Assembly: GCA_040285855.1 (NCBI GenBank)
Contig: JAUFOQ010000005.1
Coordinates: 1,860,001-1,924,000 of the forward strand
Origin: Eukaryota sp. GEM-RC1
Lineage: Eukaryota
Length of the DNA: 64,000 nt
Direction of reading: 5' to 3'
Part shown: piece after piece, positions 1 through 64,000 of the stretch
How the letters are laid out: each line of letters opens with the position of its first letter
Numbering within the stretch: the first letter of the stretch is position 1
Program-made: the position numbers and the translations under genes
The notes under the pieces: generated by a model
The model's database searches: none
What the model was told of the DNA's origin: nothing
Seen by the model: the letters and a program-made list of their open reading frames with translations, nothing else

Positions 1-567
1 AATTGGACAAATTGTCTTATTTTTTCACCAAAACTACAAAACGCGACGCACTGGGTACTTTTGGGGCAACAGTTTTCAACAATAAAACGTCATTGAAAAA
101 CTTACAAATGTCATAAACAATAAGACAATGTTGTCTACAGACTGTTTGTAAAATATGAAATGCAATAACAGAAAGTCCAGAAGCTTTCCAGATGGCAACT
201 TTATGATCAAGTTCGTTAAATTATCAGACAAAATAGGATTTGTCTCCGATATGTTGGACTAAGTGGAACTTCAATATGAAAGTTTTCCTTGAAATACGAT
301 GATTGTACTTGAGAAACTCTATCGTCATCAACAAAGCTAGTGCATACGAGAAAAGAGAAGTGTAGCAGAACTATAACGACAACGAAGTAATTGCTGATAA
401 ATATGCTTATCAGCGGATATTTTAGAAGGCTGTAAAATTTCTGGGTTTTTTTCAGGATTCTTCTATACTTCTTTGTTGAAGAAAAACAGGAATAATATCC
501 CATTTTCCTAATTTCAAAGAGATTGTGATGGAGTGAAAACCAACAGAAAAAAGAATAGACGCTTTTG

Positions 568-657
568 TGATGCTTGAATAAGAGAATACCTACTATGATT
601 TATGTAGGAAGGAAAAGACTAAAGTAAAAAGTACAATTCTACGATAAGCTACTATCA
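568..657 (-). repeat. 3' LTR (90 bp)
   Basis: TGATGCTTGAATAAG...GCTACTATCA, identical to 8241-8330; preceded on the minus strand by the purine tract GAAAGAGAAAAGAGCAA (658-674). Confidence 0.95.
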
Positions 658-730
658 TTGCTCTTTTCTCTTTCAAGGTCTCTCATGACCTTTGAAAAGG
701 GTAGCTATCGAGAATTGAAAGTAAGACTAA

Positions 731-905
731 TTATTTGAGAGAAGCCTTATACTTGGCGTAAGCAGAAGTCTTCTGCATGGTTGAGAAGGGTTCCCAGAAA
801 GTGGAGCCATCAATCCATTCTACTTGGACATAAGAACCATCCAAGTCAAGGATACGCTTGAGTACCGTCTCTTCGGCATCAAGGGCAGCTACAGCTTTCA
901 AATAC
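731..905 (-). CDS. Chromodomain-like C-terminus of the integrase (not in the ORF track)
   Basis: Manual translation: ALDAEETVLKRILDLDGSYVQVEWIDGSTFWEPFSTMQKTSAYAKYKASLK*, matching the chromodomain Y.V.W....TWEP pattern. Confidence 0.7.
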
Positions 906-981
906 TCCCTGTTAGAGGAACTAGAATGAAAATGCTTTTAAAGACGAGAAGAACAGGAGGTGGTGGTACCTGATATAAGAT

Positions 982-2151
982 TCAGGATCTCAACCTTAGT
1001 TGAGTTTGGGAAGGTTTTAACGACTTCAAAGGGCCTCGCCAACGTCCATGTAGACGTCGAGGTTTCTCCACAATTCGGAGAACAAGATCACCTTCCTTGA
1101 ACTCTGGAAGATCATGTACACCAGAAGTAAGCGAATTGATGTAGGCTTGTTGATTCTTCTCTGATTCTTCCCACTTAGCCAGCAGGCTATGGGTCTTGGC
1201 AGCAAGCTCATCGATGAGAGGTAACGTGGTAGTGGAGGCTTTGTGAGCTTTAAGGGATTCGAGCAAGGTTAAGGGTGGCTTTCTTGGGTCAATATCGGTG
1301 CCAAACATTAATTGCCAAGGAGCAAACTTCGTAATTGAGTGATGTTGGCTATTTACTAAGAGCTGAACTAAAGGAATTTGAGCGGACCAATTGTTGTGGT
1401 TGTTAGTGTCGAAAAGATTGCGAATCAAATGCTTGTTGATCTCACGGTTTCGTCTTTCAACAAGACCGTTTGATTCATGCAGATATGGAATACTGAAGGA
1501 CGTGGTAACATTCAAGAATGCACACAGTTCCTGAAAGACTTTGTTTGCGAATTCTGGCCCGTTATCAGAATGAACAGCAGCAGGGATTCCATAGTGGCAC
1601 ATAACATCTTGGATAAAAGCAAAGGCGCATTTCCTGGCTGTAGCTTTGGGCACAGCACTCAAGATCGTGTAACGCGTAAAGGCGTCTACAAATAAAACGA
1701 CTCTACTATTGCCTAGAGAGTCAGTTGGCATAACCAGAGTATCCATATGAAGGCATGCGAATGGTTTGTGAAAATACAAAGAGCCATTGTGAGGAGCAGT
1801 TTTCTGACAACTGTGTCAGCATTTAACGTGGTTCTTAAGATCATCTAGCATGTTCGGCCAGTAGTAATCTGACTTAGACAGGGCTTTCGAGCAATTGGAG
1901 AAAGTTTCGTGACCGACGCGGTCGTAACCATGGCAGTTGAGCAGTATTTCAGATCGAAGGGAAGCAGGGATAAGGAGTTTTCCATGTTTGTTAGTAAATA
2001 ATTTTAGTTCGTCATTCCAGAACTTTTCGTAGTTTCCGTTAGGCATTTCGAATTGTTGAGCGGTTCTTAATTTATTTAGCCATGGATGAGTTTCAGAATT
2101 GTCAGCAGTAATCGAGAAGGTTGGGCTTATCAGCAAGTCGTCTGGAATCAT
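982..2151 (-). pseudogene. Retrotransposon integrase (HHCC zinc finger plus rve DDE core), split by a stop
   Basis: CHGYDRVGH...YYWPNM...HVKC*; LHMD, VDAFTRY, HSDNGPEF, SNGLVERRN. Confidence 0.9.
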
Positions 2152-2175
2152 TGTGACTGAGTAAGAGTCAGAAGT

Positions 2176-3604
2176 TTAAGATTTATAAGATGATGAATCA
2201 TCTGAGTCTGGTAAAGGAGCATTAGGAATAAGTTTGAGGTCTGGGTGAGCAGGGGTAAGACGTGAAAGTAGGTTGGCGAATAAGTTATTTTCACCTTCTA
2301 CGTGAATAAGTTCAAAGTTAGAGTTACTGAGGAGAGCCATCCAGCGAGTAACAATCCTAGATTTCTCTGGTTGGTTAATAAGAAACACTAAATTCTTATG
2401 ATCACAGAAGATAGTGAGAAAACGAGCAAGTAAGAAGGAACCAAGTGCGGGTTGGTTAAGGGTATATATAAGAGCAAAAAGTTCTTTTTGAATGATTGGC
2501 CAATTTCGCTGGCTTGGAGACAAGAGTTTGGAGTAAAAAGAGATCGGTTCGAGTTTCTGAACCGCAAGAGGAGCGGTAGTTGGAGTGTTATCCAATTTTT
2601 TCCACACAACACCTGCTATGGGCAGTGTCTGATGCATCAGTTGAGATGATAATTTTGGCATCGGGATCCGGGAGGGCTAAGGTGGTTGACTGGCAGATCA
2701 ACTCTTTAATTCGGATGAAGGATTTAGTATGTAGAGTTGTCCATTTGGCTTTCACTGTTCTGCTGTCGTGGGGGTCTTTCTTGGTGAGTGCAGTTAAAGG
2801 AGCAAGAAGGGTAGATAGGCCTGGGATTCAATCGCGGAGATAATTGATAGATCCGATGAAGGAACGAAGATCACCAACTGATTTGGGTAGAGGCAGCTCG
2901 AGGATTGCAGCAATGCGAATAGGATCAATAGAGCGTTTACCGTTTTCAAAGATAGCTCCTAGAATTTAATTAGGGCTATCGTTAGAGATAAAGGAACACT
3001 TCTTTAAACCGAAACAAAGACGATGAGTCTTAGCACGGAAGAAGATTTCTTGGAGGGTTTTAAGAAAGGATTCAGGAGAGTTGGCTGTGACAATCACGTC
3101 GTCTAAGTAGATGAAGACATTTTCCATTTTGAGTATCTTGTTCATTACGTTCTGAAAGAACACAGGGACGTTCTTTAAGCCAAAGGCAGCACGTTTAAAG
3201 TAAATTTTGCGACCAGGTATAGCCAAGGTGGTTTTCATCCAGTCCTGTTCTCGAAGTTTAAGTTGCCAGAAATCCTTTGGCAAATCCAGCGTTGCAATAA
3301 ACCGAGCTTTCGAAAGAAACATGGATACATCTGTAATTCTTGGTAAAGCTGCTTGCAGTGGTTTGGTCAAGGAGTTTATCCCAGGTGAGCCAGAGTAGTC
3401 GTTTGTTAGTCTAGGGCGTTTGCCATCAGGATAAAGGATGAGCACGATAGGAGATGCGAAAGGACAATCACGGGGAGCTTCTTCTGCGAAGCCATCCTTT
3501 ATAAGTTCGTCAAATTGCTCGTTGGCTATGCGTAACTTTTCGGGGTTGAGGTGGCGGGCTGGTTTCTTGCAGGAAGCTGACTTGTCATAAAAAGGAATTG
3601 GCAT
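2176..3604 (-). pseudogene. Retrotransposon reverse transcriptase and RNase H, frameshifted
   Basis: ASPIVL, LDLPKDFWQ, FGLKNVP, YLDD; RNase H motifs PISFYSKLLSPSQRNWPIIQKELFAL, CDHKNL, NLFANLLSR. Confidence 0.93.
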
Positions 3605-3741
3605 TTCAGGGCAAGCGATTCCCTCGGGGTGGGGTTGGCCAAAAATACAAGAATATGAGTTCGTAAGAGCCTTTAGTTGATCAGCGAGGTCAGTTGGTAG
3701 TTCTGTGCGGCAAAGTGACAGTTCTTCACTGGAAAGTGAGT

Positions 3742-4176
3742 CTATGACAAGGTTAGGGTTTGATGGGGGATCGGTTTCGTTGAAATTATTTGTTCGTGAG
3801 GAGGACGGTTGAGTGATGAGGTGATCGAGGCAAGACTCAGCCTCAAGGATCTTTTGTGTTCCTTGTCTAGTCTAATGAGTAGGCTATTACTGGATAGAAG
3901 GCCTAATTTCTTGAGGATATCACACCCAATAAGAAACTGTTTCTTACCTGGTATAACCGGTATCGTGGTTTTAAGATGAACCTGAAAAGAAATGAGGCGG
4001 TCGAAACAGAAGGTGAGCATACAAGCAGCGTTACCTTGAGAAGGTACCTTTATACCATCATCAGCCATGGTAAACGAGAGATTCGATGGTGAAATACGGC
4101 AACTAGTGGCTTCAGCAATATCACTGGAAAAACATGAAGTTTGACAAACAGAGTCCAGTGTAGCCATAAATGGCAT
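3742..4176 (-). CDS. Retrotransposon aspartic protease (degenerate)
   Basis: ATLDSVCQTS (LDSG-like) and FLIGCDIL motifs; lies between gag and RT. Confidence 0.7.
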   Translation of the reverse strand: MPFMATLDSVCQTSCFSSDIAEATSCRISPSNLSFTMADDGIKVPSQGNAACMLTFCFDRLISFQVHLKTTIPVIPGKKQFLIGCDILKKLGLLSSNSLLIRLDKEHKRSLRLSLASITSSLNRPPHEQIISTKPIPHQTLTLS

Positions 4177-4468
4177 GTTATTATCTTTGAACTCTAGCTT
4201 GGCTTAGCTTTCCAAGAGGAAATCGTTGGAGGGAAGACAAGAAGGAACAGAAGAAGATGTTGTTCGACCTATTACTGAAAAAGAATTGGCATCACCACCA
4301 TCTATGCTTGCAGCAACTACCTCACGTCCCGTTCCCCACACTCGTCGCCCGAAGCAATAGGCGTCACCGTGTACCAGTACCTTGCCAGCGGTCGAATTAA
4401 CTCGACCACGAAGCGCAGAACTGTTTAATGTACCGGGAGCCCTCCTACGCGGAACCGTGACTTAAGAG

Positions 4469-5462
4469 CAGGGTTCTGTAATATTGAATTGCCAATTCAA
4501 TATTGCCAATAAATATGGACCAATATTGATTGGTTGCCGAAAAACCAATACCAATATATTGCCAATATTGATCAATATGGATGTTTGGGTATTTTGTCTC
4601 AAACATCTATGGGACAATGTATACGAGTGTCTGTAAGCTGTACATTAATTGAACTTCTTAGTACATATGAGCCAACCACTTACGTTATGAGAAAATCTGT
4701 CAATCCAATAGAAGAATTATATAGTTCAAACTTAACTTACTCTTACTATCTTTATGACGGACAATAAAACAATCTGTCTCACCTTTTATTCCCTTACATC
4801 CAAGAATTTGAGTCCGGTATCTTGAAAGTAATTGATGGAACCGAAAGTTTATTTACTACTCAAGAAAAGAACTATCTTCAGAAGTTTGAAATGGGGGAAA
4901 GTCCTGTCATTTTGTTTCCAGAACCAGAAAGTCAGGAAGGAGAGAAAGGAACGCTTTCTGAACGAGCCTCTCAATTATCACAGACCAGAAGAACTGCCAA
5001 TAGAAAATATCAAGATTTGACTTGGATTCCAGCCACTTCTGTGGAGGTTGAGAGACTTTTTCCAAAGTCAAACTTGCAGTTGGAATGACTCGCTTTTCTT
5101 TATCCAATAGCAGATTGAAAGCTCAACTTAGGTTGCATTACAACAGAAGTCTTTGGAATGTTGGAACTGTTCGTAAAGCTTGTTGAATACGATTAATCAA
5201 TGTTAATCTACAGAAGTCTTTAGTTTTTTTTTCTGGATTAGTATGTATTATATTATAATTATTGTTGCAAGTACACTCTTCATTGGTTTTACAGTAGTAG
5301 TTTATTGTTTTATGCATTTTAGAAGTAGATCTTGATAAAGCTACTTCATATACTAGGTTTAACTATATTGGCAATATTGGCAATATATTGGTCGATACCA
5401 ATATTGATTGGAAGGTCAAAAACCAATACCAATATATTGCAATACAATATTACAGAGCCCTG
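4469..5462 (+). mobile_element. Non-autonomous hAT element nested in the LTR element
   Basis: TIRs CAGGG(T/C)TCTGTAATATTG; perfect 8-bp TSD CTTAAGAG (4461-4468, 5463-5470); CAATAT subterminal repeats; hAT dimerisation remnant YQDLTWIPATSVEVERLF (4822-5088). Confidence 0.93.
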
Positions 5463-5463
5463 C

Positions 5464-6417
5464 TTAAGAGGAGTTAACTGCAGGCAAGAGGAGATCAGCT
5501 TCTTCTGGAGAGATAGATGAATTGACTTCAACACTGGATTCAGACAGAGAGACGGTGAAAGTGTTGGAGTTTGGCAAGGGTGAGTGAAGGAACTGACAGG
5601 GTTCAAAGTCGAACGAAATAGATGTCTCATCATCTGAAGAGTCGGGTAAAGGAGCAGATTCAACCACAAAGTTCGTTTGTTTACTACTACGAGTAGCATG
5701 ACTCTTTGAGAAAGTAGGGTTGCGGGGATTGTAGGTCTTGATTGTTGGTTTCCAGGGGTTTAGGGGGTTGAATATTCTGAGCAGAGACATTGGGGGAGGA
5801 AATTTGAGAAGGGTTCGCAGAGTTCTTGAAATGTTGTGATCTTCGGCATTTGGGGTCACGGCAGTACTCAATCGTGTGCCCAGGCTTCTTACAGAAGGAG
5901 CAAAATCTACCATTCTTATTGGAGGTAGCTGAAGAGTTGGGATGATGAGACCTGTTTTGGGGTTCAAAGTTTCCAGCAGGGTTGTTGTTGGTTGAGTTAT
6001 TTTGAGGATAAACTAAGTTTTTGTTGTTGGAGTAAAGTTTTAGAGTGTCAAAGAGTTCGGATGTACGAGCAATAACTTCGGAAATGGAATCAAGGGAGGA
6101 GCAATGAATTTCATCAAAGATGATGTTTTGGATAGAGCGGGGCTGAATACCACGAGCAAAATGTTCCAGAACTTTAAAGTTGCTGGGCAAAAATAAACGA
6201 CATCGAGAGAGAGTTTGTCTGAAAGCAAGGAAATACTGAGACAGGCGGAGATTTGGATTGTTTAGAGTGGAATCCATGGAGAGTGAACGTAGTAATGAGC
6301 GAGCTTCAGTAGCGTTTTGACATAAGGTCTTGTCAATAAGAAAGTCCCATAGGTCGGGTTGGGAAGAAAGAGAATGAGGTGAGAGAATGCGGATAAGGTC
6401 TCAAACTTCATTGGAGA
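5464..6417 (-). CDS. gag C-terminal part with CCHC zinc knuckle
   Basis: ORF 5687-6277 contains CSFCKKPGHTIEYC; lies between the two nested insertions. Confidence 0.8.
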
Positions 6418-6419
6418 TA

Positions 6420-7587
6420 CTGTCAGGCGCCAAATAGTACCCCGGGTCACTAAATTATAGCCCCACCCCCAAACTGGGTCACTATTAGGAGGGGGTCACT
6501 ATTAGGATCCTTTTGTCTTTGTTCATAAATGACCCATAAAACAACTTTTATATTTCAATATAACTCTAGTCAAAGACTGCAACAACATCATTATCCATCC
6601 CCAAATTCAATGAATTGTTGAGTTGAAGAAGGTCATCGATGTCATCATCAGACGATGAATCCAAATCGATTACTTCCTCCTCATCACTTGATGAATATGG
6701 TAATAATGCATCGAAACTATTGATATCTAAGTGAGGACGGATTGATGAATGGCGAGAAATCAATAAGGTCTGCGAAGGCCCTAGAAAAGACACTTGAAAA
6801 GATTTTGATATTACTTCACTCTTTAACTTGTCCAACGACTCTTTCATCCATTTTGCCATATCGTTAGCCAAAGGTGCTCTAACTCGATTGGAGGTCGTTA
6901 CAGGTGCAGTCTCCAACCATTCTTCAATACAATTCCTGATAGTTGCTTTCATAGGTTTGAACCAACTGACGTCTGCTGGCTGTAATAATCCAGTTAAACC
7001 ACCGAGAATCAAAACATAGTTGAACCCCCTTTCCTTGAGATAAGCCTTGACCTTCTTACTTCGATGGGCAGGAGCTGAATCAAATACCAATAGCATTCTG
7101 TTGGCAGCAGCCTTACTGGTCAATGGAAACATTAACTGCAGATATTTGATGAATAAATCTCCATTCATCAAAGATGATTCTCTTTTCAAGATAAAGCAGC
7201 CTTCTTCTCTATTGGTTCTGTTTCCTGATCTTTGTGCTATAATGGCAGGAGTTTTTTCACTCCTAGAGCGTTAGCCATAACGATTCCGGTCAAACGTACC
7301 TTTGCGAGACCTGTAGACTTAACAACAACAATCTTTTGGTCAATAAAATCAATTGTTCTTGATTCATTTGGTTCACAAAATATGGCAGTTTCATCACAGT
7401 TCCAAATACCACTATTAAATCTGAATCTAATCGTATATTCTTTTTATTGACATAAGACTGTTTTTATCACCCATTTGTGTGATCTTGATCAACACTGGGG
7501 CACTAAATTATAGCCCCACCCCTAAAGTGGGTCACTATTAGGAGGGGGGCACTATTAGGAGGTGGGTCACTAATTGGTGCCTGACAG
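6420..7587 (-). mobile_element. pogo/Tigger-like (DDE_1) DNA transposon derivative nested in gag
   Basis: TIRs CTGTCAGGC(G/A)CCAA(A/T)TAGT flanked by TA (6418-6419, 7588-7589). ORF 6566-7189 has LVFDSAPAH and GGLTGLLQPADVSWFKPMK. Confidence 0.9.
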
Positions 7588-7589
7588 TA

Positions 7590-8226
7590 TAATAGTGGAA
7601 GTTGATAGGCATGGTTGGATCGGACATAAAAAACTCGAGGTGGTCTAGAGTGACTGAAGAAGAGCAGGCATGAGAAGGCCTTGAGGTGGAGGAACTGGAA
7701 GGAGCGGTAGGAACGTCTTGCATGACAGGAGGAGAGGTGTCTAATTCGTTCAGAGCATCGATGAGTTTTTGCTCATCGGAAATTTATTCTCGAGAAGGGT
7801 ACGAAGGTTCCTGGCGGCAGTTTTAATTACAGCGTTCCATGCCTCCGAATCTTTCGGAAGCAATGTTTTGAATACTACCTTGACTAAGGACAGTATTTCG
7901 GCGGCAGCATGTTCATCTAGTTGGGTGCTCTTCAGTGAATCGACTTTAGAGCTCATACTAGGAGAACCAACTGCAGGGCGTTCGGTAGGCAGCTCAGATG
8001 GGTCGGAAGAATCTCGAAGGAAGACAGAGATCTTCCACAGAAAAGCAGAAACAGCACCTGGGGTTAGGCAAGTGAGGGAGGGCGGAACGGCGACAGCGGT
8101 GGTCGTGAGGCCAAGGGCGGAACCATAGGCGGAAGCATAACTCTGGGCGGAACCAGAAGACCTTGAAGATTGTAACCTGGAAGGAGTAGTACGGGAGTTG
8201 AACATATCGAAGTAGGCTATTTCCAA
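7590..8226 (-). CDS. gag N-terminal part
   Basis: ORF 7750-8226 begins just downstream of the 5' LTR; positional assignment only. Confidence 0.55.
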
Positions 8227-8240
8227 AAGCCAATACGTAT

Positions 8241-8330
8241 TGATGCTTGAATAAGAGAATACCTACTATGATTTATGTAGGAAGGAAAAGACTAAAGTAA
8301 AAAGTACAATTCTACGATAAGCTACTATCA
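8241..8330 (-). repeat. 5' LTR (90 bp)
   Basis: Identical to 568-657; upstream of gag on the minus strand. Confidence 0.95.
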
Positions 8331-8710
8331 TTTGGACTAAGTTGATTCGGAATTTTGATGTGAGGTCTAAGAGAATCAAGTGATGCACATTCAAGACATA
8401 AAGTAGTACCTTCAGAAAGTCACACTACAAAGTTTGCAGATTTTTTGAGTAGCATTGGGCAAAACTTCAGGGGCCAAGGCTGAAGATTATTCGCTTTACG
8501 TTTAGGCCAAATGGTCTTAGTAATCTAATTTGTCTGATTTTATGTGGAATACTTTACTTTGTTCATTTTTGGCAAGTAAATGTTGATCAAAACTAAAAAA
8601 TCAATAAGTATTTCTAGAAAAGACTCTTCTGTGGATCATGTAAGATTTCATGAAACCCAGCTTACATTAAAAGCATAAAAAACGACAACTTTATAAACAA
8701 TTAACCAAAT

Positions 8711-10300
8711 CTATCCATAAACAGAAAATCTGTTCGACTTAATCAAAGAAGACTTCACGTCATTAATAAACTCCCGATCACCTAACAACTGCTCTAGAGG
8801 ATGATGAATTCTATATCTCCAATAATGCCATCTTTCAGAAGGAACATTAATCTGTTCCAACTCAGGATCTCCCTTCGTAATCTATCAGAAATACTAATCA
8901 AATCTTGAACTAAAAAAATGGTCCACATTGACCTTCCATAGATATGCTGCTGAAACACTCTCATTGCAATGTCCGAGGCTCCAGGAATCTCATGAACTCC
9001 CAGAATATTACTACAGAAACGTTGTAGACGATCTCTGTCCTCTAAGCACCAGTGCTGGAGAGAAGGCATATCGTGAGTAGAAGGAGATGAGACAGTCATC
9101 CAATTGTAGAGTTGAGGATCGTCTGGATGACCAAACTCTTTCTTAGGGTTGGGAGGCATTCGTTGAATTCTAAGACCAAGAATACGTAAATCTTCTAGAG
9201 TTTCCTCGACACACGCAGGAACTACACCAAGATCCTCTCCACATACAAGCATGTCATGACAATGAGCAATTTGAGGTAGTTTACGGTAAGCAGAGGACTT
9301 CCAAACGTCATTCTGGATAGTTCTGTAGCAGTAGAGCTCATGGATAGTGGAAATGATAGCTTGATCACCAGGAGAAAGATGTCTAAAGCTTGTTGTCTTC
9401 TTGGCATCAAACAAAGGATAGTAGAACACCTGTCCATGTTCTTCTTCTTCAATTAAGACTCGTTCATTCCATAAACTAAGCAGTTTGTTCTTCCAATCAA
9501 AGTATTTAGACTCCAACATATACTTGTCTTGGTCAGGATTCTCCTTAACTTCCTTTGCCAAATCCTTGTCCAATTTACTTAGCATTGCTAGTTCTGAGAC
9601 CAGTAGTTCAGGTTTAAACTGGAGTCTATCATGTTGATGAATGAAGTAACGACCTTGGACTTCGTCCTTGTCGAAGCCGAACCATTTACCAAGGATATCT
9701 TCAGTAACATAGGGAAGAGAGAGACGTTCAAAGTCCCAGAGGCCATATTGATTTCTTAAATCACTTTCGGAAAACTTGATTGTAGGCTCAAAACGACCCA
9801 TGATTGCAGTCTTCGCATCAGCTCTAATCTCCCAGATCCTAAACAATCCAATGACGTGATCAATTCTAAAAGCATGGAAGTAAATTGACATGTGCTTCAT
9901 TCTAGTTGTCCACCAAGCTAGAGGATCACTCTTTGACAGCATTACATCGAAATCATAAGGAAGGAAAAGCCAGTTCTGACCAGTGGCAGAGAAGGGATCA
10001 GGAGGAGCTCCGATTGACCTGTCAAGTTTGTACTCATCTTGATCTTTCCAAGCATCTACTGAGTTTCTATCAACTCCAATGGGAATATCACCTTTAACAC
10101 AGACTCCGTGCTTAGCTGCATACTGAGTAGCTTCTAAGAGCTGTAAATGAAGGTTATACTGCGTGAAGAAGACTAGGAGAATGTCCTTGTAAGCAGCAAG
10201 ATCTGGAGAACAAAACGACTGAATCTTTTCCATTGTAAGGTCAGTAGTGTGTTCCTTGGGCCAGTTCTCCCACTTAGGTTCATTGTTGATCTTTCTAAAG
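8711..10300 (-). pseudogene. DPE2: 4-alpha-glucanotransferase (GH77, DPE2-like), 5'-truncated, with one frameshift near the 3' end
   Basis: KGDIPIGV, GAPPDPFSATGQNW, FRIDHVIG, CGEDLG, STHDM motifs. True C-terminus (DPELEQINVPSERWHYWRYR...SVYG*) continues in another frame to a TAG at 8711. Coding sequence breaks off near 10300. Confidence 0.9.
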
Positions 10301-10422
10301 TAGAGGAGTGTTAGGTATTTGTTAGGGGTTTGATTCCTGTACCAAGTTGATGTAGCTTGAGAATAATGTATATCTCAACATGAAGATATGGAAATATTCA
10401 TATTCTCATTTATCCATCATCA

Positions 10423-12383
10423 ATGGTCACACCTCGCCCTAAATCTCTGCTGAAAGAAAGTCTTTCATCCTCCAGTTTCGCCCCTTTTGTGATTTCTAAC
10501 TGTGACGCACTGTCTGTATTGTCTTCATCCACACATCCTCCTTTTAAACCTGTCCATGTTCAGCAGACTTTGTTGATTCTTATTCATCTCCACTTGTTGA
10601 AACGTCTTCTTAACCGTACTTTCGAAGATAATCATGATCGAACTAATCCTCTACTCACTGCTTTGAAAAGAGGTATACCTGCATTCTTTGGACAAGTTGG
10701 CTATGTAAGTAATCACTTCCTTGATTCTTCATTACAAGCAGTTAAAGTCTATTTTCAACTACACACTTCTCCTGCTGATCTTGAACACCTTCCCAAACTA
10801 ATTTCACTTGCTGCTTTCTTTGGAGCAGATCTACAATCTGTTTTCTTGCACGCTGATGGAACCTTAGAAATTGAGAAATTTCTTAATTATTCTAGTATAA
10901 TTGCAGGATTGAGAATCAAAATAAGGGAACCCTCTGATTTAGAGTTTCTAAACAATTCTTCTTCTTTATTTCCACGTCTGAAGCAGCTAGAAGTAGAAGT
11001 GATCGAACGCACCTCTATTTCTATGTTATTGATTGAAGCGTTGAAACCCAATACTTTAGTTACAAGTGTTAATCTGGGGGCAACTCTATTGGAGCTGAAG
11101 GTGCCAAAGCTTTGGCTGAGGCGTTGAAAGTTAATGCTTCACTTACAATTGTTAATCTGGGTAACAACTCTCTTGGAAATGAAGGTGCCAAAGCTTTGGC
11201 TGGGGCGTTGAAAGTTAACTCTACAGTTACAAGTGTTGGTCTAAGTGATAACTATATTGGAGCTGACGGTGCCAGAGCTTTGGAAGGTGCGTTGAAAGTT
11301 AAGTCTTCAGTTACAAGTATTGATCTAAGTTTCAACTCTATTGGAGCTGAAGGTGCCAGAGCATTGGCAGAGGCCTTGAAAGTGAACGCTTCAGTTACAA
11401 GTATTAATCTGTGTCAAAACTCTATTGGAGCTGAAGGTGCAGAAGCTTTGGCAGATGCGTTGAAAGTGAATGCTTCAGTTGCAAGTGTTAATCTGTGTCT
11501 AAACTCTATTGGAGCTGAAGGTGCAGAAGCTTTGGCAGAGGCGTTGAAAGTGAATGATTCAGTTGCAAGTTTTGCTCTCAGTTGGAACTCTATTAGAGAT
11601 GAAGGTGCCAGAGCTTTGGCAGATGCGTTGAAAGTTAATACTTCAGTTACAAGTGTTTATCTGTGTCAAAACTCTATTGAAGCTGACGGTGGCAGAGCTT
11701 TGGCAGAGGCGTTGCAAGGCAATGCTTCAGTTACAAGTATTAATCTAAGTGAAAACTCTGTCGGAGCTGACGGTGCCAGAGCATTTGCAGAGTCCTTGAA
11801 AGTTAATGCTTCAGTTACAAGTATTAATCTAAGTGACAACTCTCTTGGAGCTGAAGGTGCCAGATCATTTGCAGAGGCTTTGAAAGTTAATACTTCAATT
11901 ACAAGTATTAATCTAAGTGACAACTCTCTTGGAGCTGAAGGTGCCAGAGCATTTGCAGAGGCTTTGAAAGTTAATACTTCAATTACAAATGTTGGTCTGG
12001 GTGGAAACTCTATTCGAGATGAAGGTGTCAGATCTTTGGCGGAGGCGCTAAAAGTTAATACTTCAATTACAAATGTTGGTCTAGGTGGAAACTCTATTCG
12101 AGATGAAGGTGTCAGATCTTTGGCGGAGGCGCTGAAAGTTAATACTTCAGTTACAAGTGTTAATCTGAAGTGCAACTCCATTGGAGCTGAAGGTGCCAGG
12201 GCATTTGCAGAGGCTTTGAAAGTTAATGCTTCAATTACAAATGTTGGTCTAGGTGGAAACTCTATTGGAACTGAAGGTGTCAGAGCTTTGGCACAATTGT
12301 TGCAAGCTAATGATTTAGTTAACATTTTCAATTACGACCTTAATTTAGATGATTTGGGGTATATTTCTGAAGATGATGAATAA
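10423..12383 (+). CDS. LRR family gene A: conserved N-terminal domain plus about 15 RI-like 28-aa LRRs; one frameshift in a G run near 11076-11080
   Basis: 84-bp repeats encoding SIG.EGARALAEALKVN.SVTS..L..N; N-terminal domain shared with five paralogs in the window. Confidence 0.88.
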
Positions 12384-15300
12384 CTTTCATTTCTTCAATG
12401 AACATAATTATAAAAGCATTATATTAAAGATCATCAAATAACAAATTTCAACATGTTTTGAATTTCCCAAATAAGTCTCAATAATTATATAACCGCACAC
12501 CAGGATTTCATATTTTTCCGTGGAGTTACCAAATTCATACATAACGATAAATTTCAAAGTACATCTATTACAAATCTTTACTGCCATAGTTAGAAAGAAA
12601 CACGTTTCCATCCGGTCTATTTTACAGCCACTTAGCCTCATTGGTCGTGACATTACTGATGATAAATAATAAGAGACACTTGTACTAGTTCCATGTTCAA
12701 GAATTTCAACGGAATTTTCAAGAAACTCTTGGGGGTTCAAGACCATGTTGTGGATCAGTATTGTTCATTTTCTTTATGTATTTAGTCTTTATGTATCTTT
12801 AAGAGATAAAAGATTTTTCTGTTATTATCTTCAAAAGAAGACATCTGATTGCCGGTAGTCAGATAACCTTTGAAAGTTGATTCCTGTGAGTCAGGTGAGA
12901 ATACAATTTTGGTTTTTCGTACATAGTTATTGAACATGAATGAACTTCATTTTTCTTGTCTTACTGTTTCTGTTGTTAAATAGGAGGGATGGGATTCAAG
13001 ATGTCAAACGTTTGTTCACACTTTATTTATTACTAGACTAGAAGGAAGTATTCAAGAAAAATGTTTTAAAAAGTAAGATTTATAGTCGGCACTATATAGC
13101 GTACCGATACTTGAGTTTTGCAGTCATCGTAGCTGCCATCATCACAGTAGCAGTATTTGTTGTAAGAACTACAACCTAAAAGAACTGCAACAAGAAAACG
13201 ATCCGATTCAACCATAATATATCATCAATAAGTTTGTTCATCAAACAAGATAATGCAAAAATCAAAAGTACATCCAATGGTCAAAATTCTACATGCAGCA
13301 GTAGGTCCATCACAGGACTTACTGTTCAATTAGAACTGTAAGTGCTTTAAGAAACGCTCTAAGTTATGAGTGTAGAATTGGTGACCATTGGTTATGAAAT
13401 AAACGGGAACAAAAATTGCATATACATTTTGTTTAAAGCGAACTCAAATTGACGTCAAAATACTTCAACATTAATACTAGAAACGACAAACTTCGTATAC
13501 TATACTTTTCAAACTCTGACACAGATCAACAATAACAATTAATGATTGCCAACTGCTATTCAAGGTAAACTAAACTAATAGAATATAGAAAATTACCCAA
13601 AATCTACATCTCTGCGGTTTCAATTTACACTTACCACGGTATACTACTAGTTCATTGAATGAATTCTGTATCATGTATGATGCTGAAGTTAGTGCCTGTT
13701 AGTTATTAATAACTGCAAATGCATATATTTCACTGATTTACAATGAACTTAGTGTTTTTAATATGTAATTATGATTATGTTGTTGTTCTTTTGAGGCAAG
13801 TTTTTGAGTACAGAACATTATCCAAGAAATGCAGTTTCATAAATCCATTGAATGCGTGTAACAATGATATTATTTGGTAGTTTTGTTGACTTAAAACGTC
13901 TTGTTCGAATCAAATCTTTAGATCCTCTTGAGTTGGTGAAATGAATGTTGTATGAAAAACGCCAACTTAAATCAGTAAACACCTATAGAAAGTAACTGCA
14001 TAGGAGTTGAAATAATTAAGCTTATACAGAGATACAGTGGCATATCTAAATATCTGATTTAACAACACAGAATCGATTAAAAACGCTGCAAAAGCCATAC
14101 TGTGCTTTGGTTCACCGAAAAATATTAGTACCGTGTATAGGAGAAAAATCCTGTCTACATGAAACAAATCGAGTTTCAGTTTCAAACAACATTTAGTGTG
14201 ACTTCTCTTGACAACTTTGGACTAATAGTACTAGCCACAGTTTTCGAGTGTTTGACTTAAATTGACTTCCAAACTCAGTCTAACGAAGAGATTTGACGAC
14301 AAGTACTAGATTCCACAGAATTGATTGGTACTAACTAGACCCTGGAATCGGATCAACTTCGGATCGGATAATCCGATCGGATTTCTCGGATCGGAGCGAT
14401 TTTCTTGGTTTTGCTCGGATTTGGATTCGGATCGGATTTATCCAACCAGATCCGAAATATCCGATCGGATTTCTAATGATTTTGATATTGTTGTGGACCC
14501 ACAATACATTTGATTACTTTACTAATAACTGATATAGATTCATTAGTTGGTGTCTTTGAGTTATTACTTTTACAAAAGTAGTTCCTGTAATTAACTGTAT
14601 TGATCATAAACCCCGTTTCTTTACTAATAATATACGATATTTAATACGATTGATATGAAAATATGACTGTTGAACATGACTCCTCCCTAAGTAAATTCGG
14701 AAACTACATCTGTTTCAAATGTCTTACTATTCGGATGTAGACGTCCTCTGGGATTCTGATAATCTTCTTTGATTATTGTTCAATACAGGTATCGTCTGTA
14801 CCAATGTGAAAGACTCTTTGCCCGTGCTGGGTTAGCTGTGTCCGAAAATAGAGTATCTTTCAAATGTGACACATTTCAAGTACAGTACATTATTGGATTC
14901 ACTCAATTCATGAACAAAACTTGGATTGATTTATGGCCGATGGACTTTTCCTTGATGATGACAATTGGTGTTACTTTTTGACTAATGAATCTTAATAGTA
15001 TTTTGTTATCCTTCTTTAGTACAAACAACCAGTTCAAAGGACGTCATTTCTTTTTGGAACTAAAACAGTAAGATAAATGCAACAACTAAAACAGAATCAA
15101 AGAAATGTATTAGATAAAAAGCTGAATCCGATCGGATCTTTCGGATCGGATTCGGATATTGAACACCAGGATCCGGATCGGATTCAGATCTCGATCAGTC
15201 AGATTCGGATCGGATCGGATTTGGGATAAAAAATCCGATTCCAAGGTCTAGTACTAACCACGGAACGCAAATGCTCAGTACCGTGGCGATTTTGGGCGTA

Positions 15301-15988
15301 TGGTTCTGTATTTTTGACTAAAATATACTAGTATTTAAACATAATGATCCACTGTGAGATTTTAACAGTTATCCTCGTCATAAATTGTACAGTTCACTAT
15401 TGCGCATGAAATCAATATCGTATTGTCACACATATCCACATTTGGGTTACGACATTTGCTGACCACAACTTCCCAAAAATGACATTTCTATGTACGAAGC
15501 ACAGTTATCGCTCGAAATTAACAATAGTAGTAGCGTCTTCGAATCACAATGCATTTGACGAGTGATTACGACGTTATATATCAATGATAAAGGGCCCAAA
15601 AACACACAGATTGGATTTCTAAACGATCAGAAGATGCAGTAGCAATTTGCACTAGTACTGTGTTTGACTTGTGAATGAACCTCCACTCAAAATAATAATA
15701 ATTGCATATTCATTTAGATTATTCATAAATAGACTTTTCGTTTAACTACATGACATCGGTACGGATAAAAAGAGGTACGTACCAGATTTGCGCACATAGG
15801 TACTAACGCAGTCATTTCATTTCCATATTTTAACCTTCTGTACTTTTTGACAGCTTTCTGAGACCTGAAAAATAATATGTGTTTATTATGAATTCGGAAG
15901 GATTAAAACATTTGAATTGTTATGAGAACAGCTTTAGCCGAAAAATGAAAACTAGGCTACATAAAATTGAGGCAGAGCTACATATAGA
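12290..15988 (+). repeat. Segmental duplication copy 1 (3' end of LRR gene plus flank); paralog at about 32985-35736
   Basis: Long collinear near-identity, e.g. GCACAATTGTTGCAA...GAAGATGATGAATAA and ...GAGAACAGCTTTAGCCGAAAAATGAAA... Confidence 0.9.
14336..15250 (+). mobile_element. Non-autonomous hAT element with TCGGA-rich ends
   Basis: TIRs TAGACC(C/T)TGGAATCGGAT; perfect 8-bp TSD GTACTAAC (14328-14335, 15251-15258); dimerisation remnant CERLFARAG; absent from the paralogous site near 34596. Confidence 0.92.
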
Positions 15989-16832
15989 CAGGGCTCTATA
16001 ATATTGGATTGCAATATATTGGTATTGGTTTTTGATCTTCCAAGCAATATTGGTCAATATTGCAAAATAGTTAGTCCTGGTAAATAAAGCAGCCTTATTT
16101 ATATATACTTCTAAAATTGATAAAATAAAAAACCAAAACAAATGAGGATTGTATTTGCAACAGCAATTCAGTACATACTACAATGTAATTCAGAAAAGGA
16201 AACAAAAGGTTAATCTAAATTTTATTCAGCAAGCTCATCTTCTGGGGACCATTTCGCAACTCAAGCTTTACGAACAGTTCCAACATCCCATAGACTGCTG
16301 TTGTAATGCAACCAAAGTTGAGCTTCCATTTGGCTAATGGATAAAGAATAACGAGTAATTCCAACGGCAAGTTTCACTTTGAGAAAAATTCTCTCAAGCT
16401 CCACAGACGTGGCTGGAATATACCAAATGCTGATATTGATAGCATTGATGACGGCGACGTTCCCCACAGACAAATTCACATTCCTCAGTACTGTCGGTAG
16501 ACGTGAAGTTGAGGGATTAAAAGGTGAGACAGATTGTTTTATTCAATCATGAAGATGTTAAGAGTACGTTACAGAAGTAAGAAGTTTAATTCTTCTGTTG
16601 TTTTGGCAGATTTCTTCATAAAGTAAATGGTTGGCTCATCTGTAATTTTTTCAAAGAAGTTCAACTAAGGTGTAACTGACAGTCACTGATATACATTGTC
16701 ACATGGATGTTTGCGACACAAGACCCAACATCCATATTGATCAATATTGTCAGTATATTGTTGCAAACAATCAATATTGAGACATATTAATTGGCAATAT
16801 TGAATTAGCCATTCAATATTACAGAGGGCTGG
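15989..16832 (-). mobile_element. Non-autonomous hAT element, same family as 4469-5462, inverted
   Basis: CAGGGCTCTATAATATTG ... CAATATTACAGAGGGCTG; TSD CATATAGA/CCTATAGA; WYIPATSVELERIF remnant; single CCTATAGA at the paralogous site near 35728. Confidence 0.88.
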
Positions 16833-17106
16833 CCTATAGATAAGCTTTTATTCTAAATCACTGATGATATTACGTGTAATGAATGGAAGTGAACAAACTG
16901 ACGCCATTAATATATGTTATCTTATGTTAGAGTTACTAAATATGAGAAATACTCAAGACGTTACCTAAAGGCTAGAAGAAACACTTGTATATGAAATACC
17001 AACTAGAAGTCCACTCTATACATCTACAACGTTTATGAGGATGAAAGACGGAAAGTCAACAATTTTTTCCCCAAATGTGTACATTTATTCAAAAAAAAAC
17101 GATGAT

Positions 17107-18040
17107 CTAGTAGTCAATGTCATTAAAACAAGATTCCTTCGAATCGAACCTTGTTGAAGCTTTGTCTTCATAAAACACACTTCGGGATAACAAAGCTTTT
17201 GAAATCATTGTGGGAACTGCCTTTAGAATCGTAAAGACAATTCGGTTCTGCCAAAAAGAACGATCAAATATTTTGATAGTTCTACGAGCTACTGCAAATT
17301 CATCAAGGAACTTCAAGGCCAATTTGCCTAATCTACCATATATGGAAATCGCAAATGGGACAAGTGAATATTCAACATGGACAATCTGTTTCCAGGTCTT
17401 TCAAAGGATCAGCATACTTTCTTTGCTTGTTATTTTCAGCAATGTCTAAAGGTGAGATTTCCTTTGTAACAAACTTGTTACAACTTTTTTTGCACACATC
17501 CACTGAAACAACATCGATAACTGTCAGAGATTCAGAAGATGAAGGTATAATCAAGTCAGCACGTCTTTGCCCATAAAAATTTTCTTTTTGGAATGTTGAT
17601 TGATGTCAAGAGATCTCAGCAAAGGTTCAACGAAGGATTCAATTTTGTAAGATTTGCACATGGCATGTAGCTGATCGCGTACAGGGTCATGGATAGCAGA
17701 TCGATAAGTTATGTAATGCGAACATGAAAATATATGAGATAACGTTACCAATTGTCCACACTTGCAGTAACAATCATTAGGTAAATTACGAGGCCATAAA
17801 AAGCATCTTAAAAGCATTGTAGTGGTCCACTGATGATCATCTAGTAACAATCCGTAAATTTGCGGAATTTGATTGAGGAAAGCTGATGCAGAGCTATACT
17901 GTAAATCTAACAGAAAATTAGCGAAAGTAGGATTAGTTTGTTTAGCCGAGCTAATGCGAACAACAAAATGCAAACTTTCAAAATGTTTCGAAAGATGATG
18001 CTGAAGCTTTTTTAGCGCAAACCTTAAAGAAACCAAACTT
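17107..18040 (-). pseudogene. 3' fragment of a CRE-like non-LTR retrotransposon (zinc finger plus restriction-like endonuclease)
   Basis: CKCG...HIFSC...HDPVRD and IDVVSVDVCK motifs, homologous to 23548-24345. Confidence 0.75.
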
Positions 18041-19283
18041 CTTTCTGGGAAGTCAACAATATACCATCAAATCAAAGGTACTATGAACTCACACTCGAGT
18101 TTCAACACATTAAGTAATAGAGTTTCACAAAAGAATAACCAATTTAATAAAGACAACTAATTAAGATTCATAGAGTTCATCTACTCCCACTATTTCAAGT
18201 CTAGGGTTAACTTTCAACGCCTCTGCCAAAACTCTGGCACCTTCAGCTCCAATAGAGTTTGAATACAGATCAATAGTTGTAACTGAAGCATTAACTTTCA
18301 ACGCATCTGCCAAAGCTCGGGCACCTTCATATCCAATAGAATTTCTACCTAGATTAACACTTGTAACTGAAGCATTAACTTTCAACGCATCTGCCAAAGC
18401 TCTGACACCTTCATCTCCAATAGAGTTTTGCCACAGATTAATACTTGTAATTGAAGCATTAACTTTCAACGCATCTGCCAAAGCTCTGACACCTTCATCT
18501 CCAATAGAGTTTTGCCACAGATTAATACTTGTAATTGAAGCATTAACTTTCAACGCATCTGCCAAAGCTCTGACACCTTCATCTCCAATAGAGTTTTGCC
18601 ACAGATTAATACTTGTAATTGAAGCATTAACTTTCAACGCATCTGCCAAAGCTCTGACACCTTCATCTCCAATAGAGTTGTGCCGCAGATTAATACTTGT
18701 AATTGAAGCATTAACTTTCAACGCATCTGCCAAAGCTCTGACATCTTCATCTCCAATTGAGTTAACACTTAAAATAACACTCGTAACTGAAGCATTAACT
18801 TTCAATGCCTCTGCCAAAGCCCTGGCACCTTCATCTCCAATAGAGTTGTATTCCAGATCAATACTTGTAACTGAAACATTAACTTTCAATGCCTCTGCCA
18901 AAGCTACGGCACCTTCATCTCCAATAGAGTTGGAATCTAGATTAATACTTGTAACTGTAGTATTGGTTTTCAAAGATTCAATCAATAACATAGATACAGA
19001 GGTGCGTTGAAACACTGATACTTCTAGTTGCTTAAGACGTGGAAATAAAGAAGAAGAATTGTTTAGAAACTCTAAATCAGAGGGTTTTCTTAGGTCGATT
19101 CTCAATCCTGTAATTATACCAGAATAATTAAGAAATTTCTCAATTTCTAAAAGTCCATCAGCGTGTAAGAAAACAGATTGTGGATCTGTTCCAAAGAAAG
19201 AAGCAAGTGAAATTAGTTCGGGAAAGTGTTTACGATCAGCATGAAAGGTGTGTAATTGGAAAAACATTTTAACTGCTTGCAAT

Positions 19284-21459
19284 CAGGGCTCTTCAATAAA
19301 TAATTGCAATATATTGTGAAAATTTTTGTTGCTGCAATACTGTATTGCAATAACTGGTTTAGTTGCAATACTGTATTGCAATAATTGGTACATTTGCAAT
19401 ACTGTACTGCAATATTTTTTAACAAATTTGCTGCTTAAGTGCTACATTTATGTTTCAATAAATTCGACATGCATACCATTATATCAATCTATTGATTACA
19501 AATCTAGTTTTCGATCAACAATCATTTTGGCTACCAATTGCATATCCCAATGATGTCTATTGATGGACAAAAACACTTGAGTTTCGAGACGTTCTTGACT
19601 CAAAGAATGACGATTCAATCCTTGAATAAATCGGACACGACTAAAAAGTCTTTCAACGACGTTAGATGTAGGAGGAATCCAGGAAAGATCTTGATAAGTT
19701 GAACCTTCTTCGATTGTTTTCTGACTGAAAACGTCTTTTATGGAGGCAAGGCGTCTCTCGCCTGCTCTTGGCTCAGCATTTGGGTGTTCAATGAAACACT
19801 GGACCCATTTCTTTTCATCTTCTGTTAAACATTCGCCTCTACGAAGCAGTTTGAGAACTGCCGTTTCAAAGTGAACCTGGTTTTCAGGATATCTGGCACG
19901 TAAAGAGGCAGGATATGTCAGGTGTTCCTTGAGCTCTGGATTTTCGTTTTCTTGACAGTATACATCAATAGTGGAAGCAAACAATCTTTGTACACTTAGC
20001 ATATCAATATCCTCTCGTTGGAGTTGTAAACTCACAAATGCAAGATTTTCAAGATCATTCAATGCTTGTAGAAGAACTGGTTCCTCAAAAGAGGATGGCA
20101 AATATTGCAACAATTCTTGATCTGCAGCTTCAACAATCATCTTGACAATGGAATCCTTCAGTTCTATATAGCGTCTAACCATTGCTTCAGTCGAGTGCCA
20201 TCTAGTGACATTCCGCTTTTTGGGCTTTAATTTCGTGAAACCGTTTAGAACAGTTGCCCTTTTTGGTTCAGAAAGCAGTTTCATAATAGTGTTGATTTTT
20301 CTGAAGACAGTGTCTAAATGAGAAGTGAACTGCCGTACTCCTAACTGAAACCGATGAGAAGCGCAGCCTACAAATCCACACGAAATTCTGGTGGCTACGG
20401 CTTTCATTGTCGGACAATTGTCTGCTACGATACAAGCAACCATTGCCAGGATTTGTTGAACATTGCAAGAGAATGTTCAATCAAGTTTATCACTGCATCT
20501 GTGCCAAACATTCTATCGAAGACAGTGGAGCCAGCTTCAGCCTCAAAGGGCAACAGTGATAGAAAGACAGGGGATGAGAGAGAACGATTCATGGCAAAGA
20601 TTCCGAGATAATGAAGATTTGTGGACGGACTTTTCCAAGCATCGATAATGAGCGCAAAGCATGACCCAAGTAGAGATTCCAACTGATGATACATATGTTC
20701 CTTAAGGCAGTCAAAGAGGTCGACAAACGTGTTGAAACAGATAGGTTGGAGATTGGTGTAGCAACGAGTAACTTCAGATTCAACAACTGAAAAGGGTAGG
20801 CCTTCACTAACCCAGTCCAACCAAGAATAGTAACGCTTCGTTTTGCATGGAATAAAGATCCTTGAGATATCTTGATTTGAGTCCGCTTCTCTAAGCAATT
20901 GCCATGTTTCCGTTCTCCAATCAACATGTTCTGATACAACATGGGATGAGAGATTCGACCAGCCACTGTTCGGCTTTCTAGTACGAAAAACACCACATCT
21001 ACATTTCCATACTTCAACATCATCTCGATCTCTTACTGGTGATTTGCTGAGAAAGTTTTGAACCTCAGCTGTTTCAGTATCGAGTTCGATAAAATATGCC
21101 CTCGATCGTTGTGCCGGAGTTGGTTCAGAATTTGTTTCTTTTACTCGCAGGGTCATACAAAGAGAAATTTAGCTGACAAAATTCGTCTCTTCAAGATAAT
21201 CATCTTACTGTTGTTTTATAAACTGATATTCACAACACCAGCTAATTTTTTAATATATGCTTTAAGTACACCACACTACTAAAATGACAATAAAACGGTT
21301 TCGGCAATTGGCTGAGTATTGCTTACAATAACTGCAATAACGAAACAACATGCAATATCGTACTGCAATATTCGAACCAGTTGCAATACTGTATTGCAAT
21401 ACTGCAATACAGTGTTATTGCAATAATTGCAAAATGCAATTATTTTTTGAAGAGCCCTG
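19284..21459 (-). mobile_element. hAT DNA transposon, full-length type
   Basis: TIRs CAGGGCTCTTCAA(T/A)AAATAATTGCA; perfect 8-bp TSD CTTGCAAT (19276-19283, 21460-21467); TTGCAATAC subterminal repeats. Confidence 0.95.
19496..21156 (-). CDS. hAT transposase (BED-like finger, DDE core, dimerisation domain); one frameshift near 20440
   Basis: CRCG...NLSSHVVSEH; IIDAW; VADN; CASH; NVTRWHS; WIPPTSNVVERLFS. Confidence 0.92.
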
Positions 21460-22327
21460 CTTGCAATGAAGAATCAAAGAAGTGATTACTTACGTAACCA
21501 ACTTGTCCAAAGAGTGCAGGTAACGCTGTTTTCAAACCATCGAGTTGAGGATTAGTTCGACGGCGATAATTTCCGAGAGTACGCTTGAAAAGACGTCTCA
21601 GCAAGTGAAGATGGATGAGAATCAACAAAGTCTGCTGAACATAGACACGTTTAGAGGGAGGATGTGTGGATGAAGACAATACAGACAGTTCGTCACAGTT
21701 AGACACCACAGAGGAGACACTGGAAGGGGATGAACGCGTGCTTTGCAGAGGTTCAGGACGAGGTGTGATCATTGACCTCATTCTTTCACTGGGCGTTGAG
21801 ATATCTGATCCGCTCCGATCAGAACTACTCTAATCTGAACCCCATCTGAAGTCCGAACAAGCATAATCTTCTGATCCCTTTCTTGACTGTATGAGAACAT
21901 CAATATCATATTGTTTATATCAATAAAGATACAAGTACTGTTCTGAGTCACCATCTTCATCTTCTGACAGCATCAAGCTGAGTCCACCACGATATTTGAG
22001 AACACATAGCTTCAAGGGCTTCTGATCCTAAGAAACTTCGTCCAGCTAACATATTGCGATGGTTACAATTGTTGATCTAGGTGCTAACTTTATTCGAGAT
22101 GGCAGAGTGGTTGAAAGTTGATACTTCACATCAAGTTCTGTATGATTGTAATTCAGATGATGCTATTGGTTATGCTTATAGTTATACAAGTTGTTACGAT
22201 TCAAATGACGATTGTTGACATAGTTCTCTAGCGATTTCAGACTTTAGAGAGAAACTTATAAGAATAACACTATCAAAAGTTTCCCAAAGTATTTGAATCG
22301 TATTCTGGACAAGTTGTATAGTGGTAG

Positions 22328-23087
22328 CAGGAATGTAAAATAAATACATATATTGTACAATAACAATAAATATATTTATTGTTATCTTATTGTGACACTC
22401 TCTCTCCACAATATATTTATCTTGAAAACTCAACAATATACGATAAATTTCAATAAGATAAGATAATTCAAGAACATTCATTTTCTTTCTGTAACCTGAT
22501 TTAATGTTGATGTCATTTTTGAATAAAGTAGAATTGTGTTGAAGCATTTGAACTCCAAGGTAACAGAGAACCATGCAGTCATGGTGGCTAAAATACAAGA
22601 TTGAACAAATGTAAACAGCAACGAACTAATCAAGATTTAAAATATATAGATTTATATTGTATACTTGTAACTAGAAATGAATATGGGATGCTCATAGTTT
22701 TGTAGGAAGGTTGCTTTATTGGGTACCGAATAAAGCTTTCACACCTGGGATGCTTTTCAGTAGAGCTAAGAAGGACTTCAGGAAACACAAAACCAAGTCT
22801 GAACTCAAACGCGTTAGGAAAGCAACGGTTCTTGTTGTACAATGTTGATCTGTGGGATCAAACTGCTATTGGAAAAATTTAATAAAGTATCTCACACATC
22901 AATCAGGCTACATGATGAATGTGACCAAATTCTTGTTAGTGATTTGTTACTATCGTTATTGAAGATATATTTATTGCTTTGACTCAAGATAACCAATAAA
23001 TAAGATAAGATATCAATCCAGACAATATATTTATTGTTGAATGTCAGAAAAACAATAAGATAACAATAAGATATTTTTACATTGCTG
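22328..23087. mobile_element. hAT-type MITE
   Basis: Ends CAGGAATGTAAAA / TTTTACATTGCTG; near-perfect 8-bp TSD (A/C)GTGGTAG; ATAAGATA and TATTTATTG subterminal repeats at both ends. Confidence 0.7.
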
Positions 23088-23475
23088 CGTGGTAGTTCAA
23101 GAGTAGATGTGGATCATTTAATATCTTTTTAAGTACTGTAGTTGTTTGTATTTCGTTAATTTATAACATAAAATTATTTTATTACACTATCAAAATTGAA
23201 ATTTATTTACACGACGTGTTGTCAACCAAAGTAATGTTCTGTTCAGTTGGTATAAAAAAGACTACTAAAATAATTATTATTAAGAATTTAATTGAATTTC
23301 ACATACATGTAGTTTACAAGTGGATCGTTGATTTGGTTGAGTTTGGCCATGAAAAAAGTTCTCTGTGGTGTTCCTGTTGAATTTATCACTACGTAAATAG
23401 TCAAGAAGTACATCAATGACTTGCTTAATACAAATTGCTTATGACCAACAAAACCAATTATGCAGAGAAAGAGAA

Positions 23476-26400
23476 TTTATTCGGCACCCAATAAGGTAAC
23501 CTTCTTACAAACTATGAAATTGTAAAAACAAACAAATAATACTAAGATTAAATCCAAACGACTTCATCACCACCCGGTAAAAGATTAAGTTTATCAACAT
23601 TAACCTTCACACCAAACTTGTACAATTTCTCAAGTAATCTAGAGAAATAGAAAGGCATATTCCGATATATGGAAAACACAATACGGTTTTTCCATTCAGC
23701 CATTCTAAACTTACGCTTCTTTTCTTTACACAATTCTTCGCAATCCTTGAAAAATTGATCACCAACAGGACTAATAGATCCAAAAAGAGAAACAGCAAAA
23801 GGTTGAAACACAAATATGGAATATGAGTTTCTATTTAATTCTTCAACTTGAAGATCATACTTGGAGTGTTTGAGCTTTTCAGCAGCTGTTAACGGGTTAA
23901 AAGAAGAATCTAATATCCTACTAACACAAGATTTGTTACATACATCTACTGTAGTAAAATCCATTAATGATTGACTCGATTTAAGCCACGGAGTATGTAG
24001 ATCCCCTCTTTTTTGATCAGTGAATTCATTTTCTGAAAGATGATTCAAAACTGGTTCAACTTTAGAGTGAAACCCATGTGCTTTAAACATGGAATAACAA
24101 GAATCACGTACACCATCATGAATTACTGCACGTAGACGAATAAAATAACGACAATTAATTAAATGACGAAAAACACCATTAGCTCCACAAGAGCAAGTTG
24201 AATAGTTTAATAAATTGGAATTTGCAGGCCAAATAGCCAAACGAAGACGCATATTGATCATCCAAGCTTCATCAGATAGATGTAATCCATACACCTTTTG
24301 GAATTTGAGAAATAAATCCAGAAGGTCCACTATTACAAAGATCAATTAAAAAAGCAGCGAACTCGGGACTATTAGTTTTAGCCAAGCTAATACGATTATT
24401 AAAGTCCAAGAGTTCAAACTCTTTGGCAATTAATTTTATAGCTTACATACAGTAGACGGTAGAGATGAAATATTTTTTAAAGGAACCTCCTTCAAATGAG
24501 CAGGGAACAAAGATTCCCACATTTCAGGAGACAAGGATGATACCAAATCTTTAGCAGATTGAATCCAACGGCAATTACTGGAATTCAACAGATTGATTCC
24601 ATCCAAGGGAAACCGTTTCAAAAATTCAAACATAAAATTCTTAACACCTCCTAAAAGAGCAGATTTTCTAATGATTTTTGCATGGGTGAAACCTACTCCT
24701 GCGAATTCAGAAGAATTAAAAGCATGAAATGGAATCTTAGACTCATCAATTTCAGCCAAGTTAGAGAGATAATTTGTTCTAATAGAATTAAATTTCTTGG
24801 CAAATGTTTCCAGTGAGGGAATAGTCTAATGAACGTAAAAAATGATTAATTTTCCCGGAAAAACAGACCTGAAGCATAGCAAAGGCAACATGTTTACTCA
24901 CATCTAAAGATAATATTTGATTTAGTTTTTCTTCAATTGTAGTTAATGAACCCTCCAATTCTGAATGAATTTTCTCATAATTTCCCAAAAATGTGCCAAG
25001 GAAACGAAAACATTGAGTAGAATAATCGATGATAGGAATATTACGAAAACCAAGATTAGAAACATTCGAAGACTTAACAACAAGAAAACACTTATCAAAA
25101 TTGATTGTTAAACCAATACTCAAAGAAAGTTCAATGAAACGTGAAAAACACTTTTTGAGAACGTCAACTGGAGCGATCAGCGAAGAATCATCAGCATAAG
25201 CACAAATTTTAACAGTTGGAAATTCTAATTGTAAGATTTTAAATAATTTTTGCAGAGCGAGACAAAACAAAAAGGACCCAAAGGATCACCTTGCTTAACC
25301 CCTATAGTTGATTTAATATCAAACTTGTCAAAAATTAAATTCGACGCTTTCCCATAAAAAAGGTTAAAACAAGGAATCAACTGAGGAAAAAATTTAGAAA
25401 GTTCGTCAGATATAGTTGATCTTAAAACACAATTAAATGCATTTTTAAAATCAATGTTCAAAATAGCATTTTCCTCATTTGAATGAAAAAGAAAATCAGA
25501 GGTTAAAGCAGCACACGTAGTACCATCAGGAACTCCAACTGCAAATTGAAACGGTCTAAAGAATTCAACAGAGGAATCTCTGACTCTCCTAAAGCACAAA
25601 GTTGAAAAAATACGAGAAATTGTTTCACCCACTGCAATTGGTCTCACACCTCCATTTGGTTTGCTTAAAGCCACTAATCTAGAAGAGCAAAGAGCATGAG
25701 GTAATTTCTTTGTGCCTAATAAAACTTCATTAAAGAAAACAGCAAGATCTTCACAAATTTCAGGAACAGCATTAACGGCAATTTTAAAATGATCAAAACT
25801 CATACCAGAAGGACCAGCAGCACGACCAGAAGGGGATGACGAAATTAATTGTAAAATTTCATCAACTAAAACAGGTTTGTTAGTCCAGTACGACATGGAA
25901 AGTTCACCAAAAACCGGATTACTTCAACAGGGTGTAATTTTTTCAGTTTTTCAACAGTTTCAACAGAAACTTCAGCTGGAAGTGTGTGATTAAGGGAGGA
26001 CAAAGCAGAAGAAAACTGACCTCGTAAAACAAGATTTTGAAATCTTTTAGCAATAAACTTATCACTAACTTGAGACTTAAGAACAGGTTTAATTTTTCTA
26101 TTGGACTTCTTAACAATTGACAACATATATCGCCAAAAGGTGCGGGATTCCAAATTCCACCACGTAAAATTTGTGTCACACTTCTAAGAGCAGTCCCGAC
26201 ATTAACGGCCGCCATTGGAGATATCATGATAGGAATTCTAAATTGTGGACGACATACATCAATAGGTGAACAATCAAAACACACAAGAAGTGGACGATTG
26301 GATTTATTTTTCCCAGAAACAGATTTAGCACAAAAAGACAGGTCAATGAAATTGATGAATTAATTTTAGGCTCACAAACAGTCTCTTGGAAATCAAGAAC

Positions 26401-27264
26401 AAACTGTTTAGACTCCACGGACAAAACAACTTCAGTAATCTTGGCATCATCTGAAGCAGACTTCATAGTAGGGCAGTTACGCCTATCATGACCACCCAGT
26501 TTGCACACACCACACTTTCTACTAGACTCATGCATCGATTCGGCAACAACTGGCCGAGAAATACAAGTATTATCTGACGATGTAAGACCAACCAAAGGAA
26601 TACAAGCAGAAAAATTCGGAGCAATTGCCTCATTCAAAACATTCTGAACTAATGGACTTATAGAGAAGGAAGATTTAACAGAAAAAATAGCTGTACTTCC
26701 ATCAAAAACAGAAGATACAACCTTAGAAGGAGGAGAAATAGAACGAAGAGAAGAAGATTGATTGGATGAAGAAAAAGCAGCAGCACTTCCATCAAAAACA
26801 GAAGATACAACCTTAGAAGGAGGAGAAATAGAACGAAGAGAAGAAGATTGATTGGATGAAGAAAAAGAAGAAAAAGACGGGTTTCGAGCTAAGTATTTAA
26901 GAGAAGAGACAGAAGAACTTCCATTAAAGACAGAAGAAACAGCTTTAAGAGGAGAAGAAGCGGAACGAACCGAAGAAGGTTGGTTGGAGGCAAAGACTGA
27001 AGAATGAGATGACTTACGAACTAAACAATTTGAAAGCCGAGCATACCCCCGAACAGGAGCAGCAAGAGGAGGAGTAGTTATAGAGGAAGAAGAAGTACCG
27101 GCAAGTTTTTTAGCCAGATGATATGGTAATTTGGACTTACCCTTCACAACACCAGAGTCAGAAGGCTCACGAGTAGAAGAGAAAGACTGCCAGACAATCT
27201 GGCAGATTTTCTTAAAGACATGAAGGCAAAAAAAAATGCAGAGATATAAACTTTGAAATTGCAA
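23476..27264 (-). mobile_element. CRE-clade-like non-LTR retrotransposon (zinc knuckle, RT, restriction-like endonuclease), near full length, frameshifted
   Basis: CGVCKLGGHDRRNC; AAGPSG, KPNGGVRPIAVGE, IDFKNAFN, GVKQGDPLGP, YADD; CSCG..HLINC..HDGVRD..RGDL; no APE domain seen; 3' end at a conserved TTATTGGGTGCCGAATAAA motif. Confidence 0.88.
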
Positions 27265-27583
27265 ATGTAATTTAGTAATGTATTTTCTATTGTTTGTTCC
27301 ACAGTATATTTGAATTAAACAAAGTTTTTAGAATCAAATAATTGAGTTCTACTGACCTCACTTTGTGTGGATTTTATGAAATCCTTCGCCCTGATTATTG
27401 TTTTTTTTCTGTATTAAAAACTAGTTTAGGCAAATTTAGGTGCCAAACAAAGGGGTTCCAAATTTATTCACAATGACACGTATTTGTTCAGGTTTGAAAA
27501 ATAGAAGTGTGCTGCAAGTTCACGATCTCAGCAGAGTTCCACTCAAATTTGGAGAATAATTCATGGATATTATCATTCCACAC

Positions 27584-28104
27584 CAGGGACTGTCAAATAT
27601 GTATTGCAATACAATATTGCTGGGTCATAAAAAATTTGGTGATAATTGGAAGATATATAAATATTGATGAGTAGATTATGTATTGTATTAATTCCATCAA
27701 TAACTCATAAGATCATCATTAGGCAATATTTAAGTTGACTAGTTCCTGATTGGCCATCTAACGATCCAAACTAATGGGCCAAAATTCTTTGTTTACAGAG
27801 AGAATCAGTTGATTGACAAGTCTTCGTCAGATAAGTTGTGTCTTGACCACCCTTGCGAGATTTGTGCTTTATTGAAAAGTCGTTCTACAACACTTGATGT
27901 TGCTGGGATAAAATTTAATTTGCAGAAAACTGTTGTACTATGTCGCTAAATTCCTTCAAAGTAACAGAAAAAATATTGATCAAAAAGCATGGTTCAAAAT
28001 CATAATTATTGCAATACAAAATGAGGCTGCAATACAGTATTGCAATACACAAGTCTCATTATGGCAATAATTGCAAAAGTGCAATATATTTTTGACAGGT
28101 CATG
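27584..28104 (-). mobile_element. Degenerate non-autonomous hAT element
   Basis: CAGGGACTGTCAAA / TTTGACAGGTCATG ends; decayed TSD TTCCACAC/GTCCACAT; minus-strand IPATSSVVERLF remnant near 27880-27910. Confidence 0.7.
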
Positions 28105-28224
28105 GTCCACATTATGATTAGATTTTGCCATGTCCTTGTTACTGTGCAGTAACTTCTTTCATGAAATCAGCAAACTTCTGAGATCACATTTGTTACCTAT
28201 GTAAAACAAGTAACACAAGTTACA

Positions 28225-28580
28225 AGAGAGATCCTGAGTTGGAACAAATCAATGTTCCTTCTGAAAGATGGCATTATTGGAGATATAGAATTCATCATCC
28301 TCTTGAGCAGTTGTTAGGTGATCGGGAGTTTATTAATGACGTGAAGTCTTCTTTGATTAAGTCAAACAGATTTTCTGTTTATGGATAGATTTGGTTAATT
28401 GTTCATAAAAGTAGTTGTCGGTTTTTATGCTTTTAATGTAAGCTGGGTTTTCATCTCTAAAATGAAGAACAGAAGAGTGGTTTTTTAGAAATTGTTATTT
28501 ATTTGTCAGTTTTGATCAACATTTACTTGTCGGAAATGTACAAACTAAAATATTCCACATAAACTCAGACAAATTAGAAT
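28225..28580 (+). pseudogene. Inverted duplicate of the 3' end and 3' flank of the 4-alpha-glucanotransferase gene
   Basis: Reverse complement of about 8520-8872; encodes DPELEQINVPSERWHYWRYRIHHPLEQLLGDREF...SVYG*. Confidence 0.88.
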
Positions 28581-28861
28581 ATATAACTGTATCAAATCTA
28601 CTGAACAGATACTGAAAGACTAGAACTCAATATCATTAAAGCAACATTCATTGCCATTGAACTCACAAAAGCTTCTTCTTCATAGAAAAAATAATGAGCT
28701 TTCGAGATATTCCAGGAATTGTTTAAAAGGTTGTATAGACAGTACGATTCAACCAAAACTTATGATCAAACTTTTTGTTAATTATTTTCTTAGCAACTGT
28801 TTCCAAATTTAGAGAGAAAACAAAGAGCATCCTTAACTTTATCCAAAACTAAAAAACTCCT

Positions 28862-30292
28862 TCAAAAATCATAATCTGAATTAGAATAATGTATATCAAG
28901 TTGAACTTTGATATTAACTTTCAACGAATCTGCCAAAGCTCTGGCACCTTCATTTCCGATAGAGTTTTGCCACAGATTAATACTTGTAATTGAAGCATTG
29001 ACTTTCAACGTCTCTGCCAAAGCCCTAGCACCTTCAGCTCCGATACGGTTTAAACGAAGATCAACACTTATAACAGAAACATTAACTTTTAACGCATCTG
29101 CCAAAGCTCTGGCACCTTCATCTCCGATAGAGTTTTGGCACAGATTAATACTTGTAATTGAAGCATTGACTTTCAACGCCTCTGCCAAAGCTCTGGCACC
29201 TTCATCTCCAATAGAGATTCCACCTAGATTAACACTTGTAATTGAAGCATTAACCTTCAACGCCTCTGCCAAAGCTCTGGCACCTTCAGCTCCAATATAG
29301 CTATCACTTAGATCAACACTTGTAACTGAAGTATTAACTTTCAACGCATCTGCCAAAGCTCTGGCACCTTCATCTCCGATACAGTTCAAACGAAGATCAA
29401 CACTTATAACAGAAGCATTAACTTTCAACGCATCTGCCAAAGCTCTGGCACCTTCATCTCCAATATGGTTCTGTCCAAGATCAACACTTATAACAGAAGC
29501 ATTAACTTTCAACGCATCTGCCAAAGCACTGGCACCTTCATCTCCGATACGGTTTATACGAAGATAAACACTTATAACAGAAGCATTAACTTTCAACGCA
29601 TCTCCCAAAGCTCTGGCACCTTCAGATCCAATAGATCTGCTAACCAGAATGACACGTGTAACTGTAGTATTGGTTTTCAACGCTTCAATCAATAACATAG
29701 AAACAGAGGTGCGTTGTGTCGCCACTATTACTTCTAGTTGCTTCAAACGTGGAAATAAAGAAGAAGAATTGTTTAGAAACTCTAAATCAGAGGATTCCCA
29801 TAGTTTGATTCTCAATCCTGTAATTATACCAGAATAATTTAGAAATTTATCAATTTGTAAGGTTGTGCGAGTGTGCAAGAAAACAGATTGTAGATCTGCT
29901 CCAAAGAAAGAAGCAAGTGAAATTAGTTTGGGGAAGTCTTTGGGATCAGAACGAATGGTGTGAACTTCAAAATACATTTTAACTGCTTGGAATGAAGAAT
30001 CAAGGAAGTGATTACTTACATGACCAACTTGTCCAAAAAATGCAGGTAATGCTCTTTTCATATCAGTGAGATGCTGACTAGTATCGTATTCAAAAGGACG
30101 CTTGAGAAGACGTCTCAGCAAGTGCAGATGAATTAGAATCAACAAAGACTGCTGGACATGACCACGTTTAGAGGGAGAACGTGTGGTTGAAGACAATACC
30201 GACAGTTCGTCACAGTTAGACATCACAGAGGAGATACTGGGAGGGGATGAACAACTCCTTTTCATCAAAGGTTCAGGGCGAGGTCTGATCAT
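28862..30292 (-). CDS. LRR family gene C (intact, 476 aa, 9 LRRs)
   Basis: Uninterrupted ORF; shared N-terminal domain plus 84-bp repeats. Confidence 0.92.
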   Translation of the reverse strand: MIRPRPEPLMKRSCSSPPSISSVMSNCDELSVLSSTTRSPSKRGHVQQSLLILIHLHLLRRLLKRPFEYDTSQHLTDMKRALPAFFGQVGHVSNHFLDSSFQAVKMYFEVHTIRSDPKDFPKLISLASFFGADLQSVFLHTRTTLQIDKFLNYSGIITGLRIKLWESSDLEFLNNSSSLFPRLKQLEVIVATQRTSVSMLLIEALKTNTTVTRVILVSRSIGSEGARALGDALKVNASVISVYLRINRIGDEGASALADALKVNASVISVDLGQNHIGDEGARALADALKVNASVISVDLRLNCIGDEGARALADALKVNTSVTSVDLSDSYIGAEGARALAEALKVNASITSVNLGGISIGDEGARALAEALKVNASITSINLCQNSIGDEGARALADALKVNVSVISVDLRLNRIGAEGARALAETLKVNASITSINLWQNSIGNEGARALADSLKVNIKVQLDIHYSNSDYDF

Positions 30293-32222
30293 GAACAGAA
30301 GTGAAAACTATGAACATCTTTACTAACACAGGTCATTGCCATGTTGGTTTTAAGAGTGAGGAATTATCCAAACTCTCTAGTCACTACAGTAGAAGAACAG
30401 TATTGTCAATCAATTCTTAACATCCACCATGAAATATTCTTGTATATTACCTAAAACCTATAAACAAACCTATCAACAAACTGATAAACTGTGAAGTTCA
30501 AAACAGTTGCCAGTATATGACATAATTGGGTAGCTTGGATATTATGTTGCAGAATGCCCACATTGGCATTTCACATTATGTGAAAGGTTATCATGCCGTA
30601 TATGACCGTAAACGCGGCTTTAATGACCAAGAGTTATCATCAAGAAAAGGACCGTAAACCTGATAAATTTAAGCAATTATACATGAAGCAGAGCTATTAG
30701 AAACATCCATTAAATTTGTGCAAAAGTGCGATTTCCTTCCTTGGCCATGCCAAGTCGAACATTATAATCCAAGTTTTGAAAAATATTTGTTAGTTTTTGT
30801 TGTAATTTTGTCAAACAAAACTGAAGATCAGTCAAACATCTTTCAGGTATTTCAGACACAGATTCTGGGAAACATTGAGAGTCTCAATTTGAGACCAAAC
30901 GTCAAAAGGTAATTTGATCAACGCATTGTGTAATTCAGATAAATATGTACACGACTTGGGGTTAATAAGTGGAAGATCTATATGAAATCGATTAAGAAAT
31001 TCAAAAATCAAAATTTTTCCGTCTCCTAAAAAGCAGATTTGCAGAAAATGGACGATTTGGTAAAATCAATACCACCAAAATGAGCAGAAGTAAACAAGTG
31101 ACTTCCAAGTAGCGTTAAGTGAATTTTGTACATCGACACAAAAATATCAGTCCTCAACTCGTTAAAACATCAACAAAAATTGAGAGTGATCGCAGGAGCT
31201 GTGGATTATGACATATTGTCTGTTTATTGGTGTTTTCTGATGTTCCAATTAATAAACATTTATTTTGTTGACCAAATAGCACATTTCAATATAATCGTTT
31301 GTTGATCATTGGGAAGAAATACAAATTTTTATTAATCGTAGCAAAGTCAATGGAAATCAATCCAAAGCTATTGTACGTTTGTTGGCTTTCTGTGTTTTAA
31401 TCGTCTCAATGTCATGATCTTACCACCAGCTCGACCCTGTTTGATCCAGTTTCAAATCGGTTGTACCCAGTATTCAATCAAAAGAAATGGACTAGGAGTC
31501 AGAGACGTTATACCAACAAAAAGTCGTAACAAAATTATTTAAGCTGTGTGACAAGTTATCAATTTGCTATCAGATGTTTCAAATAGACTAATTTGCGGTA
31601 CTATGGTGGTAATCTAATCGTTTCCTTCTTATCAAGTAGTGGTGGATCCAACTACAGCTGGCTGATTTGCATAAGACTACAATGATTCATTTTGTATTCA
31701 AATGATCATCTTGAAAGGGTTGAACACCGCAAGTGTTTCAATTACGTATATAACTTGAAGACAGTTCAGGAAATGTTATATTTCAAGTTGAATTTTAATT
31801 TGAATTATAGTTTAAACGTCTTAATCAATGAATATGTATTTACTTTGTTCCCGACTTAAACATTTGCATATGTTCCTAAGTAACACGACTTCCATTTATT
31901 CTACCTTCTAGTATTGTAATCACAATTTTTAATACAATTCCTGGAATGATTTGGAAAGCTTCTTTAGCTCTTAATGTTTTCCCTGAAGAAAAATCTTCTG
32001 TGACTTTCACTGTCATTGAATGTTGCTTTAATGATATTCAGTTCTACTCTGCCAGTATCTGTTCAGTATAATCGATGCAGTAATTTTTTCAAATTTGTTA
32101 GTGTTTATGTGTAAATTTTTGACAAGTGAATGTTGATCAAGAACAAAACAAGTTCTAGAAAAGACTCTTCTGTTCTTCATTGAAGATTTCATGAAACCTC
32201 ACGTACATTAAAACTTTTAGCA

Positions 32223-33087
32223 TTGTCTTCAACCACACATCCTCCCTCTGAACGTATCCGTGTTCAGCAGACTTTGCTGATTCTTGTCCATCTTAACTTG
32301 CTGAGACGTCTTCTCAAGCTTACTCTCGAAAATATTGATGATCGAACTAATCCTCAACTTGATGCTTTGATAACAGTTATACCTGTATTCTTTGGACAAG
32401 TTGGCTATGTAAGTAATCACTTCCTTGATTCTTCATTCCAAGCAGTTAAAGTGTATTTTCAATTACACACCTTTCATGCTGATCTTGAACACCTTCCCAC
32501 AGTAATTTCACTTGCTTCTTTCTTTGGAGCAGATCTACCATCTGTTTTCTTGCACACTGATTTCACCTTTGCAATTGAGAAAAGTCTAAATTATTCTGGT
32601 CTAATTACTGGATTGAGAATCAAAATAAGGGGATCCTCTGATTTAGAGTTTCTAAAAAAATCTTGTTATTAATTTCCACGTCTTAAGCAGCTAGAAGTAT
32701 CAGTGTTCCAACGCACCTCTGTTTCTATGTTATTGATTGAAGCGTTGAAAACCAATACTACAGTTACAAGTGTTAACTTGGGATACAACTCTATTGGAGA
32801 TGAAGGTGCCAGAGCTTTGGCAGAGGTGTTGAAAGTTAATGCTTCTGTTACAAATATTGATATACGAAGAAACTCTATTGGAGTTGAAGGTGCCAAAGCT
32901 TTGGCAGAGGTGTTGAAAGTTAATGCTTCTGTTACAAGTGTTGATCTAGGTGGAAACTCCATTGGAGATGAAGGTGCCAGAGGTTTGGCACAATTGTTGC
33001 AAAATGTTGATTTAGTTAACATTTTCAATTACGCCTTCTAGCCTTAATTTAGATGATTTGGGGTATATTTCTGAAGATGATGAATAA
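32223..33087 (+). pseudogene. LRR family gene D (5'-truncated, frameshifted, 3 LRRs, same C-terminal cap as gene A)
   Basis: ORFs 32223-32672 and 32703-33041; tail DDLGYISEDDE* as in gene A. Confidence 0.85.
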
Positions 33088-35736
33088 CTTTCATTTCTTC
33101 AATGAATATAATTATAAAAGCATTATATTAAAGATTATCGAATTACAAATTTTAACATGTTTTGAATTTCCTAAATATGTCTCAATAATTATACAACCGC
33201 ACCCCAGGATTTCATATTTTTCCGTAGAGTTACCAAATTCATACATAGCGATAAATTTCAAAGTACATCTACTGCAAATCTTTACTGCCTTAGAAACGTT
33301 CAAAGAAAAACGTTTCCAATCCGGTCTTTTTACAGCCACTTAGCCTTATTGGCCGTGACATTACTGATGATATATAAGTATAAGACATTTAGATTAGTTC
33401 CATGTTCCAGTACTTCAACGGAATTTTCAAGAAACTCTTTGTGGTTCAAGACCATGTTATGGAATAGTATTGTTCGTTTTCTTTACGTCTTTAGTCTTCA
33501 TGTATCTTTAAGAGATAAAAGATTTTTCCATTATTATCTTCAAAAAAAGACATCTGATTATAGCCGTTAATCGGATAAACTTTATAAGCTGGTTCTTGTG
33601 AGTCAGGCGAGAATACAATTTTGGTTTTTCGTACATGGTTATCGAACATGATTGTTCTTCATTTCTCTTTTCTTACTGTTTCTGTTGTTAAATAGGAGGG
33701 ATAGGATTTAACACAGTGAACACTAACACGTAACACGGCCTGACACGTAACACGCGTGTTAACACGTGTTAATACGTGTTAGATTCGATTTCTGAACGTG
33801 TTAGCGTTCACTGTATTCAAACTAAACTAAACTATACTCATAGAATATAGAAAATAACCCAAAATTTACATCTTTACGGTTTCAATTTACCTTTACCACG
33901 GTATACTACACAGAACAGGGGTTGTGTCACAGAATTAATTCTGTATTATGTACGATGCTTAATTTAGTGCCTGTTAGTTTTTAATTACTGCAAATGCTTA
34001 TATTTCACTGATTGACTATGAACCCAGTGTTTTTAATATGTAACTATTATTATTTTGTTGTTCTTTTGGGGCAAGTTTTTGAGTACAAAACATTATCCAA
34101 GGATGCAGTTTCATAAATCCATTGAAGGCGTGTAACAATGATATTATTTGGTAGTTTTTGTTGACTTAAAACGTCTTGTTCGAATCAAATCTTTAGATCC
34201 TCTTGAGTTGGTAAAATGAATGGTGTGAGGAAAACGCCAACTTAAATTAGTACACTCCTATAGACAGTAACTGAATAGGATTGGAAATAATTAAGCATAT
34301 ACAGAAATACAGTGGCATATCTAAATATCTTATCTAACAACAGTGAGTCGATTAAAAAGGCTGCAAAAGCCATACTGTGATTTTATTCACCGAAAAATAT
34401 TAGTACCGTGTATTGGAGAAAAATCCTGTCTACATGAAACATATTGAGTTTCAGTTTCGAACAACATTTAGTGTGACTTCTCTTGACAACTATTAGTACT
34501 AGCCACAGTTTTCGAGTGTTTGAATTACATTGACTTCAAAACTCAGTCTAACGAAGAGATTTGACTCCAAATACTATATTCCACAGAATTGATTGGTTTT
34601 AACTATGGAACGCAAATGCTCCGTACCGCGGAAATTTTGGGCGTATCGTACTGTACTTTTGACCGACTAAAATATACTACTACTCTTTAAACATTATAAT
34701 CCAATGTGAGATGTTAACAGTTATCATCGTCATAAATGCTACCGCTAAACGTTGCTCAGGATATCAATATAGTATTGTCACACATTTTGACATTTGGGTT
34801 ACGTCATTTGCTGACAACAACTTCCCCAAAATCACATTTCTACGTACGAAGCTCAGCAATCGCTCGAAATCAACAATAGTAGTAGCGTCTTCGAATCACA
34901 ATGCATTTGACGAGTGACTACGACGTTATATATCAATGATAAAGGGCCCAAAAACACACAGATTGGATTTCTAAACGATCAGAAGATGCAGTAGCAATTT
35001 GCACTAGTACTGTGTTTGACTTGTGAATGAACCTCCACTCAAAATAATACTAATTGTATATTCATTTAGATTATTCATAAATAGACTTTTCGTTAAAATT
35101 AAACGACAGGTACGGATAAACAAAAGAGGTACGTACCAAAGATTTGCACACATTAGTACTAACACAGTCATTTCAATTCCATATTTGAATCTTCTGTACT
35201 TTTTGACAGCTTTCTGAGACCGTAAAAATAATACAAAATATCAAGTAATATACAAATAATTTGTTTGGCTTGTTCAGGATTGTCTAAAGGAGAAAACATA
35301 TCGGTACCTGTTTTATTTGATAAAGATGTTTAAGATTAAACTAAAACTGAAAATTACAGTGACTATGACTTTTGCTACAGTGTCTTCAAATTCGCCATCC
35401 AATTGTAAAAATTAATTAAATCGACGACACTTTTGGAAAGATGCTAAAGGGGATCAATCAGATTAGACAAAAATGGATTTAACGGAAACCTTTCATAGCA
35501 TATTAACATCTGATCGCACAACTCTATTCAACATATAACTTTTCACCGGCATAACGTCATCAACTCCCAATAGTTTTGACTGAATCGTGGAACAAACTGG
35601 TTTATGTGGAAGTGACTCATATTTATGTGTTTATCATGAATTCGGAAGGATTAAACATTTAAATAGTCATGAGAACAGCTTTAGCCGAAAAATGAAAATT
35701 AGGTTACATGAAATTGAGGCAGAACTACCTATAGAT
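32985..35736 (+). repeat. Segmental duplication copy 2 (lacks the hAT insertions of copy 1)
   Basis: Collinear with 12290-15988. Confidence 0.88.
33714..33813. mobile_element. 100-bp MITE with AACACGT repeats
   Basis: TIR CAGTGAAC(A/G)CTAACACGT; related copy at 38726-38836. Confidence 0.75.
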
Positions 35737-36850
35737 TTGCTCTTATTCTAGCGGATGAACGACTCCTTTTCAACAATGGTTCAGGGAGAGTGAGGGCATC
35801 CATGGATCAAGAAATGTGAACTTTTGTTATGTATTGTGAATGCCACGTCATCGCGAGTTTTAGTGTCATTTGGGTTTAATATAGATTACCTTTCCGTTTA
35901 TATCTAGATATAGGCTACAGTTTCTGCATGCTCACAATCTTACTAATGTCTGGCAAATCCAAGAACATCCAAACTCTCCAGTCACTAGATGAACCTTTCT
36001 GATAGATTTGGTTGATTGTTCATAATAGTAATGTCTTTTCTTTTGTTACTAGGAAAACACTGAGAAGGACTTCGAAAAATCCAATTTTGTCCCTTAAGTG
36101 ATATCTGTATAATAAATACAACATCAAATAGTCTTCAAATATGAAATTGATACTTAAATTGTTAAAAGATGTAAATTTATTGCCGGTCAAAATTTTCAGT
36201 TTTCATTTGTATGATATGGGCAAGTACTTTAATGTGTTGTCGTTGGACCAATACTAGATTTAAATGATGAATTGGTTTGTGATGAACAATGATTAGGAAA
36301 ATTGGATGAATTTCGTGAAGCGATGTGTGAGTATTGTTGTGGGATTGGATTTAAGGAGTGACGCGTTGGCTGTGATGTTTGCGAGAGTGATGGGGGGATG
36401 TAGTATTGTAAGCTAAGATATATAAATTCCTATTGTATACTTTAATGGTTATGTTTAATGTCATTACATATAGAAAACAAATTGTCAGTAACAACAGTTC
36501 AATACACATACGACACTTTCATTGAGATGGATTCTCACCAAATGTTGTAGTTATATATGTTGTATGACCAAATGTTGTACATGTAGTTACAAATGTCCAC
36601 TATTATCTCTTTGGTGAATTACCATTTCCTATAATTAAAGATATTACAAATATTGGAGAAATTTGTAGTGGGAAGATTTGTAACAAAAGATCAGTTAAAA
36701 ATTCGATTCTAAGGAATCTTACTTTGATGATATTGAGTTTTAGACTGTTTATTTCATTATATCCTTAAAAATTACAGTCTTTAAAAAAAGATCAGTTTGT
36801 TCACAAATGCACTGAATTTGTCTTAAACGGATTTCAGAAACAATTTCTCA

Positions 36851-38144
36851 ATGTCCATCCCATCAGATCTTCCTGTAAATATCATTCAACTACCTTATGC
36901 AAAAGACATATCTTCTCTTGAAGCGGACATAGCTGAGCTTACTAAAGCTGTCAAAGCTAAAACTGGCATCAAAGAAACCGATACTGGGCTGTCCGCTCCA
37001 GCTAATTGGGATCTTCTCCATGACAAAAAACTTCTACAACAGGAACAACCTCTCGCTGTTGCTCGCGTTCTCAAAGAACTTCCTCCTGACGATCCCGAAG
37101 CGATGGAGATTCCTGCTCTCGCTAAACCCTCAGAGAAGAAGTACATCATCTCAATGCGTCAGATCGCCAAGTTTGTCGTTGGTCTCGGTAAAAACGTTGC
37201 TTCAGTGGATATAAAAGAAGGAGAACGTGTGGGTGTAGACCGACAGAAACACTCGATCCAACTCCCCCTTCCCCCCTCGTATTGATCCCACCGTCTCAGC
37301 CATGACTGTTGAGGACAAACCCGATGTTACCTATGAAGATGTTGGTGGAGTTACCGATCAAGTCAAACAACTCAGAGAAGTGATCGAGCTACCCCTCCTA
37401 CACCCAGAACGTTTTGTTGCTCTCGGAATTGATCCCCCTAAAGGTGTTTTGCTTTATGGACCGCCAGGAACTGGTATGTGCGCATTCTAGGTATTAACTC
37501 AAGGTAAAACTCTCATTGCCCGTGCTGTTGCTAATAGAACTGAAGCTTGCTTTATCAGAGTAATAGGATCTGAATTAGTACAACGTTATGTTGGTGAAGG
37601 TGCAAGAATGGTACGAGAGCTGTTCAAACTGGCCAGAACCAGGAAAAGTTGTATTATCTTCTTCGACGAAGTTGATGCCTTTGGTGGTACTCGATTCGAT
37701 GCAGGTGAATTCGGTGACAACGAAGTCCAGCGAACAATGCTTGAGTTAGTAAACCAATTGGATGGGTTTGAGTCTCGAGGTAACATCAAGGTTATCATGG
37801 CTACAAACAGACCAGATACACTAGACCCCGCTCTAACTAGACCAGGACGTTTAGATAGGAAGGTGGAGTTTGGACTTCCAGATCTAGCAGGAAGAGCTCA
37901 CATCTTCAAAATCCACACTAGAGCGATGTCTACAGTCAAAGGGGTTCGTTTTGAGCTCTTAGCCAGGCTTTGTCCGAATGCTACGGGGGCTGAGATTAGA
38001 GCTGTTACTACAGAAGCGGGAATGTTCGCTATAAGGGAGAGGAGGAAGACCGTAGAAGAGAAAGATTTCCTGGCTGCAATCAATAAGGTCATTAAGGCTC
38101 AATCACAGTTTTCAGCAACTGCAAGGTATATGAGTTATAACTAA
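36851..38144 (+). CDS. RPT1: 26S proteasome regulatory ATPase RPT1/PSMC2; 30-nt intron at 37474-37503; apparent +1 homopolymer frameshift near 37271-37276
   Basis: [30 protein letters not shown]^GKT (Walker A restored by splicing), [17 protein letters not shown]-terminus ARYMSYN. Confidence 0.96.
37474..37503 (+). other. 30-nt spliceosomal intron
   Basis: GTATGTGCGCATTCTAGGTATTAACTCAAG; contains an in-frame TAG; removal gives [17 protein letters not shown]. Confidence 0.93.
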
Positions 38145-38725
38145 TTGGACATAAATCTTGTTGTTATTTATATTTTTATACAGATGCAACTATGTTGTTA
38201 ATTAAGTAGTTACAAAGACCTGAACAGCTGTTGACGTCCAGCATTACAGTCTTTTATTGGAAAAAATCACAAAGACGTGTCAATCTTTTCTTTTAAAACA
38301 CATTTATACAGCTTTTATATTTAGTTTTATGTTGTTTGTTTGTCTCCGCCTATTTGTGTCAAATAAATCCGCCTATTTTTCAATTTGCTTAGTAAGAGCA
38401 ACTGACACATGGTCTTATTGGGAGGTTAAACTGTAGTATTATACATTGATAAATGTAGAACATGTAAATAAGTCCAATAATCAGTGTTTGAAGGTGCAAA
38501 TGTCAAATGTGTAAATATTCTGATACCTTAACATCATCACACTGATAACCAATATTTGTATTAGACTGGGACAATAAAAATTAAAACTCAGTATTATAGA
38601 CACAGCATAATGACCAATGGTCGATAAAGATTTTCTTTATAAAGAACTTCTCAGGAAAATCTGAAAGATAAGAGTGAGTAAATTCTACTTGTCAACAAAT
38701 TCTAGGGATAGAAGCCGAATAAATT

Positions 38726-38836
38726 CAGTGAACGCTAACATGTTACTAGAACGACACCAACACGTGATAACACGTGTTAGAAAACACTGGTTCAATTCGA
38801 CTCAATTCGACTCAACTCAACCATGTAGTGTTCACT
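38726..38836. mobile_element. MITE related to 33714-33813
   Basis: CAGTGAACGCTAACA ... TAGTGTTCACT ends, internal AACACGTG repeats. Confidence 0.6.
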
Positions 38837-39479
38837 TTTACCTATTTCTACATGTTGGTTGTAATTTTGAACCATACTAGACACTAGTTGGTCTTATTTT
38901 GACCATTAAGAGTCAAAGAAGCCGAAATGACCTCCACATGCAACATTGGATAGTTCTCGAGACCTATAATTTGCATCAACTTTACAAAACAGGTAACACT
39001 AGTGTTTAACTTTTTTTTAACTACCAATGGAGGTATGAGTATGTACATATGGGATGGTCAAACATCGCGTGTTGATGTACTTCTCCTCGAAAACGAAGCC
39101 GTTTATCATGATGACAATGAAGATAGCATGTGCAACTGTGTTTTATTGGAAGATAAATTGCAAGTACAGTAGTTCTTCTTGATGAATATAATAGATATTG
39201 TTGTCACAAACTCGTCTGATGATAAAAAATAACTCAATTCTCTTGATGTTTTTGTGGGGAATCTCAACCTTTGGAATGATTCGAAAAAGGGTTTTGGAAA
39301 GAAAGCTGCTCAGAAAAGACGACGAACTCAAAAATGGCTTCCTGATACTTGTTCGGGTATTTTTGATGTTTTGTTATGTTCAGTTTGGTTGTGCAACCCT
39401 TATAATTTTAGTCATTGTTACTTTAAAACAGAAAAAGTTCTCACTATGACTTTTGCAAAAGTTTTCTTGGGTCGAGTGA

Positions 39480-39541
39480 TTTTGTATTTTTTTGTATTTT
39501 TTGTATTTTTTTGTATTTTTTGTATTTTTTGTATTTTTTTT
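39480..39541. repeat. (TTTTTTGTA)n-like short tandem repeat
   Basis: About six copies of GTA separated by T runs. Confidence 0.85.
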
Positions 39542-39824
39542 CAGGGAGTGGCTGTATTTAGCAAGTATGGTTTAGATGCTTTTGTTAGTGTCTGTTAGTT
39601 ATTAACTTCTGCAAATGCATTAATTTCACTGATTGATCATAAACACCGTATTTTATATAATATATCTATCATTATATTTCTTGAAATTGACAAGCGAACA
39701 ATGATCGAAAAATCAAAGAAAAAGGAAATACTTCCCCTGTAAACTCTCCTAAATTTCAGATTCTGAACAGTCTTTTATTTTTAAAAAAGAAGAACCTTTT
39801 TAAATCTAACTTTTTGAAAACTAT

Positions 39825-41508
39825 TTAAGACTCATTGAGTCCAATTACTCCCACTATTTTAAGTCTAGGATTAACTTTCAACGCCTCTGCCAAAGCTCTG
39901 GCACCTTCATCTCTGATAGTGTTGCTATCCAGATTAATACTGGTAATTGAAGCATTAACTTTCAATACATCTGCCAAAGCTCTGGCACCTTCATCTCCAA
40001 TGGAGTTTCCACCTAGATCAATACTGGTAATTGAAGCATTAACTTTCAATGCATCTGCCAAAGCTCTGGCACCTTCAGCTTCGATAGAGTTGTATCTCAG
40101 AACAACACTTGTAACTGAAGCATTCACTTTCAACGCATCTGCCAAAGCTCTGGCACCTTCATCTCCAATAGAGTTGTGCTGCAGAATAATAATTGTAACT
40201 GAAGCATTAACTTTCAACGTATCTGCCAAAGCTCTGGCACCTTCATCTCCGATACGGTTTGTACATAGATCAACACTTGTAACTGAAGCATTAACTTTCA
40301 ACGCCTCTGCCAAAGCTCTGGCACCGTCAGCTCCAATAGAGTTTCCACCTAGATCAATACTTGTAACTGAACCATTAACTTTCAATGCATCTGCCAAAGC
40401 TCTGGCACCTTCATCTCCAATGGAGTTTCCACCTAGATCAATACTGGTAATTGAAGCATTAACTTTCAATGCATCTGCCAAAGCTCTGGCACCTTCAGCT
40501 TCGATAGAGTTGTATCTCAGAACAACACTTGTAACTGAAGCATTCACTTTCAACGCATCTGCCAAAGCTCTGGCACCTTCATCTCCAATAGAGTTGTACT
40601 GCAGATTAATAATTGTAACTGAAGCATTAACTTTCAAAGCCTCTGCCAAAGCTCTGACACCTTCATCTCCAATAGAGTTGTTATACAGATTAACGTCGGT
40701 AACAGAAGTATTAACTTTCAAAGCCTCTGCCAAAGCTCTGACACCTTCATCTCCAATAGAGTTCTCATACAGATGAACGTTGGTAACTGAAACATTAACT
40801 TTCAATGCCTCTGCCAAAGCTCTGGCACCTTCATCTCCAATAGAGTTTCCATCTAGAGTAACACTTGTAACTGTAGTATTGGTTTTCAACGCTTCAACCA
40901 ATAACATAGAAACAGAGGTGCGTTGGAACACTTCTACTTCTAGTTGCTTAAGACGTGGAAATAAAGAAAAAGAAGTGTTTAGAAACTCTAAATCAGAGGG
41001 TTCCTCTAGTTCGATTCTCAATCCTGTAATTAAACCAGAATAATTAAGAAAGTTCTCAATTTCTAGGGTTCTGTAAGCGTACATGAAAACCGATTGTAGA
41101 TCCACTCCAAAGAAAGACGCAAGTGAAATTAGCTTGGGAAGGTCTTTAAGATCAACATCAAAAGTGTATAACTGAAAAATGACTTTAACTGCTTGGAATG
41201 AAGAATCAAGGAAGTGATTACTTACATAGCCGACTTGTCCAAAGAATGTAGGTAAACCTGTTTTCAAAGCAGCGAGTTGAGGCTTAGTTTGACCATGGAT
41301 ATTTTCGAGAGTACGCTTCAGAAGACGTCTCAGCAAGTGGAGATGGATCAGAACCAACAAAGACTGCTGAACATGGACACGTTTAGAGGGGAGAATCTGT
41401 GGATGAAGCCGATACCGACAGTTCGTCACAGTTAGACATCACAGGGGAGATACTGGAAGGGGATGAGCGACTCCTTTTCAACAATGGTTCAGGGAGAGGT
41501 GATGTCAT
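39825..41508 (-). CDS. LRR family gene E (12 LRRs; one frameshift near the 5' end)
   Basis: ORF 39825-41429 plus the upstream family start MTSPLPEPLLKRSRSS (ATG at 41508). Confidence 0.88.
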
Positions 41509-42646
41509 TGATGGATCAAGAAACTAGAACATGAATGAGAACTTCAACAAACATGAAACATTCTCCATTCTCTAACTACCTTACAGACTTCATTCTCTTA
41601 CTACTGTCTGACAACCCTACATGTAACTTGGTGTTTTAACCAAGAACAACCAAACTCTCCAGTAACTTGATCTATTGTCAGTTTATCCTTATAACTCCTA
41701 TGTTCATGAATCATTCTTATGGACAAACTGAGACTTTTCATCAAATATGACTTACTGTTGTGCTCATAATAAATGTTACTATATATGAGCGTTACGGAGC
41801 ATGTCAATTATTCAATGCGATTTCTTGTAACAGTCTTGTTGCTTTTAGCGCGATAGTGATCAGTAATGGATTGTTCTGTTAGATGACGTGTCACATCACT
41901 GAATATTTACATATTCTACTGTTCCAACGTGCCTTCCACATTGATTGATTTAACAGTCCGTGTCGAGTTCTTGCTTGTGAGTGAATCTCATCATAACATA
42001 ATGGTTCATAGTAAGTTTGTGAAATGAATAGGTGAAATGTCGTGCATTTTTGGATTTTCACAGTGTGCAACTACAGTGGATAACGAATGGCTGTTAGCAA
42101 ATGACTGAATAAACTTTAAGATATTTTATCATTGGTATCATTGTCTTTTTATTGATATAATTGGGGAACAATTTTTGCAAATATTCAAAATCAAAATCAG
42201 AAATGAGTTGGGAATGTGGCCAAGAAATTCAACCGTTAAAATACTGGATATCATTAGGGATATATATGGTTAAGTTCACAAGAGAATGACCTAATGTACC
42301 AGATTCAACTGATGTTAGTTTGGACTATGGTTAGAGATTTATATCAAGCGACTACACCAAGAACTGTGAAAAAAATATACACATTTAAATAACGGCAATA
42401 AATTATTGCAAAAATAATGTATTTTGCTCAGGTAACATACGGCAATTATGGATTTTGCTAGTTGAAATACGGCAATCATTTATTGCTGATCTAGAAATTA
42501 TTTAAATTATTGGTACTAATCTGTGTGTATTTTGTTTCAACCATTAGTTTAATTACTGATTTACCATAAGTATAGATACCGTAAATTTATAAAAAACGGG
42601 GTTTATGATCAGTCAGTGAAATAAATGCATTTGCAGAAGTTAATAA

Positions 42647-43600
42647 CTAACAGACACTAACTAAAGTATCTAAACTATGATCCTTCTGTCCATCATCGAA
42701 CAACTTTCCTAAAATTGAATTAAAATATCTGTGCATTGAACGAAATGACGCAAACGTTAACCTACTCAACCAAAAGTTTTCATTGAAAACTTTACCATAC
42801 TCAGACCACAATTTACCAAAGGAAGTTAAAAAACCTTGTGCAGCTGGTCCATTATTACCGTATATCGACATCGCAAAAGGTTGAAACACAAAAGAATTGT
42901 ACCTGTCAACATTCAATTTGTTAATTAAGTGACAGTACTTTGTATTATTTCCTTTTTCAGCCACTTCAAAAGCAGAAACATCATCAAAAATTTGGAAATT
43001 GATCTTGAATTACAAGGATCAAGAGTTGTGAAATCCATACTAATTTGCTGACAAGATAACCAAGGACCAACCAAATCACCACGACTTTTATCAGCTTTTT
43101 TGATCAGAAAGATTAGCAAGTAAAGGTTCAATTATTCCTATATGATATAGTCTCCTTAATTTTGTCATCATTACCTTTATAATTGCCCAAAAACTTGACA
43201 CATTCATCTGAATAATTGACAAACGGAATGGAAGATTCCCCAAAATTCAAATCAACTGAAGAACGTCCAATGACAAGACATTTTTGAAAATTAATTGACA
43301 AACCAATACTTGAAGACAATTCAACAAAACGAAGAAAACTCGATTAAATGATTTCCAAAGGGCTAACCAAAGACGTATCATCAGCATACGAGTTTAACCT
43401 TAATCCTTGGAATTCGCTTGAGAATTTGCGAAGAATTCTTTGCAACGGCAGACAGAAAAGAAAAAGGGTCCAAAGGGTCGCCTTGTTTGACCCCACGATG
43501 CAATCGTATGTTCGTGATAAATTAATGAAGATGAATGACCGTACATAATTTCAAAATACGAGAGTAATTCAGGAAAATGATCTAACACGCGGAAAATACA
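42647..43600 (-). pseudogene. Internally deleted CRE-like non-LTR retrotransposon remnant
   Basis: QGDPL-like and YADD-region remnants, GLSINFQKC, SRGDLVGPW...MDFTTLD, FVFQPFAMSIYG; homologous to 23548-25896. Confidence 0.8.
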
Positions 43601-44180
43601 ATTTGACCTGAGAATACATCAAAATCATTGGTGGTTTTCTAGTCGTAGTTTGGATTCTTAACCTGGTCAAATCTCTTCAAGTATGTAAGTGATGATACTC
43701 TTAAATGTTAACAATAGTTCTTTTGCAAAGAGATACTGAGACTTGAAAAATTTAGAACTAAAACTGAATGATATGAAAGAATAGGAAGATGAAGGTTTGA
43801 ATATGGAAATGACAGGTTCAACTCAATATTTAAATTTATGGATGTTCATTATTCAGATCAACTAAACCTAAACCTATTTGGAACAGTGATCGAGTAAGAT
43901 ATATTTTGAGCTATTGTGCATTCCAAACAATAGTTTGAACTCTGACTCAAAACTGTTTCCCAGAACACAGAGTCCCGCTGGATTCTTTCAAGTATGAATT
44001 CAGTCCTGTGGCAGTTGTGTAGCGAAACAGAGAGCGTCATCATTTCATTGTGATCTCATAGTCCAGACTAAGAGCAGTTCAATTGGTTCACTTCGGTCAC
44101 TCAATCGTGAACAGAACCCCAGAAGTAAAGTTTTGAATTGAACAACTCTATTCTCAAAAATTAAGATATGGCCTAGAAGA

Positions 44181-46456
44181 ATGCACCACCTTTATGGTTA
44201 CTCAATCAGTGACAGTGATTCAGATAGAACATGGAGTGAGTTCTTGTCAGACATAAGTGAAGATGAACATGTTTCTGATTTAGATATAACTGCGGAAGAT
44301 CTAGCGGAATCTGACTTACCCTACTCTTCTGTTGATCGGATCAGATTGCTGGTCTGTAAATCCAAGTTTGTTTGGGTCTTCATCCTTCTGGCTGTATTTG
44401 CTTCTTTCGTCGGAATCTATCTTGCTGTTGTACTACGATCTGATCCCATATCGATAAGAGACGATGACACAACTTCTCCCCAAATTACTTTCTCATATCC
44501 CACTACTTTGAGCGACAATCTAGTTCTAAGGGCTCCTGATGATCTTGAGTTTGTTGAGTTGGTTTGGACTTGTGATATTGCTGGACTATTAGAAGATTAT
44601 GGCCTCTCTTCAAACCAAAATCCCGTTCTTGTTGTTGATGGACGTTCACTTCTGCTTAATGCCCATGCTGTCTTCAGTCTACGAGCATTGGGTCGTGATG
44701 GTAGCGTTTACTATTGTAGCGTTACTTTTCACCTTTTAAAACCTGCTAACCTGTCAGTTTCTCCACCAAACGGAACTTCTCTTACACCATTTTCGTTTTC
44801 TCTCTCTAATACGTCTCCTTATTTTCTCTATGAATGGTTCATTGTTCGTGGAGACAAATACCTCTCTCTTGGAGCACCATCACCCAAACCTACCTTAATT
44901 ACTTTGTTATCCCCGGGATACCTCGGGGATAAGGGGAGGGTAACAGTGATCTGCCGGACTCTTGACTTGAACTCTATGAATGTCATCAATGAGCGCAGTA
45001 TCAGACTAAAAGTTTCAGTTGCTAGTTCTGATATCATCCAACAAAAGGTCCTCATTTCAGAGCTCAAACAAAAGTATAATCCAATAGTACCTGCTGTTTA
45101 CGCACTCTCTGAAACTCTGCGTCATGCAGGAATGTATAACGACGCTGCTAAGACAATGAGAAATCATTTACGTGGTTTGATATATTATCAAGCAAGTCAT
45201 CCAATGTTCCTAGAAACTTTGAACTCTCTTACTTGGACAGATCACGTGACACATCAAGCACTTGACTATGACACTTTGCTATCATTTGTTGATTCTTTGG
45301 AATTACTTTTTCCTATTACTACTCCTTCAATTGCAGTTAATTTGTTTAATATACTTGATACTGCTTTAAGCTCCTTTTCTGGTTCTGCTTATAGCAGAAA
45401 ACTTGACTTAATACTAGCTACTATAATTGATATTTCCAACAGCATTGGAGTTACGTACTCTGGTAAAACATTTGATATCAAATGCACTTCTAACATTGCG
45501 AAACCTAGATTTCCTCTTGTTGAGAATGGCGTAGGAGCGATTTATACGTCAAGTAATAGCTCTTGTTTATGTGCAGTAGTTCTTAAAAAGAAAAGAAACC
45601 TCCTTTTGGATCCAACTATTTCGACATTTGTTTTTAATTCAAATAACTTATTTGGAGGTCCACTTGTGAAAATAGAATTTCCAAAAGGTGATCCAATTTC
45701 TGATCACAAAAACTTTGTTCTATTTGGAATGCTGCTGCAGATGTTTGGACATACTCATCTGTGAAGACTTCCTATAAGTCTGACTCTATTGTTTGTACAA
45801 CAACAAGACTATCTGCAGTCAAGGTCGTTGACGTCGAAGTAGTGTTAGCTAATGATGATGAACATGACAGCGTTATGATAAATTATATGCTGAGTGTCTT
45901 TGTTGGGGGTGTTGTCATTAACTACATGTTTTCCCCCTTTGCTATTCTTCTTGTAACATTGTGTCAAGGTTCTTATGAGGATGAATGGTCGTGTTTAGAC
46001 AAGTTTTTAAAGCTCACAGTTTTTATTTCTGTATTTTCACTTCTTGTAGGTATGACTTTCGGATTTGCTGCTGCATTCACTACCTTTATTGTCTCATTTA
46101 TGATTGGTCGAGCGTTTTATATGTGCTTTGGTTACACTAAGTTTCATTTTCTCCATAGCACAAGCATTATAATGTTCTTAATTATCATGTTTTCCAACTC
46201 AGATTTATTAATTTTACTCGCTGTTTGTCTTATGTCAATCTTGGTGTTTGTTTGTTTTGATATGGAACAGAGTAAAACGACTAGATGTCAGTATTGTGCC
46301 CATTATGATTATCTTTTACCATCAATTGCTATTGTAGCTGGTACCACCTGGATGATTCCTGAAATCATGAATCGTCTCGCGACATTTGACTTTTTTACCT
46401 CTCTCCATGTACTTCATGTAGCAGACTGGTTCTTCCCTTTGTACAAGAGACTGTAG
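44181..46456 (+). CDS. Membrane protein with REJ-like module, GPS-like motif and multiple TM helices; frameshift in an A run near 45708-45712
   Basis: N-terminal TM; SVSPPNGTSLTPFSF...YEW...LSPG (REJ-like); the shifted frame reads CSIWNAAADVW...IVCTTTRLSAV (GPS-like) and runs into the hydrophobic ORF 45761-46456. Confidence 0.6.
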
Positions 46457-47597
46457 CACGATCTTGTGTTTTTAGATTAATCACTAAATTAACTGTAACA
46501 ACGTTTATAATTTTTGGTAGGATTTGTATTTATAAGTACGTATACTTTTAAACGAGTTAAACAATAACATGTTTGAAAATTAAATTATCAGCTGTAGTAC
46601 ATCACAGACGGTTTAAAGAAACTACTGTAGTTAGTAAAATTTGCAGTATACAGTATATCGATTGATGAATCGGATTGATCATGCTGATTGATGTATACGA
46701 CCATGTTCCAACGTTTCATACCAAAGCCTTCCTTTATAACCCTACTTTCTAATCATACTGTAAATACATACGTAGATGAAGAAGATCACCATTATCACTT
46801 AGTCAAAGTTTCGGTCCATGAACATTGTCTTCTGAACAAGTATATTAGTAACACACATGAGAGTCAGGAATAACAGGAAAACAACAGTAGTATCGGCTTC
46901 ACATCAAATTTGATTTGGCGTGATACTGTTATGGGAAAGACCAATAAAAACAGGTTTCGAAACAAAACTTCGTTTCAAACAGTTGGATGATGTATCAAAA
47001 GTGAAACTGGTGTTGAGTTGAAGAGATGTTTCTTATAACGTAAGGTTATTGTACAGAGAAGAGTGAATTCCGAAACTAACAATGGTGTATAACGGAAACT
47101 CGTCTTACTTGTCTCTCAATGATCCGGTAAAATCCTTGGATGTTTCCTGTCTTGGACAATCTTTCAGACAGATTGAACAATGCAATTCTCAAGGATGTGG
47201 GGTGGCACAGTAATAAAACTCAAAATGATGAATTGACCTTGATCCGGCTATTGAATGTACTATTTCAAACTACAGATATTCGTTCTGCAGACCTGATTAT
47301 AAACGCTTTTACAACGACATAATAAAAAAGATTCCAATGAAGAAGCTTCAAGCAACAGGGGGAAAAGACCAAGGAGAATCCTGTGGAAGAGGAATGACTA
47401 GAGGTGTCATGACTTGGAACATTCCAAACCACCTCACTTTGGCTTGAGTCATTTCAGTATGCCAAGTCAGATTTGGATATTTCTTTGCTCAAGTTGACTT
47501 GTTTGACAGCTTTAGGAAGGCTACAGAAGAATTTCTTGCAGGCAAAAGTTTTGATGTAAAACTCCCCACTTTACACAGTTTAACCTAACCTGAATAG

Positions 47598-48641
47598 ATG
47601 TTCTTAGCAGCATCTAAACTCCTCTTCTTCGGCACTGTTTCAACTCTTCTGCTGAAGTCTTCCTTTCAAACACAATCTGTTGTTGATGGCCACAAAGCAA
47701 ATTTCAACAGTCCTTGGTTCATGACCTTCGTCATGTTTGTAGGTATCTTGACTACTGTCATAATTCACTCCAGGCATGTCTGGAGCACTTTCTTTACTCC
47801 AACTCATACCAAATCCTCTGATGAAGACTCTTCTCTCCTCATCAAACCAACTCACTCTCGATTCTGGTTCTTTATACCTACCCTGTTTGACTTGGCTGCA
47901 ACTGCCACGTCATCAATAGCCCTCTCCCAATCAACTGTTCCCAGCTCGTTGTACCAACTTCTTGGCGCTTCTCTTCTCATCTTCACAACGATTAATGCCA
48001 GAATCTTTCTTAAACGAAAACAAAACACCCATCAATGGATAGGAGTGTTACTACTCTGCGTTTCTATCGTTCTAGTTGCTTGTTCAGCCACGCTTGAAGA
48101 AGCTGGTCAAGAAGCTGAAGTCTTGACTGGAATTGTTCTATTGATATGTGCTCAATTGTTTTGGTCAGGTCAGTTTGTAGTAGAAGAGCTGTTACTTCAA
48201 CAACTTAACTCAACTACTGAGGAACTAGTAGGTTGGGAAGGAGTTTTTGGATCGGGGGTAATGATTTTCGTCTTCTTGCCTGTTTTGGAGAGCATGAGAG
48301 TCGAAAGCTCAATCATGTCAATTAGAATGATTATCAATCAACCATTATTGATTGCAATCATTCTAGTCTTCATGATTATAGTTCTTGCTTACAACATTTA
48401 CGGCCAACGAATCACACAACAACTTTCCTCTGTTCATCGAACAGTTATCGAGTCACTTAGATCTTTAACTGTGTGGGTCTTTGGTTTGACTCTTGGACTT
48501 CTTTCACAACAACGGTATGGGGAGGAGTGGACGAGGTATTCGTGGGTGAAGGGGATAGGATTTTTAGTTATGTTTATTGGAAGTTTAGTCTATAATGGGG
48601 CTCCTGGATTTAAATTGAAAGGGTTGATGTATAATGATTGA
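47598..48641 (+). CDS. SLC35F6-like drug/metabolite (DMT) superfamily transporter
   Basis: About 10 TM segments; FNSPWFMTFVMFVG, PTLFDLAAT, SLYQLLGASLLIFT, QFVVEE, VGWEGVFG, SSVHRTVIESLR. Confidence 0.85.
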   Translation: MFLAASKLLFFGTVSTLLLKSSFQTQSVVDGHKANFNSPWFMTFVMFVGILTTVIIHSRHVWSTFFTPTHTKSSDEDSSLLIKPTHSRFWFFIPTLFDLAATATSSIALSQSTVPSSLYQLLGASLLIFTTINARIFLKRKQNTHQWIGVLLLCVSIVLVACSATLEEAGQEAEVLTGIVLLICAQLFWSGQFVVEELLLQQLNSTTEELVGWEGVFGSGVMIFVFLPVLESMRVESSIMSIRMIINQPLLIAIILVFMIIVLAYNIYGQRITQQLSSVHRTVIESLRSLTVWVFGLTLGLLSQQRYGEEWTRYSWVKGIGFLVMFIGSLVYNGAPGFKLKGLMYND

Positions 48642-50524
48642 GGGTTTTGATTGAAGAAACTCTTTTGAAGAACGTTTTGCACTGTACTGAAATGATTCAA
48701 TTTCTTGTTTTTTCAATTAATTTAATTTTAATTGTTGTTATGAGAGATTGTGATGAGCGTTCAAGTTCAGCTACGTGTTCTAAATTAGAAGTTTTCTTTA
48801 GAATTTTGGAATACGTTGAAATTATACAAAGATTACAACATGTTAGATGATTTAATAAAAACCAAAACACTGAAGACAATATTTAAATATTTGGTATGTT
48901 GTCCAACAGATGTAACGCCTGCTTGGTTTCAGTCATAACTACACATTTCAACACTCCAGTCAATGTCAAATCACCAATCAATTCGAATCAGCGGTCACGT
49001 TGTTTAGCTCACATCGACTTAAAGTCGAAGTAAATTAGTGCTATCAACTCGGTATAAACTTGGTTCATAAAGTAAATGATTCCAAAAACTTAAGTTACAT
49101 GTATTCACTAGGTTCCACGATGTAATTTTGTTCAGTGATTCACCGGTAGATGACACACTTGTTCAATGTGGGTAAAAATATACTGCACCACCGTTTATCC
49201 TATTAAGTATGATTAAATAAAGTTTATTTATTTTTGGTATTATTGGTCCTGCCGGTTTAAAGTTTTTCAGTGATTATAGTCTTTTATGTCGTTCTAATGA
49301 CAAGGTGTTTAATAACGATGTATGGATTAATCGAATTATGTTCGCTCTTTATAGAAGCATTCTCAAGTATTTATGTTCCATTTATTCGAAGTTGTATAAG
49401 GACAATTCTCGTGTTGATGTGGAGAATTTAACTTCTTTCATTTTCTGAATTACTATGTCTTAATTTATTGTTGCAAATAAACTCTGTATATTAAATAAAG
49501 TATATGATGTAATTAACATAACATTAAAACTTCAATAAACCTTAAGGGACTAAATCTAATGTATGTAGTGGTCAACAAATTGTAACTGACGTACCACTTG
49601 GTGTACAGCAATAGAATTTTAAATCAATGTAGCACTTTGCTTGGTTACGTTTTAGTCTTTGATTTTCACTATTGGTTTTCCATAATTCGTCCTAGCAGTA
49701 TTTTTTGTTCTAATTGTTTATGATAGTAATCCTCTTACAATTCAAATATCTACCACTGCATTGGTATAATCCTCTGAAATGATCTTCTGTGGTGGTTTTC
49801 TTTATGTACCTCAATGATATGGGTCAAGTAACAGCTCTTGAATCAACATGTCTCCCTGACAAATTAGAAAATGAAAATGATGGTTGTTCTTAATCGAATG
49901 CCAGATCAAAGTAGTGTAGAAGATATTCGTTAATATTAAATTTGTTGATTTAATGGAAAGGTGGTGATATTTGTATAAAAGGACATGCTAATTCTTTGAG
50001 TTTGTACCAACAGAGTATGTTATTGGGCTTGTGGCATGCTGTATCCGTTAAATTCAACTTTTTAGTTAAAGTTTTCTTAGACTATCGTCATCATTTTCCA
50101 TTTCATCACTTTTGATGGATGTTGGGTTCAATGATGTACCAGTAACACGGGTTTTTCATATATCAAATTAAGAGCATTAAAGGTTAATCAGTGAACCCTC
50201 CAATACTGAATAAATTTTGAAATTTTGAAATTTTTCAACTGTAATGTTGGATGCGAAATACAGAATACATGTGTTATGTGTATTTTGTATTTGTATTAAT
50301 ACAGAGGCATGAAGTTGTATTTCCCATCTTAATTCCTAAACAAACTGGACCCAAAGATACTTGTGTAGTTTAAGATGAAGTTGTTAATGGATTAATTGAT
50401 TGTAATTACTTTAAGATATTTAAAAAGTCCAAATAAATCATCAAAAACCGCTCAGAAATGTGTGGCCTTAATAAACTTCCGATTTTCAACATATATAGTT
50501 TTAAAAAAACTAGTTTATATCTAA

Positions 50525-51697
50525 TTACAATCTATTGAGCAGACGTACACCCTCTATTTCAACTCTATGATTAACTTCCAACGCTTCCGCCAAAGCTCCG
50601 GCACCTTCATATCCAATAGAGTTGCCCTCGAGATCAATACTTGTAACTGAAGTATTAACTGTCAACGCCTCTGCCAAAGCTCTAGCACCTTCATCTTCAA
50701 TGGAGTTTGCATATAGCATTATAATTGTAACTGAAGTATTAACAGTCAACGCCTCTGCCAAAGCTCTAGCACCTTCATCTTCAATGGAGTTGAAATCCAG
50801 ATTAACACTTGTGACTGAAGAATTAACTTTCAATGCCTCTGCCAAAGCTCTAGCACCTTCATCTCCAATAGAGTTGTAACCCATATCAACAGTTGTAACA
50901 GAAGTATTAACTTTCAACGCCTCTGCCAAAACTCTAGCACCTTCATCTCCAATAGAGTTGTAACTGAGATCAACACTTGTGACTGAAGAATTAACTTTCA
51001 ACACCTCTGCCAAAGCGGTGGCACCTTCATCTCCAATAGATTTTCCACTTAGATCAACACTTGTGACTGAAGAATTAACTTTCAACGCTTCAATCAATAA
51101 CATAGAAACAGAGATGCGTTGTCTCACCACTTTCACTTCTAGTTGCTTAAGACGTGGAAATGAAGAAGAAGAATTGTTTAGCAACTCTAAATCAGAGGGT
51201 TTTCTTAGTTCGATTCTCAATCCTGTAATTATATCAGAATAACTAAGAAATTTCTCAATTTCACAGGTTCCATCAGCGTGTAAGAAAACAGATTGTTGAT
51301 CTGCTCCAAAGAAAGAAGCGAGTGAAATTAGTTTGGGAAGGTGTTCAAGATCAGTATGAAAGGTGTGTAATTGAAAATAGACTTTAACTGCTTGAAATGA
51401 AGAATCAAGGAAGTGATTACTTACATAGCCAATTTGTCCAAAGAATGCAGGTAATGCTGTTTTCAAAGCAGCGAGTTGAGGATTAGTTCGATCATGATTA
51501 TTTTCGAGAGTACGGTTGAGAAGACGTTTCAGCAAGTGTAGATGGATAAGAATCAACAAAGTCTGCTGAACATGGACAAGTGTAGAAGGAGGATGTGTGG
51601 ATGAAGAAAACACCAACATTTCATCAGAGTTAGACATCACAGAGGAGATACTAGGAGGGGATGAGCGATTCCTTTGCAATAAGGGTTCAGGGTTCAT
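50525..51697 (-). CDS. LRR family gene F (intact, 6 LRRs)
   Basis: ORF 50525-51721, likely ATG at 51697 (MNPEPLLQR); shared N-terminal domain plus repeats. Confidence 0.9.
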   Translation of the reverse strand: MNPEPLLQRNRSSPPSISSVMSNSDEMLVFSSSTHPPSTLVHVQQTLLILIHLHLLKRLLNRTLENNHDRTNPQLAALKTALPAFFGQIGYVSNHFLDSSFQAVKVYFQLHTFHTDLEHLPKLISLASFFGADQQSVFLHADGTCEIEKFLSYSDIITGLRIELRKPSDLELLNNSSSSFPRLKQLEVKVVRQRISVSMLLIEALKVNSSVTSVDLSGKSIGDEGATALAEVLKVNSSVTSVDLSYNSIGDEGARVLAEALKVNTSVTTVDMGYNSIGDEGARALAEALKVNSSVTSVNLDFNSIEDEGARALAEALTVNTSVTIIMLYANSIEDEGARALAEALTVNTSVTSIDLEGNSIGYEGAGALAEALEVNHRVEIEGVRLLNRL

Positions 51698-52955
51698 GGT
51701 GTGGTAAGAACTTTTCTCCAACCCTGCTGATTTGATCTCGATTTGGTTTTAAAACCAAGAACCCAAGAACTCCTACCGGTTCTTACTCGACTGTGAACAG
51801 AAACCCACAATAGTGTCTCTCTCCGTCGAGTATATATGATCCATGATGTCATTCACATCCGTTCTTATATGAATTTGTGTTGAATTTTTAGTTGAAGTGA
51901 ATTCTCATCATAAAACTGTTTAAACTTATTAAAACGGGCTAAACTTATTAAAACATTGGTTTAGCTTGTGGATTTGACCTGAACACTCTAAACATTGGGT
52001 TGACCTTCATAATCATACTACATAGCTAAATCAATAACTGTATGAAAGAGAATCCATCTATAATGTACCACTTCTAATGTACTTTTAAAAGCAATATAAC
52101 GTGAAGTACACTAATTTCTAAAGTTAAATTCTCCAAAATCAACGCAGGATGTGTCCTTTTCCAATTAGGATTAACAAGACTAAAAAGAGTTCTTCCCAAA
52201 TGATCATACACAGACTTTTTCCTTGAGCAACGTAAAACGACAGATTCACATTCATACTGCATTCAAAACTACTGGACCTCGATGACCGTAGTTTTGTTCA
52301 CTGTTTCAGTTTTATTACTGTTTTTGGTCAAACCAATCAGTTTTCTTCAAACGATTCACCTAATTAGAATGCTGACTATGTTTAGTCTCTCTTGATCACC
52401 ATGATAAACGCTTAGAGCGCAGTACTGTATGCTTTTGCAAACAAGTTATCTTTAAGTAGATAAACCACAACTAGGAATCTTCATCGTCCTTGGTGCATAA
52501 GATTACTTTACATTGCTGACTTCAATCCAATGGTCGAAATTTCCCACGTGTTTTTTAAAAGACACGGTGTTGGTGTTAACACCGTTGTCCACACGGTGTC
52601 TTTGATGTGTTTTTTTGAAAACAAGTGTGATCCACTTTGTAGAGTTTGATTTGATGAACACTGTTTTGGGCCAATTCTTGCATTTATCTGACATTTCATC
52701 ACTGAATCTTGGATTCTGTGGTTCTGTCGAGTTGAATTGGTGTTTGAGAGCGCATTATGTCAGTATTTTTGCAACTTTTTGCTGGCATTGTAGTCCATTG
52801 TTGTAGAACTTATAGGAAAACATTCAAATCAAACACTATCGAGGGGAGATAAAAGGGTTCTTTCGAAGTTTTCTGCAGAAAAACACATACACACGCGGTG
52901 TCTTTTTGCGTGTTTTTGAAAAGACTCTATCAAAGACTGCTTCAACCTACTACTA

Positions 52956-53751
52956 CAGTATCCTCTCTATATCTTCTCTCTGTATATCTTCTCACTCTCT
53001 ATAAATTCTCGCTTTTTTCAATTCCCTAAGTCATTTGGTTATCTAACTTCTCGGTTTATATCTTCTCGCTTTTTATGAGCCAAACTATCAAACATCGTAA
53101 ACCAAAACCCGTAGAAATTGGTGTCAAACAATCAGCGCTACTCATTTAGTATGCTGATAAAAATGCACACTTAAAGAATACCGATCTAGCCCTGTGGCCA
53201 AAGAAACCTTCAATTTTCCTGCACCTCCTCACCGAACAACTATAGTAAAAATACTCAAACGACGTGCTCAAATTCTTGAACAAGCAATTACACTAGAAAA
53301 GAAGTTAAGACAATCAAAAGGACACGAACATTAAAATATTCTGAACTAGATGCAGCTCTTGTTTTGTTTGTGGAAATGAACTTGTCACTGATGATAATCA
53401 CTGAAGACGTAATTCTGGCAACCACAAGCTGAAGTCTCTAGAACAGAAGTATAAAATGCTCTTACAGCTTTGCAATCCTATGTTTCTGTCAACTTTCACT
53501 GAAAACACTCCTCGTAATACACTTTGGATGAAGTTTAACGTGAGTTTCAGGAATTAAGAGTTGAAGAATTGAGCCAAAGAACTTTGATGCACTTTTTCCA
53601 CTCTTCAAACAATGCACATGTGATTGTTATTGAGTAGACTTAATAAACATATGTATTATTTGGGTTTTAAACATAATTGTATATCTTCTCGCTCTCTATA
53701 TCTTCTCGGTTTTTGTGTTCCCAAAGGCGAGAAGATATAGAGAGGATACTG
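52956..53751 (+). mobile_element. Non-autonomous pogo/Tigger-like element
   Basis: TIRs CAGTATCCTCTCTATATCTTCTC / GAGAAGATATAGAGAGGATACTG flanked by TA; internal TATATCTTCTCG repeats; decayed CENP-B-like HTH coding (PHRTTIVKILK, KYSELDAAL). Confidence 0.85.
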
Positions 53752-53906
53752 TAGTAGTAGACTGCACAAACAATTAATTAACATCACAAATCTCTTTGTG
53801 TCTTGGAAATCCATTGCTCCCAACATAACAATAAACATACTTATGTATATTAGACAATAGAAGAAATAAAAACCCTTTACACATAAACAATACTCTGTCA
53901 AACAAC

Positions 53907-54760
53907 TTAGTTCAAAAGATAGTCAACAACTAGCTCAAACTCTCTATTTACAAATTGCTTAGAGAGTGATACGGCAGCAACGTGACGGTGATCTCTGGGA
54001 GCATCAATTTCGGATCCAGCGGTGAACATCTTGTCATACAACCCATAGAAAGAGATTTGTTCGTCACCGTGACTATAAATAGCAACATAGTGGAAGGCGC
54101 TCTTATCGACTTTTGCCTGTTTAGAGAACTTGGTATTGGCCTTGATGGAATCAGGGAAGAAGGACTCACAATGAGAAACACCATCGCATTCAACTCCTTC
54201 GAGCTTGAGGGTCTTGTTAGCAAGATTGTGGATAGAGAGATCTATGGAAACCTTCATGTCGGCGTTCCAAGGACCATCGCGTGGAAGATCAACATGCTTT
54301 GGGGTCAAGAAACTAGGTCTATCACCGAAAACGGTATCAACAAGCCCGTAACTGAAGTGAGAGTTGAATGAACGATATACCCAAATGAAGGAAGAGTTAG
54401 AAGACAAGATACATGGACTCCGGAAAAACCTTGAGCGGAAAATGAAATGGATCCATTAGTATCTTTGTGCATGTCGGTAACAAGAGCTACATCACAACCT
54501 TGAGGACATAGGGGGAAATCAGTGACCTTGTAATGAAGAACCATTTGGAAGTCGTTTCTTGCTTCAACACCAAATCTATAAGGTGTTTCGGGGCGCATAA
54601 TATTGTCTGGACGAGGATTAAACACAGCAAAGGGGCTGAGACGTTGAGACGTAAGAACCATTCGGCCTATACGAGAAGTGAACTCACCTGCGTACTGAGT
54701 ATAGAAATGATCACCTAATACTGCTGAAAGCGTGACGAGGAATAACAAGAAAAGTCGCAT
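53907..54760 (-). CDS. Putative secreted protein of unknown function (two overlapping ORFs, probably one frameshifted gene)
   Basis: Signal peptide MRLFLLFLVTLSAVLG; ORFs 54305-54760 and 53907-54407 overlap near an A/T run; partial copy at 60369-60697. Confidence 0.65.
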
Positions 54761-54921
54761 TGTAGCAAATTAATAGCCAAGAAGATGTCATTGATTCTTC
54801 TTAGAATGTATATCGTTATCTATATTAGTGTCTTGCTACTGTGGTTTTCACATCAATTGCATAATTTAGGTCTTCCCTACAAATCATACCACCATTGATA
54901 ATACTTCACAGATCTCTACAT

Positions 54922-55203
54922 TTACATGCAGACTTTCTTGCTCACACTTCTAAGAGGAGCTATACGAACTTTAGCACTACAGTCTTCTGTTGATCCTGTT
55001 CCGTTCTCTTTTGTCTTCTGTTGATCAACAGTTTTTCTGTTCATCGGACAGTTCCTTTTGTCATGACCTGTCTCATGACACATTGAACACTCTCTCAAAA
55101 TCTTTGAAATCATCTTCTTTTCTTTCTTCTTCTTAGAACATGATCTAGAATTGTGACCGACTTCGCCGCAGTTTGTGCATTTTCTTTTCTTCTTAATCGC
55201 CAT
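54922..55203 (-). CDS. Two CCHC zinc knuckles, probably the C-terminal extension of the Fanzor
   Basis: CTNCGEVGHNSRSC and CSMCHETGHDKRNC; overlaps the Fanzor 3' end; adding one A in the A6 run (plus-strand T run 55231-55236) joins the frames. Confidence 0.7.
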   Translation of the reverse strand: MAIKKKRKCTNCGEVGHNSRSCSKKKKEKKMISKILRECSMCHETGHDKRNCPMNRKTVDQQKTKENGTGSTEDCSAKVRIAPLRSVSKKVCM

Positions 55204-57774
55204 TCCGTTCTCGAATTCATTTGTTTGAGATTTTTTCTCTCAAGAACGGAAGGTCTACTTCTACCTTGGATTGCTGCTTCAATAATACTGTGAATGTTGA
55301 TACCAGAGTTAAAGTCTCTGTTCCAGTATGTTTCACACGTGGCGCATCGCGTTAAACCCCATGGTGAAACCTTTGCTTCCTGGAGTTTGCTTTTTAATCC
55401 ATCTTTTTCTTTTTCCCATTCATATTTAAAGTTTCTCTGATCTTTACCCAACAGTAATTTTTGTTTGTACTCAACAACCTCTTTCTGAAGTTTCTTCTTT
55501 TTACGATTTAACTTAATTTTCCAATTAGGGTCTCGGACTTTATCATCTTTTAGGTTCGAGCAAAAGCCTTCTGTTCCAAGCAATGTGCAACTCGAACAGC
55601 ATTTGCTAGTTCGATACTCATCGACTAGAAAAACTTGGTATCCGAATTTTCGGAAAAGTTTCCTCATAGATTTGCCTTTTACAAATGATCGTTTTCCAGT
55701 TCGTTTGGCTTTTCTAGAATCAATCCAATCACCAAAACCAATAATTACTTCTCCTGGTGACCCGAACTTTTGAGCAAAACGATGAAGCATATTTTGATGA
55801 CTCCTCTGATTGTTCGAGTACCTCTTCAGTCTCTGGCGTCGGAAAAACTTTTTCTTCTTAAAATGTGCCTATCAGAGCCCCATAAGCTTCTGTTTCTGTT
55901 AGATACAAACTGTACTTATCTACAAAGTACTTCTATTCTTTTGGTTACCCCAAAGTTTAGGTTACCCCGCAGAAGTGGTTGCGGGGTAACCAAAATGACG
56001 TAACCAAAAGGGTACTTACTTATCTGAGGTAACCGAATTTACCTTGCCAGAGGATACTCTGGAGCTGAAATTATCAGCAATTTCCTTGCCAGTCATGTGA
56101 CGACCATTTACTGTGGTTGTGAATTTCAGAAGCTTTGAGGTTTCATCGTCAGGCTCTCTGACTTGCTCATTTGGTTGCTTGTTCTTTTTCTTTTTCTTGA
56201 TAAATCTGCCTCTCTGGTCAGCAGTTCGTTCACCAGCTGTGTACCGGAATGTTTTCCAGCTGTGGCTTTTTTTCAATTTAACTTTGGTTATTTCTTTTTG
56301 TCTCTGCTTTGAGTCTTTTCTTCTCTTTTTTGAGTCTCTTCTTCTCTTTTTGTATCCCCCCTTTCTTTTTGCAATTAATTTGTGAAAGTTGTTTAGATCG
56401 AGTCTTATTTGACAGGTCAAATCCCTCTTGAATTTTTTTCGCTCTCAGTTTTCGGACTAACACAAAAGATTAAATCGTGTTGGTTAGGATCAATTGCTAC
56501 GATTTTTTTTGCCTGTGAGATTTAATTTAGTAATTTCTTCCGTTGTCAGAGAGTCCACATAGCGTTCTTCTTCAGCCAAGTCATTTGCTGAAAGATTTTT
56601 TCTAGGATTTCCATGAGAGTCCAACAAATCCTTTCTTGTCATGAGCAGGGAAGTATAAACACCATCCGTTGTAATAGAGGTAAAAGCAAAGTCATAAGAT
56701 AGGGAAGTTGGAACTGATTTTGGTTTAAGAACAGTATTCCATAATTCCTTCCTTATTGTATCCATTTCTCCCTTGAGATCTGATAAGAATCTTAATTGAA
56801 ACCAGTTAGAGTCCAGTCTCACGTGACCAGGAATTAGTGATGACGTCACTGGAAAGGGATTGGTGACGGAGACATTATCACAGAATTCCTCAATCAGTCT
56901 GTTCAGATAGATTGCATGTGAAAGGAACTTAAGAGGGTTTACTTTTTGAGCATAGTATAATCCCTTTGGCATTTTCTTGTTTAATTGACATGTCAAGTAA
57001 GTCCTAAAAGCAATAGTTAACCTAGAATTGGTGGGAAAAATAGTTTGATCCTGAAAATCAATTAAATCAATTTGTCCGTTGACAATCAACTCTCGGATGC
57101 TGTTAAGCCGCTGATAAAAAAGTTTTCGTTCATCTTCACACTCAATTTTCATGGCTCTAGATTTTTTCTCCGTTACTAAGTTGAAGACTCGAAAGACATA
57201 GGAGTGAAAGTGTTTTGCCATATTATTCTTGTAACTGGTGGAGATCTCAGTGGCCATGTAATCAAGTAGTCTGGGTAAGTACAAGTTACTTGGGAATTTT
57301 ACCATTTGCTTACCAGCAACTATAGCAGCAGCGTTCAAAAGAGGAAGGAACTTAGTGAGTAGATGATCAATAAGTCGAATTTTAAGCAGAATCAAAGAAT
57401 TGGATTTTTTTGCGACCTTTTCAAGTCTTCTTGGCGTTCAAGGACAATCTGGCTCAAATGGTCAGATGAACCGTTTTTTTTGTTCGTCATCAAAGATAAC
57501 AAAACCTTCAAGGTTTCTGATCCAGAATTTCCGAGTAATTTGGCAAATTACAATGTGTTCCCATAGAATCTTTAAATTTCAAATATTCACAGTCAAATTC
57601 GTGAATCAAAAAATGTTTTAGGAAGTGAGTTCCTCGAACTCTAAAGTGGTGACTTCTTTTCACACACGATTCGATAACTTTGATTTTTGATTTTGTCACA
57701 ACTTTGGTGAGTCTTCTTTTAATCACCTTCATTGGAGATTTTTCTCTGATTTTCTGCTTGTTTCCATCAAACAA
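55110..57774 (-). pseudogene. Fanzor1 (TnpB-derived RNA-guided RuvC endonuclease), frameshifted and MITE-interrupted
   Basis: ITTDGVYTSLL; RuvC-I KIVAIDPNQHDLIFC (about 56460-56505, outside the ORF track frame); FRRQRLKRYSNNQRS; IGFGDW; VDEYRTSKCCSSC; RCATCETYWNRDFNSGINI...RPSVL. Confidence 0.9.
55922..56016. mobile_element. 95-bp foldback MITE inserted in the Fanzor ORF
   Basis: 9-bp duplication TACTTATCT (55913-55921, 56017-56025); nested inverted repeats CTTTTGGTTAC/GTAACCAAAAG and GGTTACCCCGCA/TGCGGGGTAACC; removal restores VTSDK-YSLYLTETE. Confidence 0.85.
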
Positions 57775-57775
57775 G

Positions 57776-58820
57776 TCACAAGCAATGAATTAACAGATGC
57801 AGGCGATCAATTGCATTTTGCAGTAAACGGGGTCTTGTTGATGAAGCCTTCCAAAGGTCATTGATTGTGTTTAGTTCACTAGAAGTTTTTAACCTAAACA
57901 ATTGCTTTGCAGATAGTGCAGAAACATTATTTTCCGCTTTGAAATTAGCGATAGCTTCATCAATATAATACAGAGGATTGGTTAGAATTCGTATTAATTC
58001 GGAATTTTTCCAATTTTTTGATCATATTCCAACATAATTTGAGTTACGTCTTCCAATAAGCGACCACCTTTAAATTTGTACAAGGATTTAAAAACTGAGT
58101 TTAAATCCAGGCAGTGAAATGGACCAAAAGAGGATGTTTTGCACCATCTCTTAAACCATGTGGGTACATGTGGAGTATATCCGTTAAATTGAAAATTAAC
58201 ATCAATCATCAAATGGTTGCATCTTGAAATCAAAAATGGAAAAGTGAACTTGTGACAGTTATATCCAATCAAAAGCAGTGGACGCACAGCTTTGAGGAAT
58301 TCAATCAGATTAACCAGCATCAATGTTTCTGAACTAAATCCATTGATAGAACAATCTTGAATATATAGTTCATGGCAACCCCAAGTAAAGAGATAAGTGT
58401 CGCCTTGACACCCAAGAGACGAGCAAAATTCCATTGATACAGATACAATGGAATCGTTACTTCCATCATAGGAAAACTCGTGTGTTAGGTCTTTCACTTG
58501 TGGCCCTTGACAGTCTTCATCATCACTGTCATGTTCCTCAGCGACCTCTGGATTGAGGCGATGGTCTTCAGAGATAATAGCTCTGATTTCCATAAAGCAA
58601 AATAATTTATCCAATGTCTGGATGTTTTGTGCTTTCAATGGAGTTGGAGATAGTTCCATTGAAAGGCGTTTCACACCTCTCGTTGGATGAGGAGAAACAG
58701 GACCTCTAGCGCAGTTCACTGACGGAAAGGGATTCATGAAACCAAGAATAGTCGGTGTCGGTAATGTGATTGATTTGTTCTTACTTTCCCCTCCATTGGA
58801 TTCCGTTTCGTGATTTATAG
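57776..58820 (-). CDS. Family-B DNA polymerase 3'-5' exonuclease-like domain, catalytic acids apparently lost
   Basis: SETLMLVNLIEFLKAVRPLLLIGYNCHKFTFPFLISRC (ExoII GYN...FD.PYL..R pattern with D to T); HCLDL...LEDV; a shifted frame continues to INDLWKASSTRPRLLQNAIDRLHLL (ExoIII position), ending near 57776. Confidence 0.65.
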
Positions 58821-60368
58821 TTCAATTTGATTTTGGAATGCAGTTTGTTTTCCTTGACACTAATACTACAGTAAAACTTCTTCTAGTTCTTACACCCCTT
58901 TTCTTCTTGTTTTCTTCTTGTTATACCTTGTTGTACCTTGACTGTCTTTATAACTTTGTGTACTTTCAAGGACATTCTTGAAGCATCTGTCATAAATAAG
59001 CCACCTGCTGATGACTGAAACTACTATTAATGTCTACCAAACACTTCTTAATCAAGTTGAAGATCTTCTCAATTCACTTGTACATATCTTCTCAAAATTA
59101 ACAACCCTGGACATTCGTCACTCTCGCTGCTTTCCATAAAATACAGACCAAAATTCCGTAATGTTCCTCCTGACTTATCCTTCCGTTTCTTCTTCTTAGT
59201 TCCTGTAGCTTCTCTTCATGTAGCTTATGTTTGAATCTCTTTCTCCCTCCGTGTTCACATCTCTTTCTCTCCTGTAATATATATCGTATAAAACACAGTG
59301 ATAAGGTCTTTTTATTTCGAATCGTCCATAAACACTAAGCTAGAGGCATCTGATGTTCTGGTGGTGGTGCAAATTTTTGAACACCACTCTTCCCGGGTTT
59401 TACGGGAAGAGATCGAATATCTTCGTGTGAAAGAAGAAGATCCCAAGTCAAACCCATTGCGATGTATAAGAAATCTTCAGGAACGGAAGAGAAGGCGAGG
59501 GAGATGAGGGAAGATGTTAGGTCCAAAATTGTAAAGGTCTGAAATGCGGATCAGACCGAGATTACAAACCTCAATACATTTAATTATAGTTTATTAGTCT
59601 ATTTTGATAAACGATGAGCACATGTTGGCGTACTGTACCTTCTTCTTAAGACAAATTAAATGTTGTTGATGTGGTGTCTGTGGATGTTTGCAAAAAAACA
59701 TCCTTAAAGAATGATGACTCTGAAACGTCTCCTGTAGGCATTTTTGAACAAGCCAAACAGGAGAAGCAAAATAAAACCATTGATGGATCTAAAACATGTG
59801 AACTATGTCGAATATGAGTTAAGTCTTTCTGATGTATTAATCTATGCCGTTGATGTTGTGTGTGTCGATCGTTGCAAAAGGACAACTTCAACTTTAAAGA
59901 ATGGATTTTTTGCAACAGTACATTTCGCAAATTTCAGAACAAACAAAGTTTGATAAATGCAAAATATGATAAATTGTTCTACTGTTTTGAAAACCATCAA
60001 CCCAACGTCGCCAATGCATTACTAGTAATTAATTCTATGCATGACGACAAAGCTATGGCAAGATTTGATAGTGATTGGTTATGATCAACTATTAGTTTCA
60101 ATAGCTAATTACATTCATAAGTACTACAGTTGAAGATGCAAAGCGACCTTTGAAAGGATTTAATTCAAAAAGACAAGAAATTAATATTGCAGTTTTAGCT
60201 CTGACCAAGACTTTCTTAGGTGTGGGATACTCCAAAAGACATGTTAAGGTGCCTAAGTGTATTCCTTCTGTATTAATTGTGTTTGTATATCATGACCACT
60301 ATTAAAGAAAAAGTTCTAAGCCAACTGTTGAGTTGTTTAAAACCATTTACAAATTACAGTACTAGTAG

Positions 60369-60697
60369 CATGAACAATGCTCTGTCAATTTGACAGTGTC
60401 AAACAACTTAGTTCAAAAGATAGTCAACAACAAGCTCATAATCTCTATTTACTAATTGCTTAGAGAGTGATACGGCAGCAACGTGGTGATGATCTCTGGG
60501 AGCATCAATTTCGGATCCAGCGGTGAACATGTAGTCATGCAAGTTATCTGACAACCCATAGAAAGAGACTTGTTCATCACCGTGACTATAAATAGCAACA
60601 TAGTGGAAGGAACTCTTGTCGACTATAGCCTGGTTGGAAAACTTGGAATTGGACTTGACGGAATCAGGGAAGATGGACTGACAGTGAGAAACACCAT
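60369..60697 (-). pseudogene. Diverged duplicate of the 3' part of the secreted-protein gene (53882-54185)
   Basis: Direct repeat: TGTCAAACAACTTAGTTCAAAAGATAGTCAACAAC ... GAGAAACACCAT. Confidence 0.9.
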
Positions 60698-61819
60698 GAC
60701 TGTTTGATAAAGCTGAACTAAAGCTAGAAATTCATCGTCGTCCTTTTGTTAAGCCAGACAGTCTTCATAAACATCTGTTTGTCGATGAAAACCGTGAGTT
60801 TTGGGACTTTCCTTTAGTGAATACACTGTTAGCGCAAGAAAAGCTGAGGGCGGTGATGGTGAAGTTGTAGACAATGCTGATGATGAGTAAATTTGTATCG
60901 ATCAGTATTTGTGTCTAAATAAATAGCATCACAACTAAGATGCATATTTATTCAAATATTGCAATATTTATTGCAAAATATGGGGTTTGAATAAATATTT
61001 ATTTTTATCGAATCAAAATATCTTATGTATTTAAATATTTATTAGTCCTCCCTGATTTACTTCTAATTAACTTAATTTTGGCCCTGCCCTAATACTAGCC
61101 CTTCCCTAATACTAGCCAAGGAGGGGTAGGCTAGTAAAGTACGTAACACTAGCCCACCTTGTTTGATAGTTTTTTGCTGTCTGTACCAGAATACTACACG
61201 TAGTGTAGAATGAATTATGGGTATGGGGTTAATTTAGGGCTATAAAGTAATACAGATACTATTGTAGTATTAAGTTCTCTTGTTTCACAGAAATATATAT
61301 GTATATCTTTATTCGGCACCCAATAAGGTATTCTTCCTACAATCACAGAAATGTATTTATAGAACGAAAACACTAAGACAAACCAGTACTAGAACTGAAT
61401 ATGATTGAAGCAACAATCATTGCCATTTAAGCTCACATCAGCTTTTTCTTCACAAAAACACTGACAGCTAATAGTGCTCTTGAAATTATGATAGAAATTG
61501 TTTTTAATATTGTAAAACCAATACGATTCAACCAAAATTTGAAATCAAAATTCTCGTCCATTAATTTTTCACTACTGAGTGCTTTTTGGGTCTAGTATTA
61601 GGTACATTTGAGTATGTCAGGAAATATATGAACTACACGTCTAGTAGAATTATTCTAACCGAAGAAATAAAAATACAAAACTGTTGGGATCAAGAACCCA
61701 ACTTTAGAACCAGACAGGAACCGGGACTAAAGTTGAAACCGAGACTCGGAAAGTCCTATTTGTAGGAAAAATATTTATGAGTAAGTTGAAAACGTCTTAA
61801 AATGTATTATTGCAGTACG

Positions 61820-62340
61820 TTATTAAAGTCCAAGAGTTCAAACTCCACAGCCAATTTATTATGGGGCATATGTTCAGCAGATGTTAGAAATCAAATATCA
61901 TATATAACAGTCACCTTCAAGTGAACAGGAACGGAAATTCACACATTTCAGGAGACAAAGATGACACTAGATTTCTAGCAGATTGAATCTATCAATTATT
62001 ACTGGAATTCAGCAGAGTAATTCTGTTCTCTGGAAACCGTTACAAAAACTCAAACACAAAATTGTTGACACGTCTAGAAGAGCAGATTTCATGACGATTT
62101 TTGCATGGGTAAAACCTACCTCAACAAATTCAGCCGAATATAACCCTATTATACGGAGTTTGACTCCCGTTGATTTCAACCAAATTGGAGTGAAAATTAG
62201 TTCTCATAGGATTAAACTGGTAAGCATATGTTTCAGTAAGGGAATAATCCCACGATTGTAAACAATGAACAGTAAATTTGTTTTAATTTTGATTCAATAG
62301 TAATCAAAGAATCCATCATGTTCAATTCTGAATGAATTTT
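61820..62340 (-). pseudogene. Decayed CRE-like retroelement fragment
   Basis: Matches 24395-24970 (TTATTAAAGTCCAAGAGTTCAAACTC; CACATTTCAGGAGACAA; TTTTTGCATGGGT.AAACCTAC). Confidence 0.75.
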
Positions 62341-62694
62341 CACTGTTCAATTGTAATAAAAATAACCGCTTACTGTTGTACAGTACATAATACATATCAT
62401 TGTAAAAGCTATGAAACACTAGACATCGAAAATTTCTGATCAACAGTACAGTACCACAGCTTTTTTATTGAAAATTTTTATTGACAACAACACTACAGTG
62501 TACATACATCTAACAATCAATATCCTCAAGGTCCAGAATACCTATCTGGAAATTCTCATCTTCTACCAAGTGTCCGCCAAGAGATAATAAAGCAACTTCT
62601 TAAATAGCATTCAAAATGAGTCAGCTCGAGTCAGGCTTGAAGTTCATTTTTAACAACCCTACTTTTCCATCTCTTTTAACAAGAGTCTTGTTTA

Positions 62695-63033
62695 ATGATA
62701 CGTGTTTACCTTTTCGTTTTGCTGATCGTTGTGTTTGCCAACTGTACTATCCATCAGGTCCAAGTTCACAATAGATCTTCTTATACATTAACAAGAACTA
62801 AAAGGTCCACATCTGGTCGTATTGAGTCCCACCCTGCAAGGACTCTTTATCCACTTATGTGGACTACCTATGCCGTAAGTGGTGATAACATTTCTTGGAG
62901 TGGCCTAAGATACACTGGCAACCGCCAGTCTGGATATATTAGATTTGGAGAAGGTGGGTGTACATGTGAGGGATGTGACTGCCGTGTTCAAACAGTGTCT
63001 TCTACCGCTTGGAAGGTCTATCTCTATTGCTAA
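62695..63033 (+). CDS. Small secreted Cys-containing protein
   Basis: Signal peptide MIRVYLFVLLIVVFANC; clean 112-aa ORF, GC-richer than its flanks; CTCEGCDC. Confidence 0.7.
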   Translation: MIRVYLFVLLIVVFANCTIHQVQVHNRSSYTLTRTKRSTSGRIESHPARTLYPLMWTTYAVSGDNISWSGLRYTGNRQSGYIRFGEGGCTCEGCDCRVQTVSSTAWKVYLYC

Positions 63034-64000
63034 TTATGTAGCGTGTGTCGGTTCTTTTTCTCAATTTTCACATCATTACTGATGTCTCAAGCTAAGTTAC
63101 AAGCCCCCAAGTTTGATCATCTACAAATTTTATACATACCGTCTTGGTAGGAATGTAAACTTAAAAAAGAGTCCAAGTGTGCTTGTATTGTTTACTTTCT
63201 ATTTGTCACAATTGACGCTAATAAACAATGGTTTTGGAGATATAACGAACAGTAGTGGTGTAATCTGTCAATCCCACCTTAGGACTGAACTATGATCCCA
63301 AAAACTCTCCTATTGCTGAAGGTGTGCTACTCATAAATTTGGTTTAAAATAGTTAAAAAGCTCTTTGCCAATATAATTGAAACAATAAAAATTGTAAATT
63401 ATTTAGAAAAACATTTTGTAGTTTTTATTATTTATACTGTAATAGATCAAACAAATAATATTTGATATCATTAAAACAACACCCGTCGCTATCAAATCTG
63501 ACAACAGCAGCTTTGTACCCATTAAAGGAACTCACTGCTAAAAAAGCTTTGGAGATGATTAGGGGAACTGTTTTTAAAACAGTAAAAACGATTTGATTCA
63601 ACCATAACGTTGAATAAAACGTTTGTGCATTCTATTTTTAAATCTTTTCCGAAATCGTTAAATCAATTCAATGTACTTCTTCCTTAATGTGAGTAAATTT
63701 AAACAGCAAAAGGGCATAATTCGTATTCAACATTTTTTACACGTTTTAGATCCATCAATGTTTTCTTGTACTTATCTTGTTTAGTTTGTCCAAAGATGAC
63801 TAAATGAGAAGTTTCCGAGTGAGCCTTCTTTAAAGACGTCTTTTCACAAGCATCCACTGCTTCTACATCAACAACAAATAATTTGTCTGAAGAAGAAGGG
63901 ACAACAGCGTCTGCCCCCGTTTACCAAAAAAGTTGGTTATGTTTTTGGACATTACATTTGTAACATGAATCTAAAGATCTTGGAAGTGGCTCAACAAATG

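Follow-up and report, generated by a model that had tools for sequence, protein, structure and literature searches.

Gene models point to a natural fusion of a PolB-type exonuclease domain with Fanzor1 in Skoliomonas

Introduction

Do three adjacent coding modules, one resembling a PolB-family 3'-5' exonuclease, one a Fanzor nuclease and one a pair of CCHC knuckles, derive from a single gene, and what might such a protein have done for the DNA that carries it? A locus in a 64,000-nucleotide stretch of GEM-RC1 contig JAUFOQ010000005.1 (hereafter 'the window') raises both questions, at a time when the service that Fanzors provide to their elements in eukaryotes is still an open question.

Results

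One reading frame across the modules

The ORFs and Pfam matches of the window place the exonuclease-like, Fanzor and knuckle modules together on its minus strand, as a sequence-only reading of the locus had described, with a profile match to each (Table 1).

Table 1. Features of the exonuclease-Fanzor locus, in window positions.
Feature	Positions	Strand	Evidence and remarks
ATG and low-confidence N-terminal leader	58612..58737	-	Start identical in 5/5 gene models; pLDDT <50 for residues 1-42
PolB-family 3'-5' exonuclease domain, degenerate catalytic motifs	57760..58611	-	PF03104; frameshifts at A-run 58019-58014 and near 57790
Fanzor1 WED/REC region	56507..57732	-	tblastn matches to Fanzors P0001 and P0002; covered by sister models P0007 and P0010; frameshifts near 57512 and at A-runs 57411-57405 and 56510-56503
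Fanzor1 RuvC-I (AIDPN), RuvC-II (VDEYRTS), C4 zinc finger, RuvC-III (WNRD)	55240..56506	-	PF07282; frameshifts at 56439-56433 and near 55848; in-frame TAA at 55860-55858
104-bp copy-specific insertion, long hairpin, MITE-like	55913..56016	.	Repeat and fold; z = -6.6; 9-bp direct repeat AGATAAGTA at 56025-56017 and 55921-55913
C-terminal tail with two CCHC knuckles and stop codon	54922..55239	-	PF00098; A-run 55236-55231 joins tail to Fanzor
Structured-RNA peak over ORF 3' end, candidate omegaRNA scaffold	55001..55150	-	Lead only; z = -4.5

Four sister copies (95-99% identical) are annotated in Skoliomonas sp. GEM-RC1. A check for one continuous ORF over these copies found the exonuclease running uninterrupted into the Fanzor N-terminus in three of the four gene models (P0004, P0005 and P0007), while the fourth breaks earlier, at an A-run that it shares with the window. 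With 3 nucleotides added, the window DNA lines up end to end with the junction of the sister copies (1,128 + 3 = 1,131 nucleotides, or 377 codons), and no intron is needed. The stop at 57776, at which the exonuclease-like coding region had been thought to end, is not the end of the gene; an A-run near 57790 that is 2 nucleotides short precedes it, and LHLLKFIACD runs across it in the sister copies. The Fanzor-homologous part, placed by the same reading from about 57774, instead begins near 57732 (MKVIKRRL). Read through its breaks, the window copy would encode a protein of about 1,235 amino acids.

At the other junction, the knuckle ORF matched PF00098 above the cut-off (E = 1.8e-4) and contains two C-x2-C-x4-H-x4-C knuckles, at 55179-55138 and 55089-55048. 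In paralogues the peptides ERPKSQT, ERPKTQTKEFENG and ERSKTQT are followed by a knuckle in a single frame, such that a CCHC knuckle lies in frame past RuvC-III, with a conserved junction peptide, in three paralogous GEM-RC1 families. Proteins from GEM-RC1 carry one or two such knuckles at the C-terminus.

In a second species, Skoliomonas sp. RCL, a 1,473-residue gene model holds the exonuclease and Fanzor in one chain with all catalytic motifs intact. Intact RCL models are 1,473 and 1,479 residues long, and KAL0225525.1 and KAL0227451.1 are public intact candidates with both active sites. With its exonuclease site intact and knuckles missing, the RCL relative narrows the conserved core to the exonuclease and Fanzor. 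The fused sequences, including those from RCL, are known as gene models, and on their evidence we conclude that the exo-Fanzor fusion is real. An ancestral exo-Fanzor-knuckle protein of about 1,200 residues, as first suggested for this locus, is thus supported by the junction in the sister copies, the full-length form in a second species and the in-frame knuckles of the paralogous families.

Assignment of the nuclease module to Fanzor1

The C-terminal Fanzor ORF (55113-55868) matched PF07282 (E = 2.3e-7), and the module keeps the RuvC motifs and zinc-finger cysteines that had been noticed by eye: the Asp codon of AID (56491-56489), the Glu codon of GDW...VDE (55619-55617), the Asp codon of NRD (55316-55314) and the CxxC...CxxC finger. 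At E ≤ 0.001 a full HMMER scan yielded 1,087 relatives, and it alone recovered the relative P0014, whose best solved-structure match is SpuFz1 (8gkh; E = 6.8e-7). Searches for long relatives by sequence words missed the fusion, giving none for the exonuclease and two ordinary Fanzors for the C-terminus.

Fanzor1 proteins share the motif D-x(125,275)-[TS][TS]-x-x-C4 finger-x(5,50)-RD (PMC3627910). The read-through protein displays it at Asp 750, TS 1010-1011, cysteines 1013-1017 and 1098-1101, and RD 1107-1108; the first spacer of P0014, at about 281, slightly exceeds the 125-275 range. Fanzor1 is also described as having a DP motif in RuvC-I and a RuvC-II Glu six residues ahead of the first CxxC (PMC10711439; PMC13565253, in part; here and below, 'in part' marks a source available in part), and the corresponding sequences here are AIDPN (in which the G of DPG is N, a change shared with other hits, P0001 among them) and E-YRTSKC-CSSC. 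The homology to Fz1 spans the WED/REC region as well as RuvC, and the nearest solved structure, searched with P0014, is an Fz1. In a quick tree without a Fanzor2 or TnpB outgroup, a branch with SH-aLRT 98 separates seven Skoliomonas rows from the remaining ones. Judged by these sequence features, the protein is a variant of Fanzor1.

An exonuclease domain in two states

A profile search, proposed earlier as a check on the exonuclease assignment, returned DNA_pol_B_exo above the cut-off (PF03104; E = 3.3e-9) for the ORF beginning at ATG 58737. Over residues 43-327 the predicted model resembles Pol epsilon, Pol alpha, Pol delta and archaeal PolB (Z 17-18.6), the best match being Pol epsilon 4m8o (VIA-align Z 18.6, rmsd 3.3 Å over 197 residues); the alignment behind the prediction included 38 PolB rows, so that a PolB fold is in part imposed. 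A single-sequence fold of sister P0007 reached a pLDDT of only 32, and no score in an Atlas structure search with P0007 residues 215-428 reached 0.9. In all five copies of the window's family the ExoI motif DxE has become ExR (FMEIR) and the ExoII Asp has become Thr (YNC[DH][KN]FT), and no ExoIII YxxxD could be aligned. By these alignments the catalytic residues of the family are lost, while its exonuclease fold is predicted to be kept. The suspected inactivity of the domain accordingly holds for this family, and the site of the RCL relative is intact.

The RCL motifs FDVET, YNCDKFD and YCxxD are present in P0014, P0176 and P0178, that is, in every RCL model covering the domain (3/3). The residues D281/E283, D409 and YCxxD, together with RuvC residues D1037, E1316 and D1414, retain the D-E-D-Y-D exonuclease and D-E-D RuvC motifs, and P0014 matched both PF03104 (E = 5e-13) and PF07282. 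A profile built from 55 natural viral PolB stretches covers ExoII and ExoIII (E ~1e-20); ExoI is assigned from the FDVET motif, across an acidic insert of about 45 residues that this profile left unaligned. Identity between GEM-RC1 and RCL is 29.5% for the exonuclease, 31.6% for WED/REC (to P0014) and 35.7% for RuvC, the last computed on a read-through whose count at three of the breaks is wrong by roughly one residue. Since the exonuclease has diverged between species about as much as the Fanzor, it is not decaying freely.

Condition of the window copy

The window copy, previously described as degraded, contains 10 breaks. That description stands for two of them, the 104-bp hairpin insertion and the in-frame TAA, which are likely real lesions: sister model P0012 has an empty site (DKYSLYL) in place of the insertion and a Tyr in place of the TAA. 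The other eight are homopolymer length changes, likely in part assembly errors, and many breaks of this copy are probably non-biological. Splicing between a GT...AG pair (56019-55910) would remove the insert and keep the frame, but does not rescue the copy: P0012 matches the unoccupied site exactly, and the TAA stays in place. An altered genetic code is likewise unneeded, since host ORFs end in TAA or TGA and the sisters differ by indels. One homopolymer indel was also seen in the host Rpt1 gene.

Distribution, flanking DNA and 3' RNA structure

The window's family comprises at least five near-identical copies on at least five contigs. Skoliomonas alone showed the exo-Fanzor architecture, and the 160 viral or metagenomic Fanzor loci all lacked it; viral contigs scanned directly with pieces of the window or with an alignment gave no match. 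Neither a transposase nor a TIR or TSD turned up in the interval of at most 4.9 kb (a TIR search gave only 10-nt chance matches), in agreement with the original impression that neither a partner transposase nor element ends are visible. The RCL protein is preceded by a 2A-like ribosome-skip motif (DVEANPGP), and none was found upstream of the gene in the window. The folding peak over the ORF 3' end is the third lowest z-score of 97 folding windows and the lowest outside the 104-bp insertion; no relevant Rfam family matched.

Discussion

Our preferred reading, to which we assign a probability of roughly 0.55, is that the window contains a probably dead copy of a gene that Skoliomonas carries several times over and that encodes a PolB-exonuclease-Fanzor1-CCHC protein. 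This protein would originally have made an RNA-guided cut and then trimmed the resulting 3' end, leaving repair to copy the element back. Fanzor and TnpB proteins are thought to drive restorative homing (PMC13565253, in part), and here the Fanzor would cut the empty target site under RNA guidance. SpuFz1 cuts the non-target strand 16-17 nt from the TAM (PMC10432273, in part); after such a cut the TAM-side 3' end would hold about 16-20 nt of right-flank sequence unable to pair with the element-bearing donor, and the tethered exonuclease could strip this non-matching tail, allowing repair to copy the element back. Invading 3' ends are shortened by PolB proofreading exonucleases. That of Pol delta takes off as much as about 40 nt (PMC9477423, in part), and intron homing is influenced by the T4 polymerase exonuclease (PMC2988022, in part). 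The impairment of MmeFz2 activity by engineered TREX1, TREX2 and T5 fusions counts against the trimming model (PMC12923547, in part). Within the window's family the dead domain would be left with no more than a DNA-end-binding or structural role, and trimming would fall to host Pol delta. A further point against the model is that this family spread to at least five near-identical copies with a dead exonuclease, so that the activity is dispensable there. The knuckles would contribute nucleic-acid binding, with the omegaRNA as the likeliest partner. The excision-homing cycle itself is assumed, given the lack of a transposase, TIR or TSD in the interval.

More tentatively, Skoliomonas may possess a two-nuclease RNA-guided enzyme in which Fanzor1 and an active proofreading exonuclease ready DNA ends for homologous copy-in. 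It might even constitute a transposase-free, self-spreading homing element, since the element contains no transposase and a 2A-like motif precedes the RCL protein.

The loss of catalytic residues from all five copies while the frame and predicted fold persist would also be expected of a domain captured once and retained as a scaffold or as an aid to DNA binding, whose catalytic activity never mattered to the element. Most Fanzor1 proteins do without such a domain (as in the 160 loci above), and fusion to the DNA-binding HMG-D aided MmeFz2 where exonucleases did not (PMC12923547, in part). We nevertheless consider this unlikely: all three RCL models keep every motif at about 70% divergence from the GEM-RC1 family, which makes selection on catalysis in the RCL lineage likely.

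Less likely again is a role in which the exonuclease degrades the cut ends and blocks faithful re-ligation, the resulting deletions removing excised or competing alleles with no help to copy-in. The intact RCL site would suit such a role, and engineered T5-Cas12f gave longer deletions and higher editing (PMC12337685, in part). T5 is a 5'-3' enzyme, however, which makes for a loose analogy, and MmeFz2 was impaired by exonuclease fusions (PMC12923547, in part). Deletion of the target alone would, moreover, give no rise in copy number.

The relatives of the DEDD fold include RNases (RNase T and ERI; Z 10-12), CCHC knuckles commonly bind single-stranded nucleic acid and the structured peak overlaps the ORF 3' end, all of which would fit an exonuclease that trims the 3' end of a read-through omegaRNA precursor held by the knuckles. 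This seems improbable, as the domain is clearly closer to PolB DNA exonucleases (Z 15-18.6) than to any RNase, and other Fanzors appear to mature their guides without an exonuclease (PMC10432273, in part). That gene predictors merged separate adjacent ORFs is very improbable and largely refuted: the window has stops at both junctions, every fused sequence seen is a gene model and the models listed include no full-length one for the window's family, but the window DNA with 3 nucleotides added follows the sister junction without an intron, the junction order recurs in a second species and the knuckle junction peptide is conserved over three paralogous families.

The fusion extends the range of Fanzor1 to free-living metamonads and roughly doubles its usual size. 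A species with active exonuclease motifs and a sister family with a dead domain can be set side by side, which opens the homing hypothesis to a direct test. Exonuclease fusions to compact RNA-guided nucleases have had mixed results in engineering, and the Skoliomonas version has been kept by evolution; if the copy-back reading is true, it would offer a ready-made scaffold to bias genome-editing outcomes toward templated repair.

Comparison with known systems

The closest counterpart is SpuFz1 of Spizellomyces punctatus (PDB 8gkh), which shares the WED/REC-RuvC-zinc-finger order, a DP motif, a Glu placed six residues ahead of CxxC, and RD; both proteins are multi-copy and, as is reported for Spu-1 too, no transposase lies inside the element (PMC10432273, in part; PMC3627910). 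Most Fz1 proteins are 600-700 residues long (PMC11423790, in part), whereas those of Skoliomonas have 1,235-1,479, with a whole PolB exonuclease domain ahead of WED; those of GEM-RC1 also end in one or two CCHC knuckles. PpFz1 is another Fanzor1 bearing an extra domain, but its FRI domain is an insert of about 100 residues within RuvC that binds cyclophilin, and the Skoliomonas addition is an N-terminal enzyme domain (PMC11423790, in part).

The added domain resembles the PolB proofreading domain (PF03104) of Pol delta, epsilon and alpha, archaeal PolB and T4 gp43 in its predicted fold (residues 43-327) and in the intact ExoI, ExoII and ExoIII of RCL. It differs in that no polymerase domain follows, in the acidic insert past ExoI and in the loss of catalytic residues in the window's family. 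Homing of the T4 td intron, with the gp43 exonuclease and DexA, likewise joins a homing-type cut to repair that depends on a PolB 3'-5' exonuclease; there, however, the phage polymerase supplies the exonuclease in trans, and a protein-guided enzyme makes the cut (PMC2988022, in part). The engineered T5-CasMINI (PMC12337685, in part) and the TREX1, TREX2 and T5 fusions of MmeFz2 (PMC12923547, in part) also tether an RNA-guided cutter to an end-processing exonuclease. These constructs aided Cas12f and impaired MmeFz2, whereas the Skoliomonas fusion is natural and carries a 3'-5' domain of the PolB type.

Organization of the Fanzor locus

On the minus strand, between positions 58737 and 54922, an exonuclease-like ORF is followed (5' to 3') by Fanzor pieces and then by a knuckle ORF. 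The sequence-only reading had placed a PolB-type exonuclease at the 58737 side, and a profile search does match it there. The alignment of two ordinary Fanzors spans approximately 57747 to 55203, in several frames. The interval available to the element is at most 4.9 kb, bounded by a dispersed repeat (59634-59844) on one side and a host-like gene (ATG near 54760) on the other; no further recognisable gene was found within it, nor were a transposase or element ends found at the locus. A folding peak at 55150-55001 provides a candidate lead for the omegaRNA, and folding also peaks a second time at 59560-59351 (z between about -3.1 and -3.4). On either side of the element lies a copy of a small gene (53896-54184 and 60397-60697) with a signal-peptide-like start and without a Pfam match; the two paralogues are 88% identical.

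Coordinates of features in the window and of the 2A-like motif in two Skoliomonas sp. RCL gene models
Feature	Position	Strand or orientation	Match or comment
Exonuclease-like ORF	from 58737	minus	PF03104, E=3.3e-9
Fanzor pieces	between exonuclease-like and knuckle ORFs	minus	PF07282, E=2.3e-7
Knuckle ORF	ending 54922	minus	PF00098
Dispersed repeat bounding the element's 5' side	59634-59844 and 63694-63903	inverted	77% identical
LTR-retrotransposon-like region, frameshifted	982-6400	minus	integrase-, RT- and gag-like pieces (by eye); away from Fanzor
hAT-like transposase region	19496-21168	minus	by eye; does not adjoin Fanzor
Leucine-rich-repeat paralogues	19013, 29723, 40929, 51128	minus	PF13516; ~10-11 kb apart
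Further leucine-rich-repeat copies	near 10384-12383 and 32184-33041	plus	PF13516
DVEANPGP, 2A-like (putative StopGo)	P0014 residues 104-111; P0176 residues 113-120

Exonuclease, Fanzor and knuckle in one protein

Three of four sister gene models run ...DQKNWKN... and ...IDRLHLLKFIACD...MKVIKRRL across both breaks of the window copy and into the Fanzor start, while the fourth breaks at the window's own A-run, shifting into the third frame. The window span of 1,128 nt plus three missing bases fits the 377-aa sister models, so that an intron is unnecessary. A full HMMER scan with the Fanzor C-terminal piece recovered P0014, a 1,473-aa gene model from Skoliomonas sp. RCL. Its single chain carries PF07282 as well as PF03104 (E=5e-13), the exonuclease stopping ~25 residues ahead of the WED domain; the four gene models of the P0014 cluster measure 1,473, 1,479, 1,222 and 935 aa. 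The single exonuclease-Fanzor protein proposed earlier is thus borne out by the sister junctions and by P0014, and we put the probability that the architecture is real at about 95%.

The knuckle had also been tentatively assigned to the Fanzor protein, and in GEM-RC1 paralogues it does follow RuvC-III in frame. These show ERPKSQT, ERPKTQTKEFENG or ERSKTQT and then one in-frame knuckle; the window counterpart, ER/KKSQTNEFENG, spans an A-run. Additional GEM-RC1 families stand at 44-57% identity, and in one of them (26 members) the knuckle follows RuvC-III in 12 of the 15 models listed, two others ending ahead of RuvC-III and one just short of the knuckle. It was found neither in the RCL proteins nor in any of 117 non-Skoliomonas matches reaching RuvC-III. 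A fragmented non-LTR retrotransposon-like region (23548-27327, minus strand), CRE-like by resemblance, has a knuckle (26520-26470) resembling those of the Fanzors, and is a possible source of the module.

Catalytic state of the two nucleases

The RCL proteins retain FDVET, YNCDKFD and YCxxD together with the RuvC D-E-D, and this relative with two intact active sites is the main new result. A profile built on 55 natural PolB stretches of viral origin aligns with their ExoII and ExoIII; ExoI, which precedes an acidic insert, was placed by motif. The window's family shows FMEIR in the ExoI strand and threonine in place of the ExoII aspartate in all five copies, residues that agree with the earlier prediction of an inactive exonuclease; ExoIII of this family did not align to the PolB profile. 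Residues 43-327 of a structure model of the sister P0005 (44-row alignment, pLDDT 64.6, pTM 0.66) superpose on PolB exonuclease domains at Z 15-18.6, against 13.3 or less for other DEDD enzymes, a fold match not independent of the Pfam result given 38 PolB rows in the alignment. Between the species, the exonuclease is 29.5% identical, WED/REC 31.6% and RuvC 35.7%.

Copies, distribution and a 2A-like motif

The window's exonuclease ORF sits in a 90% cluster of five proteins on five contigs, whose four named members are all from Eukaryota sp. GEM-RC1, a Skoliomonas (free-living metamonad). Middle and C-terminal fragments of the family bear distant locus tags, suggesting approximately nine loci. 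The exonuclease profile matched nine of 183 compared proteins, all from Skoliomonas. The 150 best hits include a single protein longer than 913 aa, P0014. No upstream exonuclease was found at 160 viral and metagenome Fanzor loci (the 80 best out of 133 and the 80 best out of 351), of which 97 offered 3 kb or more upstream; one had a separate PolB-like ORF ~4 kb downstream. A quick midpoint-rooted tree of the RuvC region, using the 83 of 157 candidate rows that were long enough, has a branch with SH-aLRT 98 of which the seven Skoliomonas rows form one side.

In three RCL models a motif stands approximately 170 residues ahead of the exonuclease, DVEANPGP in two of them and DVEANLGP in the other; the N-termini preceding DVEANPGP differ among models. 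DVEANPGP fits the published StopGo definition, D(V/I)ExNPGP, and is by its residues a putative member of that class, which is reported chiefly for viruses and retroelements (bioRxiv 2026.09.24.754024). No 2A-like motif was found upstream of the window copy.

State of the window copy

Read through with X at its breaks, the window copy encodes ~1,235 aa. Eight of its breaks are small indels; sister models confirm five as run-length changes, and six of the eight lie within runs of five or more (background 8.6%), a comparison that is partly circular because the remaining three were placed by the analyst at the nearest run. As a control, the host gene for 26S proteasome subunit Rpt1 (36851-38143, plus strand) is frameshifted near 37271, at a C6 run; it also has a tiny intron of ~30 nt (GT...AG, near 37475-37504). 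Named GEM-RC1 records stem from R9.4 nanopore reads corrected with Illumina data (PMC11316075, in part). Given this assembly and the Rpt1 frameshift, many of the indels are likely assembly errors, although two are common to a sister model. Lesions of another kind are a 104-bp hairpin insertion (55913-56025 including a 9-bp direct repeat), not in the sister model P0012, and a TAA where P0012 carries Tyr. The insertion resembles a MITE with a Mutator-type target duplication; the window holds no second copy. The description of this copy as degraded probably stands for the insertion and the TAA, and probably fails for many of the indels; the copy is likely dead.

Comparison with known systems and a possible role for the exonuclease

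Searches of openly accessible literature, at the level of listings, returned no publication of a natural exonuclease-Fanzor fusion. None came up in the passages retrieved from PMC10711439, PMC10432273, PMC10530073, PMC11423790, PMC13565253, PMC3627910 and PMC10691335, nor did two supplementary files of PMC10530073 contain a match. The portion of PMC3627910 covered mentions DEDDh nucleases for P and piggyBac elements, not for Fanzors.

On the non-target strand, SpuFz1 makes its cut at a distance of 16-17 nt from the TAM (PMC10432273). Such a cut at an empty site would leave a TAM-side 3' end with right-flank bases that mismatch an element-bearing donor, and a tethered PolB exonuclease would suit its trimming. 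We lean slightly towards this mechanism, which is weakened by the loss of exonuclease activity in a family that still spread, by a search that found neither a transposase nor element ends, and by the impairment of MmeFz2 by exonuclease fusions (PMC12923547). Two further papers describe related activities: proofreading by yeast Pol delta strips up to ~40 nt from the 3' end of an invading strand (PMC9477423), and intron homing is influenced by the exonuclease of T4 polymerase (PMC2988022).

Follow-up and report, generated by a model that had tools for sequence, protein, structure and literature searches.

A multi-copy gene of Skoliomonas type, broken in this copy, that fuses a PolB-exonuclease-like domain to Fanzor1

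The window, a stretch of 64,000 nucleotides, carries on its minus strand a gene of Skoliomonas type, known in multiple copies and broken in this one, in which a PolB-type exonuclease domain is fused to Fanzor1. The gene runs from 58737 to, probably, 54922 (Table 1). The initial annotation had given its extent as 55110..57774, which falls short at both ends: the start lies some 1 kb further upstream, and the stop at 55110 closes a tail that is not in frame. Moreover, 55110–57774 is not one open reading frame; translation shows the Fanzor1 motifs to be scattered across all three frames of the minus strand.

Table 1. Features of the exonuclease–Fanzor1 gene in the window.
Feature	Position	Strand	Remarks
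N-terminal part	57780..58737	-	PolB 3'-5' exonuclease-like domain ~58611-57780; ExoI Asp and ExoII Asp replaced; frameshifts 58019, 57790
Fanzor1 WED/REC region	56520..57779	-	collinear with P0001, P0278, P0283; frameshift 57509, at least one more ~57500-57440
RuvC-I DPN	56483..56491	-	D at 56491; same motif in SpuFz1
Basic insertion after RuvC-I	56250..56480	-	~+60 aa; frameshifts 56516, 56428, 56298 in or beside the insertion
Hairpin insertion, MITE-like	55913..56025		104 nt; direct repeats of 9 bp, TACTTATCT, at 55913 and 56017
Premature stop 55858 and frameshift 55851	55843..55862	-	alignment to P0122
RuvC-II shifted glutamate and first Cys pair	55587..55628	-	E 55619; Cys pair 55601-55587
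Stretch between Cys pairs	55347..55586	-	80 aa (~+50 aa), basic, modelled as two helices
Second Cys pair and RuvC-III WNRD	55314..55346	-	D at 55316
Probable true C-terminus	54922..55239	-	past frameshift 55234; CCHC knuckles 55179-55138, 55089-55048; stop 54922

The surroundings hold LRR gene copies and pieces of retrotransposons and of DDE transposases, and resemble in this the repeat-rich genomes of Skoliomonas. At 982–7168 and 25225–25896 lie remains of an LTR retrotransposon, with reverse transcriptase, RNase H and integrase, along with pieces of a DDE_1 transposase and of another reverse transcriptase. A gene family with LRR_6 (84-bp repeats) is scattered over both strands between 10400 and 51700, in no fewer than seven copies or fragments. 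Closer to the Fanzor gene, an 814-bp element at 52947–53760 is bounded by terminal inverted repeats of 32 nt that match perfectly, and has subterminal repeats inside; it resembles a non-autonomous element of the pogo/Tigger type. A small gene without Pfam match (116-aa ORF at 53907–54257) occurs twice, at 53896–54184 and 60397–60697, the copies being 88% identical and flanking the Fanzor gene at a spacing of 6.5 kb; the second looks 5'-truncated. An inverted, 77%-identical pair (59634–59844 and 63694–63903) is probably what is left of some repeated gene or of an element, and small ORFs at 54305–54760 (minus strand) and 62695–63033 (plus strand) have hydrophobic N-termini like those of secreted proteins and no Pfam match.

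The element's own ends and guide RNA were sought around the gene. The flanks share two near-perfect inverted 12-mers, a number inside the range of 0–6 obtained from shuffled sequence; the RNA fold downstream is unremarkable (z −0.6); no Rfam match near the gene comes close to its gathering score; and 58821–60400 contains no transposase-sized ORF, the longest being 95 aa from stop to stop.

Among the matches listed, the best relatives are NCBI proteins of Eukaryota sp. GEM-RC1, TZLM3-RCL (hereafter RCL) and TZLM1-RC, and the closest named ones, 94–99% identical, are labelled GEM-RC1. Both GEM-RC1 (Skoliomonas sp. GEM-RC) and RCL are Skoliomonas, free-living metamonads with repeat-rich genomes (PMC11316075), which bears out the metamonad-type host first suggested. 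GEM-RC1 holds several related Fanzor families, one cluster of which has 26 member proteins; that the gene is multi-copy follows from the proteins alone.

As assembled, the window copy is dead: its frame is shifted at eight located sites and ends early at a premature stop, and a 104-nt insertion with a 9-bp target duplication interrupts it. It is of no use as a tool. These breaks are directly visible in frameshift-aware alignment to relatives. One further frame change is required at ~57500–57440, where there is no close intact sibling to align, and much of the Lys/Arg-rich insertion lies in a different frame from the long open one. The 104-nt insertion is missing from a 94%-identical sibling (P0122) and folds strongly (z −6.5; none of 200 shuffles was equally stable), and has the look of a short, non-autonomous transposon. 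Target duplications of 9 bp are typical of Mutator-like elements.

A different account of the copy's state, though not of any mechanism, is that most of the breaks are long-read assembly errors, so that the window subfamily is alive and this copy owes its death to the hairpin insertion alone. A homopolymer of at least five bases lies within 12 nt of six of the eight located frameshifts, against a background of 18% of gene positions; a single A-run sends the window, P0294 and the three read-through siblings into three different frames; and the assembly behind the named siblings was built from Nanopore data and corrected with Illumina (PMC11316075). However, natural slippage likewise prefers homopolymers, neither the premature stop nor the 104-nt insertion with its target duplication is of the homopolymer-error type, and the window copy differs from its siblings by ~5% in protein. 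We judge the chance of this account to be nearly even, and on the lower side.

The RuvC-bearing part of the gene is Fanzor1, as initially annotated. RuvC-I, RuvC-II, both Cys pairs and RuvC-III can all be read from the minus strand, and the catalytic positions are kept (the glutamate within LVDEYRTSK, the last aspartate within WNRD). The unbroken 252-aa RuvC/zinc-finger piece (55113–55868) matches Pfam Cas12f1-like_TNB (E 2.3e-7) and, among solved structures compared by sequence, SpuFz1 (E 5.7e-10) and PpFz1 (E 5.7e-6); the PDB sequence matches of the gene family are Fz1 proteins. The C-terminal motif described for Fanzor1, D-X(125,275)-[TS]-[TS]-X-X-[C4 zinc finger]-X(5,50)-RD (PMC3627910), is present in the window with all its elements; not counting the 104-nt insertion, D and E lie 256 codons apart. 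In the RCL relatives this distance is 277–279, slightly above the range of the motif. As in Fanzor1 generally, the RuvC-II glutamate is shifted, standing six residues ahead of the zinc finger (E-Y-R-T-S-K-C, 55619–55601). By analogy with studied Fanzor1 proteins, an intact protein would be likely to cut DNA under RNA guidance.

At RuvC-I the Asp-Pro characteristic of Fanzor1 is supplied by DPN at 56491; the literal DPG, the RuvC-I motif in the preprint of Yoon et al., is absent. DPN had been regarded as unusual and as a sign of divergence, a view that we abandon: SpuFz1 itself reads 'vvidpnkrd', with N385 coordinating Mg (PMC10432273), and of 197 readable motifs among 256 non-Skoliomonas proteins 99 are DPN and 98 DPG. 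In 160 viral and metagenomic Fanzor loci there were 27 DPN and 85 DPG, with 48 unread. Screens based on DPG thus miss about half of the Fanzor1-like proteins in our sample.

The two basic insertions proposed at the outset are real. Following RuvC-I, the distance from the aspartate to 'FRY' is ~81 aa, whereas 161 non-Skoliomonas relatives have a median of 20; it reaches at least 60 in only three of these, one of which is a pattern mismatch, and measures 78–96 aa in all seven Skoliomonas proteins spanning the region. Between the Cys pairs stand 80 aa, where 221 non-Skoliomonas relatives have a median of 31, which makes the insertion ~50 aa long and not the ~60 aa first estimated. Gaps of at least 65 aa occur in six of the 221 relatives, a few unrelated Fanzors with equally long but different insertions, whereas 20 of 22 spanning Skoliomonas proteins have gaps of 67–80 aa (the remaining two, 59 and 44). 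Judged from these sequences, both basic insertions mark the Skoliomonas relatives. In the model of an intact relative (P0283, below) the second forms a confident two-helix segment. Long RuvC insertions are not, however, new in kind: PpFz1 of Parasitella parasitica (PDB 9cf0–9cf3) also carries one, a ~100-aa FRI domain that binds cyclophilin (PMC11423790), which we liken to the insertions here by its length.

At the C-terminus, the stop at 55110 was rejected as the real end of the gene, since the frameshift at 55234 leads into a frame with two CCHC knuckles. The ORF concerned (54922–55239) matches Pfam zf-CCHC (E 1.7e-4), and a knuckle lies in frame at the C-terminus of P0123, P0278, P0290 and P0132. 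The CCHC motif is found in 15 of 301 proteins, all from Skoliomonas, and in none of the 160 Fanzor ORFs of the viral and metagenomic loci. The two knuckles are probably the C-terminal end of the gene and, together with the basic insertions, likely add nucleic-acid-binding surface.

The family's distinguishing feature lies outside the interval annotated at first: it is an N-terminal PolB-type exonuclease domain. The upstream ORF (57994–58737) matches Pfam DNA_pol_B_exo1 (PF03104) at E 2.7e-9, and its 90% cluster has five members: the window's own, P0294, P0292, P0293 and P0295. P0294 is broken at the same A-run as the window, while in P0292, P0293 and P0295 the frame stays open past the exonuclease and enters the first segment of Fanzor, which aligns with the start of an ordinary Fanzor1 (P0001; 29% over 160 aa). 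In these siblings the fusion is read directly. P0295 tracks the window DNA at 95% identity over 425 codons with indels of 1–2 nt alone, and therefore no intron joins two genes. That the upstream ORF is a separate PolB gene was considered and dismissed: siblings read through, Fanzor follows directly, and the polymerase domain expected of a B-family polymerase gene (palm, fingers and thumb; PF00136) has no match in the fusions.

The longest protein found of the window's own subfamily has 428 aa, short of full length. Intact relatives had been anticipated and do exist, the only full-length ones found being P0124 (1473 aa) and P0283 (1479 aa) from the second Skoliomonas, RCL. Known as gene predictions, they contain an exonuclease (Pfam E 5e-13) and a complete Fanzor (TNB, E 2e-7 and 1e-6) each; P0284 and P0285, also from RCL, are partial. 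P0124 and P0283 keep an ExoI-like FDVET, ExoII GYNCDKFD, ExoIII YCxND and the RuvC D/E/D, and the DEDDy motif set (ExoI DxE, ExoII D, ExoIII YxxxD) is present in both and in P0285. ExoII and ExoIII of the RCL proteins were aligned with viral PolB rows; ExoI FDVET was placed by motif and position only, as MAFFT failed across an acidic insertion. The window subfamily lacks the motifs of an active DEDDy exonuclease: its ExoI strand reads FMEI, its ExoII GYNC(D/H)KFT (FD to FT), and there is no YxxxD. Its domain is accordingly predicted, from these motifs and from modelling, to be a dead pseudo-exonuclease with a retained fold. The two Skoliomonas families share 38% identity in the core of the exonuclease, compared to 26% across the Fanzor part as a whole; the comparison suggests that the exonuclease is kept under constraint.

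Ahead of the fusion, residues ~105–121 of P0124, P0283 and P0285 hold a 2A-like StopGo motif (LLLDGDVEANPGP in P0283). It reads GDVEANPGP in P0124 and P0283 – the consensus is D(V/I)ExNPGP (PMC12338488) – and is changed to NLGP in P0285. The motif is absent from the six-frame translation of the window; a MAFFT pairing of 'MNPFP' with 'ANPGP' was treated as chance.

A search with the RuvC/zinc-finger piece gave 1087 representatives at E 0.001 or better, 150 of which were listed. In a quick IQ-TREE phylogeny of RuvC-II to RuvC-III (130 rows, 168 columns; P0001-like set thinned ~1/6, P0123 and other fragments dropped), built without a named Fanzor2 or TnpB reference, the window, two GEM-RC1 families, P0125 and three RCL fusions form a seven-row clade (SH-aLRT 97). 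All 11 Skoliomonas rows fall on one side of a branch, with a support of only 83. The proposal of a divergent subfamily thus holds insofar as the subfamily is distinct; DPN is not its mark.

Among 301 proteins, the exonuclease HMM matched only eight, all from Skoliomonas; the proteins of other Skoliomonas families are N-terminally incomplete. It found nothing in six-frame translations of the 160 viral and metagenomic Fanzor loci, 108 of which have at least 1.5 kb upstream; these loci, obtained with the clade alignment, are 30–36% identical over the RuvC piece (one partial match, 54%) and are ordinary Fanzors. Viral contigs held no close DNA relatives for either the RuvC piece or the exonuclease alignment, a phage collection gave no match, and the ESM Atlas yielded no usable match for the fusion and, for P0293, only PolB exonuclease clusters under 0.9. 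A search for exonuclease homologues among proteins of 2590–5000 aa returned nothing, which says nothing on the fusion's spread. One metagenome contig carries a 1099-aa Fanzor1 ORF (L007:717–4013) with ~400 extra residues and no Pfam domain beyond TNB.

An AlphaFold2 model of P0283 (residues 277–1452; alignment of 114 of ~300 proteins) predicts a WED/REC/RuvC/NUC fold of the Fz1 type for this intact relative, in answer to the question, raised with the initial annotation, of whether the protein has a RuvC/WED fold. Mean pLDDT is 70, high in the Fanzor core and low in the thinly aligned exonuclease; because exonuclease values are mostly below 50, the placement of that domain relative to the cut is not readable from the fusion model. 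The top seven Foldseek matches are Fz1 structures (E 1e-15 or better), with PpFz1 giving the best E-value (6e-21), while a Fanzor2 structure ranks 25th (E 0.035). Against SpuFz1 the Fanzor part has a TM-score of 0.76 by target (0.73–0.77 across structures; E 3e-18). In the model the Fanzor WED strand starts directly past the exonuclease.

For the exonuclease, a model of P0293 was built on an alignment of five relatives and 50 viral PolB fragments, which biases it toward the PolB fold. Its pLDDT is 59 overall and 70–90 in the core. The predicted fold matches the Pol delta exonuclease (Z 14.6, rmsd 3.6, 196 residues) and PolB proofreading domains (Foldseek E 1e-6), and the match covers the exonuclease of Pol delta and Pol epsilon. 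Pfam and profile matches to PolB exonuclease are independent of the alignment used. The domain therefore resembles the proofreading exonuclease of B-family polymerases (Pol delta, 3iay; Pol epsilon; RB69 gp43; PF03104) in sequence and predicted fold, with ExoI, ExoII and ExoIII in the RCL relatives. In contrast to those polymerases, no polymerase domain follows the exonuclease, a ~40-aa acidic insertion lies past ExoI, and the window subfamily is without catalytic aspartates.

What might a nuclease so equipped do? If the gene behaves like studied Fanzor1, an omega-RNA from the element's 3' end would guide RuvC to cut beside a TAM, and cuts would fall at copies of the element's insertion site, helping the element to persist. 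The fused exonuclease may then act on the freshly cut ends, biasing repair away from clean re-ligation. In the RCL lineage it would trim the cut 3' ends; in the window subfamily, because the catalytic aspartates are lost, the domain would act only as an end-binding module. We favor this reading – that the intact fusion likely cuts DNA under RNA guidance and that the exonuclease probably binds and, in the RCL lineage, trims cut 3' ends – and give it an even chance of being right. Against it count the fact that 3' trimming does not yield the 3' overhangs required by homologous repair, the lack of any guide or element ends found near the gene, and the absence of the ExoI and ExoII aspartates from the window subfamily. 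In addition, engineered exonuclease fusions impaired editing by MmeFz2 (PMC12923547).

The exonuclease could instead be a passenger, a piece of PolB captured once and irrelevant to cutting, which would make the protein an ordinary Fanzor1 whose N-terminus is much extended. The N-termini of Fanzors are highly variable (PMC3627910), catalytic residues have been lost in the window subfamily and the window is littered with transposon fragments; yet the domain has been retained in two diverged families at 38% identity, its catalytic motifs are intact in the three RCL copies that span it, and in the other family it is foldable, all of which makes a passenger unlikely. A further alternative assigns the exonuclease to the guide: DEDD-family domains include RNases, and the CCHC knuckles suggest extra single-strand binding. 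That it trims, in place of the cut target, single-stranded transposition intermediates or the 3' end of the omega-RNA, whose transcript runs on into the flanking DNA and which must finish at a defined 3' end (PMC10432273), is nevertheless improbable, given that the closest sequence and fold matches are proofreading domains of DNA polymerases, which act on DNA, and that Fanzor1 proteins without an exonuclease domain work.

Extending the favored reading, in which the exonuclease acts on cut ends, we tentatively propose that skoliomonads carry a natural 'cut-and-trim' Fanzor1, whose captured proofreading domain would chew back the DNA ends created by the enzyme; in one lineage the protein would be released from a polyprotein through a 2A-like skip, and in another the domain would persist as a dead end-clamp accompanied by zinc knuckles. 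This is possible, and we hold it to be rather doubtful.

With SpuFz1 of Spizellomyces punctatus (PDB 8gkh, 9ceu–9cez; PMC10432273) the intact relative shares its predicted fold; DPN, the shifted glutamate, the C4 zinc finger and WNRD are common to both, as is a multi-copy state in a eukaryotic genome. Unlike SpuFz1, the proteins described here have an N-terminal PolB exonuclease, two long basic insertions and, by subfamily, CCHC knuckles or a 2A-like motif, and neither inverted repeats nor an omega-RNA were found near the window gene. At ~1,200–1,480 aa the fusions are also longer than most Fz1 proteins, which have 600–700 aa (PMC11423790). Retrotransposons with DnaQ-like domains likewise place a 3'-5' exonuclease on a mobile element, but within LTR retrotransposon polyproteins (PMC6338049); engineered fusions join an exonuclease to an RNA-guided nuclease but are man-made (PMC12923547), whereas here the fusion to Fanzor1 is natural. 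A literature search, to which subscription papers and Repbase were external, found no natural Fanzor–exonuclease fusion (judged by title and abstract, the papers listed on the subject are reviews or deal with engineering), no paper on TnpB fused to a DEDD exonuclease domain and none on a 2A-like NPGP motif in DNA transposons; for Fanzor in Skoliomonas, metamonads or Trichomonas, the term 'Fanzor' was in none of the matches listed. The word 'exonuclease' does not occur in the main texts, supplements aside, of PMC3627910, PMC10432273, PMC10530073, PMC11423790 and the Yoon preprint.

The exonuclease–Fanzor fusion is a new form of Fanzor1, with intact-looking members in a sister lineage. An element that brings an end-processing domain of its own, seemingly active in one sister lineage and dead in the other, makes it testable whether the element steers the repair of its break. 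P0124 and P0283 are candidates for a programmable nuclease with a built-in deletion bias. If the proposal is true, a cut-and-trim nuclease would be the natural counterpart of engineered exonuclease–Cas fusions, and would provide evidence that Fanzor elements control the repair of their own breaks.
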